A stretch of DNA of 64,000 bases from Escherichia coli (lineage in GTDB: Bacteria > Pseudomonadota > Gammaproteobacteria > Enterobacterales > Enterobacteriaceae), in assembly GCF_003019035.1 (NCBI RefSeq), contig NZ_CP027447.1, one strand, 5' to 3'. Shown here piece by piece: positions 1 through 64,000 of the stretch. Position 1 is the first letter of the stretch, and every line of letters starts with the position of its first letter. The notes beneath the pieces were generated by a model that worked only from the letters and a program-made list of their open reading frames with translations, made no database searches and had not been told where the DNA came from. The position numbers and the translations under genes were made by a program.

Positions 1-461
1 AACTGCCTGACGCAGAACTGCCGGACATCAACCCAGCAGATTTGCGCATTGATACTTTCCGCTCGTCAGGGGCGGGGGGGCAGCACGTTAACACCACCGA
101 TTCGGCAATTCGTATTACTCACTTGCCGACCGGAATTGTTGTTGAATGTCAGGACGAACGTTCACAACATAAAAACAAAGCTAAAGCACTTTCTGTACTC
201 GGTGCTCGTATCCACGCTGCTGAAATGGCAAAACGGCAACAGGCCGAAGCGTCTACCCGTCGTAACCTGCTGGGGAGTGGCGATCGCAGCGACCGTAACC
301 GTACTTACAACTTCCCGCAGGGGCGCGTTACCGATCACCGCATCAACCTGACGCTCTACCGCCTGGATGAAGTGATGGAAGGTAAGCTGGATATGCTAAT
401 TGAACCGATTATCCAGGAACATCAGGCCGACCAACTGGCGGCGTTGTCCGAGCAGGAATAA
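1..461 (+). CDS. prfA: peptide chain release factor 1, C-terminal part (5' end lies outside window)
   Basis: Open frame from window edge to stop at 461; translation contains the GGQ motif ([24 protein letters not shown]) of class I release factors; followed by prmC with 1-nt overlap as in enterobacteria. Confidence 0.93.
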
Positions 462-1294
462 TGGAATATCAACACTGGTTACGTGAAGCAATAAGCCAAC
501 TTCAGGCGAGCGAAAGCCCGCGGCGTGATGCTGAAATCCTGCTGGCGCATGTTACCGGCAAAGGGCGTACTTTTATTCTCGCCTTTGGTGAAACGCAGCT
601 GACTGACGAACAATGTCAGCAACTTGATGCGCTACTGACGCGTCGTCGCGATGGTGAACCTATTGCTCATTTAACCGGGGTGCGAGAATTCTGGTCGCTG
701 CCGTTATTTGTTTCGCCAGCGACCTTAATTCCGCGCCCGGATACGGAGTGTCTGGTGGAGCAGGCACTGGCGCGGTTGCCTGAACAGCCTTGCCGTATTC
801 TCGATCTCGGGACGGGTACCGGGGCGATTGCGCTGGCGCTGGCTAGCGAGCGCCCGGACTGCGAAATTACCGCTGTAGATTGTATGCCTGATGCTGTCTC
901 TCTGGCGCAACGTAATGCCCAGAATCTGGCGATCAAAAATATCCACATTCTGCAAAGTGACTGGTTTAGCGCGCTAGCCGGGCAGCAGTTTGCGATGATT
1001 GTCAGCAATCCGCCGTATATTGACGAGCAGGACCCACATCTTCAACAAGGCGATGTCCGCTTTGAGCCGCTCACTGCACTGGTTGCGGCTGACAGTGGAA
1101 TGGCCGACATCGTGCATATCATCGAACAGTCGCGTAACGCGCTGGTATCCGGCGGCTTTCTGCTTCTGGAACATGGCTGGCAGCAGGGCGAAGCGGTGCG
1201 ACAGGCATTTATCCACGCGGGATATCATGACGTCGAAACCTGTCGGGACTATGGTGATAACGAGCGCGTAACGCTCGGCCGCTATTATCAATGA
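461..1294 (+). CDS. prmC: release factor glutamine N5-methyltransferase (PrmC/HemK)
   Basis: 277-aa ORF; SAM-methyltransferase GxGxG (LDLGTGTGAI) and NPPY motif (VSNPPYI); ATG overlaps prfA stop. Confidence 0.95.
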   Translation: MEYQHWLREAISQLQASESPRRDAEILLAHVTGKGRTFILAFGETQLTDEQCQQLDALLTRRRDGEPIAHLTGVREFWSLPLFVSPATLIPRPDTECLVEQALARLPEQPCRILDLGTGTGAIALALASERPDCEITAVDCMPDAVSLAQRNAQNLAIKNIHILQSDWFSALAGQQFAMIVSNPPYIDEQDPHLQQGDVRFEPLTALVAADSGMADIVHIIEQSRNALVSGGFLLLEHGWQQGEAVRQAFIHAGYHDVETCRDYGDNERVTLGRYYQ

Positions 1295-1683
1295 CAAGTT
1301 TTTCTACACTGCTTAGCGTTCATCTCATTAGCATTGCGCTTTCTGTAGGGCTATTAACCTTACGTTTCTGGCTACGTTATCAGAAACATCCACAGGCTTT
1401 TGCTCGTTGGACGCGCATTGTGCCGCCGGTTGTCGATACGCTGTTATTGTTAAGCGGCATTGCGTTGATGGCTAAAGCGCACATCCTGCCATTTTCCGGG
1501 CAGGCACAGTGGCTGACTGAAAAGCTGTTTGGAGTTATCATTTATATCGTTTTGGGTTTTATTGCACTCGATTATCGTCGTATGCACAGTCAGCAGGCGC
1601 GCATTATTGCCTTCCCGCTGGCGTTGGTGGTGCTGTACATCATCATTAAACTCGCCACCACAAAAGTACCGTTACTGGGGTAA
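1291..1683 (+). CDS. ychQ: small inner-membrane protein SirB2/YchQ family
   Basis: 130-aa hydrophobic ORF overlapping prmC stop by 4 nt; conserved position after prmC. Confidence 0.85.
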   Translation: MTSFSTLLSVHLISIALSVGLLTLRFWLRYQKHPQAFARWTRIVPPVVDTLLLLSGIALMAKAHILPFSGQAQWLTEKLFGVIIYIVLGFIALDYRRMHSQQARIIAFPLALVVLYIIIKLATTKVPLLG

Positions 1684-1686
1684 GTC

Positions 1687-2496
1687 ATGAGATCGTTAGC
1701 TGATTTCGAATTTAATAAAGCGCCATTGTGCGAAGGCATGATCCTGGCTTGCGAAGCAATCCGCCGCGATTTTCCCTCGCAAGATGTTTACGACGAACTG
1801 GAGCGTCTCGTTAGTCTGGCGAAGGAAGAAATCAGCCAGCTTCTGCCTTTAGAAGAACAGCTGGAAAAACTGATCGCGCTGTTTTACGGCGACTGGGGAT
1901 TTAAAGCCTCACGCGGCGTTTATCGTCTTTCCGATGCATTATGGCTGGACCAGGTGTTAAAGAATCGACAGGGCAGTGCGGTATCATTAGGTGCCGTTTT
2001 ATTATGGGTCGCGAATCGTCTCGATTTGCCGCTGCTGCCGGTGATTTTCCCTACGCAGCTGATATTGCGCATTGAATGTCCGGATGGCGAAATTTGGCTG
2101 ATTAATCCTTTTAACGGTGAATCGTTAAGTGAACATATGCTGGATGTGTGGTTAAAGGGAAATATCAGCCCGTCGGCGGAACTGTTTTATGAAGACCTTG
2201 ATGAAGCTGATAACATTGAGGTAATCCGCAAATTGCTGGATACACTCAAAGCCTCGTTGATGGAAGAAAATCAGATGGAGCTGGCGCTACGTACCAGCGA
2301 AGCTTTATTACAATTTAACCCGGAAGATCCCTATGAAATTCGCGATCGCGGGTTGATTTATGCGCAACTGGATTGCGAACACGTTGCGTTGAACGATTTA
2401 AGTTATTTCGTTGAACAGTGTCCGGAAGACCCGATCAGCGAAATGATCCGTGCGCAAATAAATAACATCGCGCATAAACATATTGTGCTGCATTAA
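1687..2496 (+). CDS. ychA: SirB1/YchA family protein (transglutaminase-like/TPR)
   Basis: 269-aa ORF directly after ychQ; conserved synteny prfA-prmC-ychQ-ychA-kdsA. Confidence 0.85.
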   Translation: MRSLADFEFNKAPLCEGMILACEAIRRDFPSQDVYDELERLVSLAKEEISQLLPLEEQLEKLIALFYGDWGFKASRGVYRLSDALWLDQVLKNRQGSAVSLGAVLLWVANRLDLPLLPVIFPTQLILRIECPDGEIWLINPFNGESLSEHMLDVWLKGNISPSAELFYEDLDEADNIEVIRKLLDTLKASLMEENQMELALRTSEALLQFNPEDPYEIRDRGLIYAQLDCEHVALNDLSYFVEQCPEDPISEMIRAQINNIAHKHIVLH

Positions 2497-2522
2497 TTAA
2501 TCGACATTTTACTCAAGATTAA

Positions 2523-3386
<864 letters not shown>

Positions 3387-3408
3387 TCTTTTTTGCTTGA
3401 AAAATAAA

Positions 3409-3438
3409 GTCTTAGCGTTCTGCGTTAAGACTTTTTTC
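3409..3438 (+). terminator. rho-independent terminator downstream of kdsA
   Basis: 9-bp stem GTCTTAGCG/CGTTAAGAC (one G-U) with 5-nt loop followed by TTTTTT. Confidence 0.7.
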
Positions 3439-3452
3439 ATGGGTGCCGGATA

Positions 3453-3485
3453 CAAAAAAGGCCGCAGGCTATTACCCCTGCGGCC
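3453..3485 (-). terminator. rho-independent terminator of ldr mRNA
   Basis: Perfect 8-9 bp stem GGCCGCAGG/CCTGCGGCC followed on the minus strand by a T-run (A-run 3453-3459 on plus); lies ~50 nt downstream of the ldr stop. Confidence 0.65.
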
Positions 3486-3534
3486 GGTTTCGGGCGCATA
3501 TTGCCATCACGGCAGCCTGACGCCCGTTTTCACC

Positions 3535-3642
3535 TTACTTCCGGTTACGCCACCAGCTGACAATCGCTGCGGTAATAATTCCCGCCAGGATCGGTGCTGC
3601 CAGGTCGTACCAGAAAGTCATGGCAAACTGCGTGAGCGTCAT
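3535..3642 (-). CDS. ldr: Ldr-family type I toxin peptide (35 aa)
   Basis: Hand translation of minus strand: MTLTQFAMTFWYDLAAPILAGIITAAIVSWWRNRK*; matches the LdrA/B/C small hydrophobic toxin; located between kdsA and chaA where ldr/rdl copies reside in E. coli; not in ORF track because under 60 aa. Confidence 0.85.
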   Translation of the reverse strand: MTLTQFAMTFWYDLAAPILAGIITAAIVSWWRNRK

Positions 3643-3689
3643 ATAGCCGCCTTGTTGTAATGACAACATTTTGCGGCTATTCTTGAATT

Positions 3690-3758
3690 GTTCTGGTTCA
3701 AGATTAGCCCCCGTTCTGTTGTCAGGTTGTACCTCTCAACGTGCGGGGGTTTTCTCTT
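3690..3758 (+). ncRNA. rdl: putative Rdl antisense RNA of the ldr locus (boundaries approximate)
   Basis: Plus-strand hairpin CCCCCG...CGGGGG followed by TTTTCTCTTTCC at about 3708-3760, antisense to the ldr 5' leader; position and size consistent with known ~66-nt Rdl RNAs; 5' end not determined. Confidence 0.4.
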
Positions 3759-4046
3759 TCCAGCAACCAATGCCACCAGGGATAAAGCCCCCGCAACATT
3801 GCGCCTCACCGGATAACTCCGGCTTGGTGTGGATACTACGTCTCAATTCATCTTCACTTCATCCCTGAAATGTTTGCAATGAAGAGTACATTCCGGCTTT
3901 TCAACAGCTGTTGCAGTGGTTTCGTGCAGGTTGTGGTACAGGCTCGCAATTCTGATTAACGACCTGTTCAGGTAGTATGAAGAAATACAATAAGCAGGAA
4001 TTTATATTATCTCCCCCGATTTTCGTCATCGGAGGAGATATAACTG

Positions 4047-5147
4047 TCAGGCAAATATCGTCATCAAATAGGCGGCAAACAGTGCCAGATGCGCTGCGCC
4101 ATTGAGCACGTTAGTACGTCCGGTGGAGAAGGAGATATGGCACAGCACTAAAGAGGCCACCATCACCACCATTTCTGGCGCACCAAGTGCAAACTGCAAT
4201 TCGTTACCCGTCATAAAGGCAATTAGCGTGACGACAGGTACGGTAAGCGAAATGGTTGCTAACACTGAACCAAAGAACAGATTCATCGCGCGCTGGACCT
4301 GGTTGTTCAACACTGCTTTTAACGCACCTAAACCTTCCGGCGACAGAATCAACAGAGCCACCAGGAAGCCAGTAAAGGCGACAGGGGCATTCATGCTGTC
4401 GAGCAATGTCTCCAGCGGGCTGGCGTTCATTTTGGTGACTGCAATAACGGCAATCAGATGGATAATCAACCAGATAGCATGCCACAGGCTGCTATGGGCA
4501 GACGGTTTACCGTGGTGCGGGTCGTCATCATCACTGTCATCTTCGTGCTCGTAGACAAACAAACTTTGATGCGTTTTGGTCTGGATCAGCAAAAATACGC
4601 CATACATTGCCGCAGAAATTAATGCTACCAGTAACGCCTGACCGGTTGAAAAATTCGCCGCAGGCAGAGCCATTGGAAATACCAGTACGATTATCGCCAG
4701 GGGGAACAGCGCAATTAAATACTGCTTGATACCAAACAGATTCATATATTGGGTGGCAAACTTGCGTCCGCCCAACAATAATGAAAAGCCAACCAGCCCA
4801 CCGGTAACAATCATAATGATTGAATAGAGCGTATCACGCATTAGCGTTGGCGCGGCGTCGCCGGTTGCCATTAAAGCTGAAATCAAACTGACTTCAAGAA
4901 TAACCACTGAAAGGCTAAGAATAAGCGAACCGTAAGGTTCTCCCAGGCGATGGGCTAATACGTCCGCATGACGGACAACACTAAAGGCGCTACTTAAAAT
5001 ACCAATAAGAGCAAGAAGATTGATGGCAATGACCACTGGTAGTGTCTGGCTGCTTCCCCACAGGAACAGCACTACCAGCGCCAGAACCGGGAAAATAAGC
5101 GAAGTCTCCTTGTGGCGGGTTTTTACCGCCTCTTGAGCATTTGACAT
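4047..5147 (-). CDS. chaA: Na+(K+)/H+ / Ca2+/H+ antiporter ChaA
   Basis: ORF track 4047..5234 trimmed to ATG at 5147 (MSNAQEAVKTRHKETSLIFPVLALVVLFLWG...), giving 366 aa; polytopic membrane protein with acidic DDSDDDD loop. Confidence 0.93.
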   Translation of the reverse strand: MSNAQEAVKTRHKETSLIFPVLALVVLFLWGSSQTLPVVIAINLLALIGILSSAFSVVRHADVLAHRLGEPYGSLILSLSVVILEVSLISALMATGDAAPTLMRDTLYSIIMIVTGGLVGFSLLLGGRKFATQYMNLFGIKQYLIALFPLAIIVLVFPMALPAANFSTGQALLVALISAAMYGVFLLIQTKTHQSLFVYEHEDDSDDDDPHHGKPSAHSSLWHAIWLIIHLIAVIAVTKMNASPLETLLDSMNAPVAFTGFLVALLILSPEGLGALKAVLNNQVQRAMNLFFGSVLATISLTVPVVTLIAFMTGNELQFALGAPEMVVMVASLVLCHISFSTGRTNVLNGAAHLALFAAYLMTIFA

Positions 5148-5416
5148 TATGGTTATCCCTTTGCAGATGAATTTATCGAAAATGTAAAAAATAGGTAGGA
5201 AAAATAACAGAAAGTGTCTGGATATCGGTAACATTTTACGAATTTTTACCCCGCTGTCGATTTTTTACTCATCGGGCCATAAAAATAAGCAATGCGTTTA
5301 GACAATGTTTGTTTTAGCACTTCTTAAGAAGAGTCTGACATGAAAATTCTTATGTTTTGGCAAGAGTAGATGTTGTTGACCACACTTAATGTTCAACTTT
5401 GTAAAAGGAGTCAACG

Positions 5417-5647
5417 ATGCCGTATAAAACGAAAAGCGATCTGCCGGAAAGCGTAAAGCACGTGCTTCCGTCTCATGCCCAGGATATCTATAAAGAAGCG
5501 TTCAACAGCGCATGGGATCAATATAAAGATAAAGAAGATCGGCGTGATGACGCCAGTCGCGAAGAAACAGCGCATAAAGTGACCTGGGCTGCTGTGAAGC
5601 ATGAATATGCCAAAGGGGATGATGATAAATGGCATAAAAAATCGTAA
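5417..5647 (+). CDS. chaB: cation transport regulator ChaB
   Basis: 76-aa ORF MPYKTKSDLPESVKHVLPSHAQDIYKEAF...; divergent from chaA. Confidence 0.9.
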   Translation: MPYKTKSDLPESVKHVLPSHAQDIYKEAFNSAWDQYKDKEDRRDDASREETAHKVTWAAVKHEYAKGDDDKWHKKS

Positions 5648-5804
5648 AACCGGTAGCTTAGTTAAAGCTATTCGTGCGGTGTTGCCTTGCAAGTGGTCCG
5701 TGGATTGCATATTGTCCCGTTAGTGGTTTCAAAATGAGCAGTAAAAATGTCCGGAAGACACCAAAAAGTTGTCGCAGGGAAGTATGCAGTGGCGGAGGTG
5801 TAAG

Positions 5805-6500
5805 GTGATAACGCGTGATTTCTTGATGAATGCCGATTGTAAAACGGCATTTGGTGCCATTGAAGAATCACTCTTATGGTCAGCAGAACAACGGGCGGCT
5901 TCGCTGGCGGCGACGCTGGCTTGTCGACCTGATGAGGGACCGGTGTGGATCTTCGGTTATGGATCGTTGATGTGGAATCCGGCACTGGAGTTTACCGAGT
6001 CGTGCACCGGTACACTGGTTGGATGGCATCGCGCGTTTTGCCTGCGTCTGACCGCCGGGCGCGGGACTGCGCACCAGCCGGGACGAATGCTTGCACTGAA
6101 AGAGGGCGGACGCACCACAGGCGTCGCCTATCGACTGCCAGAAGAGACGCTGGAGCAGGAACTAACCCTGTTGTGGAAGCGCGAGATGATTACCGGCTGT
6201 TATCTGCCAACCTGGTGTCAGCTTGATCTTGATAATGGACGCACAGTAAACGCCATTGTGTTTATTATGGACCCGCGACATCCAGAATATGAATCTGACA
6301 CTCGCGCTCAGGTCATCGCGCCGTTGATTGCGGCGGCGAGCGGTCCGCTGGGAACCAATGCACAATACCTGTTTTCACTGGAACAGGAGCTTATCAAACT
6401 GGGAATGCAGGACGATGGGCTGAATGATTTGCTGGTATCGGTAAAAAAACTGCTGGCGGAGAATTATCCGGATGCTGTGTTACGGCCGGGATTCGCCTGA
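5805..6500 (+). CDS. chaC: glutathione-specific gamma-glutamyl cyclotransferase ChaC
   Basis: ORF track 5769..6500; ChaC-like sequence (VWIFGYGSLMWNP motif); start ambiguous among TTG 5769, ATG 5784 and GTG 5805. Confidence 0.88.
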   Translation: MITRDFLMNADCKTAFGAIEESLLWSAEQRAASLAATLACRPDEGPVWIFGYGSLMWNPALEFTESCTGTLVGWHRAFCLRLTAGRGTAHQPGRMLALKEGGRTTGVAYRLPEETLEQELTLLWKREMITGCYLPTWCQLDLDNGRTVNAIVFIMDPRHPEYESDTRAQVIAPLIAAASGPLGTNAQYLFSLEQELIKLGMQDDGLNDLLVSVKKLLAENYPDAVLRPGFA

Positions 6501-6543
6501 GTAAACTTCCCTCATAGTGGGGCGTCAGACGCCCCCTCAAACA

Positions 6544-6897
6544 TTAAAATGTGAGCACTTTATCGGCTGACAGCGTCCATTGCGCCAGTTCCACAAGAGT
6601 ACTGATTTCCACCCCATCAATCAGAGGAAGTGTGCTAATCCCGCGTCCGTCAGTACAGGTTTTGCACAATTTCACCGGTACATTCTGAGCGGTAAGGATC
6701 TCCAGCATTTGCTGAATGTTGTAGCCTTCCCCTGGTTTTTGCCCGCGCAACCCGGCTGTGACCGCATCAGACATCAGGAACAGACGCAGATCCAGATTGC
6801 TCTCCTGCTCTCGTAACGCAATGGCCAGCCGCAAGCTGTTAAACAAGGATTCGCTCCCGTAAGGTGCGCCATTGGCAACGATCACGATTTTTTGCAT
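6544..6897 (-). CDS. ychN: DsrE/DsrF-like family protein YchN
   Basis: 117-aa ORF MQKIVIVANGAPYGSESLFNSLRLAIAL... Confidence 0.88.
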   Translation of the reverse strand: MQKIVIVANGAPYGSESLFNSLRLAIALREQESNLDLRLFLMSDAVTAGLRGQKPGEGYNIQQMLEILTAQNVPVKLCKTCTDGRGISTLPLIDGVEISTLVELAQWTLSADKVLTF

Positions 6898-6945
6898 TAT
6901 TTACTCCTGTATTCAGGGAATTAGACACTCATCTTCTATCTTACC

Positions 6946-7072
<127 letters not shown>

Positions 7073-7081
7073 ACCGACGTT

Positions 7082-8476
7082 TTGAGCCGTTTCGTTCCTC
7101 GCATTATTCCGTTTTATTTACTCTTGCTGGCGGCAGGCGGTACAGCTAACGCACAATCTACCTTCGAGCAAAAAGCGGCAAATCCCTTTGATAATAGCAA
7201 TGATGGTCTGCCGGATTTAGGCATGGCACCTGAAAATCATGATGGGGAAAAACACTTTGCTGAAATTGTGAAAGATTTCGGCGAAACCAGTATGAATGAT
7301 AACGGGCTGGATACTGGCGAGCAGGCAAAAGCTTTCGCATTGGGAAAAGTCCGCGATGCGCTTAGTCAACAGGTTAATCAGCACGTAGAGTCCTGGCTAT
7401 CACCGTGGGGAAATGCCAGTGTTGACGTCAAAGTGGATAACGAAGGACATTTCACCGGCAGTCGTGGAAGCTGGTTTGTGCCGTTACAAGATAATGATCG
7501 TTATCTCACCTGGAGCCAGCTTGGTCTTACTCAGCAGGATGATGGGCTGGTGAGCAATGTGGGCGTTGGGCAACGCTGGGCGCGCGGCAGCTGGCTGGTG
7601 GGTTATAACACTTTTTATGACAACTTGCTGGACGAAAATCTTCAGCGAGCGGGCTTTGGCGCTGAAGCGTGGGGCGAATATTTGCGACTATCGGCAAACT
7701 TTTATCAGCCGTTTGCTGCATGGCATGAACAGACAGCCACGCAGGAACAACGGATGGCGCGCGGGTACGACCTGACAGCCCGGATGCGCATGCCGTTCTA
7801 TCAACACCTCAATACCAGTGTCAGCGTAGAACAGTATTTTGGTGATCGTGTCGATTTGTTTAACTCTGGTACGGGTTATCACAATCCCGTCGCGTTGAGT
7901 CTGGGATTAAATTACACCCCTGTGCCCTTAGTCACTGTGACGGCCCAGCATAAACAGGGTGAAAGTGGCGAGAATCAAAATAACCTCGGGCTGAATCTTA
8001 ACTACCGCTTTGGTGTACCGCTCAAAAAACAACTTTCTGCGGGCGAAGTTGCCGAAAGTCAGTCGTTACGTGGTAGTCGCTATGACAATCCGCAGCGAAA
8101 TAATCTTCCGACTCTTGAGTACCGACAGCGAAAAACCCTAACGGTGTTTCTGGCGACACCGCCGTGGGATCTAAAACCTGGCGAAACAGTGCCGCTGAAA
8201 TTACAAATCCGCAGTCGTTACGGTATTCGGCAACTGATTTGGCAGGGCGATACGCAGATATTAAGTTTGACGCCGGGCGCACAAGCCAACAGCGTGGAGG
8301 GCTGGACGCTGATCATGCCTGACTGGCAGAACGGGGAAGGGGCGAGCAATCACTGGCGATTGTCGGTGGTGGTGGAAGATAACCAGGGGCAGCGTGTCTC
8401 CTCCAATGAGATCACGCTAACGCTTGTCGAACCGTTCGATGCATTGTCAAACGACGAACTGCGCTGGGAACCGTAA
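7082..8476 (+). CDS. ychO: invasin/intimin-family outer-membrane beta-barrel protein YchO
   Basis: 464-aa ORF with N-terminal signal peptide (LLLLAAGGTANAQ) and C-terminal Ig-like region; TTG start at 7082 is uncertain. Confidence 0.8.
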   Translation: MSRFVPRIIPFYLLLLAAGGTANAQSTFEQKAANPFDNSNDGLPDLGMAPENHDGEKHFAEIVKDFGETSMNDNGLDTGEQAKAFALGKVRDALSQQVNQHVESWLSPWGNASVDVKVDNEGHFTGSRGSWFVPLQDNDRYLTWSQLGLTQQDDGLVSNVGVGQRWARGSWLVGYNTFYDNLLDENLQRAGFGAEAWGEYLRLSANFYQPFAAWHEQTATQEQRMARGYDLTARMRMPFYQHLNTSVSVEQYFGDRVDLFNSGTGYHNPVALSLGLNYTPVPLVTVTAQHKQGESGENQNNLGLNLNYRFGVPLKKQLSAGEVAESQSLRGSRYDNPQRNNLPTLEYRQRKTLTVFLATPPWDLKPGETVPLKLQIRSRYGIRQLIWQGDTQILSLTPGAQANSVEGWTLIMPDWQNGEGASNHWRLSVVVEDNQGQRVSSNEITLTLVEPFDALSNDELRWEP

Positions 8477-9127
8477 TCAGAAAATGCGCTCCTGATGCAC
8501 CCATACCGCTGCTTCCACGCGAGACTTGAGCTTCATTTTCTTCAGCATGTGCTTGACGTGCACTTTTACTGTGCTTTCGGTGATATCCAGGCGGCGGGCA
8601 ATCATCTTGTTCGGCAAACCCTGGGCAATCAGCTTGAGAATATCGCGCTCGCGTGGGGTTAACTGGTTAACGTCGCGCTCAGTAGTGGCACGGTTTGCGC
8701 GCAAGCTGGCGGCCAGAACAGGCGTTAATGCTTCGCTTAATACCATTTCGCCAGCAGCTGCCTGATGCAATGCTTTCAGCAGATCTTCCGGTTCCATATC
8801 TTTTAACAGATAGCCATCCGCGCCGCGTTTCAGTGCGGTGACCACATCTTCTTCATGGTTAGAGACGCTGAATACCACAATGCGCCCTGAGAGGGACTTT
8901 TCGCGGAGTTTATCCAGCGTTTCCAGACCATTCATGCCGGGCATATTGAGATCTAACAGGATCAGATCGGGATCAAGAGATTCCGCCAGTTCAATACCCT
9001 GTTCGCCATTACTCGCTTCGCCAACCACGGTGATATCTGGTGCCATACTGATAAGCTGTTTTACGCCAGTTCGCAGCATCGGGTGATCGTCGATCAGCAG
9101 GATAGTAGCCGGTTCCTGATTACTCAT
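8477..9127 (-). CDS. narL: nitrate/nitrite response regulator NarL
   Basis: ORF track 8477..9241 trimmed to ATG 9127 ([21 protein letters not shown]...), 216 aa; receiver domain plus LuxR-type HTH; start overlaps narX stop. Confidence 0.95.
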
Positions 9128-10916
9128 GGGTATCTCCTTGGACGTCTGTGAAAGTTTTTTCGGGAATAAAGGTGACAACCACTTCGGTGCCACCTGATTC
9201 ACGACGGCGGACGCGGCAATCGCCTCGTAAACTTTGCGCACGGTCGCGCATTATTATCATGCCGTAGTGATTGCTGCGGATGGCATTTTCAGGCACGCCG
9301 CAGCCGTTATCCTGGACGGTCAGTTTGACCTGATTATCGTTTTGCGCCACCGTCACCACGACCTCACTCGCTTGCGAATGTTTGAGGGCGTTACTTAATG
9401 CCTCACGGGCAATTTGCAACAAGTGGATTGCCTGATGCGAAGGCACCAGACGAGGCGGCAATTGATAATCCAGCTTCACCGGGAAGCCAAATTTGGCGCT
9501 GTACTCTTCGCAACTCGCCTCCAGCGCCGGACGTAATCCAGGCTCGGTGAGCTGCAAGCGGAATGTGGTGAGCAATTCACGCAACTGCGCCCAGGATGCA
9601 TTCAGTTCGTTACGGATCTGACTTAACAGTTCGCGGCTGCTTTCTGGCAGCGCATCGCCCTGCATCTGTAAACAACTCACCTGCATCTTCATGCAAGAGA
9701 GAGATTGGGCAATAGAATCATGCAGTTCGCGCGCAATGGTGGCACGCTCTTCCATCACGATCAACTGTTGCTGACGTTCCTGATGCCGATCCAGCGCCAG
9801 CGTGGCGGTGAGTTGTTCAACCAGGGTATCCACCAGTTGTTGTTGATCATGGCTAAGATGACGCCCCTGCGGCAGGGTCGCCAGCAAAATACCGTACTGC
9901 GTATGAGAGTCAGCCAGCCGCCACTTCAGGGTTGTGCCGCGATCGCCAACGGGTAATATGCCGCGCGGGCAGAGCTGGCAGCCTTTATCATCACAAGTCA
10001 TATCTGGCTGGCAGGTAAACTCCTGATGATTCTCTTCATCATCAGTGTCATACACCCGCAGTTCGATATCACGTAGCAGGGTTAAATTCTGTAAGCCGTT
10101 GAGTACCGGTGACAGGCGTTCACACAGCGGGGCGCGGGAATGCAAACGGCGGTTAGCCTGCCATAAAAAAGAGAGGATCTGATTTTTATGCTCCAGCCCG
10201 GCAGTTTTCTCCTGAACCCGCTGCTCAAGTACGGCATAACTTTCGGCCAGTTCTGCAGACATATTGTTCAATGCAGTTCCAAGCATCGCCATTTCGTTGC
10301 GCCCGCTGATGTTTGCGCGTTGGGTAAAATCGCGATGGCTGACGGCACTCGCCATTGCCAGCAGTTGCCGCCACGGTTGTAGCAGTCGCGCCCGCAACCA
10401 GATAATAGTGAACACCAGTAAAAGTGCCATAAATACCGCCATTACCCGATGGACCAGAACCACTGTTTCAATGCGCATTTCCGTGGTGCGGTCAAAACCA
10501 GATACCAGCTGATCAAGCCCGGCAACAAACTGGCTGACATCCGCTGACACCGTTTCGCGGTTTTGTGCACGCATCAGCGCAGGGATCAGTTCATTACGCC
10601 AGTAATCTTGTAAACCCTGTAATTGCGCCAGTTGTCCGTCTCGTTCCGCTGCTCGAGTCAACTCGGCGCTAAATGCCGTTTGTTCCATTTCTTTAATTAA
10701 GGGCTTGTCTTTCTCGCTTAATGGCACTGCCGCCAACAGACGGTAACTTTGCATGCGCAGCGATCCCGCTTTGTTGATCGCATGGGCGCTGCCCTGAACG
10801 CCTTGCACTAGCCAGCCAGAAACTGCCATCCCTGCCAGTCCAATAGCAGTAGAAAGCAACACAATAAGCGCAACCTGATTAACCAGGGTGAGCGGAGAGA
10901 GACAACGTTTAAGCAT
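9120..10916 (-). CDS. narX: nitrate/nitrite sensor histidine kinase NarX
   Basis: 598-aa ORF with two TM segments, HAMP region, H-box (ELHDSIAQ) and ATPase domain; immediately upstream of narL. Confidence 0.95.
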
Positions 10917-11181
10917 GTAAACCTCTTCCTTCAGGCTTTAAATGAGCAATAACCTTAATGAATGTGACGATACATTCTGGAATGGCAGTATTCTCGGCTA
11001 TTGGCTGAAGTATACCCATACCCGGAAAGAGTTACTCCTTATTTGCCGCGTGGTTAGTCGCTTTACATCGGTAAGGGTAGGGATTTTACAGCACTGTGAA
11101 AAATCTCATAATTTTTATGAAATCACTGTACTCACTATGGGTAATGATAAATATCAATGATAGATAAAGTTATCTTATCGT

Positions 11182-11195
11182 TTGATTTACATCAA
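11182..11195 (+). promoter_or_regulatory. FNR-type site (TTGAT-N4-ATCAA) in narK promoter
   Basis: Sequence TTGATTTACATCAA centred ~66 nt upstream of narK ATG, consistent with a class II FNR-activated promoter. Confidence 0.6.
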
Positions 11196-11254
11196 ATTGC
11201 CTTTAGCTACAGACACTAAGGTGGCAGACATCGAAACGAGTATCAGAGGTGTCT

Positions 11255-12646
11255 ATGAGTCACTCATCCGCCCCCGAAAGGGCTACTGGAGCTGTCATTA
11301 CAGATTGGCGACCGGAAGATCCTGCGTTCTGGCAACAACGCGGTCAACGTATTGCCAGCCGCAACCTGTGGATTTCCGTTCCCTGTCTGCTGCTGGCGTT
11401 TTGCGTATGGATGTTGTTCAGCGCTGTTGCGGTGAACTTACCGAAAGTCGGTTTTAATTTTACGACCGATCAGCTATTTATGTTGACTGCGCTGCCTTCG
11501 GTTTCTGGCGCGTTATTACGTGTTCCATACTCCTTTATGGTTCCTATCTTCGGTGGTCGTCGCTGGACGGCGTTCAGCACCGGTATTCTGATTATTCCTT
11601 GCGTCTGGCTGGGTTTTGCCGTGCAGGATACCTCCACGCCTTATAGCGTCTTCATCATCATCTCTCTGCTGTGCGGCTTTGCTGGCGCGAACTTCGCATC
11701 CAGTATGGCAAACATCAGCTTCTTCTTTCCGAAACAGAAGCAGGGGGGGGCGCTGGGTCTGAATGGTGGTCTGGGCAACATGGGCGTCAGCGTCATGCAG
11801 TTGGTTGCTCCGCTGGTGGTATCACTGTCGATTTTCGCAGTATTTGGTAGCCAGGGTGTCAAACAGCCGGATGGGACTGAGCTGTATCTGGCGAATGCGT
11901 CCTGGGTATGGGTGCCGTTCCTTGCCATCTTCACCATTGCGGCGTGGTTTGGCATGAACGATCTTGCTACCTCGAAAGCCTCCATCAAGGAGCAGTTGCC
12001 GGTACTCAAACGGGGTCATCTGTGGATTATGAGCCTGCTGTATCTGGCAACCTTCGGCTCCTTCATCGGCTTCTCCGCGGGCTTTGCGATGCTGTCAAAA
12101 ACGCAGTTCCCGGATGTTCAGATTCTGCAATACGCTTTCTTCGGGCCGTTTATTGGTGCGCTGGCGCGTTCTGCAGGTGGTGCATTATCTGACCGTCTGG
12201 GCGGAACTCGTGTCACGCTGGTGAACTTTATCCTGATGGCGATTTTCAGCGGCCTGCTGTTCCTGACCTTACCGACTGACGGACAGGGCGGAAGCTTCAT
12301 GGCGTTCTTCGCAGTCTTCCTGGCGCTGTTCCTGACAGCTGGGCTGGGTAGTGGTTCCACATTCCAGATGATTTCCGTGATCTTCCGTAAACTGACAATG
12401 GATCGCGTGAAAGCAGAAGGGGGTTCTGACGAACGTGCGATGCGTGAAGCGGCAACCGACACGGCGGCGGCGCTGGGTTTCATCTCTGCGATTGGCGCGA
12501 TTGGTGGCTTCTTTATTCCGAAAGCGTTTGGTAGCTCGCTGGCATTAACGGGTTCGCCAGTCGGCGCAATGAAAGTATTTTTGATTTTCTATATCGCCTG
12601 CGTGGTGATTACCTGGGCGGTATATGGTCGGCATTCTAAAAAATAA
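11255..12646 (+). CDS. narK: nitrate/nitrite transporter NarK (MFS)
   Basis: ORF track 11249..12646 trimmed to ATG 11255 (MSHSSAPERATGAVITDWRPEDPAFWQQ...), 463 aa, 12-TM MFS. Confidence 0.95.
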   Translation: MSHSSAPERATGAVITDWRPEDPAFWQQRGQRIASRNLWISVPCLLLAFCVWMLFSAVAVNLPKVGFNFTTDQLFMLTALPSVSGALLRVPYSFMVPIFGGRRWTAFSTGILIIPCVWLGFAVQDTSTPYSVFIIISLLCGFAGANFASSMANISFFFPKQKQGGALGLNGGLGNMGVSVMQLVAPLVVSLSIFAVFGSQGVKQPDGTELYLANASWVWVPFLAIFTIAAWFGMNDLATSKASIKEQLPVLKRGHLWIMSLLYLATFGSFIGFSAGFAMLSKTQFPDVQILQYAFFGPFIGALARSAGGALSDRLGGTRVTLVNFILMAIFSGLLFLTLPTDGQGGSFMAFFAVFLALFLTAGLGSGSTFQMISVIFRKLTMDRVKAEGGSDERAMREAATDTAAALGFISAIGAIGGFFIPKAFGSSLALTGSPVGAMKVFLIFYIACVVITWAVYGRHSKK

Positions 12647-12669
12647 ATCTTAATATTTGATTATCCTTT

Positions 12670-12695
12670 GCGCGGCATGATGTCGCGCTTTTTTT
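12670..12695 (+). terminator. rho-independent terminator after narK
   Basis: GCGCG/CGCGC stem with 9-nt loop followed by T7. Confidence 0.6.
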
Positions 12696-12770
12696 ATGCG
12701 TCATTTAGTTACAACATACTCATATTATATGGCTTATTTCGCCGGATTTCATTAAGAGCCATTAATATGT

Positions 12771-12800
12771 TACCCATGGGGAATACTCCTTAATACCCAT
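12771..12800 (+). promoter_or_regulatory. cluster of NarL heptamer-like sites (TACCCAT / TACTCCT) upstream of narG
   Basis: Three TACYYMT-type heptamers at 12771-12777, 12784-12790 and 12794-12800, ~200 bp upstream of the narG FNR site, matching the known architecture of the narG control region. Confidence 0.5.
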
Positions 12801-12933
12801 CTGCATAAAAATCTTAATAGTTTAAATAACTACAGGTATAAAACGTCTTAATTTACAGCGTGTTATGCTGTAACTGCTAATTATCCCAAAGGGGTATCTT
12901 AGGAATTTACTTTATTTTTCATCCCCATCACTC

Positions 12934-12947
12934 TTGATCGTTATCAA
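12934..12947 (+). promoter_or_regulatory. FNR site (TTGATCGTTATCAA) of the narGHJI promoter
   Basis: Near-perfect FNR consensus ~98 bp upstream of narG ATG. Confidence 0.7.
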
Positions 12948-13038
12948 TTCTCACGCTGTTTCAGAGCGTTACCTTGCCCTTAAACATTAGCAATGTCGAT
13001 TTATCAGAGGGCCGACAGGCTCCCACAGGAGAAAACCG

Positions 13039-16000
13039 ATGAGTAAATTCCTGGACCGGTTTCGCTACTTCAAACAGAAGGGTGAAACCTTTGCCGATGG
13101 GCATGGCCAGCTTCTCAATACCAACCGTGACTGGGAGGATGGATATCGCCAGCGTTGGCAGCATGACAAAATCGTCCGCTCTACCCACGGGGTAAACTGC
13201 ACCGGCTCCTGCAGCTGGAAAATCTACGTCAAAAACGGTCTGGTGACCTGGGAAACCCAGCAGACTGACTATCCGCGTACTCGCCCGGACCTGCCAAACC
13301 ATGAACCTCGCGGCTGCCCGCGCGGTGCCAGCTACTCCTGGTATCTTTACAGCGCCAACCGCCTGAAATACCCAATGATGCGCAAACGCCTGATGAAAAT
13401 GTGGCGTGAAGCGAAGGCGCTGCATAGCGATCCGGTTGAGGCATGGGCTTCTATCATTGAAGACGCCGATAAAGCGAAAAGCTTTAAGCAGGCGCGTGGA
13501 CGCGGTGGTTTTGTTCGTTCTTCCTGGCAGGAAGTGAATGAACTGATCGCCGCCTCTAACGTTTACACCATCAAAAACTACGGCCCGGACCGTGTCGCTG
13601 GTTTCTCGCCAATTCCGGCAATGTCGATGGTTTCTTACGCATCGGGTGCACGCTATCTTTCGCTGATTGGCGGTACTTGCTTAAGCTTCTACGACTGGTA
13701 CTGCGACCTGCCTCCTGCGTCTCCGCAAACCTGGGGTGAGCAAACTGACGTACCGGAATCTGCTGACTGGTACAACTCCAGCTACATCATCGCCTGGGGT
13801 TCAAATGTGCCGCAGACGCGTACCCCGGATGCTCACTTCTTTACTGAAGTGCGTTACAAAGGGACCAAAACTGTTGCCGTCACACCAGACTACGCTGAAA
13901 TCGCCAAACTGTGCGATCTGTGGCTGTCACCGAAACAGGGCACCGATGCGGCAATGGCGCTGGCAATGGGTCACGTAATGCTGCGTGAATTCCACCTCGA
14001 CAACCCAAGCCAGTATTTCACCGACTATGTGCGCCGCTACACCGACATGCCGATGCTGGTGATGCTGGAAGAGCGCGACGGTTACTACGCTGCGGGTCGT
14101 ATGCTGCGCGCTGCTGATCTGGTGGATGCACTGGGCCAGGAAAACAATCCGGAATGGAAAACTGTCGCCTTTAATACCAATGGCGAAATGGTTGCGCCGA
14201 ACGGTTCTATTGGCTTCCGCTGGGGCGAGAAGGGCAAATGGAATCTTGAGCAGCGCGACGGCAAAACTGGCGAAGAAACCGAGCTGCAACTGAGCCTGCT
14301 GGGTAGCCAGGATGAGATCGCTGAGGTGGGCTTCCCGTACTTTGGTGGCGACGGCACGGAACACTTCAACAAAGTGGAACTGGAAAACGTGCTGCTGCAC
14401 AAGCTGCCGGTGAAACGCTTGCAACTGGCTGATGGCAGCACCGCACTGGTGACCACCGTTTATGATTTGACGCTGGCAAACTATGGTCTGGAACGTGGCC
14501 TGAACGACGTTAACTGTGCAACCAGCTATGACGATGTGAAAGCTTACACTCCGGCGTGGGCCGAGCAAATCACTGGCGTTTCTCGTAGCCAGATTATCCG
14601 TATTGCCCGTGAATTTGCCGATAACGCTGACAAGACGCACGGTCGTTCGATGATTATCGTCGGTGCGGGGCTGAACCACTGGTATCACCTCGATATGAAC
14701 TATCGTGGTCTGATCAACATGCTGATTTTCTGCGGCTGTGTCGGTCAGAGCGGGGGCGGCTGGGCGCACTATGTAGGTCAGGAAAAACTGCGTCCGCAAA
14801 CCGGCTGGCAGCCGCTGGCGTTTGCCCTTGACTGGCAGCGTCCGGCGCGTCACATGAACAGCACTTCTTATTTCTATAACCACTCCAGCCAGTGGCGTTA
14901 TGAAACCGTCACGGCGGAAGAGTTGCTGTCACCGATGGCGGATAAATCCCGTTATACCGGACACCTGATCGACTTTAACGTCCGTGCGGAACGCATGGGC
15001 TGGCTGCCGTCTGCACCGCAGTTAGGCACTAACCCGCTGACTATCGCTGGCGAAGCGGAAAAAGCCGGGATGAATCCGGTGGACTATACGGTGAAATCCC
15101 TGAAAGAGGGTTCCATCCGTTTTGCGGCAGAACAACCAGAAAACGGTAAAAACCACCCGCGCAACCTGTTCATCTGGCGTTCTAACCTGCTCGGTTCTTC
15201 CGGTAAAGGTCATGAGTTTATGCTCAAGTACCTGCTGGGGACGGAGCACGGTATCCAGGGTAAAGATCTGGGGCAGCAGGGCGGCGTGAAGCCGGAAGAA
15301 GTGGACTGGCAGGACAATGGTCTGGAAGGCAAGCTGGATCTGGTGGTTACGCTGGACTTCCGTCTGTCGAGCACCTGTCTCTATTCCGACATCATTTTGC
15401 CGACGGCGACCTGGTACGAAAAAGACGACATGAATACTTCGGATATGCATCCGTTTATTCACCCGCTGTCTGCGGCGGTCGATCCGGCCTGGGAAGCGAA
15501 AAGCGACTGGGAAATCTACAAAGCCATCGCCAGGAAATTCTCCGAAGTGTGCGTTGGTCATCTGGGTAAAGAAACCGACATCGTCACGCTGCCTATCCAG
15601 CACGACTCTGCCGCTGAACTGGCACAGCCGCTGGATGTGAAAGACTGGAAAAAAGGCGAATGCGACCTGATCCCAGGTAAAACTGCACCGCACATTATGG
15701 TCGTAGAGCGCGATTATCCGGCGACTTACGAACGCTTTACCTCTATCGGCCCGCTGATGGAGAAAATCGGTAATGGCGGTAAAGGGATTGCCTGGAACAC
15801 CCAGAGCGAGATGGATCTGCTGCGTAAGCTCAACTACACCAAAGCGGAAGGTCCGGCAAAAGGTCAGCCGATGCTCAATACCGCAATTGATGCGGCAGAG
15901 ATGATCCTGACACTGGCACCGGAAACCAACGGTCAGGTAGCCGTGAAAGCCTGGGCTGCCCTGAGCGAATTTACCGGTCGTGACCATACGCATCTGGCGC

Positions 16001-16782
16001 TGAATAAAGAAGACGAGAAGATCCGCTTCCGCGATATTCAGGCACAGCCGCGCAAAATTATCTCCAGCCCGACCTGGTCTGGTCTGGAAGATGAACACGT
16101 TTCTTACAACGCCGGTTACACCAACGTTCACGAGCTGATCCCGTGGCGTACGCTCTCTGGTCGTCAGCAACTGTATCAGGATCACCAGTGGATGCGTGAT
16201 TTCGGTGAAAGCCTGCTGGTTTATCGTCCGCCGATCGACACCCGTTCGGTGAAAGAAGTGATGGGGCAGAAATCCAACGGCAACCCGGAAAAAGCGCTCA
16301 ACTTCCTGACGCCGCACCAGAAGTGGGGTATCCACTCCACCTACAGCGACAACCTGCTGATGCTGACTTTAGGTCGCGGTGGTCCGGTGGTCTGGCTGAG
16401 TGAAGCCGATGCCAAAGATCTGGGCATTGCCGATAACGACTGGATTGAAGTCTTCAACAGCAACGGTGCTCTGACTGCCCGTGCGGTTGTCAGCCAGCGT
16501 GTTCCGGCAGGGATGACCATGATGTACCACGCGCAGGAACGTATCGTTAACCTGCCTGGTTCGGAAATTACCCAACAGCGTGGTGGTATCCATAACTCGG
16601 TTACCCGTATCACGCCGAAACCGACGCATATGATCGGCGGCTATGCCCATCTGGCATACGGCTTTAACTACTACGGCACCGTAGGTTCTAACCGCGATGA
16701 GTTTGTTGTAGTGCGTAAGATGAAGAACATTGACTGGTTAGATGGCGAAGGCAATGACCAGGTACAGGAGAGCGTAAAATGA
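13039..16782 (+). CDS. narG: respiratory nitrate reductase A alpha subunit
   Basis: 1247-aa ORF; N-terminal Fe-S binding HxxxCxxxC-type motif region (STHGVNCTGSCSWKIY) and molybdopterin oxidoreductase signature. Confidence 0.97.
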   Translation: MSKFLDRFRYFKQKGETFADGHGQLLNTNRDWEDGYRQRWQHDKIVRSTHGVNCTGSCSWKIYVKNGLVTWETQQTDYPRTRPDLPNHEPRGCPRGASYSWYLYSANRLKYPMMRKRLMKMWREAKALHSDPVEAWASIIEDADKAKSFKQARGRGGFVRSSWQEVNELIAASNVYTIKNYGPDRVAGFSPIPAMSMVSYASGARYLSLIGGTCLSFYDWYCDLPPASPQTWGEQTDVPESADWYNSSYIIAWGSNVPQTRTPDAHFFTEVRYKGTKTVAVTPDYAEIAKLCDLWLSPKQGTDAAMALAMGHVMLREFHLDNPSQYFTDYVRRYTDMPMLVMLEERDGYYAAGRMLRAADLVDALGQENNPEWKTVAFNTNGEMVAPNGSIGFRWGEKGKWNLEQRDGKTGEETELQLSLLGSQDEIAEVGFPYFGGDGTEHFNKVELENVLLHKLPVKRLQLADGSTALVTTVYDLTLANYGLERGLNDVNCATSYDDVKAYTPAWAEQITGVSRSQIIRIAREFADNADKTHGRSMIIVGAGLNHWYHLDMNYRGLINMLIFCGCVGQSGGGWAHYVGQEKLRPQTGWQPLAFALDWQRPARHMNSTSYFYNHSSQWRYETVTAEELLSPMADKSRYTGHLIDFNVRAERMGWLPSAPQLGTNPLTIAGEAEKAGMNPVDYTVKSLKEGSIRFAAEQPENGKNHPRNLFIWRSNLLGSSGKGHEFMLKYLLGTEHGIQGKDLGQQGGVKPEEVDWQDNGLEGKLDLVVTLDFRLSSTCLYSDIILPTATWYEKDDMNTSDMHPFIHPLSAAVDPAWEAKSDWEIYKAIARKFSEVCVGHLGKETDIVTLPIQHDSAAELAQPLDVKDWKKGECDLIPGKTAPHIMVVERDYPATYERFTSIGPLMEKIGNGGKGIAWNTQSEMDLLRKLNYTKAEGPAKGQPMLNTAIDAAEMILTLAPETNGQVAVKAWAALSEFTGRDHTHLALNKEDEKIRFRDIQAQPRKIISSPTWSGLEDEHVSYNAGYTNVHELIPWRTLSGRQQLYQDHQWMRDFGESLLVYRPPIDTRSVKEVMGQKSNGNPEKALNFLTPHQKWGIHSTYSDNLLMLTLGRGGPVVWLSEADAKDLGIADNDWIEVFNSNGALTARAVVSQRVPAGMTMMYHAQERIVNLPGSEITQQRGGIHNSVTRITPKPTHMIGGYAHLAYGFNYYGTVGSNRDEFVVVRKMKNIDWLDGEGNDQVQESVK

Positions 16783-18317
16783 AAATTCGTTCACAAGTCG
16801 GCATGGTGCTGAATCTCGATAAGTGCATCGGCTGCCACACCTGTTCAGTTACCTGTAAAAACGTCTGGACCAGCCGCGAAGGCGTGGAATACGCGTGGTT
16901 CAACAACGTGGAAACCAAGCCGGGCCAGGGCTTCCCGACTGACTGGGAAAACCAGGAAAAATACAAAGGCGGCTGGATCCGTAAAATCAACGGCAAACTG
17001 CAGCCGCGCATGGGTAACCGCGCCATGCTGCTGGGTAAAATCTTCGCTAACCCGCATCTGCCGGGGATCGACGATTATTACGAGCCGTTCGATTTTGACT
17101 ATCAGAACCTGCATACCGCGCCGGAAGGCAGCAAGTCGCAGCCGATTGCCCGTCCGCGTTCGCTGATTACCGGCGAACGGATGGCGAAAATCGAAAAAGG
17201 GCCGAACTGGGAAGATGACCTGGGCGGTGAGTTCGACAAGCTGGCGAAAGACAAGAACTTCGACAACATCCAGAAGGCGATGTATAGCCAGTTCGAAAAC
17301 ACCTTCATGATGTATTTGCCGCGCCTGTGCGAACACTGCCTGAACCCGGCATGTGTGGCGACCTGCCCGAGCGGTGCGATTTACAAGCGTGAAGAAGATG
17401 GCATCGTCCTGATCGACCAGGATAAATGCCGTGGCTGGCGTATGTGCATCACCGGATGCCCGTACAAAAAAATCTACTTCAACTGGAAGAGCGGTAAGTC
17501 TGAGAAGTGCATCTTCTGCTATCCGCGTATTGAAGCGGGTCAGCCGACCGTGTGCTCAGAAACCTGTGTCGGTCGTATCCGTTATCTCGGCGTGCTGTTG
17601 TACGATGCCGACGCGATTGAACGTGCGGCAAGTACCGAGAACGAGAAAGATCTCTACCAGCGTCAGCTGGATGTGTTCCTCGATCCGAACGATCCGAAAG
17701 TCATCGAGCAGGCGATTAAAGACGGTATTCCGCTGAGCGTTATTGAAGCCGCACAGCAGTCACCGGTTTATAAAATGGCGATGGAATGGAAACTGGCGCT
17801 GCCGCTGCATCCGGAATATCGCACACTGCCGATGGTCTGGTACGTGCCGCCTCTGTCTCCGATTCAGTCTGCAGCAGATGCGGGTGAGCTGGGCAGCAAC
17901 GGCATTCTGCCAGACGTCGAAAGCCTGCGTATTCCGGTACAGTATCTGGCGAATCTGCTGACCGCCGGTGATACCAAACCGGTACTGCGCGCGCTGAAAC
18001 GTATGCTGGCAATGCGTCATTATAAACGTGCTGAAACCGTTGACGGGAAAGTGGATACCCGTGCGCTGGAAGAGGTCGGTCTGACCGAAGCCCAGGCACA
18101 GGAGATGTACCGTTATCTGGCGATTGCTAACTACGAAGATCGCTTTGTGGTGCCGAGTAGTCATCGTGAACTGGCGCGGGAAGCCTTCCCGGAGAAAAAT
18201 GGCTGCGGCTTTACCTTTGGTGATGGCTGCCACGGTTCAGATACCAAATTCAATCTGTTCAACAGCCGCCGTATCGATGCCATCGACGTAACCAGCAAAA
18301 CGGAGCCGCACCCATGA
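16779..18317 (+). CDS. narH: respiratory nitrate reductase A beta subunit (Fe-S)
   Basis: 512-aa ORF with four Cys clusters (CIGCHTCSVTC, CEHCLNPACVATCP, CRGWRMCITGCP, CIFCYPR); overlaps narG stop. Confidence 0.97.
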   Translation: MKIRSQVGMVLNLDKCIGCHTCSVTCKNVWTSREGVEYAWFNNVETKPGQGFPTDWENQEKYKGGWIRKINGKLQPRMGNRAMLLGKIFANPHLPGIDDYYEPFDFDYQNLHTAPEGSKSQPIARPRSLITGERMAKIEKGPNWEDDLGGEFDKLAKDKNFDNIQKAMYSQFENTFMMYLPRLCEHCLNPACVATCPSGAIYKREEDGIVLIDQDKCRGWRMCITGCPYKKIYFNWKSGKSEKCIFCYPRIEAGQPTVCSETCVGRIRYLGVLLYDADAIERAASTENEKDLYQRQLDVFLDPNDPKVIEQAIKDGIPLSVIEAAQQSPVYKMAMEWKLALPLHPEYRTLPMVWYVPPLSPIQSAADAGELGSNGILPDVESLRIPVQYLANLLTAGDTKPVLRALKRMLAMRHYKRAETVDGKVDTRALEEVGLTEAQAQEMYRYLAIANYEDRFVVPSSHRELAREAFPEKNGCGFTFGDGCHGSDTKFNLFNSRRIDAIDVTSKTEPHP

Positions 18318-19024
18318 TCGAACTCGTGATTGTATCGCGTCTCCTTGAATATCCGGATGCTGCCTTATGGCAGCATCAACAAGAGATGTTTGAGGCGATT
18401 GCCGCGTCGAAAAATCTGTCGAAAGAAGATGCCCATGCGCTGGGCATTTTCCTGCGCGATTTAACGGCGATGGATCCGCTCGATGCTCAGGCCCAGTACA
18501 GCGAACTGTTCGACCGTGGCCGCGCCACGTCACTGTTGCTGTTTGAACATGTGCACGGCGAATCCCGCGACCGCGGTCAGGCGATGGTAGACCTGCTGGC
18601 GCAGTATGAGCAGCACGGTTTGCAGTTAAACAGCCGCGAATTGCCCGACCATCTGCCGCTGTATCTGGAGTACCTGGCGCAGCTGCCGCAAAGCGAAGCC
18701 GTGGAAGGTTTGAAAGATATTGCGCCGATTCTGGCATTGCTGAGTGCGCGTCTGCAACAGCGTGAAAGCCGTTATGCCGTGCTGTTTGATCTGCTGCTGA
18801 AACTGGCGAATACCGCTATCGACAGCGACAAAGTGGCGGAAAAAATTGCCGACGAAGCGCGCGACGATACGCCGCAGGCGCTGGATGCCGTTTGGGAAGA
18901 AGAGCAGGTTAAATTCTTTGCTGACAAAGGCTGCGGTGATTCAGCAATCACTGCCCATCAACGTCGCTTTGCCGGTGCCGTCGCACCGCAATATCTGAAT
19001 ATCACCACCGGAGGACAGCACTAA
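18314..19024 (+). CDS. narJ: nitrate reductase assembly chaperone NarJ
   Basis: 236-aa ORF overlapping narH stop. Confidence 0.95.
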
Positions 19025-19701
19025 TGCAATTCCTGAATATGTTCTTCTTTGATATCTACCCGTACATAGCCGGGGCGGTCTTCCTGATTGGTAGCTGGCT
19101 GCGTTATGACTACGGGCAGTACACCTGGCGCGCGGCGTCCAGCCAGATGCTGGATCGCAAAGGGATGAACCTGGCATCGAACCTGTTCCATATCGGTATT
19201 CTGGGGATTTTTGTCGGTCACTTCTTCGGTATGTTGACGCCGCACTGGATGTATGAAGCCTGGCTGCCGATTGAAGTGAAACAGAAAATGGCGATGTTTG
19301 CTGGTGGTGCCAGCGGTGTGCTGTGTCTGATTGGCGGCGTGCTGTTGCTGAAGCGTCGTCTGTTCAGCCCACGCGTGCGTGCAACCACTACCGGAGCGGA
19401 TATCCTGATCCTGTCGCTGCTCGTTATCCAGTGCGCGCTGGGCTTGCTGACCATTCCGTTCTCCGCCCAACATATGGACGGTAGCGAGATGATGAAACTG
19501 GTTGGCTGGGCGCAGTCGGTAGTGACCTTCCACGGTGGCGCTTCTCAACACCTTGATGGTGTGGCGTTTATCTTCCGTCTGCACCTGGTGCTGGGGATGA
19601 CGTTATTCCTGCTGTTCCCGTTCTCGCGTCTGGTGCACATCTGGAGCGTCCCGGTGGAGTATCTGACACGTAAGTATCAGCTGGTGCGCGCTCGTCACTA
19701 A
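19024..19701 (+). CDS. narI: respiratory nitrate reductase A gamma subunit (cytochrome b)
   Basis: 225-aa hydrophobic ORF overlapping narJ stop by 1 nt. Confidence 0.95.
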
Positions 19702-19722
19702 GCGAATTTTAGTTCACATAGA

Positions 19723-19745
19723 CCCTGCTTCGGCGGGGTTTTTTT
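19723..19745 (+). terminator. rho-independent terminator of narGHJI
   Basis: Stem CCCTGC/GCGGGG with TTCG tetraloop followed by T7, 22 nt after narI stop. Confidence 0.7.
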
Positions 19746-19884
19746 ATGGGCACGGTGCGGGGTGAGTTGTCGGATGCGCTTCGCTTATCCGAACTTCAGG
19801 GGAGGATATTTTAGGTCCGGTAAACGCGGTGCCATCGGGCAGAATTAGCTCGGAGTAACAGGTTTTGAGTATTTCAGGAAGTAT

Positions 19885-19969
<85 letters not shown>

Positions 19970-20002
19970 AGGGGTAATTCAAATTCTGAGGTAATGCTTG
20001 AG

Positions 20003-20087
<85 letters not shown>

Positions 20088-20138
20088 CACGGGGTAATGC
20101 TTTTTACTGGCCTGCTCCCTTATCGGGAAGCGGGGCGC

Positions 20139-20166
20139 ATCATATCAAATGACGCGCCGCTGTAAA
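20139..20166 (-). promoter_or_regulatory. tyrT promoter (-35 TTTACA, 16-bp spacer, -10 TATGAT, GC-rich discriminator)
   Basis: Minus-strand sequence TTTACAGCGGCGCGTCATTTGATATGATGCGCCCCGCTTCCCGATAAGGG is the classical stringently controlled tyrT promoter; about 43-nt leader to the tRNA 5' end. Confidence 0.8.
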
Positions 20167-20247
20167 GTGTTACGTTGAGAAAAATGAACTGGTTGCGTAA
20201 TTTTCATCCGTAACGGATTAAAGGTAACCAGTTATTTTTGCTGGCGA

Positions 20248-21090
20248 TTAAAGAATAATCGTCCGATTACCGTAAACAAAGACGCGCTGCGCCAGTACTT
20301 TGTAGAGTGCGCGACTTAAGACGTTTTTCTCGACGTCACGACCTGCGCGCATCATATCTTCAGCTGTGTAGGTATGATCGACATGAATAACGTCCTGCAT
20401 GATGATTGGACCTTCGTCCAGATTGTCATTCACATAGTGAGCGGTTGCGCCAATAATCTTCACGCCACGTTCATAGGCCTGGTGATAAGGACGTGCGCCG
20501 ATAAACGCTGGCAGGAATGAATGGTGAATATTGATGATCTTATTCGGGAAGCGTGCCACAAATTCTGGCGTTAATACCCGCATATACTTCGCCAGCACCA
20601 CGTAGTCAGGCTGATAAGCATCAATGGCATCCGCCATCTTTTGATCGTGCTCGTTGCGACTTAATCCTTCATGACTTACCAGCTCAAACGGAATATCAAA
20701 ACGCTCAACCAGAGAACGTAAAGTATCGTGGTTACCAATAACTGCCGCGATTTCGACATCCAGGCCGCCGTAATTGGCTTTCATCAACAAATCGCCAAGG
20801 CAATGCGCCTCTTTAGTGACCAGAATCACTATCCGGCGACGACCGGCAGGATTCAGCTCACGTACGGAGCCTTCTGGCAATGCGCTGTCGAGATCCGCCA
20901 GCAGGGTGGAATCATTAAAAATTCCTTCCAGTTCCGTGCGCATAAAAAAGCGCCCGGTACGGTGATCAACAAATTCATTGTTCTGCACGATATTTAACTC
21001 GTGCTTGTAGCAAATATTGGTAATACGTGCGATCAGACCTTTTTGGTCCGGACAAATAGTACGCAGAACTTTACGTTGGAGTGAATGCAT
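20248..21090 (-). CDS. purU: formyltetrahydrofolate deformylase
   Basis: 280-aa ORF with N-terminal ACT domain and C-terminal formyltransferase domain. Confidence 0.93.
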   Translation of the reverse strand: MHSLQRKVLRTICPDQKGLIARITNICYKHELNIVQNNEFVDHRTGRFFMRTELEGIFNDSTLLADLDSALPEGSVRELNPAGRRRIVILVTKEAHCLGDLLMKANYGGLDVEIAAVIGNHDTLRSLVERFDIPFELVSHEGLSRNEHDQKMADAIDAYQPDYVVLAKYMRVLTPEFVARFPNKIINIHHSFLPAFIGARPYHQAYERGVKIIGATAHYVNDNLDEGPIIMQDVIHVDHTYTAEDMMRAGRDVEKNVLSRALYKVLAQRVFVYGNRTIIL

Positions 21091-21139
21091 TGCTGGAAAA
21101 ACCTTGTTGAGAGTGTTTGCTAAACCGTACCGTCAACCA

Positions 21140-21598
21140 TTATTGGCCGCAGCACTTTTTAAATTTTTTACCTGAACCACAAGGGCAGGGATCGTTGCGG
21201 CCAAACTGCGGACGTGTACCGTCAATATAGTACCATTGACCGTTTTCTTTCAAAAATCGCGAACGTTCAATGATTGCACCTGTTTTGCCACCTTCGGTAA
21301 ATCGAGCAACAAAACTGACAAATCCGATATTGTCGGCGTCCTGCCAACAATGTTCAAATACGGTCAATCCCAACCATTCAGTATGCGCAAATCCGGCCAT
21401 CAATTCGGCACGTAACGCCGCCGCTCCACAAGATGGATGCCAGGTCTTTATTAAATAATCTGCGTCTTTCATCACAAAAGCGCAGTAACGCGAACGCATG
21501 AGATGTTCTGGATCAGGTGCAACCTTTTCACCAGACACATAAGGGTGGCAACATAGGCTATACTCGACAGCACTACCACAGGGACAAAGCTGAGACAC
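21140..21598 (-). CDS. ychJ: SEC-C metal-binding motif protein YchJ
   Basis: ORF track 21140..21619 trimmed to GTG 21598 (152 aa); CPCGS motifs at both ends (SQLCPCGSA..., [16 protein letters not shown]). Confidence 0.85.
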
Positions 21599-21710
21599 AA
21601 ATAATCTCCCTGGAAACAATAACGGCGTATTAACCGCCTGAGTAGCACTATGTTAACCGAGCAGTAGCGATGTGGCTACGATTGCATTCCAGGGGAATCT
21701 TGCGGGAATA

Positions 21711-22616
21711 ATGAGAAAGATAAAAATAGGGCTGGCGCTGGGATCTGGCGCGGCGAGAGGTTGGTCGCATATTGGCGTTATTAATGCGCTAAAAAAAGTG
21801 GGTATTGAAATTGATATCGTTGCAGGATGCTCAATTGGTTCGCTGGTGGGCGCGGCCTATGCATGCGATCGATTATCTGCGCTGGAAGATTGGGTAACCT
21901 CTTTCAGTTATTGGGATGTTTTACGCCTGATGGATCTCTCCTGGCAGCGCGGTGGGTTACTGCGCGGCGAGCGTGTCTTCAATCAATATCGCGAAATAAT
22001 GCCTGAAACAGAGATCGAAAATTGTTCCCGTCGCTTCGCGGCTGTTGCCACCAATTTAAGTACTGGGCGCGAATTATGGTTTACTGAAGGCGATCTCCAT
22101 CTTGCTATTCGTGCATCATGCAGTATTCCAGGACTAATGGCACCCGTTGCGCATAACGGCTACTGGCTGGTTGATGGCGCTGTAGTTAACCCAATTCCTA
22201 TTTCGCTCACGCGTGCATTGGGTGCTGATATTGTGATAGCGGTCGACCTGCAGCACGATGCTCATTTGATGCAACAAGATCTGCTCTCCTTTAATGTCAG
22301 TGAAGAAAATAGCGAGAATGGTGATTCTCTGCCGTGGCATGCGCGTCTGAAAGAAAGGTTGGGCAGCATAACGACACGTCGGGCGGTGACAGCGCCAACG
22401 GCAACAGAGATTATGACCACTTCTATCCAGGTGCTGGAGAACCGCCTTAAAAGGAACCGCATGGCAGGTGATCCGCCCGATATTCTGATTCAACCTGTTT
22501 GCCCGCAAATATCTACGCTTGATTTCCATCGCGCGCACGCTGCCATTGCGGCTGGGCAGCTGGCAGTGGAAAAGAAAATGGACGAACTTTTGCCGTTGGT
22601 ACGCACCAACATTTGA
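21711..22616 (+). CDS. rssA: patatin-like phospholipase RssA
   Basis: ORF track 21672..22616 trimmed to ATG 21711 (MRKIKIGLALGSGAARG...), 301 aa; GxSxG lipase motif (GCSIGS). Confidence 0.9.
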   Translation: MRKIKIGLALGSGAARGWSHIGVINALKKVGIEIDIVAGCSIGSLVGAAYACDRLSALEDWVTSFSYWDVLRLMDLSWQRGGLLRGERVFNQYREIMPETEIENCSRRFAAVATNLSTGRELWFTEGDLHLAIRASCSIPGLMAPVAHNGYWLVDGAVVNPIPISLTRALGADIVIAVDLQHDAHLMQQDLLSFNVSEENSENGDSLPWHARLKERLGSITTRRAVTAPTATEIMTTSIQVLENRLKRNRMAGDPPDILIQPVCPQISTLDFHRAHAAIAAGQLAVEKKMDELLPLVRTNI

Positions 22617-22707
22617 CCAGAATTTTTATCTACACTTAAGTTAATTCTGACAGGCGCAGGTGGCAATAGCATGCCACTATTGAGTAAAGCCAGTCAGGGG
22701 AGAGAAC

Positions 22708-23721
22708 ATGACGCAGCCATTGGTCGGAAAACAGATTCTCATTGTTGAAGATGAGCAGGTATTTCGCTCGCTTCTGGATTCGTGGTTTTCCTCATTGGGA
22801 GCGACAACGGTACTGGCGGCTGATGGGGTGGATGCCCTTGAGTTGCTGGGAGGTTTCACTCCAGACCTGATGATATGTGATATCGCGATGCCACGAATGA
22901 ACGGGCTTAAACTGCTGGAACATATACGCAACAGAGGTGACCAGACACCAGTTCTGGTGATATCTGCCACTGAAAATATGGCAGATATTGCCAAAGCGTT
23001 ACGTCTGGGCGTTGAAGATGTTTTGCTGAAACCAGTTAAAGATCTGAATCGCTTGCGCGAGATGGTTTTTGCCTGTCTCTATCCCAGCATGTTTAATTCC
23101 CGCGTTGAGGAAGAGGAAAGGCTTTTTCGCGACTGGGATGCAATGGTTGATAACCCTGCCGCAGCGGCGAAATTATTACAGGAATTGCAACCGCCGGTTC
23201 AGCAGGTGATTTCCCATTGCCGGGTTAATTATCGACAATTGGTTGCCGCGGACAAACCCGGCCTGGTGCTTGATATTGCCGCACTTTCGGAAAACGATCT
23301 GGCATTTTATTGCCTTGATGTCACCCGAGCTGGACATAATGGCGTACTTGCTGCCTTGTTATTACGCGCATTGTTTAACGGATTATTACAGGAACAGCTT
23401 GCACACCAAAATCAACGGTTGCCAGAGTTGGGCGCGTTATTGAAGCAGGTAAACCATTTACTCCGTCAGGCCAATCTGCCGGGGCAGTTTCCGCTATTAG
23501 TTGGCTATTATCATCGCGAACTGAAAAATCTCATTCTGGTTTCTGCGGGTCTGAATGCGACGTTAAATACCGGCGAACACCAGGTACAAATCAGTAATGG
23601 TGTTCCGTTAGGCACTTTAGGTAACGCTTATTTGAATCAATTGAGCCAGCGATGCGATGCCTGGCAATGTCAAATATGGGGAACCGGTGGTCGGCTTCGC
23701 TTGATGTTGTCTGCAGAATGA
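22708..23721 (+). CDS. rssB: response regulator RssB (adaptor for RpoS proteolysis)
   Basis: 337-aa ORF with CheY-like receiver (ILIVEDEQVFRSLL..., DLMICDIAMP) and PP2C-like C-terminal domain. Confidence 0.93.
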   Translation: MTQPLVGKQILIVEDEQVFRSLLDSWFSSLGATTVLAADGVDALELLGGFTPDLMICDIAMPRMNGLKLLEHIRNRGDQTPVLVISATENMADIAKALRLGVEDVLLKPVKDLNRLREMVFACLYPSMFNSRVEEEERLFRDWDAMVDNPAAAAKLLQELQPPVQQVISHCRVNYRQLVAADKPGLVLDIAALSENDLAFYCLDVTRAGHNGVLAALLLRALFNGLLQEQLAHQNQRLPELGALLKQVNHLLRQANLPGQFPLLVGYYHRELKNLILVSAGLNATLNTGEHQVQISNGVPLGTLGNAYLNQLSQRCDAWQCQIWGTGGRLRLMLSAE

Positions 23722-23922
23722 GCAAACGATAACGCGGGCTAAATTTGCATTACCTGCTAATGTCGGCTGGTGGTACTATCGTCGCCATTCGTATAAGTAA
23801 TTGTCTTAATTATGCTAACTCGCCTCCTTTTCAGAACTTAGCCCCTTCGGGGTGCTGATATACTGGGATGCGATACAGAAATATGAACACGTTCAAAACA
23901 CGAACAGTCCAGGAGAATTTAA

Positions 23923-24831
23923 ATGGCTGCCATTAATACGAAAGTCAAAAAAGCCGTTATCCCCGTTGCGGGATTAGGAACCAGGATGTTGCCGGCGACG
24001 AAAGCCATCCCGAAAGAGATGCTGCCACTTGTCGATAAGCCATTAATTCAATACGTCGTGAATGAATGTATTGCGGCTGGCATTACTGAAATTGTGCTGG
24101 TTACTCACTCATCTAAAAACTCTATTGAAAACCACTTTGATACCAGTTTTGAACTGGAAGCAATGCTGGAAAAACGTGTAAAACGTCAACTGCTTGATGA
24201 AGTGCAGTCTATTTGTCCGCCGCACGTGACTATTATGCAAGTTCGTCAGGGGCTGGCGAAAGGCCTGGGACACGCGGTATTGTGTGCTCACCCGGTAGTG
24301 GGTGATGAACCTGTGGCTGTTATTTTGCCTGACGTTATTCTGGATGAATATGAATCCGATTTGTCACAGGATAACCTGGCAGAGATGATCCGACGCTTTG
24401 ATGAAACGGGTCATAGCCAGATCATGGTTGAACCGGTTGCTGATGTGACCGCATATGGCGTTGTGGATTGCAAAGGCGTTGAATTAGCGCCGGGTGAAAG
24501 CGTACCGATGGTTGGCGTGGTTGAAAAACCAAAAGCGGATGTTGCGCCGTCTAATCTCGCTATTGTGGGGCGTTACGTACTTAGCGCGGATATTTGGCCG
24601 TTGCTGGCAAAAACCCCTCCGGGAGCTGGTGATGAAATTCAGCTCACCGACGCAATTGATATGCTGATCGAAAAAGAAACGGTGGAAGCCTATCATATGA
24701 AAGGGAAGAGCCATGACTGCGGTAATAAATTAGGTTACATGCAGGCCTTCGTTGAATACGGTATTCGTCATAACACCCTTGGCACGGAATTTAAAGCCTG
24801 GCTTGAAGAAGAGATGGGCATTAAGAAGTAA
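23923..24831 (+). CDS. galU: UTP-glucose-1-phosphate uridylyltransferase
   Basis: 302-aa ORF; nucleotidyltransferase motif [26 protein letters not shown]. Confidence 0.95.
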
Positions 24832-24855
24832 CATCCGTATCGGTGTTATCCACGA

Positions 24856-24887
24856 AACGGCGTTGAGCAATCGACGCCGTTTTTTTA
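24856..24887 (+). terminator. rho-independent terminator after galU
   Basis: Stem AACGGCGT/ACGCCGTT with 10-nt loop followed by T7. Confidence 0.7.
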
Positions 24888-24920
24888 TAGCTTATTCTTA
24901 TTAAATTGTCTTAAACCGGA

Positions 24921-24948
24921 CAATAAAAAATCCCGCCGATGGCGGGAT
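24921..24948 (-). terminator. rho-independent terminator after hns
   Basis: Stem ATCCCGCC/GGCGGGAT with GATG loop; on minus strand followed by TTTTTATT. Confidence 0.7.
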
Positions 24949-24975
24949 TTTTAAGCAAGTGCAATCTACAAAAGA

Positions 24976-25389
24976 TTATTGCTTGATCAGGAAATCGTCG
25001 AGGGATTTACCTTGCTCATCCATTGCTTTTTTGATTACAGCTGGAGTACGGCCCTGGCCAGTCCAGGTTTTAGTTTCGCCGTTTTCGTCAACGTAGCTAT
25101 ATTTTGCCGGACGCTGAGCACGTTTAGCTTTGGTGCCAGATTTAACGGCAGCAAGGCTATTCAGCAGTTCGTTCGGGTCAATACCGTCAGCGATCAGCAT
25201 TTCGCGATATTGCTGCAGTTTACGAGTGCGCTCTTCAACTTCAGCAGCAGCCGCGCTTTCTTCTTCGCGACGTTCGTTAACAACAACTTCTAATTTTTCC
25301 AGCATTTCTTCCAGCGTTTCAAGTGTACATTCTCTTGCCTGCGCACGAAGAGTACGGATGTTGTTCAGAATTTTAAGTGCTTCGCTCAT
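24976..25389 (-). CDS. hns: nucleoid-associated protein H-NS
   Basis: 137-aa [44 protein letters not shown]...; C-terminal DNA-binding motif TWTGQGRTP. Confidence 0.97.
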
Positions 25390-25992
25390 TGTAGTAATCT
25401 CAAACTTATATTGGGGTGGTTTGTTGAGGTAATAATAGAGCCTTAAATTCAGTTGTGCAATAGCCAGGAATGTAAGGAATTCAAAATTGTTCTTTATTTT
25501 GTGCCGCCAATAAATATCTTTTCATAAAATTAGCCAGAAAAGACGCGGCATATAGCCCTATTTGCACCGATGATTTCGCAGCACGTGAGGTTAAAACTTC
25601 CTGATTCATGTCACATTTTATGGGGAGATTATCGTAGGCTGACGACCTTTCAGTCTTCTGTATTAGTCGTGTTTACGAGAATTCCCTATTAAGCGAATGA
25701 TGAAAAGTAGAACAGTCGCAATAAGAGCAGGGACTTAGTATTGCACTATCTCCAGGAGGTCAACAGAGGGCTATTACTTGCGCAACAGGTTAAAGATTGT
25801 GAATAGTTACCAGCAGTCATTTACCCGCTTATAACAAGCGAGGCAGTTGTAATGATAGCTCAGAAGGATTATGCAAGGCTTCGTAAGGGAGAACGCATAT
25901 ACCACTTCTGTGCATACTGTTGAGCTGTAAAACTGACGAATTATGATAAACTCCAGCCAACTTTAATTCATATCATTGAGGGCCTGTGGCTG

Positions 25993-26610
25993 ATGGCACA
26001 GCTATATTTCTACTATTCCGCAATGAATGCGGGTAAGTCTACAGCATTGTTGCAATCTTCATACAATTACCAGGAACGCGGCATGCGCACTGTCGTATAT
26101 ACGGCAGAAATTGATGATCGCTTTGGTGCCGGGAAAGTCAGCTCGCGTATAGGTTTGTCATCGCCTGCAAAATTATTTAACCAAAATTCATCATTATTTG
26201 ATGAGATTCGTGCGGAACATGAACAGCAGGCAATTCATTGCGTACTGGTTGATGAATGCCAGTTTTTAACCAGACAACAAGTATATGAATTATCGGAGGT
26301 TGTCGATCAACTCGATATACCCGTACTTTGTTATGGTTTACGTACCGATTTTCGAGGTGAGTTATTTATTGGCAGCCAATACTTACTGGCATGGTCCGAC
26401 AAACTGGTTGAATTAAAAACCATCTGTTTTTGTGGCCGCAAAGCAAGCATGGTGCTGCGTCTTGATCAAGCAGGCAGACCTTATAACGAAGGTGAGCAGG
26501 TGGTTATTGGTGGTAATGAACGCTACGTTTCTGTATGCCGTAAACACTATAAAGAAGCGTTAGAAGTCGGCTCATTAACGGCTATTCAGGAAAGGCATCG
26601 CCACGATTAA
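25993..26610 (+). CDS. tdk: thymidine kinase
   Basis: 205-aa ORF; P-loop SAMNAGKST and zinc-ribbon cysteines. Confidence 0.95.
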
Positions 26611-26912
26611 TAAGAATTTCTTTACTGACAGGGTGAGCAGGGCGCTTTTATCCTGTCAGTTCGTTTTACTCACTTCATCCGGTGTATATACCCTTCTCGA
26701 CAGTTCTTTAACGCCACTATACCCCTCACAGAGCGCTTATACACCGACATTGACTTGTAACCTGTAAAGTACAATATCGCTGTGTGTAGGCGTTATACAT
26801 CGCCGTAAATATGATGAAGGCAAATGCTGTCGATTTATGGGAAAGTTGCTTTGGGTAAAACAAAAAAACGGCCCCAGAAGGGACCGTTTATGTTGCCAGA
26901 CAGCGCTACTGA

Positions 26913-29588
26913 TTAAGCGGATTTCTTCGCTTTTTTCTCAGCTTTAGCCGGAGCGGCTTCTTTTTTCGCTGCAGTTTCACCTTCTACATAATCACGACCG
27001 TAGTAGGTATCCAGCAGAATCTGTTTCAGCTCGGAGATCAGTGGGTAACGCGGGTTAGCGCCGGTGCACTGGTCATCGAATGCATCTTCAGACAGTTTAT
27101 CCACATTCGCCAGGAAGTCTGCTTCCTGAACGCCAGCTTCACGGATAGATTTCGGAATACCCAGTTCAGCTTTCAGCGTTTCCAGCCATGCCAGCAGTTT
27201 CTCGATCTTAGCAGCAGTACGGTCGCCCGGTGCGCTCAGACCCAGGTGGTCAGCAATTTCAGCATAACGACGGCGAGCTTGCGGACGGTCATACTGGCTG
27301 AATGCAGTCTGCTTGGTCGGGTTGTCGTTCGCGTTGTAGCGAATAACGTTACAAATCAGCAGGGCGTTTGCCAGACCGTGCGGAATATGGAACTGGGAAC
27401 CCAGTTTGTGCGCCATTGAGTGACATACACCCAGGAAGGCGTTCGCAAACGCGATACCCGCGATAGTTGCTGCACTGTGAACACGTTCACGCGCTACCGG
27501 ATTTTTAGATCCTTCGTGGTAGGACGCTGGCAGATATTCTTTCAGCAGTTTCAGCGCCTGCAGAGCCTGACCATCAGAGAACTCAGATGCCAGTACAGAA
27601 ACATAAGCTTCCATGGCGTGAGTTACTGCGTCCAGACCACCGAAAGCACACAGGGACTTCGGCATGTCCATAACCAGGTTGGCATCGACAATCGCCATAT
27701 CCGGGGTCAGCGCATAGTCTGCCAGCGGATATTTCTGACCAGTAGCGTCGTCAGTTACAACCGCAAACGGAGTGACTTCAGAACCTGTACCAGAAGTGGT
27801 GGTGACAGCGATCATTTTCGCTTTCACGCCCATTTTCGGGAACTTGTAGATACGTTTACGGATATCCATAAAGCGCAGCGCCAGTTCTTCGAAGTGAGTT
27901 TCCGGATGTTCGTACATGACCCACATGATCTTCGCGGCGTCCATCGGGGAACCACCACCCAGCGCGATAATCACGTCTGGTTTGAAGGAGTTTGCCAGTT
28001 CTGCACCTTTACGAACGATGCTCAGGGTCGGGTCAGCTTCTACTTCGAAGAAGACTTCAGTTTCAACGCCTGCTGCTTTCAGTACGGAAGTGATCTGATC
28101 AGCATAACCATTGTTGAACAGGAAGCGGTCAGTCACGATGAGCGCACGTTTGTGGCCATCAGTAATCACTTCATCCAGCGCGATTGGCAGAGAGCCACGG
28201 CGGAAGTAGATAGATTTCGGAAGTTTGTGCCACAACATGTTTTCAGCTCGCTTAGCAACGGTTTTCTTGTTGATCAGGTGTTTCGGACCAACGTTTTCAG
28301 AGATGGAGTTACCACCCCAGGAACCACAACCCAGAGTCAGGGAAGGTGCGAGTTTGAAGTTATACAGGTCACCGATACCACCCTGAGAAGCCGGGGTGTT
28401 AATCAGGATACGAGCCGTTTTCATTTTCTGACCGAAGTAAGAAACGCGAGCCGGTTGGTTATCCTGGTCAGTGTACAGGCAAGAGGTATGACCGATACCG
28501 CCCATAGCAACCAGTTTCTCTGCTTTTTCTACCGCGTCTTCGAAATCTTTAGCGCGGTACATTGCCAGAGTCGGGGACAGTTTTTCATGTGCGAACGGTT
28601 CGCTTTCATCAACAACGGTCACTTCACCGATCAGAATCTTGGTGTTTTCTGGTACAGAGAAGCCTGCCAGTTCAGCAATTTTATAGGCTGGCTGACCAAC
28701 GATAGCCGCGTTCAGCGCACCGTTTTTCAGGATAACGTCCTGAACAGCTTTCAGCTCTTTACCCTGCAACAGATAGCCGCCGTGGGTTGCGAAACGTTCA
28801 CGTACTGCGTCATAAACAGAGTCAACAACAACAACAGACTGTTCAGAAGCACAGATTACGCCGTTGTCGAAGGTTTTGGACATCAGTACAGATGCAACTG
28901 CACGTTTGATATCAGCAGTTTCATCGATAACAACTGGCGTGTTACCCGCGCCTACACCGATAGCTGGTTTACCGGAGCTGTATGCGGCTTTAACCATGCC
29001 CGGACCACCAGTCGCGAGGATCAGGTTGATGTCTGGGTGGTGCATCAGTGCGTTAGACAGTTCAACAGAAGGTTGATCGATCCAGCCGATCAGATCTTTC
29101 GGAGCACCGGCAGCGATAGCAGCCTGCAGAACGATATCAGCTGCTTTGTTGGTTGCATCTTTTGCACGCGGGTGCGGGGAGAAGATAATGGCGTTACGGG
29201 TCTTCAGGCTGATCAGCGATTTGAAGATAGCAGTTGAAGTCGGGTTAGTGGTCGGAACGATACCGCAAATAATACCGATTGGTTCAGCGATAGTGATGGT
29301 ACCAAAAGTGTCGTCTTCAGACAGAACACCACAGGTTTTTTCATCTTTATAGGCGTTGTAGATATATTCAGAAGCAAAGTGGTTTTTGATCACTTTATCT
29401 TCGACGATACCCATGCCGGATTCGGCAACGGCCATTTTCGCGAGTGGGATTCGAGCATCTGCAGCAGCCAGAGCGGCGGCGCGGAAGATTTTGTCTACTT
29501 GCTCTTGAGTGAAACTGGCATATTCACGCTGGGCTTTTTTTACACGCTCTACGAGTGCGTTAAGTTCAGCGACATTAGTAACAGCCAT
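26913..29588 (-). CDS. adhE: bifunctional acetaldehyde-CoA/alcohol dehydrogenase
   Basis: 891-aa [45 protein letters not shown]...; N-terminal aldehyde DH and C-terminal Fe-ADH domains. Confidence 0.97.
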
Positions 29589-30064
29589 AATGCTCTCCTG
29601 ATAATGTTAAACTTTTTTAGTAAATCATCTGCTCGAATACGAGAGTATAGTCAGTGCGGTGATGATTTGCTTAACCGATGAAAATCAAAAGCTTACTCGC
29701 GCTCACACTCACTGTGATTTACTAAAAGAGTTTAAACATTAGAGTTATTATCTCTAATGCGTCACTTCCAGGTGGCGTAAGCAAGATTACTCACTTCTGG
29801 GTACTGATTACGTGATCCAAATCAAATTTTTGCAAAGCTGACACCTTTCAGCATCGCTTTTCGCCATTATAGCTAACAGTTAATAAATTGTAGTATGATT
29901 TGTTGGCTACATTATCATGTTTTGCACAACCAGATAACAATAACGAATGATAGCAATTTTAAGTAGTTAGGAGGTGAAAAATGCTGTCAAAAGGCGTATT
30001 GTCAGCGCGTCTTTTTAACCTTATTTATGGCTAACATTATCCGGCTTTTGCTTCGGAGCTAACC

Positions 30065-30712
30065 GTGATTCAGACCCTTTTTGATTTTCCCGTTTACTTC
30101 AAATTTTTCATCGGGTTATTTGCGCTGGTCAACCCGGTAGGGATTATTCCCGTCTTTATCAGCATGACCAGTTATCAGACAGCGGCAGCGCGAAACAAAA
30201 CTAACCTTACAGCCAACCTGTCTGTGGCCATTATCTTGTGGATCTCGCTTTTTCTCGGCGACACGATTCTGCAACTTTTTGGTATATCAATTGATTCGTT
30301 CCGTATCGCCGGGGGCATCCTGGTGGTGACGATAGCGATGTCGATGATCAGCGGCAAGCTTGGCGAGGATAAACAGAACAAGCAAGAAAAATCAGAAACC
30401 GCGGTACGTGAAAGCATTGGTGTGGTGCCACTGGCGTTGCCGTTGATGGCGGGGCCAGGGGCGATCAGTTCTACCATCGTCTGGGGTACGCGTTATCACA
30501 GCATTAGCTATCTGTTTGGTTTCTTTGTGGCTATTGCATTGTTCGCTTTATGTTGCTGGGGATTGTTCCGCATGGCACCGTGGCTGGTACGGGTTTTACG
30601 CCAAACCGGCATCAACGTGATCACGCGTATTATGGGGCTATTGCTGATGGCATTGGGGATTGAATTTATCGTTACTGGTATTAAGGGGATTTTCCCCGGC
30701 CTGCTTAATTAA
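30065..30712 (+). CDS. ychE: MarC-family inner-membrane protein YchE
   Basis: 215-aa hydrophobic ORF MIQTLFDFPVYFKFFIGLFALVNPVGIIPVFI... Confidence 0.9.
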   Translation: MIQTLFDFPVYFKFFIGLFALVNPVGIIPVFISMTSYQTAAARNKTNLTANLSVAIILWISLFLGDTILQLFGISIDSFRIAGGILVVTIAMSMISGKLGEDKQNKQEKSETAVRESIGVVPLALPLMAGPGAISSTIVWGTRYHSISYLFGFFVAIALFALCCWGLFRMAPWLVRVLRQTGINVITRIMGLLLMALGIEFIVTGIKGIFPGLLN

Positions 30713-31449
30713 TTCCTTTCAAATGAAACGGAGCTGTCATGCTCCGTTTACTTCGTCATTATTTTTACTTTGTTCCCGCGCAGTTATCAAAAGCAAAAGG
30801 AATGGGTGAAAATATTCTTCTCAAATTACAGTTGGTTATAAGGATTTCCTTAACTGCTTCTCCTCACCATCATGTTATTTTCGCCACATCATAATCCTGG
30901 GCTTGCTGAAGAATAATTGAAATGATATTAGTAATTCCACTGCCTTTGGTAGAGGAAAGTGCTAAATAATAATCAATTGTTAAATTATTGTGCATTTCAC
31001 TACTGGAACTGTAATCAGAAAAGAGAGACATGCTTAACCAATCTCTATTTAATTGAATTAAAAGATGTTTGTTAAGACATGGATGCAAGCTATAGATTCT
31101 GATACGGTCAATAAAAGAGAATTGCTTAACAATTTTGCAAAATGTATTGGCGAGTAAGAACCGCATTTGGTACTTTCCGGGCAACCGCCAGACGATTCTT
31201 TATTGGTAATGAGAATAATTAACAATTAAAGAGCGTCGCGAAAGAATAATGTGTCTCGACAGGGGAGACACAGTACGAATCGACATAAGGTGATCGTCTG
31301 AATCACCAGAATAAATAAAGTCGGTGATAGTAATACGTAACGATAAAGTAACCTGACAGCAGAAAGTCTCCGAGCCTGTGCAGGGTCCCAATCCGGGATT
31401 ACACATGCTGGTTAATACCAGTAATTATAATGAGGGAGTCCAAAAAACA

Positions 31450-33081
31450 ATGACCAACATCACCAAGAGAAGTTTAGTAGCAGCTGGCGTTCTGGCTGCG
31501 CTTATGGCAGGGAATGTCGCGCTGGCAGCTGATGTACCCGCAGGCGTCACACTGGCGGAAAAACAAACGCTGGTACGTAACAATGGTTCAGAAGTTCAGT
31601 CATTAGATCCGCACAAAATTGAAGGTGTTCCGGAGTCTAATATCAGCCGAGACCTGTTTGAAGGCTTACTGGTCAGCGATCTTGACGGCCATCCGGCACC
31701 TGGCGTCGCTGAATCCTGGGATAATAAAGACGCGAAAGTCTGGACCTTCCATTTGCGTAAAGATGCGAAATGGTCTGATGGCACGCCAGTCACAGCCCAA
31801 GACTTTGTGTATAGCTGGCAACGTTCTGTTGATCCGAACACCGCTTCTCCGTATGCCAGTTATCTGCAATATGGGCATATCGCCGGTATTGATGAAATTC
31901 TTGAAGGGAAAAAACCGATTACCGATCTCGGCGTGAAAGCTATTGATGATCACACATTAGAAGTCACCTTAAGTGAACCTGTTCCGTACTTCTATAAATT
32001 ACTTGTTCACCCATCAACTTCACCGGTGCCAAAAGCCGCTATCGAGAAATTCGGCGAAAAATGGACCCAGCCTGGTAATATCGTCACCAACGGTGCCTAT
32101 ACCTTAAAAGATTGGGTCGTAAACGAACGAATCGTTCTTGAACGCAGCCCGACCTACTGGAACAACGCGAAAACCGTTATTAACCAGGTAACCTATTTGC
32201 CTATTGCTTCTGAAGTTACCGATGTCAATCGCTACCGTAGTGGTGAAATCGACATGACTTATAACAACATGCCGATCGAATTGTTCCAGAAGCTGAAAAA
32301 AGAGATCCCGGACGAAGTTCACGTTGATCCATACCTGTGCACTTATTATTACGAAATTAACAACCAGAAACCGCCATTCAACGATGTACGTGTGCGTACC
32401 GCACTGAAACTGGGTATGGACCGCGATATCATTGTTAATAAAGTGAAAGCGCAGGGCGACATGCCAGCCTATGGTTACACTCCACCGTATACTGATGGCG
32501 CAAAATTGACTCAGCCGGAATGGTTTGGCTGGAGCCAGGAAAAACGTAACGAAGAAGCGAAAAAACTGCTGGCTGAAGCGGGTTATACCGCAGACAAACC
32601 GTTGACCATCAACCTGTTGTATAACACCTCCGATCTGCATAAAAAGCTGGCGATTGCTGCCTCTTCATTGTGGAAGAAAAACATTGGTGTAAACGTCAAA
32701 CTGGTTAACCAGGAGTGGAAAACGTTCCTCGACACCCGTCACCAGGGCACTTTTGATGTGGCCCGCGCAGGCTGGTGTGCAGACTACAACGAACCAACTT
32801 CCTTCCTGAACACCATGCTGTCGAACAGCTCGATGAATACCGCGCATTATAAGAGCCCGGCCTTTGACAGCATTATGGCGGAAACGCTGAAAGCGACTGA
32901 CGAGGCGCAGCGCACAGCTCTGTACACTAAAGCAGAACAACAGCTGGATAAGGATTCGGCCATTGTTCCTGTTTATTACTACGTGAATGCGCGTTTGGTG
33001 AAACCGTGGGTTGGTGGCTATACCGGCAAAGATCCGCTGGATAATACCTACACCCGGAATATGTACATTGTGAAGCACTAA
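31450..33081 (+). CDS. oppA: oligopeptide ABC transporter periplasmic binding protein
   Basis: ORF track 31378..33081 trimmed to ATG 31450 (MTNITKRSLVAAGVLAALMAGNVALA signal peptide), 543 aa. Confidence 0.95.
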   Translation: MTNITKRSLVAAGVLAALMAGNVALAADVPAGVTLAEKQTLVRNNGSEVQSLDPHKIEGVPESNISRDLFEGLLVSDLDGHPAPGVAESWDNKDAKVWTFHLRKDAKWSDGTPVTAQDFVYSWQRSVDPNTASPYASYLQYGHIAGIDEILEGKKPITDLGVKAIDDHTLEVTLSEPVPYFYKLLVHPSTSPVPKAAIEKFGEKWTQPGNIVTNGAYTLKDWVVNERIVLERSPTYWNNAKTVINQVTYLPIASEVTDVNRYRSGEIDMTYNNMPIELFQKLKKEIPDEVHVDPYLCTYYYEINNQKPPFNDVRVRTALKLGMDRDIIVNKVKAQGDMPAYGYTPPYTDGAKLTQPEWFGWSQEKRNEEAKKLLAEAGYTADKPLTINLLYNTSDLHKKLAIAASSLWKKNIGVNVKLVNQEWKTFLDTRHQGTFDVARAGWCADYNEPTSFLNTMLSNSSMNTAHYKSPAFDSIMAETLKATDEAQRTALYTKAEQQLDKDSAIVPVYYYVNARLVKPWVGGYTGKDPLDNTYTRNMYIVKH

Positions 33082-33166
33082 TGGCAATACGTGGGGCAGG
33101 CGTGTCCTGCTCCACGGTGTCTGATTTTTATCGCATTACAGAAGGCACAGGCCAGAAGGTAGGGCA

Positions 33167-34087
33167 ATGTTAAAATTTATTCTACGTCGCTGTCTGGAAG
33201 CGATTCCGACGCTATTTATTCTTATTACTATTTCGTTCTTTATGATGCGCCTCGCTCCGGGCAGTCCTTTTACCGGCGAACGTACTTTACCACCGGAAGT
33301 GATGGCCAATATCGAAGCGAAATATCATCTAAATGATCCGATCATGACACAGTATTTCAGCTACCTGAAACAACTGGCGCATGGCGATTTCGGTCCATCG
33401 TTTAAATATAAAGATTATTCGGTCAATGACCTGGTTGCATCCAGTTTTCCCGTTTCTGCCAAACTGGGAGCCGCAGCATTTTTTCTTGCGGTAATACTGG
33501 GTGTTAGTGCTGGCGTTATTGCCGCATTAAAGCAAAACACCAAATGGGACTATACCGTGATGGGGCTGGCAATGACCGGGGTTGTTATCCCCAGTTTTGT
33601 GGTTGCGCCATTATTAGTCATGATATTTGCGATCATTTTGCATTGGCTGCCGGGCGGTGGCTGGAATGGTGGAGCGCTTAAATTCATGATATTGCCAATG
33701 GTGGCGTTATCACTCGCCTATATCGCCAGTATTGCGCGTATTACCCGTGGCTCTATGATTGAGGTTTTACACTCCAACTTTATTCGTACTGCCCGGGCGA
33801 AAGGGTTACCTATGCGGCGGATCATTTTACGCCACGCATTAAAACCTGCTCTGTTACCCGTGCTCTCCTATATGGGCCCTGCATTTGTCGGCATTATTAC
33901 CGGTTCTATGGTCATCGAAACCATTTATGGTTTGCCGGGGATTGGGCAATTGTTCGTTAATGGTGCATTGAACCGTGACTATTCCTTAGTGTTAAGCCTG
34001 ACCATCCTGGTTGGTGCTTTAACCATTTTGTTTAATGCCATTGTCGATGTGCTATATGCGGTTATCGACCCGAAAATCCGTTACTGA
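33167..34087 (+). CDS. oppB: oligopeptide ABC transporter permease
   Basis: 306-aa membrane ORF following oppA. Confidence 0.95.
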   Translation: MLKFILRRCLEAIPTLFILITISFFMMRLAPGSPFTGERTLPPEVMANIEAKYHLNDPIMTQYFSYLKQLAHGDFGPSFKYKDYSVNDLVASSFPVSAKLGAAAFFLAVILGVSAGVIAALKQNTKWDYTVMGLAMTGVVIPSFVVAPLLVMIFAIILHWLPGGGWNGGALKFMILPMVALSLAYIASIARITRGSMIEVLHSNFIRTARAKGLPMRRIILRHALKPALLPVLSYMGPAFVGIITGSMVIETIYGLPGIGQLFVNGALNRDYSLVLSLTILVGALTILFNAIVDVLYAVIDPKIRY

Positions 34088-34101
34088 TACTGGAGCTCGC
34101 G

Positions 34102-35010
34102 ATGATGTTAAGTAAGAAAAACAGCGAGACGCTGGAAAATTTCAGTGAAAAGCTGGAGGTCGAAGGGCGCAGCTTGTGGCAGGACGCACGTCGACGTTTT
34201 ATGCATAACCGTGCGGCGGTTGCCAGTCTGATAGTGCTGGTGCTGATCGCGTTATTTGTCATCCTGGCACCGATGCTTTCGCAGTTTGCCTATGACGATA
34301 CTGACTGGGCGATGATGTCCAGCGCCCCGGATATGGAGTCCGGTCACTACTTTGGTACTGACTCATCTGGTCGCGACCTGCTTGTGCGCGTTGCGATTGG
34401 CGGGCGTATCTCACTCATGGTCGGTGTTGCTGCGGCACTGGTGGCAGTGGTCGTGGGGACACTTTATGGTTCGCTTTCCGGTTATCTGGGCGGTAAAGTG
34501 GATTCGGTAATGATGCGTCTGCTGGAAATCCTCAACTCCTTCCCATTCATGTTCTTCGTCATTTTGCTGGTGACCTTTTTCGGTCAAAACATCCTGCTGA
34601 TTTTCGTGGCGATTGGCATGGTTTCCTGGCTGGATATGGCTCGTATTGTGCGTGGGCAAACCCTGAGTCTGAAGCGCAAAGAGTTTATTGAGGCGGCACA
34701 AGTTGGCGGTGTATCGACGCCGGGCATTGTTATTCGCCACATTGTGCCGAACGTACTCGGTGTGGTGGTGGTCTACGCATCGCTTCTGGTGCCCAGCATG
34801 ATCCTCTTTGAATCTTTCCTTAGCTTCCTGGGGTTGGGGACGCAAGAGCCGTTAAGCAGCTGGGGCGCATTGCTGAGTGATGGCGCGAACTCGATGGAAG
34901 TCTCTCCATGGTTACTGTTGTTCCCAGCGGGATTCCTCGTGGTGACGCTATTTTGTTTCAACTTTATCGGCGATGGCTTGCGTGATGCCCTCGACCCGAA
35001 AGATCGTTAA
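34102..35010 (+). CDS. oppC: oligopeptide ABC transporter permease
   Basis: 302-aa membrane ORF. Confidence 0.95.
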   Translation: MMLSKKNSETLENFSEKLEVEGRSLWQDARRRFMHNRAAVASLIVLVLIALFVILAPMLSQFAYDDTDWAMMSSAPDMESGHYFGTDSSGRDLLVRVAIGGRISLMVGVAAALVAVVVGTLYGSLSGYLGGKVDSVMMRLLEILNSFPFMFFVILLVTFFGQNILLIFVAIGMVSWLDMARIVRGQTLSLKRKEFIEAAQVGGVSTPGIVIRHIVPNVLGVVVVYASLLVPSMILFESFLSFLGLGTQEPLSSWGALLSDGANSMEVSPWLLLFPAGFLVVTLFCFNFIGDGLRDALDPKDR

Positions 35011-35021
35011 GGAGTGCAGCC

Positions 35022-36035
35022 ATGAGCGTAATTGAAACTGCAACTGTGCCGCTCGCACAACAACAGGCTGACGCACTGCTGAACGTGAAAGATTTGCGTG
35101 TCACCTTTAGTACCCCGGACGGCGACGTCACGGCGGTCAATGATTTGAATTTTTCCCTACGTGCCGGAGAAACGCTGGGCATCGTAGGTGAGTCTGGTTC
35201 GGGCAAATCGCAAACCGCATTTGCGTTGATGGGCCTGTTGGCTGCCAACGGACGTATTGGCGGATCGGCAACCTTCAATGGGCGTGAAATCCTCAATTTG
35301 CCAGAGCGTGAACTCAATAAACTGCGAGCTGAACAAATCTCAATGATTTTTCAGGACCCAATGACTTCGTTGAATCCCTATATGCGCGTCGGTGAGCAGT
35401 TGATGGAAGTGCTGATGCTGCATAAGAACATGAGCAAAGCTGAGGCGTTTGAAGAGTCGGTGCGGATGCTCGATGCGGTAAAAATGCCGGAAGCGCGTAA
35501 ACGCATGAAAATGTATCCGCACGAATTTTCTGGCGGCATGCGTCAGCGAGTCATGATTGCGATGGCATTGCTATGTCGACCTAAGCTGCTGATTGCGGAT
35601 GAACCCACTACTGCGCTGGACGTCACCGTACAGGCGCAGATCATGACGCTATTGAATGAACTGAAGCGGGAATTTAATACCGCCATCATTATGATCACCC
35701 ACGATCTTGGCGTGGTGGCGGGGATCTGCGACAAAGTGCTGGTAATGTACGCCGGGCGCACGATGGAATATGGCAACGCGCGCGATGTCTTTTATCAACC
35801 CGTTCATCCTTATTCTATCGGTTTGCTCAACGCGGTGCCGCGTCTCGATGCGGAAGGTGAAACAATGTTGACCATCCCTGGTAATCCGCCAAACCTGCTG
35901 CGATTACCGAAAGGTTGCCCGTTCCAGCCACGTTGTCCGCATGCGATGGAAATTTGTAGTAGCGCACCGCCGCTGGAAGAGTTTACGCCTGGCCGTCTGC
36001 GTGCTTGCTTTAAACCGGTGGAGGAACTGTTATGA
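35022..36035 (+). CDS. oppD: oligopeptide ABC transporter ATP-binding protein
   Basis: 337-aa ORF with Walker A GESGSGKSQ and ABC signature LSGGMRQR. Confidence 0.95.
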   Translation: MSVIETATVPLAQQQADALLNVKDLRVTFSTPDGDVTAVNDLNFSLRAGETLGIVGESGSGKSQTAFALMGLLAANGRIGGSATFNGREILNLPERELNKLRAEQISMIFQDPMTSLNPYMRVGEQLMEVLMLHKNMSKAEAFEESVRMLDAVKMPEARKRMKMYPHEFSGGMRQRVMIAMALLCRPKLLIADEPTTALDVTVQAQIMTLLNELKREFNTAIIMITHDLGVVAGICDKVLVMYAGRTMEYGNARDVFYQPVHPYSIGLLNAVPRLDAEGETMLTIPGNPPNLLRLPKGCPFQPRCPHAMEICSSAPPLEEFTPGRLRACFKPVEELL

Positions 36036-37036
36036 ATGCTGTAACCGAAGGAAGAAAAGTCCTCCTCGAAATCGCCGATCTGAAAGTGCACTTTGAAATC
36101 AAAGATGGCAAACAGTGGTTCTGGCAACCACCGAAAACGCTCAAAGCCGTCGATGGTGTCACTCTTCGCCTGTATGAAGGGGAAACATTAGGTGTGGTAG
36201 GGGAATCGGGATGCGGTAAGTCCACCTTTGCTCGCGCCATCATCGGTTTGGTCAAGGCGACCGACGGTCATGTTGCATGGTTAGGTAAAGAGTTGCTGGG
36301 CATGAAGCCCGATGAATGGCGTGCCGTTCGCAGTGATATTCAGATGATTTTCCAGGATCCGTTGGCATCGCTAAACCCGCGTATGACCATCGGCGAGATT
36401 ATCGCTGAACCGCTGCGTACTTATCATCCGAAAATGTCACGCCAGGAAGTTCGCGAGCGCGTGAAAGCGATGATGCTGAAAGTCGGGTTATTGCCTAACC
36501 TGATTAACCGCTATCCGCATGAGTTCTCTGGTGGGCAGTGCCAGCGTATCGGGATTGCTCGTGCTCTTATTCTTGAACCGAAGCTGATTATCTGTGATGA
36601 GCCGGTGTCGGCGCTGGACGTGTCAATTCAGGCGCAGGTGGTCAACCTGCTCCAGCAGCTGCAACGCGAGATGGGATTGTCATTAATTTTTATCGCTCAC
36701 GACCTGGCCGTGGTAAAACACATTTCCGATCGTGTGCTGGTGATGTATCTCGGCCATGCGGTAGAACTGGGGACCTATGATGAGGTCTACCACAATCCAC
36801 TACATCCTTACACCAGGGCATTGATGTCGGCAGTCCCCATACCTGATCCGGATCTGGAGAAGAACAAAACCATCCAGTTACTGGAAGGGGAATTACCGTC
36901 GCCGATCAACCCGCCTTCCGGTTGTGTTTTCCGTACCCGTTGCCCGATTGCCGGTCCGGAGTGCGCCAAAACACGTCCTGTTCTGGAGGGGAGTTTCAGA
37001 CACGCCGTTTCTTGCCTGAAAGTCGATCCGCTTTAA
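36032..37036 (+). CDS. oppF: oligopeptide ABC transporter ATP-binding protein
   Basis: 334-aa ORF with Walker A GESGCGKST and signature FSGGQCQR; overlaps oppD stop. Confidence 0.95.
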   Translation: MNAVTEGRKVLLEIADLKVHFEIKDGKQWFWQPPKTLKAVDGVTLRLYEGETLGVVGESGCGKSTFARAIIGLVKATDGHVAWLGKELLGMKPDEWRAVRSDIQMIFQDPLASLNPRMTIGEIIAEPLRTYHPKMSRQEVRERVKAMMLKVGLLPNLINRYPHEFSGGQCQRIGIARALILEPKLIICDEPVSALDVSIQAQVVNLLQQLQREMGLSLIFIAHDLAVVKHISDRVLVMYLGHAVELGTYDEVYHNPLHPYTRALMSAVPIPDPDLEKNKTIQLLEGELPSPINPPSGCVFRTRCPIAGPECAKTRPVLEGSFRHAVSCLKVDPL

Positions 37037-37088
37037 ACACAATAAGGGCTGACAGTTGTCAGCCCTTTTTCACGCCGAAAGCGATTAT

Positions 37089-38913
<1,825 letters not shown>

Positions 38914-39055
38914 AGATTAGAAATCCTTTTGAAAGCGCATTGTTATGAGTTTACGCATATGGATTCATCTGGCAAATAAAAACGTGGGAAAAGCACTGGT
39001 CAGCGTCAGGGGCGGGGGTATAATGACCATTCTGTTGTTGCATAGAGTAGTTAAC

Positions 39056-39229
39056 ATGAAGCGGAGTAGAACGGAAGTGGGGCGCTGGCGCATGCAGCGT
39101 CAGGCTAGCCGACGTAAATCGCGTTGGCTTGAGGGGCAGTCGCGCCGAAATATGCGTATCCACAGCATCAGGAAGTGCATTCTAAACAAACAGCGTAACT
39201 CGTTATTGTTTGCGATCTACAATATCTAA
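39056..39229 (+). CDS. yciY: small basic protein YciY (57 aa)
   Basis: ATG at 39056 within ORF track 38945..39229; product MKRSRTEVGRWRMQRQASRRKSRWLEGQSRRNMRIHSIRKCILNKQRNSLLFAIYNI; located between cls and kch as the annotated yciY in E. coli. Confidence 0.5.
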   Translation: MKRSRTEVGRWRMQRQASRRKSRWLEGQSRRNMRIHSIRKCILNKQRNSLLFAIYNI

Positions 39230-39283
39230 ATGTACTGGGCACCATTGCGGTGCCCAATAAGTTTACTTTTCCGTCTTTAAACT

Positions 39284-40537
39284 CTATTTTTGCGCCGATT
39301 CTTTACTTTCAGCTTTCGTTTCTTGTTCATCGTTATCGCTGAAAATGCCATGACCGGAGTTCAACAACATTGAAACGAGCATATCATTATTAATCTCTTC
39401 ACCATTTAAAACTCGCGCCAGAATTTCGCTGCCAAACAGTTGTGGTGAGAGAATAATATCCGGATGTACCATCTTAATCTTATTCAGGTTTTTGCTATCA
39501 CTGACGGCGAGAACTGTTTTGACATCACTGCTCATATCTTTTGCTGAGAGTACAACAAACGCGTTATCTGCATCGTTATCACTCAGCGCCAGAATGGCCC
39601 GGCAACGATCGATTCCCGCTTTCTTTAACACTGAACTGTCATTACTGTCACCGGGGATAACATCGGCGTTATCGCCTAAGCGTTGCTCAAGTTGCTTGAT
39701 ATCATCTTCAGGCAAGTTGCTGATAACCGTTACGTTTTGTCCGCGTTGATTCAGTTGCAGAATCGTATTGATGGCGAGAATCGAATGTCCGCAAACAATA
39801 AAATGATCTTTACGATGCATTGTATGATTGTTTCCTTTTACAAGTTTGTTGAATCCCCCGCGGATAAGCGGACCAAAAATTGAGGTCATAGAGGTGGCAA
39901 AAACGGTAATGCCGGAAATAATGACCGAAATAGTGAACAATCGTGCTGATTCAGAAACAGGGACAATATCGCCATAGCCGACGGTTGACATGGTTTCTAT
40001 CGAAAAATAGAACGCGGTCATCAAACTTTCTATTCGCGGATTAAAACCTTCGCTTAAATAAAGCGCACCGTAGGTGGAGTAAAACAGTAACGTCGTGAAA
40101 CTAATAAATGCGAAAATTGTCCCGGCTGCGGCGCTACTGTGGGAGAAGTCTTTGCGCAGTATCAGCAAAAACACCAGCGTAAAAATGCAAAATCCAATAC
40201 TAAATTTCAGCCAGGGATAAAAATGCAGAGTGTAAATTAGCGCTATCAACAACAAAATGATACTGATTGCCCATGCGAGCTTTGCCCGGAACAGTAAGCC
40301 AATGGAGTTCAGGACAAGAAATACGCCGAGCATAAATAGTGGGGCGTTTGCCAGCAAGGAGAGATCCAGCTCTGAAAATGCTTTGATATGGAAAATATCA
40401 AGCAAATTGACTGACATACCATAGATTGTTTTAAAAATAAGCAATCCATTTAAAAAGACGGCCAGCGCGAGAATGTCGTGCCGTAGGGTCACCCATAACT
40501 TTGTTGCTGTTTGTTTGAATGTAGTCCAGTGACTCAC
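39284..40537 (-). CDS. kch: voltage-gated K+ channel Kch (with RCK domain)
   Basis: ORF track 39284..40555 trimmed to GTG 40537 (417 aa); K+ selectivity filter TVGYGD and C-terminal RCK/TrkA domain. Confidence 0.92.
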   Translation of the reverse strand: MSHWTTFKQTATKLWVTLRHDILALAVFLNGLLIFKTIYGMSVNLLDIFHIKAFSELDLSLLANAPLFMLGVFLVLNSIGLLFRAKLAWAISIILLLIALIYTLHFYPWLKFSIGFCIFTLVFLLILRKDFSHSSAAAGTIFAFISFTTLLFYSTYGALYLSEGFNPRIESLMTAFYFSIETMSTVGYGDIVPVSESARLFTISVIISGITVFATSMTSIFGPLIRGGFNKLVKGNNHTMHRKDHFIVCGHSILAINTILQLNQRGQNVTVISNLPEDDIKQLEQRLGDNADVIPGDSNDSSVLKKAGIDRCRAILALSDNDADNAFVVLSAKDMSSDVKTVLAVSDSKNLNKIKMVHPDIILSPQLFGSEILARVLNGEEINNDMLVSMLLNSGHGIFSDNDEQETKAESKESAQK

Positions 40538-40836
40538 TGATACCTCTGTAACCACAATTTTGTTTAATTATCTCAACGTGCACATTTTCTGAACATACAT
40601 GCAGCGCGTGAATGTGTTAAACAATAGTAGATGACTTTATCCGCAGTAATCAAAGGTTTTGAGTGAGCAACTCTGCGTCAGGAAAGGGCATTTTCCTGAA
40701 TATGTTCACATCATATAAAGAAATACAGATAAAGTTATTATCTGCTTGTGGTGGTGAATGCACTGACCGACCTATAAGGAAAGGCCAAACAAGAACACGG
40801 TTGCAAAAACCGTGCCCTTAAATATTGAATTTCTAT

Positions 40837-41130
40837 TCAGAACACTTTCTTAAATGGTTTCACTGAAACGTGTTCATAGACTCCTGCCGCTACGTACGGG
40901 TCAGCATCGGCCCAGGCCTGAGCTGCTTCCAGCGACTCAAATTCAGCAATAACGGTTGAGCCAGTAAATCCCGCAGCCCCTGGATCGTTACTGTCTACCG
41001 CTGGCATTGGACCGGCGGTCAACAAACGACCTTCATCATGCAGTAACTGTAAACGTGCTAAATGTGCCGGACGAACGGAAAGGCGTTTTTCGAGGCTATC
41101 AGCTTTGTCTTGAGCGTAAATAACATACAA
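40837..41130 (-). CDS. yciI: YciI-like protein (Dabb fold)
   Basis: ORF track 40837..41229 trimmed to TTG 41130 ([34 protein letters not shown]...). Confidence 0.85.
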
Positions 41131-41356
41131 CACAGGCACAACTCCTTGTTCGGGAAAGTTGTAAAGTACGTTATTTGAAAGGGCGAAGATCTGCAACGGA
41201 AAGATGATGTCTTTGTTAAGACCATGCATAAAGTAAGGTCAATTACGCCAAAAATGACATTTTCACTGATCCTGATCGTCTTGCCTTATTGAATATGATT
41301 GCTATTTGCATTTAAAATCGGGGCCTGGTTTTTCTACTGAAATGATTATGACTTCA

Positions 41357-42076
41357 ATGACCCTTGATTTACCTCGCCGCTTCCCCTGGCCGACGTTACT
41401 TTCGGTCTGCATTCATGGTGTTGTTGTGGCGGGTTTGCTCTATACCTCGGTACATCAGGTTATTGAACTACCTGCGCCCGCGCAGCCGATTTCTGTCACG
41501 ATGGTTGCGCCAGCGGATCTCGAACCGCCACAAGCCGTTCAACCACCACCGGAGCCGGTGGTAGAGCCAGAACCGGAACCTGAGCCGATCCCCGAACCGC
41601 CAAAAGAAGCACCGGTGGTCATTGAAAAGCCGAAGCCGAAACCTAAGCCAAAACCGAAGCCGGTGAAAAAGGTACAGGAGCAGCCAAAACGCGATGTCAA
41701 ACCCGTAGAGTCGCGTCCGGCATCACCGTTTGAAAATACGGCACCCGCGCGCCCGACATCAAGTACGGCAACGGCTGCAACCAGCAAGCCGGTTACCAGT
41801 GTGGCTTCAGGACCACGCGCATTAAGCCGTAATCAGCCGCAGTATCCGGCACGAGCACAGGCATTGCGCATTGAAGGGCAGGTTAAAGTTAAATTTGATG
41901 TCACGCCAGATGGTCGCGTGGATAACGTACAAATCCTCTCAGCCAAGCCTGCAAACATGTTTGAGCGTGAGGTGAAAAATGCGATGCGCAGATGGCGTTA
42001 TGAGCCGGGTAAGCCAGGCAGTGGGATTGTGGTGAATATCCTGTTTAAAATTAACGGCACCACCGAAATTCAGTAA
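41357..42076 (+). CDS. tonB: TonB energy transducer
   Basis: ORF track 41306..42076 trimmed to ATG 41357 ([21 protein letters not shown]...), 239 aa; Pro-rich (EP)n/(KP)n spacer. Confidence 0.95.
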
Positions 42077-42115
42077 ACAGAAAGTCAAAAGCCTCCGACC
42101 GGAGGCTTTTGATTA

Positions 42116-42514
42116 TTACTCAACAGGTAAGGCGCGAGGTTTTCCTTCGGGATCAACCGCGACATACTTAAATAATGCTTCTGTTGCTTTATAGCGTTGC
42201 CCGATGGGTTCAGACGCCACTTTTTTCACCCACACTTCAATATTAATGCTGACTGATGTCGTCCCTTTCTGGACACAGCGTGCATAGCAGCACACCACAT
42301 CGCCGACCGCAACCGGCCGTAAGAAAGTCATTCCTTCAACCCGCACGGTCACTACACGACCGTGGGCAATTTCTTTCGCCAGAATAGCGCCGCCAATATC
42401 CATTTGTGACATTAACCAACCACCAAAGATGTCACCATTGGCATTGGTATCGGCGGGCATGGCTAAAGTACGTAAAACAAGATCGCCCTGAGGGACGTTA
42501 TGTGTTGTAGACAT
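42116..42514 (-). CDS. yciA: acyl-CoA thioesterase YciA
   Basis: 132-aa hotdog-fold ORF. Confidence 0.9.
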   Translation of the reverse strand: MSTTHNVPQGDLVLRTLAMPADTNANGDIFGGWLMSQMDIGGAILAKEIAHGRVVTVRVEGMTFLRPVAVGDVVCCYARCVQKGTTSVSINIEVWVKKVASEPIGQRYKATEALFKYVAVDPEGKPRALPVE

Positions 42515-42618
42515 GGTAAAACCGACTTAAAAGGAAAATCACAGGCGCGATGCTACTATGATTTTCCTGAGGAGAACAGAGGAGATACAGCGCCAGCCCC
42601 GAAGGACTGGCAGTCTGG

Positions 42619-43158
42619 TTAGGATTTATCTTCCTGCGGCATGTGGCGGTAGATATAGATACCGCTTAACAATGTGAAGATTAAGGTAAGGGCGGTCAGG
42701 CCAAAGACTTTAAAGTTGACCCAAATATTTTGCGGCAGCCAGAATGCGATGTAGATGTTTGCCAGACCGCAAAGGATAAAGAAAACAGCCCAGGCCAGAT
42801 TCAGCTTCGACCATACCGGTTGCGGCAGGGTGAGTTCTTTACCCAGCATCCGCTGAATTAGCGGCTTTTTCATCACCCATTGGCTGACTAACAGGGCACC
42901 TGCAAACAGGGCATAAATGACAGTAACCTTCCATTTAATAAACTCATCATTGTGGAAGAACAGGGTCAAGCCACCGAAGACGACCACCAGAACAAAAGTG
43001 ATCAGGGCCATCTTCTCAACCTTACGAAAGCGAACCCAGCTATATATAAGCACAATCGCCGTGGCGACGATCAGCGCCGCAGTAGCCGCATAGATGTCAT
43101 AAATCTTGTAAAACGCGAAAAAGACAACCAGCGGTAAAAAATCAAGAAACTGCTTCAT
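42619..43158 (-). CDS. yciB: intracellular septation protein YciB
   Basis: 179-aa polytopic membrane [26 protein letters not shown]... Confidence 0.9.
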
Positions 43159-43187
43159 TTTACGATTCCGTAATCAAATGCTTAAGG

Positions 43188-43931
43188 TTATTGGCGAATC
43201 AACATATACAGGCGGAACAGATAGATGAGCAGTACGGCTGAAATCAGGTTGCTCAAGGTGTTCGCCAGTACGGCACCAATTTCCGGGGTTAATGCGGCAA
43301 AAGAAGAGGCAAAAAGCAGCAACAGTGTTTTTGCCAGCAACCAGCTCAGTACTGCGGGTGCCACCAGACGCATATTCGCCCAAGTCAGCCGCATACTGCT
43401 ACGCATCGAGGCAAAAACGCCCATTTTGTCCTGTACCAACATCACCGGTGCCAGGGCCAGTAAAATGGCCATGATAATTCCCGGAACGACCACCAGCATG
43501 ATGCCAATCTGTACTAAAAGGGTAGTCAGAAAAATCAGAATAAATAACTTTGGCAATATCGGCGCACTGGCACCAATAGCTCGAAGCGCACTGACTCTCT
43601 GACCCGCAGACACCAGCTGGATAATTAATATTACGCCTCCGGCGAGAATGGCGTTACCGATTAATCCTGAAAAAGTGGACGCCGCTGAAGCCTGCAGCAA
43701 AATTTGTTGCTGTTCAGGTGACATATTCTGAACCAGGTCGAACAACCCACTACTGCCGCTAACGGGCACGCCGTCATTGAGCTGCGCAAGCTGTGCATCA
43801 CTGGGTGAGAAAACATGCCCTAACACCACTGTGATAAACGCACATAGCAACGATACCAACAGAATGGTCATAAATTGATTACGGAAGAAATTTCCGGTGT
43901 CACGGTATACGGACTGCGCCGTGATAGACAT
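43188..43931 (-). CDS. yciC: inner-membrane protein YciC (UPF0259)
   Basis: 247-aa hydrophobic ORF. Confidence 0.9.
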
Positions 43932-44125
43932 GCACTCTCCTTGAGTTTTATGCAGGTGTTAATTAGCGGGCAATTGTACCCTGGTTAAGCCTCGGGTGGC
44001 AGCATCAGGTCTTGTATGGAAAAGCATATCTTTGTAAAGCGGAGGTAATAGCTGGCCTTCAGGCGTGGGCAAACCGCGGCAAGTGGCGAGCGAGTTAATA
44101 TTTGCGTAGCGAAAATATTTAAAAA

Positions 44126-44139
44126 TTGATTTAAATCAC
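44126..44139 (+). promoter_or_regulatory. FNR-like site (TTGATTTAAATCAC) upstream of ompW
   Basis: Matches TTGAT-N4-ATCAA with one mismatch; ompW is a known anaerobically induced gene. Confidence 0.4.
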
Positions 44140-44287
44140 ATTAACCAGGATTCTCAATGCAACTTCTAAATTAATCCAGATCAATAAAGGGTGAATTACC
44201 ATATGTAATGTGATCTGTGTAGGATCATTTGTTACCCCAATGTGGGTATATTCGTCACGTTTTTATAACCATAACGACGGAGCGGAT

Positions 44288-44926
44288 ATGAAAAAGTTAA
44301 CAGTGGCGGCTTTGGCAGTAACAACTCTTCTCTCTGGCAGTGCCTTTGCGCATGAAGCAGGCGAATTTTTTATGCGTGCAGGTTCTGCAACCGTACGTCC
44401 AACAGAAGGTGCTGGTGGTACGTTAGGAAGTCTGGGTGGATTCAGCGTGACCAATAACACGCAACTGGGCCTGACGTTTACTTATATGGCGACCGATAAC
44501 ATTGGTGTGGAATTGCTGGCAGCGACGCCGTTCCGCCATAAAATCGGCACCCGGGCGACCGGCGATATTGCAACCGTTCATCATCTGCCGCCAACACTGA
44601 TGGCGCAGTGGTATTTTGGTGATGCCAGCAGCAAATTCCGTCCTTACGTTGGGGCAGGTATTAACTACACCACCTTCTTTGATAATGGATTTAACGATCA
44701 TGGCAAAGAGGCGGGGCTTTCCGATCTCAGTCTGAAAGATTCCTGGGGAGCTGCCGGGCAGGTGGGGGTTGATTATCTGATTAACCGTGACTGGTTGGTT
44801 AACATGTCAGTGTGGTACATGGATATCGATACCACCGCCAATTATAAACTGGGCGGTGCACAGCAACACGATAGCGTACGCCTCGATCCGTGGGTGTTTA
44901 TGTTCTCAGCAGGATATCGTTTTTAA
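44288..44926 (+). CDS. ompW: outer membrane protein W
   Basis: ORF track 44210..44926 trimmed to ATG 44288 (MKKLTVAALAVTTLLSGSAFA signal peptide), 212 aa; C-terminal F (aromatic) beta-barrel terminus. Confidence 0.95.
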   Translation: MKKLTVAALAVTTLLSGSAFAHEAGEFFMRAGSATVRPTEGAGGTLGSLGGFSVTNNTQLGLTFTYMATDNIGVELLAATPFRHKIGTRATGDIATVHHLPPTLMAQWYFGDASSKFRPYVGAGINYTTFFDNGFNDHGKEAGLSDLSLKDSWGAAGQVGVDYLINRDWLVNMSVWYMDIDTTANYKLGGAQQHDSVRLDPWVFMFSAGYRF

Positions 44927-44985
44927 TTCCGCACAAAAACGACCCCGTAATATACGGGGTCAATAAGGACATGGTATAAAGGGTA

Positions 44986-45492
44986 TTATTTCTTCGCTTC
45001 TACGCCATCAGTTTCAGAGCGAATTAAAAATTTCTCAGTTGTTTGCGGAATATGCTGAATCAGCCAGTCGGCCATTTCTTTTTCCTCATTTAAAATCGCT
45101 TCGATGGTTGGAATTGAAGCTGTATCACCGGCATTTTTTGCTGCTGCTAATAGTGAGGTGTAACAGGCGATTTCAAATTGCTCGAAGACATATCCGCTAA
45201 TAGAGCCTTTGACTATTTCATCAGAAGGGAATATACCACCGATTGACTGCCCAAGCGCAGCCATTTTACTCATGGAATCTTTAATGACTGAACGTGAAAT
45301 GTCATTACGATCAAGAATAGTTTCCAGTTGAACAATCTGGTTTTTGGTTTCACTAAGATGTTGTTCAATACGAGCGCGTAGTTCAGGATAATTATCTATA
45401 CGGCTGGCCATGGATTCAAGCATAGATTCGGCTTGCTTTTCCATTGCATGGGCGTCACGTAACCAGTCATGATAATGTTCAATACGATTCAT
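44986..45492 (-). CDS. yciE: ferritin-like DUF892 protein YciE
   Basis: 168-aa ORF MNRIEHYHDWLRDAHAMEKQAESMLESMASRIDNYPELR... Confidence 0.9.
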   Translation of the reverse strand: MNRIEHYHDWLRDAHAMEKQAESMLESMASRIDNYPELRARIEQHLSETKNQIVQLETILDRNDISRSVIKDSMSKMAALGQSIGGIFPSDEIVKGSISGYVFEQFEIACYTSLLAAAKNAGDTASIPTIEAILNEEKEMADWLIQHIPQTTEKFLIRSETDGVEAKK

Positions 45493-45537
45493 GAAAATGT
45501 CCTCTTTATAAAATGACTAAAAGTTAAAGTTCATATT

Positions 45538-45934
45538 TCAGGCTTTATTTTCGGCTTTCTTATTTACGTTATTAAGGGCCAGATCAGTCAGTTTGATGTC
45601 GGTGGCCTTTTCTTCTTCAAGAGTTTCTTTCAGAAGCTTAGCTGCTTTACGGTAACCTAATTGTTCAGCCAGCGTCGCTAATGTCCCGTAACTGGCAATC
45701 TCATAATGCTCGACTTTCTGTGCTGCGGCAATCAGTGCGACATCACGCACTTCGTTTTTCTCGGTACTTTCGATGACCTCATTAGCTTCTTCAATAAGAC
45801 CTTCCATTGCCACACAATTTTTCGTTTGATGTTGCTCTTGCGAGTTTTGCCAGTGCACGGGTTAATTGTTTTTCTGCACTGTAGGTATCTGAAAGCAGGT
45901 GAATAAATACATCTTCAATGGTCTTCATATTCAT
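45538..45934 (-). pseudogene. yciF: yciF (DUF892 paralog of yciE) apparently disrupted by a frameshifting internal deletion
   Basis: N-terminal segment [40 protein letters not shown] (start 45934) runs into stop after CGNGRSY; C-terminal segment ...[43 protein letters not shown]... continues in the +1 frame to 45538; joined product ~30 residues shorter than paralog YciE across the same aligned region. Confidence 0.6.
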
Positions 45935-46019
45935 ATTTTTCTCCAGTGAAATCACTGCGAGCCATACGGCCCGCAGATGCAATTATCTTTATCAGCTGAT
46001 ATTAATAATTAACGGTGAA

Positions 46020-46199
46020 TCAGGATTTTCCTGATTTATTACCACCGCTTTGTTGACCGCCTTTTTTACCTGCTTCGGATGCGCGTTGCGGATCATTTTT
46101 AAAATTACCGCCGCTATGCTGACCGCCTTTACGGCCTACGTCGGATGCCTTCTCACGGTCTTCGGCGAAATTTCCTGAACCACCACGATGTTCGGCCAT
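46020..46199 (-). CDS. yciG: KGG-repeat stress-induced protein YciG
   Basis: ORF track 46020..46256 trimmed to ATG 46199 (MAEHRGGSGNFAEDREKASDVGRKGGQHSGGNF...), 59 aa with repeated KGGQ motifs. Confidence 0.85.
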   Translation of the reverse strand: MAEHRGGSGNFAEDREKASDVGRKGGQHSGGNFKNDPQRASEAGKKGGQQSGGNKSGKS

Positions 46200-46579
46200 G
46201 TTATTTCTCCCGTTGCGTTGCATTGTTTGATTAATATGAGTGTTGTGTGTTGACACTCATTAAAATTAGTCGCAAATGAGTATTAGTCAAATTAAGCGTA
46301 ACGAGAAAAAAGAGGGAAAATATATTTTGAGGAACATTCTGGATATATTAACAATTGCCTGAGGAATAAGTGACTTAGAGAAAATTATTGATTTTACTGG
46401 TGTTATGTTGCGGGATTAATTTGTTTGATTATATTACTGTTGGGCGGAAAAATGACGTAAGTTGACGTTCGACAGGGGTAAACGAAACGGTAGAAAGATA
46501 AATATTAAATGAATTTAGGATTTTTCCGGCTTCGTTAAAGAAAGTTAAAATGCCGCCAGCGGAACTGGCGGCTGTGGGA

Positions 46580-47386
46580 TTAACTGCGCGTCGCCGCTTT
46601 CATCGGTTGTACAAAAGCTTTCAGTGCCGCCAGCATTTTCTCTGGCTCATTAATATGTTGCTCGATGATTTTAACGATGGCCGAACCAGAAATCGCGCCC
46701 GCAGCTCCTGCATCAATCGCTGCTTTTACCTGATCCGGGGCGGAAATACCAAATCCCTGCAATGGAGGTGCAGCGTTGTACTCTTTCAGCTTCGCAACCA
46801 GATGATTGAGGGGTAACGCGGCGCGGTTTTCTGCGCCGGTCACGCCCGCACGCGACAATAAATAGGTGTAACCACGACCGTAAGAGGCTATCTGGCGCAG
46901 CAAGTCGTCATCGGCATTCGGCGGGCAGATAAAGATAGGTGCAACATTATGACGCAACGCGGCCTGGCGGAAAGGCGCGGATTCTTCTACTGGCACATCG
47001 GCAACCAGCACCGAATCGACGCCGACTTTCTCGCACTCGGCATAAAACTCATCAATGCCTTTGTTAAACACCAGGTTGGCATACATCAGCAGGCCAATGG
47101 GAATGGTCGGGTGTTTCTGGCGAATGAGTGCCAGCATCTCAAAGCACTGCGCCGGGGTCACACCTGCCGCAAAGGCACGCAGTGTGGCGTTTTGAATCGT
47201 CGGGCCATCCGCCAGTGGGTCGGAGAAGGGGATGCCTAACTCCAGCGCGTCAGCACCGGCTTCAATTAGCGTATCGATAATTCTCAACGACTGCTCAATG
47301 CCCGGATCACCGAGGGTGACGAAAGGAACGAATGCGCCTTCTTTGCGCTCCTTCAACTGGGCAAACAGAGATTCGTAGCGTTCCAT
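46580..47386 (-). CDS. trpA: tryptophan synthase alpha subunit
   Basis: 268-aa [31 protein letters not shown]... Confidence 0.97.
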
Positions 47387-48579
47387 CAGATTTCCCCTCG
47401 TGCTTTCAAAATATCGTGAACGGTGAAGATGTCTTTATCGCCGCGACCGGAAAGGTTAACCACCAGTAGCTGCTCTTTTTCCGGATTTTCGCGCATCATT
47501 TTCAGCGCATGGGCCAGGGCGTGGGAGGATTCCAGCGCCGGGATGATCCCTTCATGCAGGCAAAGCGTTTTAAAGGCTTCCAGGGCTTCATCGTCGGTAA
47601 TAGACACGTAATCAGCGCGTCCAGTGCTGTTGAGATACGCATGTTGCGGGCCGACGGACGGGAAATCCAGCCCGGCAGAAATGGAGTAAGACTCTTCAAT
47701 TTGCCCGTCTTCGGTTTGCATCATCGGCGCTTTCATACCGAAATAGATGCCCACGCGACCATGTTTTAACGGTGCGCCGTGCTCGCCAGTTTCGATACCG
47801 TGGCCGCCAGGCTCCACACCAATCAGGCCGACGTCGGTTTCGTTGATGAAATCTGCAAACATACCGATGGCATTCGAACCACCGCCAACACAGGCGATAA
47901 CGGCATCCGGCAGGCGACCTTCTCTTTCCAGAATCTGCGCTTTCGTTTCTTCGCCAATCATCCGCTGAAACTCACGCACAATGGTCGGGTAAGGATGCGG
48001 GCCAGCTGCGGTCCCCAGCATATAGTGCGCGGTTTCATAACTGCCGGACCAGTCGCGCAGCGCCTCGTTACAGGCATCTTTCAGCGTCGCGGAACCGCTA
48101 TGCACCGGGATCACTTCTGCACCCATTAAGCGCATACGAAAAACGTTAGGCGACTGGCGCTCGACGTCTTTGGCACCCATATAAATGCGACATTTCAGGC
48201 CGAGCAGGGCGCTGGCAAGGGCCGACGCCACGCCATGCTGACCGGCTCCGGTTTCGGCGATGATTTCCGTTTTACCCATCCGCTTCGCCAGCAACGCCTG
48301 TCCCAGCACCTGGTTGGTTTTATGCGCGCCGCCGTGCAGCAAATCTTCACGCTTGAGATACAGCGTGGTGTTCGTCCCGGCTGTAATGTTCTGGCATTTG
48401 GTCAGTGCGGTTGGACGCCCGGCATAGTTTTTCAGCAGGTCGTTGAACTGGGCCTGAAATTCAGGATCTTTTTGCGCGCTGACAAAAGCTTCTTCCAGCT
48501 GGCGCAGAGCAGGCATCAGGATTTGTGGCACGTACATGCCGCCAAACTCACCAAAATAGGGGTTAAGTAATGTTGTCAT
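47386..48579 (-). CDS. trpB: tryptophan synthase beta subunit
   Basis: 397-aa ORF; PLP-binding region; stop overlaps trpA start. Confidence 0.97.
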
Positions 48580-48590
48580 TGTTCCTTTCC

Positions 48591-49952
48591 TTAATATGCG
48601 CGCAGCGTCTGGAAAACCGAGGCCAAAAGACGTGCGTCTTTGATGCCCGGTTGCGACTCTACAGCAGAATTAAAATCAAGTCCGGCGCAGCCGGTTTGTG
48701 CCGCTTCCACGCAGTTATCTGCGCCTAAGCCCCCCGCCAGCAGAACGTTGCCAAGCGATTGACCATTTAATAGTGACCAGTCGAAACGTTGTCCGCTCCC
48801 GCCCTGACCGTTGTCGAATACATATTTATCGATGTGCTGAAAATCGCGCGCGGGAAGAGTTTCACCGACACTTAAAGCCTTCCAGATGGCGACGTGTGCT
48901 GGCAGAGCCTCACGCAGAGTGTCGATATACAGCTGATCTTCATTACCATGCAGTTGCACTACCGCCAGCGATAACAGCTTAGCTTTGTCCACCACATCGG
49001 CAATATCGTGATTGCGGAACACGCCAACATACTGCAACGGTGCCGCAGCCATCACTTCCTGCGCCTGTTCAACGTTGACGCAACGTGGTGATGTCGCAAC
49101 AAAAATCAACCCACCGTAAATCGCGCCCGCGTCATAAGCTGCTTTAGCATCTTGCCCACGCGTCAGGCCACACACTTTATTCTCACCCAGCAACACCCGG
49201 CGCACGGCGGCGTTCAAATCGTCATGGGCCATCAACGCCGAACCAATCAGAAAACCGTTAGCGAAGTGGCTTAACTCGCGCACCTGGGCGTAAGTATTGA
49301 TGCCGGATTCGCTGATTACCGTCACGTTGTGCCCAAGCTTCGGCGCAAGCTCGCGGGTACGGTTGAGATCAATCGACAAATCACGCAGATCGCGGTTGTT
49401 GATGCCAACGACCTTTGCCCCCAATGCAATGGCGCGCTCCAGTTCCTCTTCATTACTGACTTCGGTCAGCACACCCATCTCCAGACTGTGGGCGACGGCT
49501 GCAAGCTGGCGATATTGTTCGTCATCCAGTACTGAAAGCATTAATAAGCAGGCATCGGCCTGGTAATAGCGCGCCAGATAGATCTGGTAAGGATCGATAA
49601 TGAAGTCTTTACATAAAATCGGCTGCGGGGCGATTTGGCTGACGATGGGGAGGAAATCAAAGCTCCCCTGAAAATATTTCTCATCAGTCAGCACTGAAAT
49701 TGCCGAAGCGTAATGTTTATAAATGGCGGCAATGCGTGCCGGATCGAAATCATCACGGATCACGCCTTTTGACGGCGACGCTTTTTTGCACTCCAGAATA
49801 AACGCCGTGCGTGCACCCTGTAGCGCATCATAAAAATGTCGCGTGCTCGGCTGAATCTCATTCTGAAAACTGGCCAGCGGTTGCTGCTGTTTGCGGGCTT
49901 CTACCCAAATCGCCTTGTCTGCGACGATTTTCGCTAAAACGGTTTGCATCAT
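48591..49952 (-). CDS. trpC: bifunctional indole-3-glycerol phosphate synthase / phosphoribosylanthranilate isomerase
   Basis: 453-aa ORF. Confidence 0.97.
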
Positions 49953-51548
49953 TTACCCTCGTGCCGCCAGTGCGGTGACTCTGTCGTAAGCGGAACCACT
50001 GCGCAGTACCTCAAGAACGGTTTGCGCATTGGCTTGCAGATCTTCATGGCCATGCAGGCGCATTAACATGGCGACATTCGCCGCGACGGCTGCTTCATGG
50101 GCGGCGTCGCCTTTACCTTGTAACAAGCGTGTTAAAATGTCACGGTTTTCTTCCGGTGTTCCGCCTGCCAATTGCTCCTGGTGGTAGGGTGTCAGGCCAA
50201 AATCTTCAGCGGTCAATTGATAGCTCTTAATTTCGCCGTCATGTAGTTCGGCAACGATTGTCGGCGCGTGTAATGAAACTTCATCCATCCCGCCGCTGTG
50301 CACCACTGCCGCGCGTTGATACCCCAGCACGCGCAAGGTTTCGGCAATCGGCAGCACCAGCTCCGGGCTGTAGACACCAATTAACGCCAGCGGAGGATGC
50401 GCCGGGTTAATTAATGGCCCCAGCACATTGAACAGGGTGCGGGTTTTCAGTTGCTGGCGAACCGGCATTGCATGGCGGAATCCGGTGTGATATTTCGGCG
50501 CAAAGAGGAAACAGACGCCTAACTCATCCAGCGCCTGGCGCGATTTATCGGCGTTCATATCAAGATTAATACCGAACGCCGCCAGCAGATCCGACGAGCC
50601 GGATTTACTGGAGACGCTACGGTTGCCGTGTTTCGCCACTTTCAGCCCGCAGGCCGCGGCGACAAACGCACTGGCGGTAGAAATATTGATGCTGTTGCTG
50701 CCGTCACCGCCAGTACCGACGATATCGGCAAACAGATAATCCGGGCGCGGGAATGGCGCGGCGTTTTCCAGTAGCGCGGTTGCTGCCCCGGCGATCTCGT
50801 TCGGGTGTTCACCGCGAATTTTCATGCTCACCAGCGCCGCCGCCAGTTGTTCCGGTTTCAGTTCGCCACGTACCACTGCTGAAAACAGCTGGTGGCTTTC
50901 TTGTTGGCTAAGCGTCTGTGCCTGATACAGTTTTTCCAGAATCGGTTGCAGCGTGTTGGTTGGCTCTAGTTTCTGCTGCGCCCAGGCCAGCGTTTGTTCC
51001 AGCAGGCGAGCGCCCTGGGTAGTAAGAATGGATTCCGGATGGAACTGGAATCCACAAACGCGATCCGCATCATGACGCACCGCCATCACCATGCCATTAA
51101 AATGGGCGTTGATGGTTAAACCGGCCGGAATATTACTGCCAACCAGCGAGTGATAACGCGCCACTGGCAGCGGGGTTGTTAATCCGGCAAACATCGCCTG
51201 ACCGTCATGTTCAATGCTCGACGCTTTACCGTGAAGAATTTCGCCCGCCTGACCGACATAGCCCCCGTAAGCTTCGACAATCGCCTGATGTCCGAGGCAA
51301 ATGCCAATAATTGGCAGCTTGCCACGCAAGCGGGTGAGGAGTTCCGGCATACAACCGGCTTCGCTCGGCACACCGGGGCCAGGAGAAAGCATCAGCACCG
51401 GATTGCTCATCGTCGCCAGGCGTTCAATTAAGGTCTGCGCCGGAATATGGTTGCGGTAAATCACCACGTTATGACCATTGCTGCGCAACTGATCTGCCAG
51501 GTTGTACGTAAAAGAGTCGATATTATCGAGCAGCAGAATGTCAGCCAT
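49953..51548 (-). CDS. trpD: anthranilate synthase component II / anthranilate phosphoribosyltransferase
   Basis: 531-aa ORF with N-terminal glutamine amidotransferase domain. Confidence 0.97.
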
Positions 51549-53110
51549 CAGAAAGTCTCCTGTGCATGATGCGCGGTGGCAATAGCGCGCAGTACAGCGC
51601 GGGCTTTATTACGGGTTTCGTCGGCTTCCGACTGCGGAACAGAATCAAGGACTACGCCAGCACCGGCTTGCACGGTGGCGATACCGTTTTTCACCAGCGC
51701 CGAGCGGATCACAATGCAGGTGTCGAGATCGCCATGCGCGGTGAAATAACCTACCGCGCCGCCGTAGCTGCCGCGGCGACGACCTTCAGCCTCGGCAATT
51801 AACTGCATAGCGCGTACTTTCGGCGCACCGCTTAACGTCCCCATATTCATACAGGCGCGGTAAGCGTGCAGGGCGTCGAGATCGTGGCGCAGCTCACCGA
51901 CCACGCGGGAGACCAGGTGCATCACGTAAGAGTAACGGTCAACTTTGGTAAGATCGGCGACGTAGCGGCTGCCGGGCGTGCAAATGCGTGCCAGATCATT
52001 ACGGGCGAGATCCACCAGCATCAGATGTTCAGAAAGCTCTTTATGATCGGTACGCATTTCCAGTTCGATGCGGCTGTCGAGGTCTCTGTCCAGTGAACCA
52101 TCGGCACGACGACCGCGTGGACGTGTTCCGGCAATCGGGTAAATCTCAATCTGGCGGCTGGTGGCGTCATACTTGAGCGAACTTTCCGGCGACGCGCCAA
52201 ACAGGGTGAAATCATTATCCTGCATAAAAAACATGTACGGGCTGGGATTACTCTTTTTCAGCACGTAATAGGCCGCCAGTGGTGACGGGCAGGGCAGAGA
52301 GAAACGGCGAGATGGCACCACCTGGAAAATTTCTCCGGCGCGAATCGCTTTTTGCAACAAACGCACTACGCCACCGAACTCTTCATCGCTCTGGTTACAT
52401 TCACAACGCATATGCGGCACGGAAACCACCGGCAGCGGTGGCGCGGTTTCGGTCAGTTGCTGGCGAAGTTCGTTCAGGCGAGCAGTGAGACGTTGTTTTT
52501 CTTCTTCATTTGGAGTAAACAGGCTGGCCTGAATGCGGGTGCTTTTCTTCTGATGGTCAATCACCATCAGCGTTTCAGCGAGATAAAAACAGAAATCAGG
52601 GCAGTTATTTTCCGCTGCCAGTTGCGGTAAATCTTCAAACCCCGCCACAAGGTCATAAGAGAACAGGCCGCCAAAGAACATCGCTTCCCGTTCTTCCTTC
52701 GGTACATTCAACAGATTCTGTAATAAGCGGAAAGCGTCAAAAACCGAAAGGGAGCATAAGCGGGCGTCTTCATCCAGCAATGGACTGACAGGGGGGAAGC
52801 GCAGCACGCGGCAGTTTGGTGATTGTTCATTTTCCACACCCGCAGGCAGGGCGTTATCCAGTAATGCCAACAGGGCTTCGCCATTGCCGGAAAGTGCCTG
52901 AATAGTGACAGTGTCACCTAATGCTGTAATGCGCAGCGCACTGTCCACTAGCAATAGACTTTTTAAATCATCTTTGCTGTCGATATCTGCGGATTCCAGC
53001 AGCAGCGTTGCCGGACGATCCCCACACAACTGGTGAAAAAGCGCAGTCGGGTTGTCGCGATAAGCGCCTTTGCAAGTTAGCAGTTCGAGAGTCGGTTTTT
53101 GTGTTTGCAT
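51548..53110 (-). CDS. trpE: anthranilate synthase component I
   Basis: 520-aa [33 protein letters not shown]...; stop overlaps trpD start. Confidence 0.97.
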
Positions 53111-53131
53111 TGTTATTCTCTAATTTTGTTC

Positions 53132-53159
53132 AAAAAAAAGCCCGCTCATTAGGCGGGCT
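53132..53159 (-). terminator. trp attenuator (3:4 terminator hairpin plus U-run)
   Basis: Minus-strand AGCCCGCCTAATGAGCGGGCTTTTTTTT between trpL and trpE. Confidence 0.9.
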
Positions 53160-53201
53160 GGGTATCTGATTGCTTTACGCATGGTGAATACACTGCCCGT
53201 T

Positions 53202-53246
53202 TCAGGAAGTGCGCCACCAACCTTTCAGTACGAAAATTGCTTTCAT
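53202..53246 (-). CDS. trpL: trp operon leader peptide
   Basis: Minus-strand ATGAAAGCAATTTTCGTACTGAAAGGTTGGTGGCGCACTTCCTGA encodes [14 protein letters not shown] with tandem Trp codons. Confidence 0.95.
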
Positions 53247-53276
53247 TGTCGATACCCTTTTTACGTGAACTTGCGT

Positions 53277-53308
53277 ACTAGTTAACTAGTTCGATGATTA
53301 ATTGTCAA
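53277..53308 (-). promoter_or_regulatory. trp promoter with TrpR operator
   Basis: Minus-strand TTGACAATTAATCATCGAACTAGTTAACTAGTACGCAAGTTCAC: -35 TTGACA at 53303-53308 and palindromic operator ACTAGTTAACTAGT at 53277-53290. Confidence 0.9.
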
Positions 53309-53383
53309 CAGCTCATTTCAGAATATTTGCCAGAACCGTTATGATGTCGGCGCAAAAAACATTATCCAGAACGGGAGTGCGCC

Positions 53384-54265
53384 TTGAGCGACACGAATTA
53401 CGCAGTGATTTACGACCTGCACAGCCATACCACAGCTTCCGATGGCTGCCTGACGCCAGAAGCATTGGTGCGCCGTGCAGTCGAGATGCGCGTCGGCACC
53501 CTGGCGATCACCGACCATGACACCACAGCTGCAATCGCACCAGCAAGAGAGGAAATTTCACGTTCGGGACTGGCGCTGAATCTTATTCCCGGCGTGGAAA
53601 TTTCCACGGTCTGGGAAAATCATGAAATTCATATTGTCGGGCTGAATATTGATATTACTCATCCGCTAATGTGCGAGTTCCTCGCGCAGCAGACAGAACG
53701 GCGCAATCAGCGGGCGCAGCTGATTGCCGAAAGACTTGAAAAAGCGCAAATACCTCGGGCACTGGAAGGCGCGCAACGACTGGCGCAGGGCGGTGCGGTG
53801 ACGCGCGGTCATTTTGCGCGTTTCCTTGTGGAGTGCGGAAAAGCCAGTTCAATGGCGGATGTCTTTAAAAAGTATCTGGCGCGCGGGAAAACCGGATACG
53901 TTCCGCCACAGTGGTGTACAATAGAACAAGCTATTGATGTCATTCATCATTCTGGCGGTAAGGCGGTGCTAGCTCATCCTGGGCGGTACAATCTTAGTGC
54001 TAAATGGCTGAAAAGATTGGTTGCGCATTTTGCCGAACACCACGGCGACGCGATGGAAGTCGCGCAGTGCCAGCAATCGCCCAATGAACGCACCCAGCTG
54101 GCGACACTTGCGCGTCAGCATCATTTATGGGCATCACAAGGATCTGATTTTCATCAGCCATGCCCGTGGATCGAACTGGGTCGTAAACTCTGGCTGCCCG
54201 CAGGCGTTGAAGGCGTCTGGCAGCTATGGGAACAGCCGCAGAACACCACAGAGAGGGAATTATGA
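53384..54265 (+). CDS. yciV: PHP-domain 5'-3' exoribonuclease (RNase AM) YciV/TrpH
   Basis: 293-aa ORF; PHP metal-binding motif YDLHSHTTASDG; TTG start. Confidence 0.9.
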   Translation: MSDTNYAVIYDLHSHTTASDGCLTPEALVRRAVEMRVGTLAITDHDTTAAIAPAREEISRSGLALNLIPGVEISTVWENHEIHIVGLNIDITHPLMCEFLAQQTERRNQRAQLIAERLEKAQIPRALEGAQRLAQGGAVTRGHFARFLVECGKASSMADVFKKYLARGKTGYVPPQWCTIEQAIDVIHHSGGKAVLAHPGRYNLSAKWLKRLVAHFAEHHGDAMEVAQCQQSPNERTQLATLARQHHLWASQGSDFHQPCPWIELGRKLWLPAGVEGVWQLWEQPQNTTEREL

Positions 54266-54882
54266 GCCAGTTTTTTTATATTCATCCTGATAACCCGCAG
54301 CAACGTCTGATCAACCAGGCGGTGGAGATCGTGCGTAAAGGCGGGGTGATTGTTTATCCAACTGATTCCGGCTATGCGCTCGGCTGTAAAATTGAAGATA
54401 AAAACGCGATGGAGCGTATTTGTCGTATTCGCCAGCTGCCGGACGGTCACAACTTTACCCTGATGTGTCGCGATCTTTCTGAACTCTCGACCTATTCATT
54501 TGTCGATAACGTTGCGTTTCGTTTAATGAAAAACAACACGCCGGGCAACTATACCTTCATCCTGAAGGGGACGAAGGAGGTGCCACGCCGTCTGTTGCAG
54601 GAAAAACGCAAAACAATCGGTATGCGTGTGCCGTCTAACCCGATTGCGCAGGCGTTGCTTGAAGCACTGGGCGAACCGATGCTTTCCACTTCGCTAATGC
54701 TGCCAGGCAGCGAATTTACCGAATCCGATCCCGAAGAAATTAAAGACCGTCTGGAAAAACAGGTAGATTTGATTATTCACGGCGGCTATCTCGGGCAGAA
54801 ACCAACAACGGTTATTGATCTTACCGATGATACGCCGGTCGTGGTGCGTGAAGGCGTAGGTGATGTGAAGCCTTTCTTATAA
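54262..54882 (+). CDS. yciO: YrdC/Sua5-family dsRNA-binding protein YciO
   Basis: ORF track 54226..54882 trimmed to ATG 54262 (MSQFFYIHPDNPQQRLINQAVEIVRKGGVIVYPTDSGYALGC...), 206 aa; start overlaps yciV stop. Confidence 0.9.
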   Translation: MSQFFYIHPDNPQQRLINQAVEIVRKGGVIVYPTDSGYALGCKIEDKNAMERICRIRQLPDGHNFTLMCRDLSELSTYSFVDNVAFRLMKNNTPGNYTFILKGTKEVPRRLLQEKRKTIGMRVPSNPIAQALLEALGEPMLSTSLMLPGSEFTESDPEEIKDRLEKQVDLIIHGGYLGQKPTTVIDLTDDTPVVVREGVGDVKPFL

Positions 54883-54909
54883 CAAATTTCGTTCCACGGA
54901 TGGAAGATT

Positions 54910-56799
54910 ATGGCAGGGATATATCGCTGCATTTTGCTGTTGATAGTTGGGCTTTTTTTCTCTTCGTTGAGTTATGCGAAAAACACGGAGATCCCTTCTT
55001 ATGAAGAAGGGATCTCGCTCTTTGATGTTGAAGCCACTCTGCAACCGGATGGGGTGCTCGACATCAAAGAAAATATTCATTTTCAGGCGCGAAATCAGCA
55101 GATTAAGCACGGATTTTATCGTGATTTACCACGACTCTGGATGCAGCCTGATGGGGACGCTGCACTGCTGAACTATCATATTGTTGGCGTCACCCGTGAT
55201 GGTATTCCTGAACCCTGGCATCTTGACTGGCATATCGGGTTAATGAGTATTGTCGTGGGCGATAAACAACGTTTCTTGCCTCAAGGCGACTATCATTATC
55301 AAATTCATTATCAGGTTAAAAATGCTTTCCTGCGTGAAGGGGATTCTGATCTGCTAATCTGGAACGTGACCGGTAACCACTGGCCGTTTGAAATTTATAA
55401 GACCCTATTTTCACTCAAGTTGCCTGATATTGCGGGTAATCCATTTAGCGAAATCGATCTCTTTACTGGAGAAGAGGGCGACACATATCGAAATGGCCGC
55501 ATCCTTGAGGACGGAAGAATTGAATCCCGCGATCCGTTTTATCGTGAAGATTTCACGGTACTCTACCGCTGGCCTCACGCTTTACTTAGCAATGCCCCGG
55601 CTCCACAAACGACGAATATTTTCAGCCATCTTCTTTTACCCTCCACGTCATCGTTGTTAATTTGGTTTCCTTGTCTATTCCTGGTTTGTGGATGGTTATA
55701 TCTCTGGAAGCGCAGGCCGCAATTTACGCCGGTAGATGTGATTGAAACCGATGTCATTCCGCCAGATTACACGCCCGGCATGTTACGTCTCGATGCGAAG
55801 CTGGTTTACGATGATAAAGGTTTTTGTGCCGATATCGTAAATCTGATTGTGAAAGGAAAAATTCATCTGGAAGATCAGTATGATAAGAACCAGCAAATCC
55901 TGATTCGTGTTAATGAAGGCGCGACCAGAAATAATGCGGTATTACTGCCCGCAGAGCAGTTATTACTGGAAGCGTTATTTCGTAAAGGCGATAAGGTCGT
56001 TCTTACGGGGAGACGCAACATAGTCTTACGCAGGGCATTTTTACGGATGCAGAAATTTTATCTGCCGCGTAAAAAGTCTTCGTTTTATCGACCAGATGCG
56101 TTTTTGCAATGGGGTGGACTGGCAATATTGGCGGTCATTCTCTACGGTAACCTGAGTCCCGTAGGTTGGGCAGGAATGAGTCTGGTAGGCGATATGTTTA
56201 TTATGATCTGCTGGATTATTCCTTTTTTATTTTGTTCCCTTGAGCTTTTGTTTGCCCGCGATGATGACAAGCCTTGCGTTAATCGTGTAATCATCACTTT
56301 GTTTTTACCGCTGATTTGTTCAGGCGTGGCCTTTTACTCTCTCTATATCAATGTCGGAGATGTATTCTTTTACTGGTATATGCCAGCGGGTTATTTTAGC
56401 GCTGTTTTCCTGACCGGCTATCTCACTGGCATGGGGTATATTTTTCTGCCAAAGTTTACCCAAACTGGGCAGCAACGTTATGCCCACGGTGAAGCTATCG
56501 TTAACTATCTTGCGCGTAAAGAGGCAGCAACACACAGTGGGCGTCGGCGGAAAGGGGAAACACGGAAACTGGATTACGCGTTGCTAGGTTGGGCAGTCTC
56601 GGCAAACCTTGGCAGAGAATGGGCAGCACGTATCACGCCGTCACTCACAGCGGCTGTTCGCGCCCCGGAAATTGCCCGTAGTGGCGTTTTATTCTCATTA
56701 CAGACGCACCTGAGTTGCGGGGCCTATACCAGTTTGTTGGGGCGGAGCTATTCCGGTGGTGGTTCTGGCGCTGGTGGCGGAGGCGGTAGTGGCTGGTAA
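54910..56799 (+). CDS. yciQ: DUF2207-family membrane protein YciQ
   Basis: 629-aa ORF with signal peptide, several TM helices and Gly-rich C-terminal tail (GGGSGAGGGGGSGW). Confidence 0.85.
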   Translation: MAGIYRCILLLIVGLFFSSLSYAKNTEIPSYEEGISLFDVEATLQPDGVLDIKENIHFQARNQQIKHGFYRDLPRLWMQPDGDAALLNYHIVGVTRDGIPEPWHLDWHIGLMSIVVGDKQRFLPQGDYHYQIHYQVKNAFLREGDSDLLIWNVTGNHWPFEIYKTLFSLKLPDIAGNPFSEIDLFTGEEGDTYRNGRILEDGRIESRDPFYREDFTVLYRWPHALLSNAPAPQTTNIFSHLLLPSTSSLLIWFPCLFLVCGWLYLWKRRPQFTPVDVIETDVIPPDYTPGMLRLDAKLVYDDKGFCADIVNLIVKGKIHLEDQYDKNQQILIRVNEGATRNNAVLLPAEQLLLEALFRKGDKVVLTGRRNIVLRRAFLRMQKFYLPRKKSSFYRPDAFLQWGGLAILAVILYGNLSPVGWAGMSLVGDMFIMICWIIPFLFCSLELLFARDDDKPCVNRVIITLFLPLICSGVAFYSLYINVGDVFFYWYMPAGYFSAVFLTGYLTGMGYIFLPKFTQTGQQRYAHGEAIVNYLARKEAATHSGRRRKGETRKLDYALLGWAVSANLGREWAARITPSLTAAVRAPEIARSGVLFSLQTHLSCGAYTSLLGRSYSGGGSGAGGGGGSGW

Positions 56800-57009
56800 T
56801 CAAGCTGATATTAATCGAAACAAGCTTTAACCATAAAGATAGTGTAGTATGTTGCGCCTCAAAGCCAGGCCGATAAACGTCGAGTCGTTTACTTAAGGCC
56901 TGAAGAGTTCAAACAGACTTTACTATCAGTGAGTCAGATGTAAGTTCTGACTCACTGTTGCACAAAAGCATATCAGACGCCTGGGAAGGCGACACCAAAA
57001 GGAAGCTCT

Positions 57010-57885
57010 ATGAGCGAAAAGCTACAGAAAGTGCTGGCGCGTGCCGGCCACGGCTCTCGCCGTGAAATCGAATCTATTATTGAAGCCGGTCGTGTGAGTG
57101 TTGATGGCAAAATTGCTAAACTCGGCGATCGCGTTGAAGTTACCCCTGGATTGAAAATCCGTATCGATGGTCACCTGATTTCGGTACGTGAGTCCGCTGA
57201 ACAAATTTGTCGCGTTCTGGCCTATTACAAACCGGAAGGTGAGTTGTGTACCCGTAACGATCCGGAAGGACGTCCAACGGTGTTTGACCGTCTGCCAAAA
57301 CTGCGTGGCGCACGCTGGATTGCCGTGGGTCGCCTGGACGTTAATACCTGTGGTCTGCTGCTGTTCACCACCGATGGTGAACTGGCAAACCGTTTAATGC
57401 ACCCAAGCCGTGAAGTTGAACGTGAATATGCCGTGCGTGTATTTGGTCAGGTTGACGACGCGAAACTGCGTGATTTGAGTCGTGGCGTGCAGTTGGAAGA
57501 TGGTCCGGCAGCCTTTAAAACCATCAAGTTCAGCGGCGGCGAAGGGATCAACCAGTGGTACAACGTTACTCTGACCGAAGGCCGTAACCGTGAAGTTCGT
57601 CGTCTTTGGGAAGCGGTTGGTGTGCAGGTGAGCCGCCTGATCCGTGTTCGTTACGGTGATATCCCACTGCCAAAAGGTCTGCCACGCGGTGGCTGGACGG
57701 AGCTGGACCTCGCCCAGACTAACTATCTGCGCGAACTGGTGGAGCTACCGCCAGAAACCAGCTCTAAAGTCGCTGTAGAAAAAGACCGTCGTCGCATGAA
57801 GGCGAATCAGATTCGTCGTGCGGTGAAACGTCACAGTCAGGTGAGCGGCGGTCGTCGTTCTGGCGGACGTAATAATAACGGTTAA
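57010..57885 (+). CDS. rluB: 23S rRNA pseudouridine(2605) synthase RluB
   Basis: 291-aa ORF with S4 domain and RsuA-type catalytic motif; Arg/Gly-rich C-terminus. Confidence 0.93.
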
Positions 57886-57906
57886 TTTAAGTTAAGTATA
57901 AAATAA

Positions 57907-57929
57907 AGGCCCTGCGGGGCCTTTTCTTC
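57907..57929 (+). terminator. rho-independent terminator after rluB
   Basis: Perfect stem AGGCCC/GGGCCT with TGCG loop followed by TTTCTTC. Confidence 0.7.
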
Positions 57930-58054
57930 ATTTGAAGTATGATAAATAGTCGCAGTATTTTAATTTAATTTCATACTTGCTTATGAATATTACCAGGAAA
58001 TAGCCACATTACTATTTAATTATCTGAGATAAACTCAACGTCAAGAGGTGGGTT

Positions 58055-59077
58055 ATGATTAGATATAGTGGAATATTTCTATCGCTGTTAATGCTTTCAG
58101 GTTGTGCAACCGAAGCATTGAAGAATGAACAAGCTGAAACTGTTATTACTGCGGGTAACAAGGCGGTTGCGGCGAATGCAAGTTTCTTTAAACAATACTA
58201 TGCTTCTCGTGAAAATTTCCTTGTTAATTTTTATGCGACTAATCCGGATTGTGCATTGCGACCTGATTATGAAACGATTATGGAAAATAATACTAATAAA
58301 GAGTCCTTATGTATGCAATCAGAGAAAGGGGACAAAACATCGTATAAAGACGTTACTAAAGTTCAATTGGCAACAACAGAAAAACAAAAGCTACTGGCTT
58401 CACTTGAGGTCGTTAACAGTATGAGCTCCTATGTGGAGTTGTTGACGGTGGATATGGATGTTGACGATAGTAAACAAATTATATTACTTAATCAGGCGCT
58501 CGATCATGCAAACAACGCCCAAAAACTACTTGGACTTTCAGAAGGTGAAGAACTGACTAAGTCAGCTGTAGCTGTTAAAGATTTAGTTCAATATTTCAAT
58601 GGATTATATAAAGAGAAGATTAAATCAGAAAATGTTGGTAAAACGGTAGGTAGTGACTGGCCACGACTTCAAAGAAATTTACAAGATTTACTTGAAGATA
58701 TAGCAACGAAACAGCAGCAAATGGATCGGAATAATTTTGCGAACATCAGTAATAATTTTTATTACTATAATAAGGCCCGGGAAAATACTAAAAATATAGA
58801 ATTTAAGACATTAAAGAGCAGGCAGGAATTTTTGAGTGCAGTAATTAATCTTAATGAAAGCAGATTGCGTTCATCTGATCCGGCGGCTCCAGCAATACAA
58901 GCTATTAATGCCTTCATGGATAAAGGAAATCATCTACAAGATTTATACTCTAATAAATCTCTTTCAAAAGCGGATTTAGAGCGTAGGAATGAGATCCTGC
59001 GTGCTCAAGTTATTAGTGGTCTTCAGGCGTCAGAGGAGCTGGCAAAACTTCTTATTGCCAGCGGAGTTATGTTATAG
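58055..59077 (+). CDS. predicted lipoprotein of unknown function (340 aa)
   Basis: ATG preceded by AAGAGGTG RBS; N-terminus MIRYSGIFLSLLMLSGC has a signal peptide with LSGC lipobox (Ala at +2, not Asp); remainder Asn/Lys/Gln/Glu-rich, likely helical; no family recognisable by eye. Confidence 0.7.
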   Translation: MIRYSGIFLSLLMLSGCATEALKNEQAETVITAGNKAVAANASFFKQYYASRENFLVNFYATNPDCALRPDYETIMENNTNKESLCMQSEKGDKTSYKDVTKVQLATTEKQKLLASLEVVNSMSSYVELLTVDMDVDDSKQIILLNQALDHANNAQKLLGLSEGEELTKSAVAVKDLVQYFNGLYKEKIKSENVGKTVGSDWPRLQRNLQDLLEDIATKQQQMDRNNFANISNNFYYYNKARENTKNIEFKTLKSRQEFLSAVINLNESRLRSSDPAAPAIQAINAFMDKGNHLQDLYSNKSLSKADLERRNEILRAQVISGLQASEELAKLLIASGVML

Positions 59078-59086
59078 GAGGTCATT

Positions 59087-59395
59087 ATGAACGATGTGCA
59101 AAATCGACGAATACTGGCATTGCTCAATATGCTGTACTATGCCTTAGGAAACCGAACAACTTGCGATATATGTCACAAATATTTTATTCTGGTTTTGTCG
59201 GTAATGAATAATCTGACAATTAATTATGGCTCGCAAACGTCACCAGAACTGACTGGTATTAGTTATGAAGATGCTAATGATTTGATCACTGAATTAATAC
59301 TGTTTATTGAAGACGTCAATGCGGATAATGACATGGAATATCCCGCACACTTGAATAAAATTCAAGCTCTTCTTAATTTTGCCGTGGCTAATTAA
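59087..59395 (+). CDS. small acidic cytoplasmic protein of unknown function (102 aa)
   Basis: ATG 5 nt after AGGAGG RBS that overlaps the stop of the preceding lipoprotein gene (translational coupling); no signal peptide; CDICH motif and acidic C-terminal half. Confidence 0.65.
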   Translation: MNDVQNRRILALLNMLYYALGNRTTCDICHKYFILVLSVMNNLTINYGSQTSPELTGISYEDANDLITELILFIEDVNADNDMEYPAHLNKIQALLNFAVAN

Positions 59396-59416
59396 GCCAT
59401 TCAGTATCTAAAATTA

Positions 59417-59445
59417 GCACCTCAAGAGGCGATCTTTTGAGGTGC
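59417..59445 (-). terminator. hairpin downstream of btuR (probably bidirectional terminator)
   Basis: Inverted repeat GCACCTCAAGA...TCTTTTGAGGTGC immediately after btuR stop and after the cassette's second ORF. Confidence 0.55.
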
Positions 59446-59451
59446 TTTCCC

Positions 59452-60042
59452 TTAATAATCAATCCCTATTTGCGCCTTAACACCGGCATCAAACGCATGT
59501 TTGATGGGGCGCAGCTCACTCACCGTATCCGCCAGTTCAAGAATATCCCGATGACAGCCTCGACCCGTGATAATCACCGTCTGTTGATGTGGACGTTCAT
59601 TTAACGCCTGCACCACTTCTTCCAGTGGCAAATAGTCATACGCCACCATATAAGTCAGCTCATCGAGCAAAACCATATCCAGTGAAGGATCGGCCAGCAT
59701 TCGTTTGGCATGTTGCCAGACTTCACGGCAGGCCGCGGTATCAGATTCGCGATTTTGTGTATCCCAGGTAAAGCCCGTTGCCATCACCTGAAACTCAACG
59801 CCATGTGGCTCCAGTAGATTGCGCTCGCCATTAGGCCAGGTGCCTTTAATAAACTGCACGACGCCCACTTTTTTGCCATGGCCTACTGCACGAGTTGCCG
59901 TACCAAATGCCGCGGTGGTTTTGCCTTTTCCATTGCCGGTAAAGACGATGATAATACCGCGTTCATCCTGGGCCTGGGCCACACGAGCATCGACTTTTTC
60001 TTTCACTCGCTGCTGACGCTGTTGGTAGCGTTCATCACTCAT
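59452..60042 (-). CDS. btuR: corrinoid adenosyltransferase BtuR/CobA
   Basis: 196-aa ORF with P-loop-like GNGKGKTTAAFG. Confidence 0.93.
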   Translation of the reverse strand: MSDERYQQRQQRVKEKVDARVAQAQDERGIIIVFTGNGKGKTTAAFGTATRAVGHGKKVGVVQFIKGTWPNGERNLLEPHGVEFQVMATGFTWDTQNRESDTAACREVWQHAKRMLADPSLDMVLLDELTYMVAYDYLPLEEVVQALNERPHQQTVIITGRGCHRDILELADTVSELRPIKHAFDAGVKAQIGIDY

Positions 60043-60797
60043 TGGGAAATTCCTGGTTTACGGCCCGGTTGGGCGTCAAAGGTCATGCCGGTTTTACGGC
60101 GGCTGTCATCGCCCATCAGCCAGAGGTAGAGCGGCATGATATCAGCGGGGGTTTTAAGTTTCTGTGGATCTTCGGTCGGGAAGGCGCTGGCACGCATTGC
60201 GGTGCGCGTACCGCCTGGGTTAATGCAGTTGACGCGCAGGCGCTGCTGATATTCATCGGCCAGTACCTGCATCATCCCTTCGGTGGCAAATTTCGACGCT
60301 GCATATGCGCCCCAGTTGGCTCGTCCCTGACGTCCAACGCTTGATGAAGTAAAGACCAGTGAACCGGCGTCCGATTTGAGTAATAAAGGAAGCAGTGCCT
60401 GGGTGAGCATAAAGGTGGCATTAACGTTGACCTGTATGACGTCCTGCCAGACCTGTGGATTTTGTTCGCTCATTGGACAAACATCGCCGAGCAATCCGGC
60501 ATTATGCAAAACACCATCCAGACGCGGATAATTAACGGCAATGCGCTGTGCCAGTTGTTGGCAATCTTCGGACGTGCAGGTCAGCAAATCGAGAATAAAC
60601 CACTGTGGCTGACGCCCAGTTTCTTCGTTTATGTGGCTGGCTACCTGACGTAATTTTTCTTCATTACGGCCCAACAGAATCACTGTCGCACCATAGCGTG
60701 CATACGTCATCGCGGCTTCACGACCAATACCATTGCTGGCTCCCGTCACCAGGATAATGCGATCATTGAGTAAATCTTGTTTTGGCTGGTAATGCAT
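60039..60797 (-). CDS. yciK: short-chain dehydrogenase/reductase YciK
   Basis: 252-aa ORF with Rossmann motif TGASNGIG and catalytic YxxxK (YAASKFA); stop overlaps btuR start. Confidence 0.92.
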   Translation of the reverse strand: MHYQPKQDLLNDRIILVTGASNGIGREAAMTYARYGATVILLGRNEEKLRQVASHINEETGRQPQWFILDLLTCTSEDCQQLAQRIAVNYPRLDGVLHNAGLLGDVCPMSEQNPQVWQDVIQVNVNATFMLTQALLPLLLKSDAGSLVFTSSSVGRQGRANWGAYAASKFATEGMMQVLADEYQQRLRVNCINPGGTRTAMRASAFPTEDPQKLKTPADIMPLYLWLMGDDSRRKTGMTFDAQPGRKPGISQ

Positions 60798-61016
60798 GGC
60801 TACTCCTCAACGACGTTGTCTGTCGCGCTGCCAGTGTACTTTAAGACTTTGGGGCTTTATGCCTGAAACAGAAGGGCATTTCAATCAGCCTGGGGCGATA
60901 ACACCGCAAAATGGATACTTTGTCATACTTTCGCTGCAATAACATCTCTGCGAGACGGCTTAACATGCCTGTTGTAAACTGTGAGCCAAAGCGTTGTTTA
61001 ACCAAGGTGGGGACTC

Positions 61017-62066
61017 GTGGAATTGTTGTCTGAATATGGTTTGTTTTTGGCGAAAATCGTTACCGTTGTGCTAGCGATTGCGGCGATTGCCGCCATTATA
61101 GTCAATGTTGCTCAACGTAATAAACGCCAGCGTGGCGAGTTACGGGTCAACAATCTCAGCGAACAGTATAAGGAGATGAAAGAAGAACTGGCCGCGGCGC
61201 TGATGGACTCACATCAGCAAAAACAGTGGCACAAAGCGCAGAAGAAAAAGCACAAGCAAGAAGCGAAAGCAGCAAAAGCGAAAGCCAAACTGGGCGAGGT
61301 GGCAACTGACAGTAAACCCCGCGTCTGGGTGCTGGATTTTAAAGGCAGCATGGACGCCCATGAAGTGAACTCGCTACGTGAAGAGATAACGGCGGTACTC
61401 GCAGCATTCAAACCGCAGGATCAGGTTGTACTCCGTCTGGAAAGCCCTGGTGGCATGGTGCATGGTTACGGGTTGGCGGCTTCGCAGCTGCAGCGTCTGC
61501 GTGATAAAAACATTCCTTTAACTGTTACGGTAGACAAAGTCGCTGCCAGCGGCGGTTACATGATGGCCTGTGTGGCGGACAAAATTGTTTCCGCACCGTT
61601 TGCTATTGTGGGTTCCATTGGCGTGGTGGCACAAATGCCCAACTTTAACCGCTTCCTGAAAAGCAAAGATATTGATATCGAACTGCACACCGCCGGGCAG
61701 TATAAGCGCACGCTGACCTTGCTGGGTGAAAACACCGAAGAAGGGCGGGAGAAATTCCGCGAAGAGCTGAACGAAACGCATCAGTTATTTAAAGATTTTG
61801 TGAAGCGTATGCGTCCGTCTCTGGATATTGAACAGGTGGCAACGGGTGAACACTGGTACGGACAACAGGCGGTAGAGAAAGGCCTGGTTGATGAAATCAA
61901 CACCAGTGATGAAGTTATTCTTAGCCTGATGGAAGGCCGTGAAGTGGTCAATGTACGCTATATGCAGCGTAAACGACTCATTGACCGATTCACCGGCAGC
62001 GCGGCAGAGAGCGCCGATCGATTGTTGCTACGCTGGTGGCAGCGGGGTCAAAAGCCATTGATGTAA
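61017..62066 (+). CDS. sohB: S49-family periplasmic serine protease SohB
   Basis: 349-aa ORF MELLSEYGLFLAKIVTVVLAIAAIAAII...; GTG start. Confidence 0.92.
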   Translation: MELLSEYGLFLAKIVTVVLAIAAIAAIIVNVAQRNKRQRGELRVNNLSEQYKEMKEELAAALMDSHQQKQWHKAQKKKHKQEAKAAKAKAKLGEVATDSKPRVWVLDFKGSMDAHEVNSLREEITAVLAAFKPQDQVVLRLESPGGMVHGYGLAASQLQRLRDKNIPLTVTVDKVAASGGYMMACVADKIVSAPFAIVGSIGVVAQMPNFNRFLKSKDIDIELHTAGQYKRTLTLLGENTEEGREKFREELNETHQLFKDFVKRMRPSLDIEQVATGEHWYGQQAVEKGLVDEINTSDEVILSLMEGREVVNVRYMQRKRLIDRFTGSAAESADRLLLRWWQRGQKPLM

Positions 62067-62101
62067 AAGACAAACGCGAGGGTAAGACCTCGCGTTTTGC
62101 T

Positions 62102-62353
62102 TTAATCAACCAGGTGATATTTTTCTGAAAGCACATGGGCCAGGTGTTTGAACATATTAAACACCGCGGTGCTTTTGGCTGTTGGCAATCCTTGTTCATC
62201 TAAAAAGTAGTCGCCGGTAAATACCAGCACGCCATTACGCTGCGTGACGCCGGTGGCTTCAATCCCTGCGAGCGTATCCTCATGCTCACGAATGATTTTG
62301 TTGGCCTCTTTCAACAGCGTCTCGCGGTCGATGGGTTGTGTCTCTTTGTTCAT
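62102..62353 (-). CDS. yciN: YciN (DUF2498) small protein
   Basis: 83-aa [38 protein letters not shown]...; conserved position upstream of topA. Confidence 0.85.
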
Positions 62354-62732
62354 TATTTACTCCTTAAACAAGGACATTAGTCTACGCCAGGCATGGCTTG
62401 CAGACAAATATACCACGCTGATGGCAAGAGCGCCTTACTGGCAACTTTGGATTTTGCATGCTAATAAAGTTGCGTATCGGATTTTATCAGGTACAGTGTG
62501 ACGCTTTCGTCAATCTGGCAATAGATTTGCTTGACATTCGACCAAAATTCCGTCGTGCTATAGCGCCTGTAGGCCAAGACCTGTTAACTCAGTCACCTGA
62601 ATTTTCGTGAACAGAGTCACGACAAGGGGTTGATATCCGCAGAGAGCGAGTCCATATCGGTAACTCGTTGCCAGTGGAAGGTTTATCAACGTGCGACGCA
62701 TTCCTGGAAGAATCAAATTAGGTAAGGTGAAT

Positions 62733-64000
62733 ATGGGTAAAGCTCTTGTCATCGTTGAGTCCCCGGCAAAAGCCAAAACGATCAACAAGTATCTGGGTAG
62801 TGACTACGTGGTGAAATCCAGCGTCGGTCACATCCGCGATTTGCCGACCAGTGGCTCAGCTGCCAAAAAGAGTGCCGACTCTACCTCCACCAAGACGGCT
62901 AAAAAGCCTAAAAAGGATGAACGTGGCGCTCTCGTCAACCGTATGGGGGTTGACCCGTGGCACAATTGGGAGGCGCACTATGAAGTGTTGCCTGGTAAAG
63001 AGAAGGTCGTCTCTGAACTGAAACAACTGGCTGAAAAAGCCGACCACATCTATCTCGCAACCGACCTTGACCGCGAAGGGGAAGCCATTGCATGGCACCT
63101 GCGGGAAGTGATTGGTGGTGATGATGCGCGCTATAGCCGAGTGGTGTTTAACGAAATTACTAAAAACGCGATCCGCCAGGCATTTAACAAACCGGGTGAG
63201 CTGAATATTGATCGTGTTAATGCCCAGCAGGCGCGTCGCTTTATGGACCGCGTGGTGGGGTATATGGTTTCGCCGCTGCTATGGAAAAAGATCGCTCGTG
63301 GTCTGTCTGCCGGTCGTGTGCAGTCGGTGGCGGTTCGCCTGGTGGTCGAGCGTGAGCGTGAAATTAAAGCGTTCGTGCCGGAAGAGTTCTGGGAAGTCGA
63401 TGCCAGCACGACCACGCCATCTGGTGAAGCGTTGGCGTTACAGGTCACTCATCAGAACGACAAACCGTTCCGCCCGGTCAACAGAGAACAAACTCAGGCT
63501 GCGGTAAGTCTGCTGGAAAAAGCGCGCTACAGCGTGCTGGAACGTGAAGACAAACCGACAACCAGTAAACCTGGCGCTCCTTTTATTACCTCTACGCTGC
63601 AACAAGCTGCCAGCACCCGTCTTGGATTTGGCGTGAAAAAAACCATGATGATGGCGCAGCGTTTGTATGAAGCAGGCTATATCACTTACATGCGTACCGA
63701 CTCCACTAACCTGAGTCAGGACGCGGTAAATATGGTTCGCGGTTATATCAGCGATAATTTTGGTAAGAAATATCTGCCGGAAAGTCCGAATCAGTACGCC
63801 AGCAAAGAAAACTCACAGGAAGCGCACGAAGCGATTCGTCCTTCTGACGTCAATGTGATGGCGGAATCGTTGAAGGATATGGAAGCAGATGCGCAGAAAC
63901 TGTACCAGTTAATCTGGCGTCAGTTCGTAGCCTGCCAGATGACCCCAGCGAAATATGACTCCACGACGCTGACCGTTGGTGCGGGCGATTTCCGCCTGAA
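62733..64000 (+). CDS. topA: DNA topoisomerase I, N-terminal part (3' end outside window)
   Basis: ATG at 62733 followed by open frame to window end; hand translation [38 protein letters not shown]... (Toprim domain). Confidence 0.93.

Follow-up and report, generated by a model that had tools for sequence, protein, structure and literature searches.

A palindrome in the rluB leader region of Escherichia coli and its probable origin as the scar of an integrated island

Among described arrangements, the lambda-type attP/attR site comes closest to what we found ahead of rluB. The mobile islands inserted there resemble it in having an adjacent tyrosine integrase, a core duplicated at both ends, TGTGTGACA in both arms, and, on either side of the core and some 15-45 bp away from it, perfect matches to the IHF consensus. 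They depart from it in that the predicted IHF-like sites on the integrase side are paired in inverted orientation and can also fold into a hairpin as RNA, and the copy of this pair in the DNA studied here departs further, being without integrase, arm motifs, partner core or consensus. A second parallel is offered by the islands whose integrases target the 5′ end of dusA (PMC4482086). In both cases the islands enter at one invariable site, the 5′ end of a housekeeping gene for RNA modification, and displace the original upstream region; the two differ in that the rluB target is a hairpin in an untranslated leader and not coding sequence.

Two further classes of inverted repeat invite comparison. 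Intrinsic terminators and REP-like 3′ stem-loops share with the element ahead of rluB a stable intergenic stem-loop and, in its island versions, a U run; the copy studied here, unlike them, has neither a U run nor a mapped 3′ end, is single-copy (in contrast to REP, BIME and ERIC), and matches no Rfam family. Quasipalindrome template-switch hotspots, which are established in E. coli mutagenesis, are likewise near-perfect palindromes whose arms change together, but they represent a mutational process rather than a function and would leave unexplained the excess of G.U over A.C pairs on one strand that is reported below.

The palindrome and its distribution

We analyzed a 64-kb stretch of E. coli DNA (hereafter, the window). 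The original prediction, made from its letters, was of a perfect 12-bp palindrome with a 7-nt loop lying about 50 nt upstream of rluB, which for want of a U run would not be a typical intrinsic terminator and which could be either an RNA processing or stability element or a site for a dimeric regulator. The features needed to follow this prediction up are these.

54883..56975, no strand assigned: variable segment, consisting of yciQ and what is very probably a decayed island right end; it stands in place of the 66-nt native spacer of yciQ-less E. coli
54910..56799, plus strand: yciQ, DUF2207 membrane protein (open reading frame; Pfam PF09972 and PF20990; E. coli annotation), the only surviving gene of the segment
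56927..56957, no strand assigned: the palindrome, homologue of the island inverted repeat CAGTGAGTTA...TAACTCRTTG
56976..56991, no strand assigned: att core GACGCCTGGGAAGGCG, single-copy in the window; it also folds into a 5-bp stem capped by a GGGA tetraloop and lies 18 nt ahead of the rluB start codon
57010..57885, plus strand: rluB, 23S rRNA pseudouridine(2605) synthase (open reading frame; annotation)

The predicted coordinates and the full complementarity of the arms were confirmed. The palindrome, CAGTGAGTCAGA-TGTAAGT-TCTGACTCACTG, has two arms of 12 nt (56927-56938 and 56946-56957) that are 100% complementary across a 7-nt gap, with 6 G-C pairs in the stem, and the ATG at 57010, which lies 52 nt past its end and so close to the predicted distance, belongs to a gene that is rluB in matching E. 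coli annotations. The sequence right after the palindrome is TTGCACAAAAGC, with UUGCACAAAAGC next to the stem and no U run, and a simple terminator scan of the window spacer found 0 sites at the palindrome, which bears out the view that this is not a typical intrinsic terminator. Folded alone, the hairpin has a predicted energy of -20.1 kcal/mol on the plus strand and -19.6 kcal/mol on the minus strand (z of about -5.5 to -6.2), and it sits in a 231-nt spacer that is unusually structured as a whole (z = -5.6). Even when as many as 3 mismatches are tolerated, the palindrome occurs a single time in the window, and 0 of 100 shuffles contained the pattern. Three perfect hairpin-type inverted repeats with arms of at least 12 nt occur in the 64 kb, this one included; the remaining two have A/T runs and are bidirectional terminators of the usual kind. 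A search of Rfam 15 at permissive E-values gave no family at the palindrome, the sole overlapping match, attributable to chance, being snoU105B (E = 2.8), whose 17 bits fall well short of the gathering score of 49. A separate, imperfect inverted repeat (20 nt, 85% complementary, 3-nt gap) lies at 54981-55023, in the 5′ part of yciQ.

We then surveyed 5,426 complete E. coli genomes, in which the rluB start was matched in 5,422 and the yciQ-rluB spacer in 3,976. The palindrome occurs at a median of one place per genome, and, as it is also present once in the window, we rejected its assignment to the dispersed repeats (REP/BIME, ERIC or MITE). In yciQ-positive strains it is nearly invariant, and its conservation within E. 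coli is no better than that of its flanks. Of 66 Escherichia metagenome contigs, 43 carried the perfect palindrome, 19 a single C-to-T change that gives a G.U pair in the rluB sense, 3 a loop variant, and 1 another variant at low coverage; these alleles bring no new covariation.

The gene order in the window is yciO, yciQ (DUF2207), rluB, cobO. The spacer-less E. coli strains that we sampled (L001-L003) have no yciQ, and in them yciO is followed after 100 nt by an intact rluB. When these strains were aligned with the window, identity ended just past the yciO stop codon and restarted at GACGCCTG(G/T)GAAGGCG (GACGCC, window 56976). The segment in between (54883..56975) has a GC content of 0.43-0.47, compared with 0.50-0.55 in the flanks. 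In the loci of 80 other Enterobacterales species, collected via RluB, yciQ was found upstream of rluB in 0 of 80, and the variable segment was likewise absent from all 80. The compact yciO-rluB arrangement is that of E. albertii, of all Citrobacter and of many other genera, and the palindrome is absent there. The conservation across enterobacterial rluB leaders for which the original prediction proposed to look is therefore lacking, the palindrome being missing from these compact-spacer genera and, together with yciQ, from ~27% of complete E. coli genomes. The same prediction had offered poor conservation in close relatives as grounds for giving it up, and such poor conservation is found in part. 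The palindrome is not a general enterobacterial rluB leader element, since it is not present wherever the gene is.

Islands at a 16-bp core ahead of rluB

A 16-bp core, GACGCCTGKGAAGGCG, precedes rluB in 80 of the 80 sampled species. Across species, its fold is a stem of 5 bp closed by a GNRA-type loop, GUGA or GGGA, and this core hairpin may account for the site being a stable integration target. The distance from yciO to the core, in the 75 species with enough sequence, was ≤70 nt (compact) in 21, 71-600 nt in 16 and >600 nt in 38, which leaves 54 of the 75 with a gap of 71 nt to >3 kb. Native compact spacers (L001 1435-1500; L011, L013-L030, L043, L053, L057-L058) keep the box (T/A)ATACT(A/G)(C/T)GCGGCC. 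Between it and the core lies a G+C-rich hairpin whose stem covaries from genus to genus (GGCGC/GCGCC, GGGGC/GCCCC, CAGGGC/GCCCTG plus T5); box and hairpin could be a promoter with an attenuator-like hairpin, or the yciO terminator.

In several of the species loci, a large tyrosine recombinase adjoins rluB on the opposite strand. Searching E. coli genomes with one such recombinase gene, we found six strains with the gene at rluB and read three of them.

EC93 (L091): island of 8.3 kb, 13406-21727; left neighbor yciO; cores at 13390 and 21728
A17 (L092): island of about 9 kb, 12594-21695; left neighbor yciO; cores at 12578 and 21696
BA92 (L093): island of 13 kb, 8313-21426; left neighbor yciQ; cores at 8297 and 21427

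Each island is bounded by perfect direct repeats of the 16-bp core. Because these repeats stand at both ends of all three islands, we concluded that the core is the attachment site. In EC93 and A17, the left end of the island is preceded by a native spacer that is intact as far as the core. The rluB-proximal end has the same layout in all three: a PF00589 tyrosine integrase on the opposite strand, its start ~80 nt from the core; next, two TGTGTGACA motifs (arm-type-like, with a third copy in the opposite island arm); then the inverted repeat CAGTGAGTTA(N13-15)TAACTCGTTG; then TTTTTGAAAGTATACCA; and then the core. The gap from repeat to core is 17-18 nt in the islands and in the window alike. 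In intact islands, four to six U follow the stem of the repeat; the stem is A/U-rich and the loop long, and a simple terminator scan was negative. We found no relative of the integrase in the phage collection, and the searchable literature held no account of rluB as an integration target or of a rluB-targeting integrase. The cargo of the EC93 and A17 islands includes a YagK/YfjJ-domain protein, a DUF4238 protein and a serine recombinase (A17 also has a RelA/SpoT-domain protein), and that of the BA92 island a DEAD/DEAH helicase, many small open reading frames and a "phage baseplate protein"; the rluB-targeting islands may be defense islands or satellites.

The arms of the island repeat match the IHF consensus (ATCARTGAGTTA; the consensus strings, WATCARNNNNTTR, were taken from the literature). 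One match, TATCAGTGAGTTA, lies on the plus strand at -55 from the core, and a AATCAATGAGTTA-like match lies on the minus strand at -27 to -40; on the other side, EC93, A17 and BA92 each have a perfect match in the left arm, 27 nt beyond the core. A perfect WATCARNNNNTTR is found within 58 bp upstream of the core in 25 of the 80 species loci, against 0.009 expected per stretch of that length. Together with the arm motifs and the adjacent integrase, these matches present the layout of a lambda-type attP, to which IHF would bind if the consensus is a sound guide. We propose that a family of integrase-bearing islands inserts at the 16-bp core hairpin, which all the Enterobacterales sampled have ahead of rluB. 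In the intact element, the inverted repeat would most likely form part of an IHF-bent arm of the recombination complex, and in RNA of the rluB sense the same repeat would be an outward-facing hairpin with a U run.

The window spacer as the remains of an island

The following features of the window spacer bear on its relationship to these islands.

56835..56852, minus strand: fossil of the integrase N terminus, TYYTIF (6 codons; RGRTYYTNF when intact), recognized from translation, colinear alignment and a series of remnants in other loci
56845..56858, plus strand: candidate rluB promoter, a -10-like TAGTAT (56845-56850) with a GC-rich GTTGCGCC
56924..56936, plus strand: degenerate IHF-consensus match TATCAGTGAGTCA, one mismatch to WATCARNNNNTTR; the homologous island position is a perfect match

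The spacer aligns colinearly with the right ends of the islands. The two share, in order, the box AAAGATAGTGTAGTATGTTGCGCC, which is made of the integrase codons RGRTYYTNF and of which the window retains TYYTIF; a diverged stretch of 70 nt; the repeat; an 18-nt junction (AAAAGCATATCA versus GAAAGTATACCA); and the core. We had taken the conserved box GTGTAGTATGTGCGG to be simply the rluB promoter, and we revised this assignment, as the same bases, read on the opposite strand, encode the integrase N terminus RGRTYYTNF. Other genera hold integrase remnants of 318, 279, 117, 80, 56, 52, 46, 42 and 29 amino acids, and in every case it is an N-terminal piece that is left beside the repeat. In BA92, the left junction of the fresh island consists of an unchanged window-type spacer with an identical palindrome and a copy of the core, and the island supplies its own integrase, repeat and core beside rluB, a case of tandem accretion. 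The presence of a window-type spacer behind a fresh island implied that the yciQ-rluB spacer is itself the decayed right end of an earlier island. Descent could in principle have run the other way, with the island copying a host leader, but the integrase decay series speaks against it. We therefore consider it very probable that the palindrome originated as an island scar. The perfect palindrome of K-12 would thereby be explained as the dated scar of a site-specific integration, with yciQ and the yciQ-rluB spacer as the remains of the island.

The scar is no longer a live att pair. The TGTGTGACAG motif, present at both island ends, is absent from the window even with 1 mismatch allowed, and, as the window also has a single core, it cannot recombine as an att pair. 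What it retains of an att site is homology and position relative to the core; a paired core, an adjacent integrase and arm-type repeats are absent. The right arm of the palindrome, read on the minus strand, has two mismatches to the IHF consensus, and the consensus was broken symmetrically, GAGTTA/TAACTC having become GAGTCA/TGACTC with the arms still perfectly complementary. On our proposal, the window island would have decayed until six codons of the integrase were left, losing the arm-type repeats, the second core and the U run, with the IHF consensus broken; with those losses, the repeat could no longer act in recombination or as a terminator.

Pairing conservation and present role

We examined pairing in 21 distinct homologues, which are related sequences and represent roughly 8-10 independent events. 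In these, pairing holds in 93.6% of stem cells, and both sides have changed in 7 of 9 pairs; 0 of 500 shuffles reached the observed values, and slid controls stayed at ≤57%. The non-Watson-Crick stem cells, read in the rluB (plus) sense, comprised 29 G.U and 2 A.C, although the homologues counted are related, so that this excess and the compensatory changes alike stem from fewer independent events. The plus strand also folds much better than the minus strand, both for the BA92 island repeat (-11.2 versus -5.5 kcal/mol) and for a Yersinia fossil repeat (-17.0 versus -7.2 kcal/mol). The spacing of the arms ranges from 5 to 18 nt across homologues. These comparative data favor an RNA hairpin in the rluB sense, and to that extent the original suggestion of an RNA element is upheld; that the hairpin acts in processing or stability is something we infer.

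A divergent Escherichia lineage, L012, carries the allele CAGTGGGGCAGG...CTGCCCCACTG, which embodies two double compensatory changes and one G.U and occurs in 0 of the 5,426 complete E. coli genomes. It compares with the window as follows.

Palindrome: 9 of 31 positions differ, pairing intact
30 nt before the palindrome: 0 of 30 differ
52 nt after the palindrome: 2 of 52 differ
rluB third-codon positions: 16.8% differ

Another hairpin, the first in the spacer (56866-56905), has its apex AAACGTCGAGTCGTTTACT deleted in L012, which retains the palindrome, and shows a 2-nt indel among E. coli strains.

That pairing is kept while the sequence is free argues against a site for a sequence-specific protein. 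The dimeric-regulator site of the original prediction is disfavored in particular, since a sequence-specific operator would not tolerate the symmetric change seen between the window and L012, and the ancestral arms fit the IHF consensus and not a transcription-factor palindrome. The known palindromes of LexA, CRP, TyrR and the Mar box do not appear to fit that of the window in half-sites or spacing. We also considered whether the palindrome or the core hairpin might mimic the RluB substrate, helix 93 of 23S rRNA with its GUGA loop, and dropped the idea because the GUGAG of the palindrome lies in the stem and not in the loop. Pairing of this kind has two possible sources, selection on a hairpin and homogenization by template switching, and both fit here. 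Palindromes can acquire concerted "compensatory" changes through template switching during replication, and for this reason kept pairing is no proof of selection; the case serves as a warning that a regulatory RNA is not proved just by compensatory changes within a palindrome.

It is conceivable, although we think it rather unlikely, that the palindrome is a relic with no present function, its symmetry made and refreshed by template-switch (quasipalindrome) mutation that copies one arm onto the other. Nothing is left, indeed, of the arm repeats, second core and U run, the integrase is lost but for its remnant, the IHF consensus is gone, rluB is present and intact in palindrome-less strains, and the palindrome, no more conserved than its flanks within E. 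coli, changes faster than synonymous sites in the comparison with L012, as a mutation-prone palindrome would. However, a purely DNA-level process predicts neither the ratio of G.U to A.C nor the better plus-strand folds of the homologues, and the stem has been kept across genera and through several sequence versions. A DNA site that is still in use, with IHF or a dimeric regulator on the arms regulating rluB or marking the att region for islands, strikes us as very unlikely. The ancestral arms are perfect IHF matches, strongly enriched beside the core, the left arm in the window is a single mismatch away, and BA92 shows a window-type site still used for integration; but the right arm is two mismatches off, the L012 change, which is symmetric at two positions per arm, destroys the consensus, and the variable spacing of the arms suits such a site poorly. 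Moreover, palindrome-less empty-site strains were integrated into equally well (EC93 and A17), so that the palindrome is unnecessary in attB, and its single copy per genome means that there is no regulon.

The geometry of 12-bp arms around a 7-bp overlap resembles that of tyrosine-recombinase core sites, and the palindrome might on that account be read as a recombination core of the lox, FRT or dif type. We give this almost no credence and rejected the lox/FRT-like core because the junctions of the islands fall in the 16-bp direct repeat and not in the palindrome, from which it is 19 nt distant; in addition, the loops of homologues are 13-15 nt, and the other island end has no copy of the palindrome. 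Nor do we think it at all probable that the hairpin is a 3′ element of a yciVOQ operon, whether a terminator or an exonuclease-blocking hairpin that stabilizes yciQ mRNA. Its location 128 nt past the yciQ stop codon would suit that role, as would the U run after the homologous hairpin in intact islands and the literature, in which yciVOQ is an operon and rluB is separate from it. The window copy, however, resembles an intrinsic terminator in its G+C-rich stem-loop and in neither its downstream sequence nor its transcript ends, for it has no U run, and the terminator scan was negative. The published Term-seq tables for K-12 under three conditions (PMC7815308) contain no entry for a 3′ end of yciQ or within the yciQ-rluB spacer and place a Rho-dependent end inside yciQ instead. 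Mapping of transcript ends had been proposed with the original prediction, and such tables answer it for 3′ ends, 5′ ends being outside what they cover.

We return to the reading that we prefer, of a mobile-island scar kept as a hairpin in the rluB leader, to which as a whole we assign a probability of roughly 0.65. The yciQ-positive haplotype lacks the promoter-like box that is native to compact spacers (TATACT+ACGCGGCC), and an island-derived -10-like box survives there, from which we infer that rluB is transcribed from the latter. Fossils without an integrase, from several genera, retain a box of the form GTGTA..AT plus a G/C-rich stretch, in which TA...T is invariant and the coding sense of the opposite strand is lost; L012 has TATGAT at the -10-like box. 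Because TA...T is invariant where the coding sense is lost, the GTGTAGTATGTGCGG box may still be a promoter in the fossils. A simple promoter scan of the window spacer and two island ends made no call on the rluB strand. Transcription from the -10-like box would place the palindrome ~80 nt past it, at about +70 to +100 of a leader of ~150 nt. The hairpin that remains, with its pairing kept and its sequence not, would then be transcribed in the rluB 5′ leader, where any action it has would be that of a purely structural stem-loop on the stability or processing of the mRNA.

That the palindrome is today such a structure-only stem-loop of the putative leader is a tentative assignment, to which we allow somewhat less than an even chance. 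A stronger version appears improbable to us, although not negligibly so: that in K-12-type E. coli the end of the island has taken the place of the entire promoter and leader of rluB, a core gene of ribosome biogenesis, with the integrase fossil providing the -10 and the palindrome exapted as a selected stem-loop that sets mRNA stability or processing. If that were true, the islands of this family would supply each gene that they interrupt with a "replacement promoter plus leader" as a portable module. Our searches for literature on yciQ with rluB, and on rluB with an integrase, an island or IHF, returned nothing relevant. There is a practical side as well, since yciQ serves as a "neutral" integration locus in strain engineering, and edits that reach into the spacer may remove what is probably the sole rluB promoter and leader in such strains.

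The far side of rluB is variable too. Between the rluB stop codon and cobO, the window has ~1.57 kb of low-GC DNA (57886-59451; GC 0.34-0.39) where K-12-like strains have 39 nt, and this is a second, unrelated insertion beside rluB. It contains open reading frames at 58055-59077 (340 amino acids, with a lipoprotein-like N terminus ending in LSGC) and 59087-59395 (102 amino acids), neither with a Pfam or PADLOC match. On the minus strand at 57896-58031, sub-threshold Rfam matches to SraG, STnc130 and Atu_C8 share one terminator-like hairpin, AAAAGGCCCCGCAGGGCCTTT, just past rluB, which is probably the terminator of rluB or of the insert.

Follow-up and report, generated by a model that had tools for sequence, protein, structure and literature searches.

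The described systems closest to the two-gene unit analysed here are the prophage moron exclusion lipoproteins, namely Cor of phi80 and N15, Llp of T5 and Ltp of Streptococcus phage TP-J34, which are AT-rich add-on lipoproteins with an accessory, patchy spread and with the envelope as their presumed site of action. Next come the SitA/SitI cassettes of Myxococcus, myxobacterial outer-membrane-exchange lipoprotein toxin-immunity cassettes. They combine an outer-membrane lipoprotein, followed by a small cytoplasmic protein, with mobile carriage and allelic diversity, and SitA toxins are reportedly lipoproteins with an immunity gene downstream (work of 2017 attributed to Vassallo and colleagues). 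DUF3829 (YiiG) and imelysin-like lipoproteins measure about 330-350 aa, carry a lipoprotein signal and have an elongated multi-helix bundle fold. Finally, the E. coli pangenome screen of Vassallo et al. includes one defence system, validated by experiment, that has a lipoprotein among its components, and names P2-like prophages as major carriers of anti-phage systems (bioRxiv 10.1101/2022.05.12.491691).

The unit, below called the cassette, is like each of these systems in the respects just named and departs from each of them. One distant relative of the cassette lies at a moron site of a P2-like prophage, a likeness to Cor, Llp and Ltp seen in that relative; the cassette lipoprotein, an all-helical protein of 340 aa, is far bigger than these, is invariably accompanied by a cytoplasmic partner gene and showed no sequence similarity to them (PHROGs, GenBank phages and BFVD negative), and the Escherichia cassette is located outside any prophage. 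Compared with SitA/SitI, modular toxin swap, a recognizable toxin domain, partner co-variation and a SitB-like third gene are all missing. Likewise, the cassette has neither of the two marks of CDI, Rhs and SitA polymorphic toxins, which are unrelated C-terminal domains and a co-varying immunity gene. In contrast to the DUF3829 and imelysin-like proteins, to which the likeness in fold is tentative, its lipoprotein family has a signature of its own, consisting of two conserved cysteines and a tyrosine, and no Pfam match. With the validated defence system the cassette shares a lipoprotein and, in one relative, the carriage by P2-like prophages, but neither cassette protein matches PADLOC v2.0.0 and the P2 hotspots are at other positions than the gpS-gpV site of the related Buttiauxella pair (bioRxiv 10.1101/2022.05.12.491691).

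In the window, the whole 64,000-nucleotide stretch of E. coli DNA that was analysed (contig NZ_CP027447.1), the cassette is a two-gene unit between rluB (57010-57885, + strand) and btuR/cobO (59452-60042, - strand). Its features are as follows.

57905-57924, + strand: terminator hairpin of rluB (AAAGGCCCTGCGGGGCCTTT plus a run of T) from the terminator scan; left border of cassette-specific DNA
57947-57979, + strand: two conserved non-coding motifs, TAGTCGCAG at 57947-57955 and TTCATACTTG at 57970-57979, in what is putatively the promoter or a regulatory region of the operon
58045-58052, + strand: Shine-Dalgarno site preceding ORF1, GAGGTGGG, seen by inspection; GGTGGG invariant in the alignment
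58055-59077, + strand: ORF1, 340-aa prolipoprotein, mostly long helices, from the ORF list
58265-58375, + strand: hypervariable, indel-rich loop or beta-hairpin, about residues 71-107, bracketed by C66 and C86, from conservation and alignments
59076-59081, + strand: Shine-Dalgarno site preceding ORF2, AGGAGG, seen by inspection; it overlaps the stop codon of ORF1 (59075-59077)
59087-59395, + strand: ORF2, 102-aa acidic partner, from the ORF list
59416-59446, no single strand: hairpin terminator common to ORF2 (+) and btuR/cobO (-); right border of cassette-specific DNA

Folding of the left hairpin gave -14.4 kcal/mol (z -2.9), and its stem was kept in 9/9 aligned Escherichia and Citrobacter loci; the 39-bp spacer of K-12 holds a hairpin unlike this one. 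The right hairpin (inverted repeat I1) folded at -20.4 kcal/mol on the + strand (z -5.3) and at -17.5 kcal/mol on the - strand, and identity to allele B and E. albertii was regained only from about 59440. An earlier, sequence-only reading had described two tightly coupled genes of 340 and 102 aa, flanked by the rluB and btuR terminators, as lacking integrase, transposase and terminal repeats; the ORF list, the sequence and the repeat search bore this out. The cassette contains no integrase or transposase ORF, and neither flanking direct or inverted repeats nor integration scars were found, the two short chance direct repeats that were detected not flanking the cassette. The hallmarks of an integrase-mediated genomic island (integrase or transposase gene, att-type repeats) are therefore missing. 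The cassette (57886-59451) has a GC content of 36.1%, compared with 51-54% for rluB and btuR and 49.5% for the whole window, with 36.6% for ORF1 (GC3 29.6%) and 35.6% for ORF2. This contrast, claimed before as a marked AT-richness relative to the neighbours, is clear and well past chance. The 25-28% GC quoted for sampled lines overstates the drop, because the 60-nt lines of the cassette average 35.8% (range 21.7-46.7%) and only the extreme, the first line at 57930, goes down to 21.7%.

The interval is a self-contained accessory operon. Its upstream region is conserved, its two genes are apparently coupled in translation, and it has a terminator of its own. Upstream, TAGTCGCAG and TTCATACTTG were present in one copy each, with starts 23 nt apart, 5' of the pair in all 15 Escherichia and Citrobacter loci fetched. 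Between these two genera the coding region is saturated at synonymous sites, yet both blocks were unchanged in the 9 aligned loci; 5' of the distant homologues they were absent. No canonical sigma-70 promoter was found upstream of the operon, and the regulatory role of the two blocks is putative. A partial RcsAB-box-like sequence in the same region, TATGAATATTACCA, was taken as chance and is not kept even among allele A strains, and an Rfam match to SraG was insignificant (22.9 bits vs. a gathering score of 50, E 0.39). Between the genes, the AGGAGG that overlaps the ORF1 stop, noted earlier as lying 5 nt before the ORF2 ATG and confirmed at that place, suggests that the two are translationally coupled. 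The end of ORF1 and the start of ORF2 are 9 nt apart, and the spacers were 1-25 nt in all relatives.

The N-terminus of the ORF1 protein, MIRYSGIFLSLLMLSGC, has the lipoprotein signal with Ala at +2 that had been read from it, and the protein has the features of a signal peptidase II substrate (MIRYSGIFLSLLMLSG|C, with the lipobox LSGC fitting [LVI][ASTG][GA]C, Cys17). Under the Lol avoidance rule, lipoproteins without Asp at +2 are sorted to the outer membrane. Asp at +2 was never seen, either in the 10 relatives checked or in the 37-sequence alignment, and sorting of the ORF1 lipoprotein, with Ala at this position, to the outer membrane is therefore predicted. Across the 37 family members only C17 (the lipobox cysteine), C66, C86 and Y126 are invariant, so that exactly two cysteines besides that of the lipobox are conserved. 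Conservation is lowest at residues 71-100, where alignments A2 and A4 contain indels, and the last 30 residues and the C-terminal helix are among the best-conserved parts. C66 and C86 may form a disulfide that staples the hypervariable loop. The AF2 model, built on the 37-sequence alignment, had a pLDDT of 77.8 and a pTM of 0.74; with only 9 close homologues the pLDDT was 44 and the model unusable. A reading as unimolecular spanin (lipobox plus hydrophobic C-terminus) was dropped: the hydrophobic run at the ORF1 C-terminus is about a dozen residues long, has no window at the KD19 transmembrane level and is missing from high-GC family members.

ORF2 encodes a protein with a pI of 4.38 and a net charge of -7.3, without signal peptide or transmembrane segment, in agreement with its earlier description as a 102-aa acidic protein lacking a signal. 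C26, C29, H30 and H88 are invariant among the Escherichia and Citrobacter partners and missing as a set from distant partners. No homology of the Escherichia and Citrobacter partners to the distant partner group was detected; the partner in the Buttiauxella prophage is homologous to ORF2 (hhalign probability 87%, E 3.7e-6). A c-type cytochrome exported by Tat or Sec, to which the N-terminal NRRILALL and the C-D-I-C-H of ORF2 might point, was dismissed: the hydrophobic stretch of ORF2 is weak, with a maximum KD19 of only 1.06, and the RR and CxxCH motifs are absent in the Buttiauxella homologue and in all distant partners, the N-termini of which are charged and amphipathic.

The junction was mapped across complete E. 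coli genomes. The cassette was found in 1234 of 5426 (~23%) and an empty junction in 4183, as expected of the accessory presence/absence unit proposed before, and in K-12 MG1655 rluB and btuR are indeed adjacent, just 39 bp apart and without cassette. Carriers include pandemic ST131 and a strain named ST38; K-12 and the listed O157 genomes lack the cassette. E. albertii, E. whittamii, a further Escherichia lineage (L011) and rare Citrobacter have the pair at exactly this rluB-btuR site. Relative to E. albertii, dS was 0.79 for ORF1 and 0.51 for ORF2, compared with 0.70 and 0.83 for the flanking rluB and btuR. Given this equality, the cassette had most likely settled at this junction before E. 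coli and E. albertii diverged from their common ancestor. The empty state of K-12, like that of about 77% of E. coli genomes, then looks like the outcome of loss or allelic replacement. Of the horizontally acquired insertion originally proposed, the accessory nature, the AT-richness and the absence from K-12 stood; a simple or recent event did not, as the site is shared and dS matches the flanks. A recent horizontal insertion of foreign DNA at the junction of this strain, for which a GC content of 36% vs. about 50% (GC3 30%), the absence from K-12 and from 77% of E. coli genomes and the mobile-element carriage of relatives elsewhere would speak, is largely refuted by dS and is very improbable. 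Against it are also the filled site in the taxa named, the upstream non-coding motifs kept across genera, the absence of integration scars, and the GC content of the cassette, which is low in every lineage (35-45% vs. 52-59% for rluB) and is therefore a lasting trait of the module rather than a mark of recent arrival.

Three deeply diverged types of the Escherichia lipoprotein, A, B and C, were distinguished, sharing 57-59% identity past residue 72; dS between them is saturated, while that of the flanks is 0.08. At about 58270 the identity between alleles A and B drops from 97-100% to 41-74%, and the megablast matches of about 400 genomes end at query base 385, corresponding to 58270. The allele types are joined to a common 5' part by recombination, with the breakpoint at about 58270. 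Partners of types B and C are 89-93% identical, far closer than their lipoproteins (58-59%); the type of the lipoprotein is thus not mirrored in the partner. With dN/dS values of 0.10-0.27 for ORF1 and, vs. E. albertii, 0.15 for ORF2 (flanking genes 0.01-0.03) and with strong Shine-Dalgarno sequences, both genes are real and under purifying selection. The diversification pattern of the lipoprotein is typical of conflict loci. Trans-species alleles with an intragenic recombination breakpoint at one core-genome junction make the locus a good example of balancing selection over long times or of the import of alleles. Three deep alleles plus an empty allele at one fixed site also amount to a clean natural experiment, with K-12 as the null background.

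Neither protein was matched above noise in Pfam, NCBIfam, PADLOC, PHROGs or PDB sequences, in line with the earlier statement that no motif could be recognized in them. PADLOC-DB v2.0.0, which also covers the PD-* systems known from that pangenome screen of E. coli, gave no family for either protein at E up to 1. PHROGs yielded only signal-peptide-level noise for the ORF products (E 0.04 or above) and nothing for distant members, and no relatives were obtained from GenBank phages (tblastn), IMG/VR viral contigs or BFVD (Foldseek). Pfam gave no match and no toxin domain on the 37 family members. Toxin-antitoxin domains of Pfam and NCBIfam were found in neither protein, and a type II toxin-antitoxin module was rejected, the larger protein moreover being an exported lipoprotein. 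Beyond close Escherichia and Citrobacter homologues, the best Foldseek matches in AFDB50 were lipoproteins of 329-349 aa (E 3e-10 to 1e-2, TM up to 0.66) labelled DUF3829, imelysin-like or PilJ/NarX-like; the best-scoring ones labelled DUF3829 or imelysin-like are probably members of the same family with transferred labels. For DUF3829/YiiG (PF12889) there was no Pfam match, and hhalign of alignment A4 vs. E. coli YiiG covered only residues 1-23, the signal peptide. For imelysin (Peptidase_M75, PF09375) there was likewise no Pfam match, and neither a G-x-H-x-x-E or His-x-x-Glu motif nor any polar catalytic or binding residue is invariant in the 37 lipoproteins, whose only invariant residues are C17, C66, C86 and Y126. 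Literature searches on the locus, the protein accessions and DUF3829 returned nothing relevant. Both proteins belong to unannotated families and are 'hypothetical' in RefSeq.

A profile search retrieved about 35 distant lipoproteins of similar size, scattered through Proteobacteria. In 5 of the 6 distant homologues checked, an ORF of 96-107 aa follows on the same strand, 1-25 nt downstream. In a P2-like prophage, the Buttiauxella pair occupies a moron site flanked by a gpS-like and a gpV-like gene and has a GC content of 33-40% inside prophage DNA of 55-62%; this position was seen in that one distant relative, and neither in the window nor at any Escherichia or Citrobacter locus. The Raoultella pair is part of an island that also has an integrase, AlpA and IS elements, and candidate defence genes are close to it: a PADLOC PDC-S15 gene (E 2e-52) is 3.7 kb away, and an AbiC-like gene and HicB are in the vicinity. 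The Methylomonas pair adjoins VapBC, Fic and an IS200-type transposase. Copies with at least 90% identity were seen in Raoultella, Klebsiella and Rahnella, and relatives also occur in environmental sources (Methylomonas, Buttiauxella and soil metagenome sequences). The layout of a lipoprotein plus a partner of ~100 aa recurs in distant relatives, where it is mobile-element cargo.

Among the functions considered, envelope-level exclusion (phage superinfection exclusion) or defence against invading genetic elements is the favoured reading, though one we put forward tentatively. The lipoprotein would then be the exposed, diversifying and specificity-bearing component; at the outer membrane or in the periplasm, it would block or sense a phage or another foreign protein. 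Its cytoplasmic partner, translated along with it, would assist in stoichiometric amounts and might hold the prolipoprotein before export or act on the cytoplasmic side. Of the guesses made at the outset, phage exclusion or defence gained modest contextual support from the mobile and defence neighbourhoods. A strict toxin/immunity pair was weakened by the lack of any exchange of unrelated C-terminal domains and by a partner that varies out of step with the lipoprotein types; a lipoprotein with a dedicated chaperone is possible. A role in accessory envelope physiology, with a helical-bundle lipoprotein (imelysin-like or DUF3829 type, for metal or ligand binding or envelope stress) and a Cys/His metal-binding or chaperone partner, is rather unlikely. 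It would fit the labels of the Foldseek matches, the cysteine pair as suited to a stable periplasmic protein, the invariant Cys/His residues of the Escherichia and Citrobacter partners and the long residence at one chromosomal site with a conserved regulatory region. The label transfer, the missing DUF3829 and Peptidase_M75 matches, the YiiG alignment confined to the signal peptide, the lack of His-x-x-Glu or another invariant polar residue and the loss of the Cys/His set in distant partners argue against it, and patchy occurrence, mobile carriage and extreme allele divergence are unusual for a physiological role.

It is unlikely that the cassette encodes a lipoprotein toxin, passed from the outer membrane to neighbours by vesicles or contact, and a cytoplasmic immunity protein by which the producer is shielded, in the manner of SitA/SitI or of a bacteriocin with its immunity protein. 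The layout, with a small acidic partner (pI 4.4-5.0) lacking a signal peptide in 8 of 10 pairs, the deeply diverged alleles with a common N-terminal part and a divergent remainder, and the location of relatives in mobile elements agree with such a pair. The family is nonetheless homologous over its full length past residue 72 (37/37 align), the last 30 residues are among the most conserved, no Pfam toxin domain is present, B and C partners are far more alike than their lipoproteins, and distant partners have no detectable homology to ORF2. A host-interaction factor (serum resistance, adhesion or antigenic surface lipoprotein, like the prophage and plasmid lipoproteins Bor, Iss and TraT) diversified by immune pressure is more doubtful still. 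Its occurrence in extraintestinal pathogenic lineages (ST131, the strain named ST38) and not in K-12 or the listed O157 genomes, the predicted outer-membrane sorting, the hypervariable loop and the deep alleles point that way. The lineage association may be mere phylogeny, though, relatives are found in environmental bacteria and soil metagenomes, similarity to Bor, Iss or TraT was absent from every library searched, and the partner is left unexplained.

In a bolder and somewhat less probable version, the pair could be the first known case of a novel envelope system of two components, borne by mobile elements across Proteobacteria. In it, an outer-membrane lipoprotein with a disulfide-stapled hypervariable loop would recognize or block incoming phage or other foreign proteins, the partner would be needed for its biogenesis or for signalling, and the Escherichia types A, B and C would be a trans-species polymorphism under balancing selection. 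If exclusion or defence holds, a lipoprotein-based, envelope-level class has been overlooked by current defence-finding tools, with relevance to phage therapy against ExPEC. Should the toxin-immunity or the host-interaction reading hold instead, it would add to the B2 and D lineages a hitherto undescribed determinant of competition or virulence. The gene pair, unannotated yet under selection, is found in ST131 and altogether in ~23% of complete E. coli genomes, and its range extends from Enterobacteriaceae to Methylomonas.

Apparent plasmid carriage of the cassette (CP054249.1, CP054253.1 and NZ_CP134663.1) was rejected. CP054249.1 is a frameshift-ridden chromosome fragment with the trp-rluB region, and CP054253.1 and NZ_CP134663.1 look similarly mislabelled, the latter being a 4.9-Mb record.

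Between rluB and btuR/cobO the window carries an accessory operon that is real and under selection, old and polymorphic. Its two genes are ORF1, encoding a lipoprotein, and ORF2, encoding a small acidic partner. The following features were read at this cassette:

57010-57885, + strand: rluB, left neighbour of the cassette
57905-57924, 3' of rluB: rluB terminator hairpin, folding energy -14.4 kcal/mol
57947-57955, non-coding, upstream of the operon: block TAGTCGCAG, invariant in the alignment
57970-57979, non-coding, upstream of the operon: block TTCATACTTG, invariant in the alignment
58055-59077, same strand as rluB and ORF2: ORF1, 340 aa, N-terminus MIRYSGIFLSLLMLSGC-ATE
59076-59081: AGGAGG, sharing bases with the ORF1 stop codon; the ORF2 ATG follows 5 nt later
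59087-59395, same strand as ORF1: ORF2, 102 aa
59416-59446, between ORF2 and the convergent btuR: second hairpin, -20.4 kcal/mol, z -5.3
59452-60042, - strand: btuR/cobO, right neighbour of the cassette

Over the interval used as query, this E. coli DNA matched strain SCU-301 at 100% identity. The Shine-Dalgarno sequence of ORF1 was read as GAGGTGGG, and a pI of 4.38 was computed for the ORF2 protein. GC content over 57886-59451 was 36.1% (ORF1 36.6%, GC3 29.6%; ORF2 35.6%), compared to 49.5% for the whole window and 51-54% for rluB and btuR. The sequence-only reading had placed the cassette, both ORFs, the lipobox, the coupling and the acidity of ORF2 correctly; its GC of 25-28% was too low, and the observation is real except for this exaggerated drop. 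Integrase and transposase ORFs and flanking repeats, which it had reported as missing, were likewise not found at the cassette using an ORF list and a repeat scan.

In K-12 MG1655, rluB and btuR are 39 bp apart, confirming their adjacency, and the gap holds a different hairpin. Relative to K-12, the entire spacer is replaced by the cassette, scar-free. Mapping of the junction across genomes, a check proposed with the sequence-only reading, yielded 1234 carriers among 5426 complete E. coli genomes (22.7%; sensitive blastn with the variable part of the cassette as query), against 4183 K-12-type empty junctions. Carriers include ST131 strains, for instance EC958, and one strain named ST38; K-12 and the O157 genomes among the matches listed were empty at the junction. 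Identity was at least 95% in 775 carriers and 60-80% in 459, with none in between.

Deeply diverged lipoprotein alleles were distinguished as types A (the window), B (strain D7; 333 + 102 aa) and C (another Escherichia lineage). Using a sliding window, A and B were 97-100% identical across rluB, the region upstream of the operon and codons 1-72; identity falls sharply to 41-74% at ~58270 and is regained only at ~59440. The corresponding dS values (Nei-Gojobori estimates, as for all dN and dS) were 0.04 for codons 1-72, 1.6 (saturated) for the rest of ORF1 and 0.08 for the flanks. Past residue 72, the three types are 57-59% identical pairwise; their identity to the Citrobacter proteins (48-54%) is only slightly lower. 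The E. coli type B lipoprotein and its E. whittamii counterpart share 97% identity. As the 80-95% identity band is empty, no A/B chimeras beyond codon 72 occur among the 1234 carriers. Variability is highest at residues 71-100, a loop rich in indels. The partner is better conserved than the lipoprotein (B-type versus C-type partners, 89-93% identical) and does not follow lipoprotein type strictly.

Close homologues (at least 54% identity; 5.8 billion proteins searched) were confined to Escherichia (E. coli, E. albertii, unclassified) and a few Citrobacter, and the gene pair occupied the same rluB-btuR site in every such locus retrieved. In a survey of the GTDB species representatives, the cassette was confined to E. 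whittamii and E. albertii. The interpretation given with the sequence-only reading is partly right: the accessory, AT-rich two-gene unit absent from K-12 stands, but a recent horizontal insertion is very improbable, being largely refuted by comparison with E. albertii, for which dS was 0.79 (ORF1) and 0.51 (ORF2), similar to the flanks (rluB 0.70; btuR 0.83). The cassette has thus diverged in step with its flanks, which argues that it was most likely already resident at rluB-btuR in the common ancestor of E. coli and E. albertii; the K-12 state most likely represents a loss, or an empty allele replacing the cassette. Cassette GC is 35-45% in every lineage, versus 52-59% for the adjacent rluB, so low GC has stayed with the module throughout and does not signal recent arrival. 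Judged by dN/dS (ORF1 0.10-0.27; ORF2 0.15; flanks about tenfold lower, 0.01-0.03), both genes are under purifying selection.

The upstream spacer of the operon measures 170 nt. Its rluB hairpin, TAGTCGCAG, TTCATACTTG and Shine-Dalgarno blocks are invariant across Escherichia and Citrobacter and, since synonymous divergence between the two genera has reached saturation, under constraint. TAGTCGCAG and TTCATACTTG are single-copy with fixed spacing (23 nt start to start) in 15/15 Escherichia/Citrobacter loci and absent upstream of distant relatives. No good sigma-70 promoter was found upstream, and neither block resembles one. The spacer is a putative conserved regulatory region.

A profile of nine lipoproteins was searched against 1.84 billion cluster representatives, giving 54 matches, about 35 of them full-length (324-357 aa, 16-25% identity). 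Only the lipobox Cys, C66, C86 and Y126 are invariant in a 37-sequence alignment. In each family protein checked, exactly those three cysteines are conserved and transmembrane segments are lacking, which fits an exported, probably disulfide-bonded protein. None of the 37 members matched any Pfam family, and those from named sources (Buttiauxella agrestis, Raoultella, Klebsiella, Rahnella, Pantoea, Methylomonas and a Chlorobiaceae metagenome-assembled genome) are all annotated hypothetical. In five of six distant members with examined contigs, a same-strand ORF of 96-107 aa follows 1-25 nt downstream. In the sixth, a high-GC relative, the downstream ORF (L018, 2171-2980) encodes 269 aa instead of the usual soluble partner of ~100 aa. 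Its product has an Ala-rich N-terminal part and three or four predicted C-terminal membrane helices, and may be either a partner anchored in the membrane or unrelated. Partners lack export signals and are acidic in 8/10 cases. By hhalign (probability 87%, E 3.7e-6), the partner in Buttiauxella is a homologue of ORF2; other distant partners align among themselves with no detectable alignment to ORF2, so that common homology of all partners is unproven. Position, size and charge are shared.

Outside the rluB-btuR locus, this unannotated family travels on mobile elements. The Buttiauxella pair lies in a P2-like prophage between gpS-like and gpV-like genes, as a 33-40% GC island in 55-62% GC phage DNA. 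This is a classic moron arrangement; P2 has its non-essential orf30 at the same position. The island that carries the Raoultella pair also has IS110, AlpA and an integrase; PDC-S15, listed by PADLOC as a candidate for defence (E 2e-52), lies 3.7 kb from the pair, and HicB, a DUF3800 gene and a weak AbiC-like gene are nearby. On this R. ornithinolytica island (L030, 5340-6272 and 14818-15486), the PDC-S15 match is an FRG-domain gene and AlpA is present twice. The Methylomonas pair adjoins VapBC, Fic and an IS200-type transposase. Raoultella, Klebsiella and Rahnella have copies with identities of 90% or more, which indicates recent transfer. Searches of GenBank phages and of IMG/VR turned up no relatives.

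The operon specifies an exported lipoprotein with predicted outer-membrane sorting and a small, predicted cytoplasmic partner. Tentatively, the module may act at the envelope to exclude phage or other invaders or to defend the cell against them, a possible but uncertain role. Its mobile-element and defence-island contexts, the trans-species allelic diversification centred on the exposed loop and the predicted sorting each point weakly in this direction, and one validated E. coli defence system has a lipoprotein component (bioRxiv 10.1101/2022.05.12.491691). A role in envelope physiology, imelysin/DUF3829-like, is unlikely. A SitA/SitI-like pair, a lipoprotein toxin with its immunity protein, is decidedly unlikely: homology is full-length across the family, no toxin domain was found in it and the partner does not co-vary with lipoprotein type. 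Host interaction or serum resistance seems more doubtful still. The module is uncharacterised and outside all curated families, but no sign of an unusual mechanism has emerged so far: it is a good, cheaply testable candidate, not yet demonstrated novelty.

In the cassette-less E. coli Ec-U3 (NZ_CM192149.1; L004, 3069-3766), IS1 fills the rluB-btuR spacer. Plasmid carriage was rejected for the one record inspected, CP054249.1 ("plasmid pBone4_2"; L019), a frameshift-ridden chromosome piece (trpD-trpL-rluB-btuR) whose many frameshifts produced a spurious "41.6% identical homologue". CP054253.1 and NZ_CP134663.1 (PLSDB; likewise filed as E. coli plasmids, the latter 4.9 Mb long) look like chromosome pieces too, inspection having covered CP054249.1 only. 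One E. coli genome has two cassette copies; the copy on a plasmid-labelled record may be another assembly artefact. Many E. coli type-B lipoprotein entries (P0016-P0026) are N-terminally short (224-293 aa, starting near residue 53) and without signal peptide; some come from complete chromosomes, and gene decay or miscalled start codons may be responsible in some lineages. Finally, in E. coli yciO is separated from rluB by yciQ (DUF2207 gene, 46.9% GC; window 54910-56799). This gene is missing there in E. albertii and Citrobacter (L012, 3235-4831; L006, 4232-5828), leaving a yciO-rluB gap of ~100 nt, and is broken into two ORFs, of 413 and 230 aa, in the type C Escherichia lineage (L011, 1841-3743). 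yciQ is a second presence/absence polymorphism adjoining the cassette.
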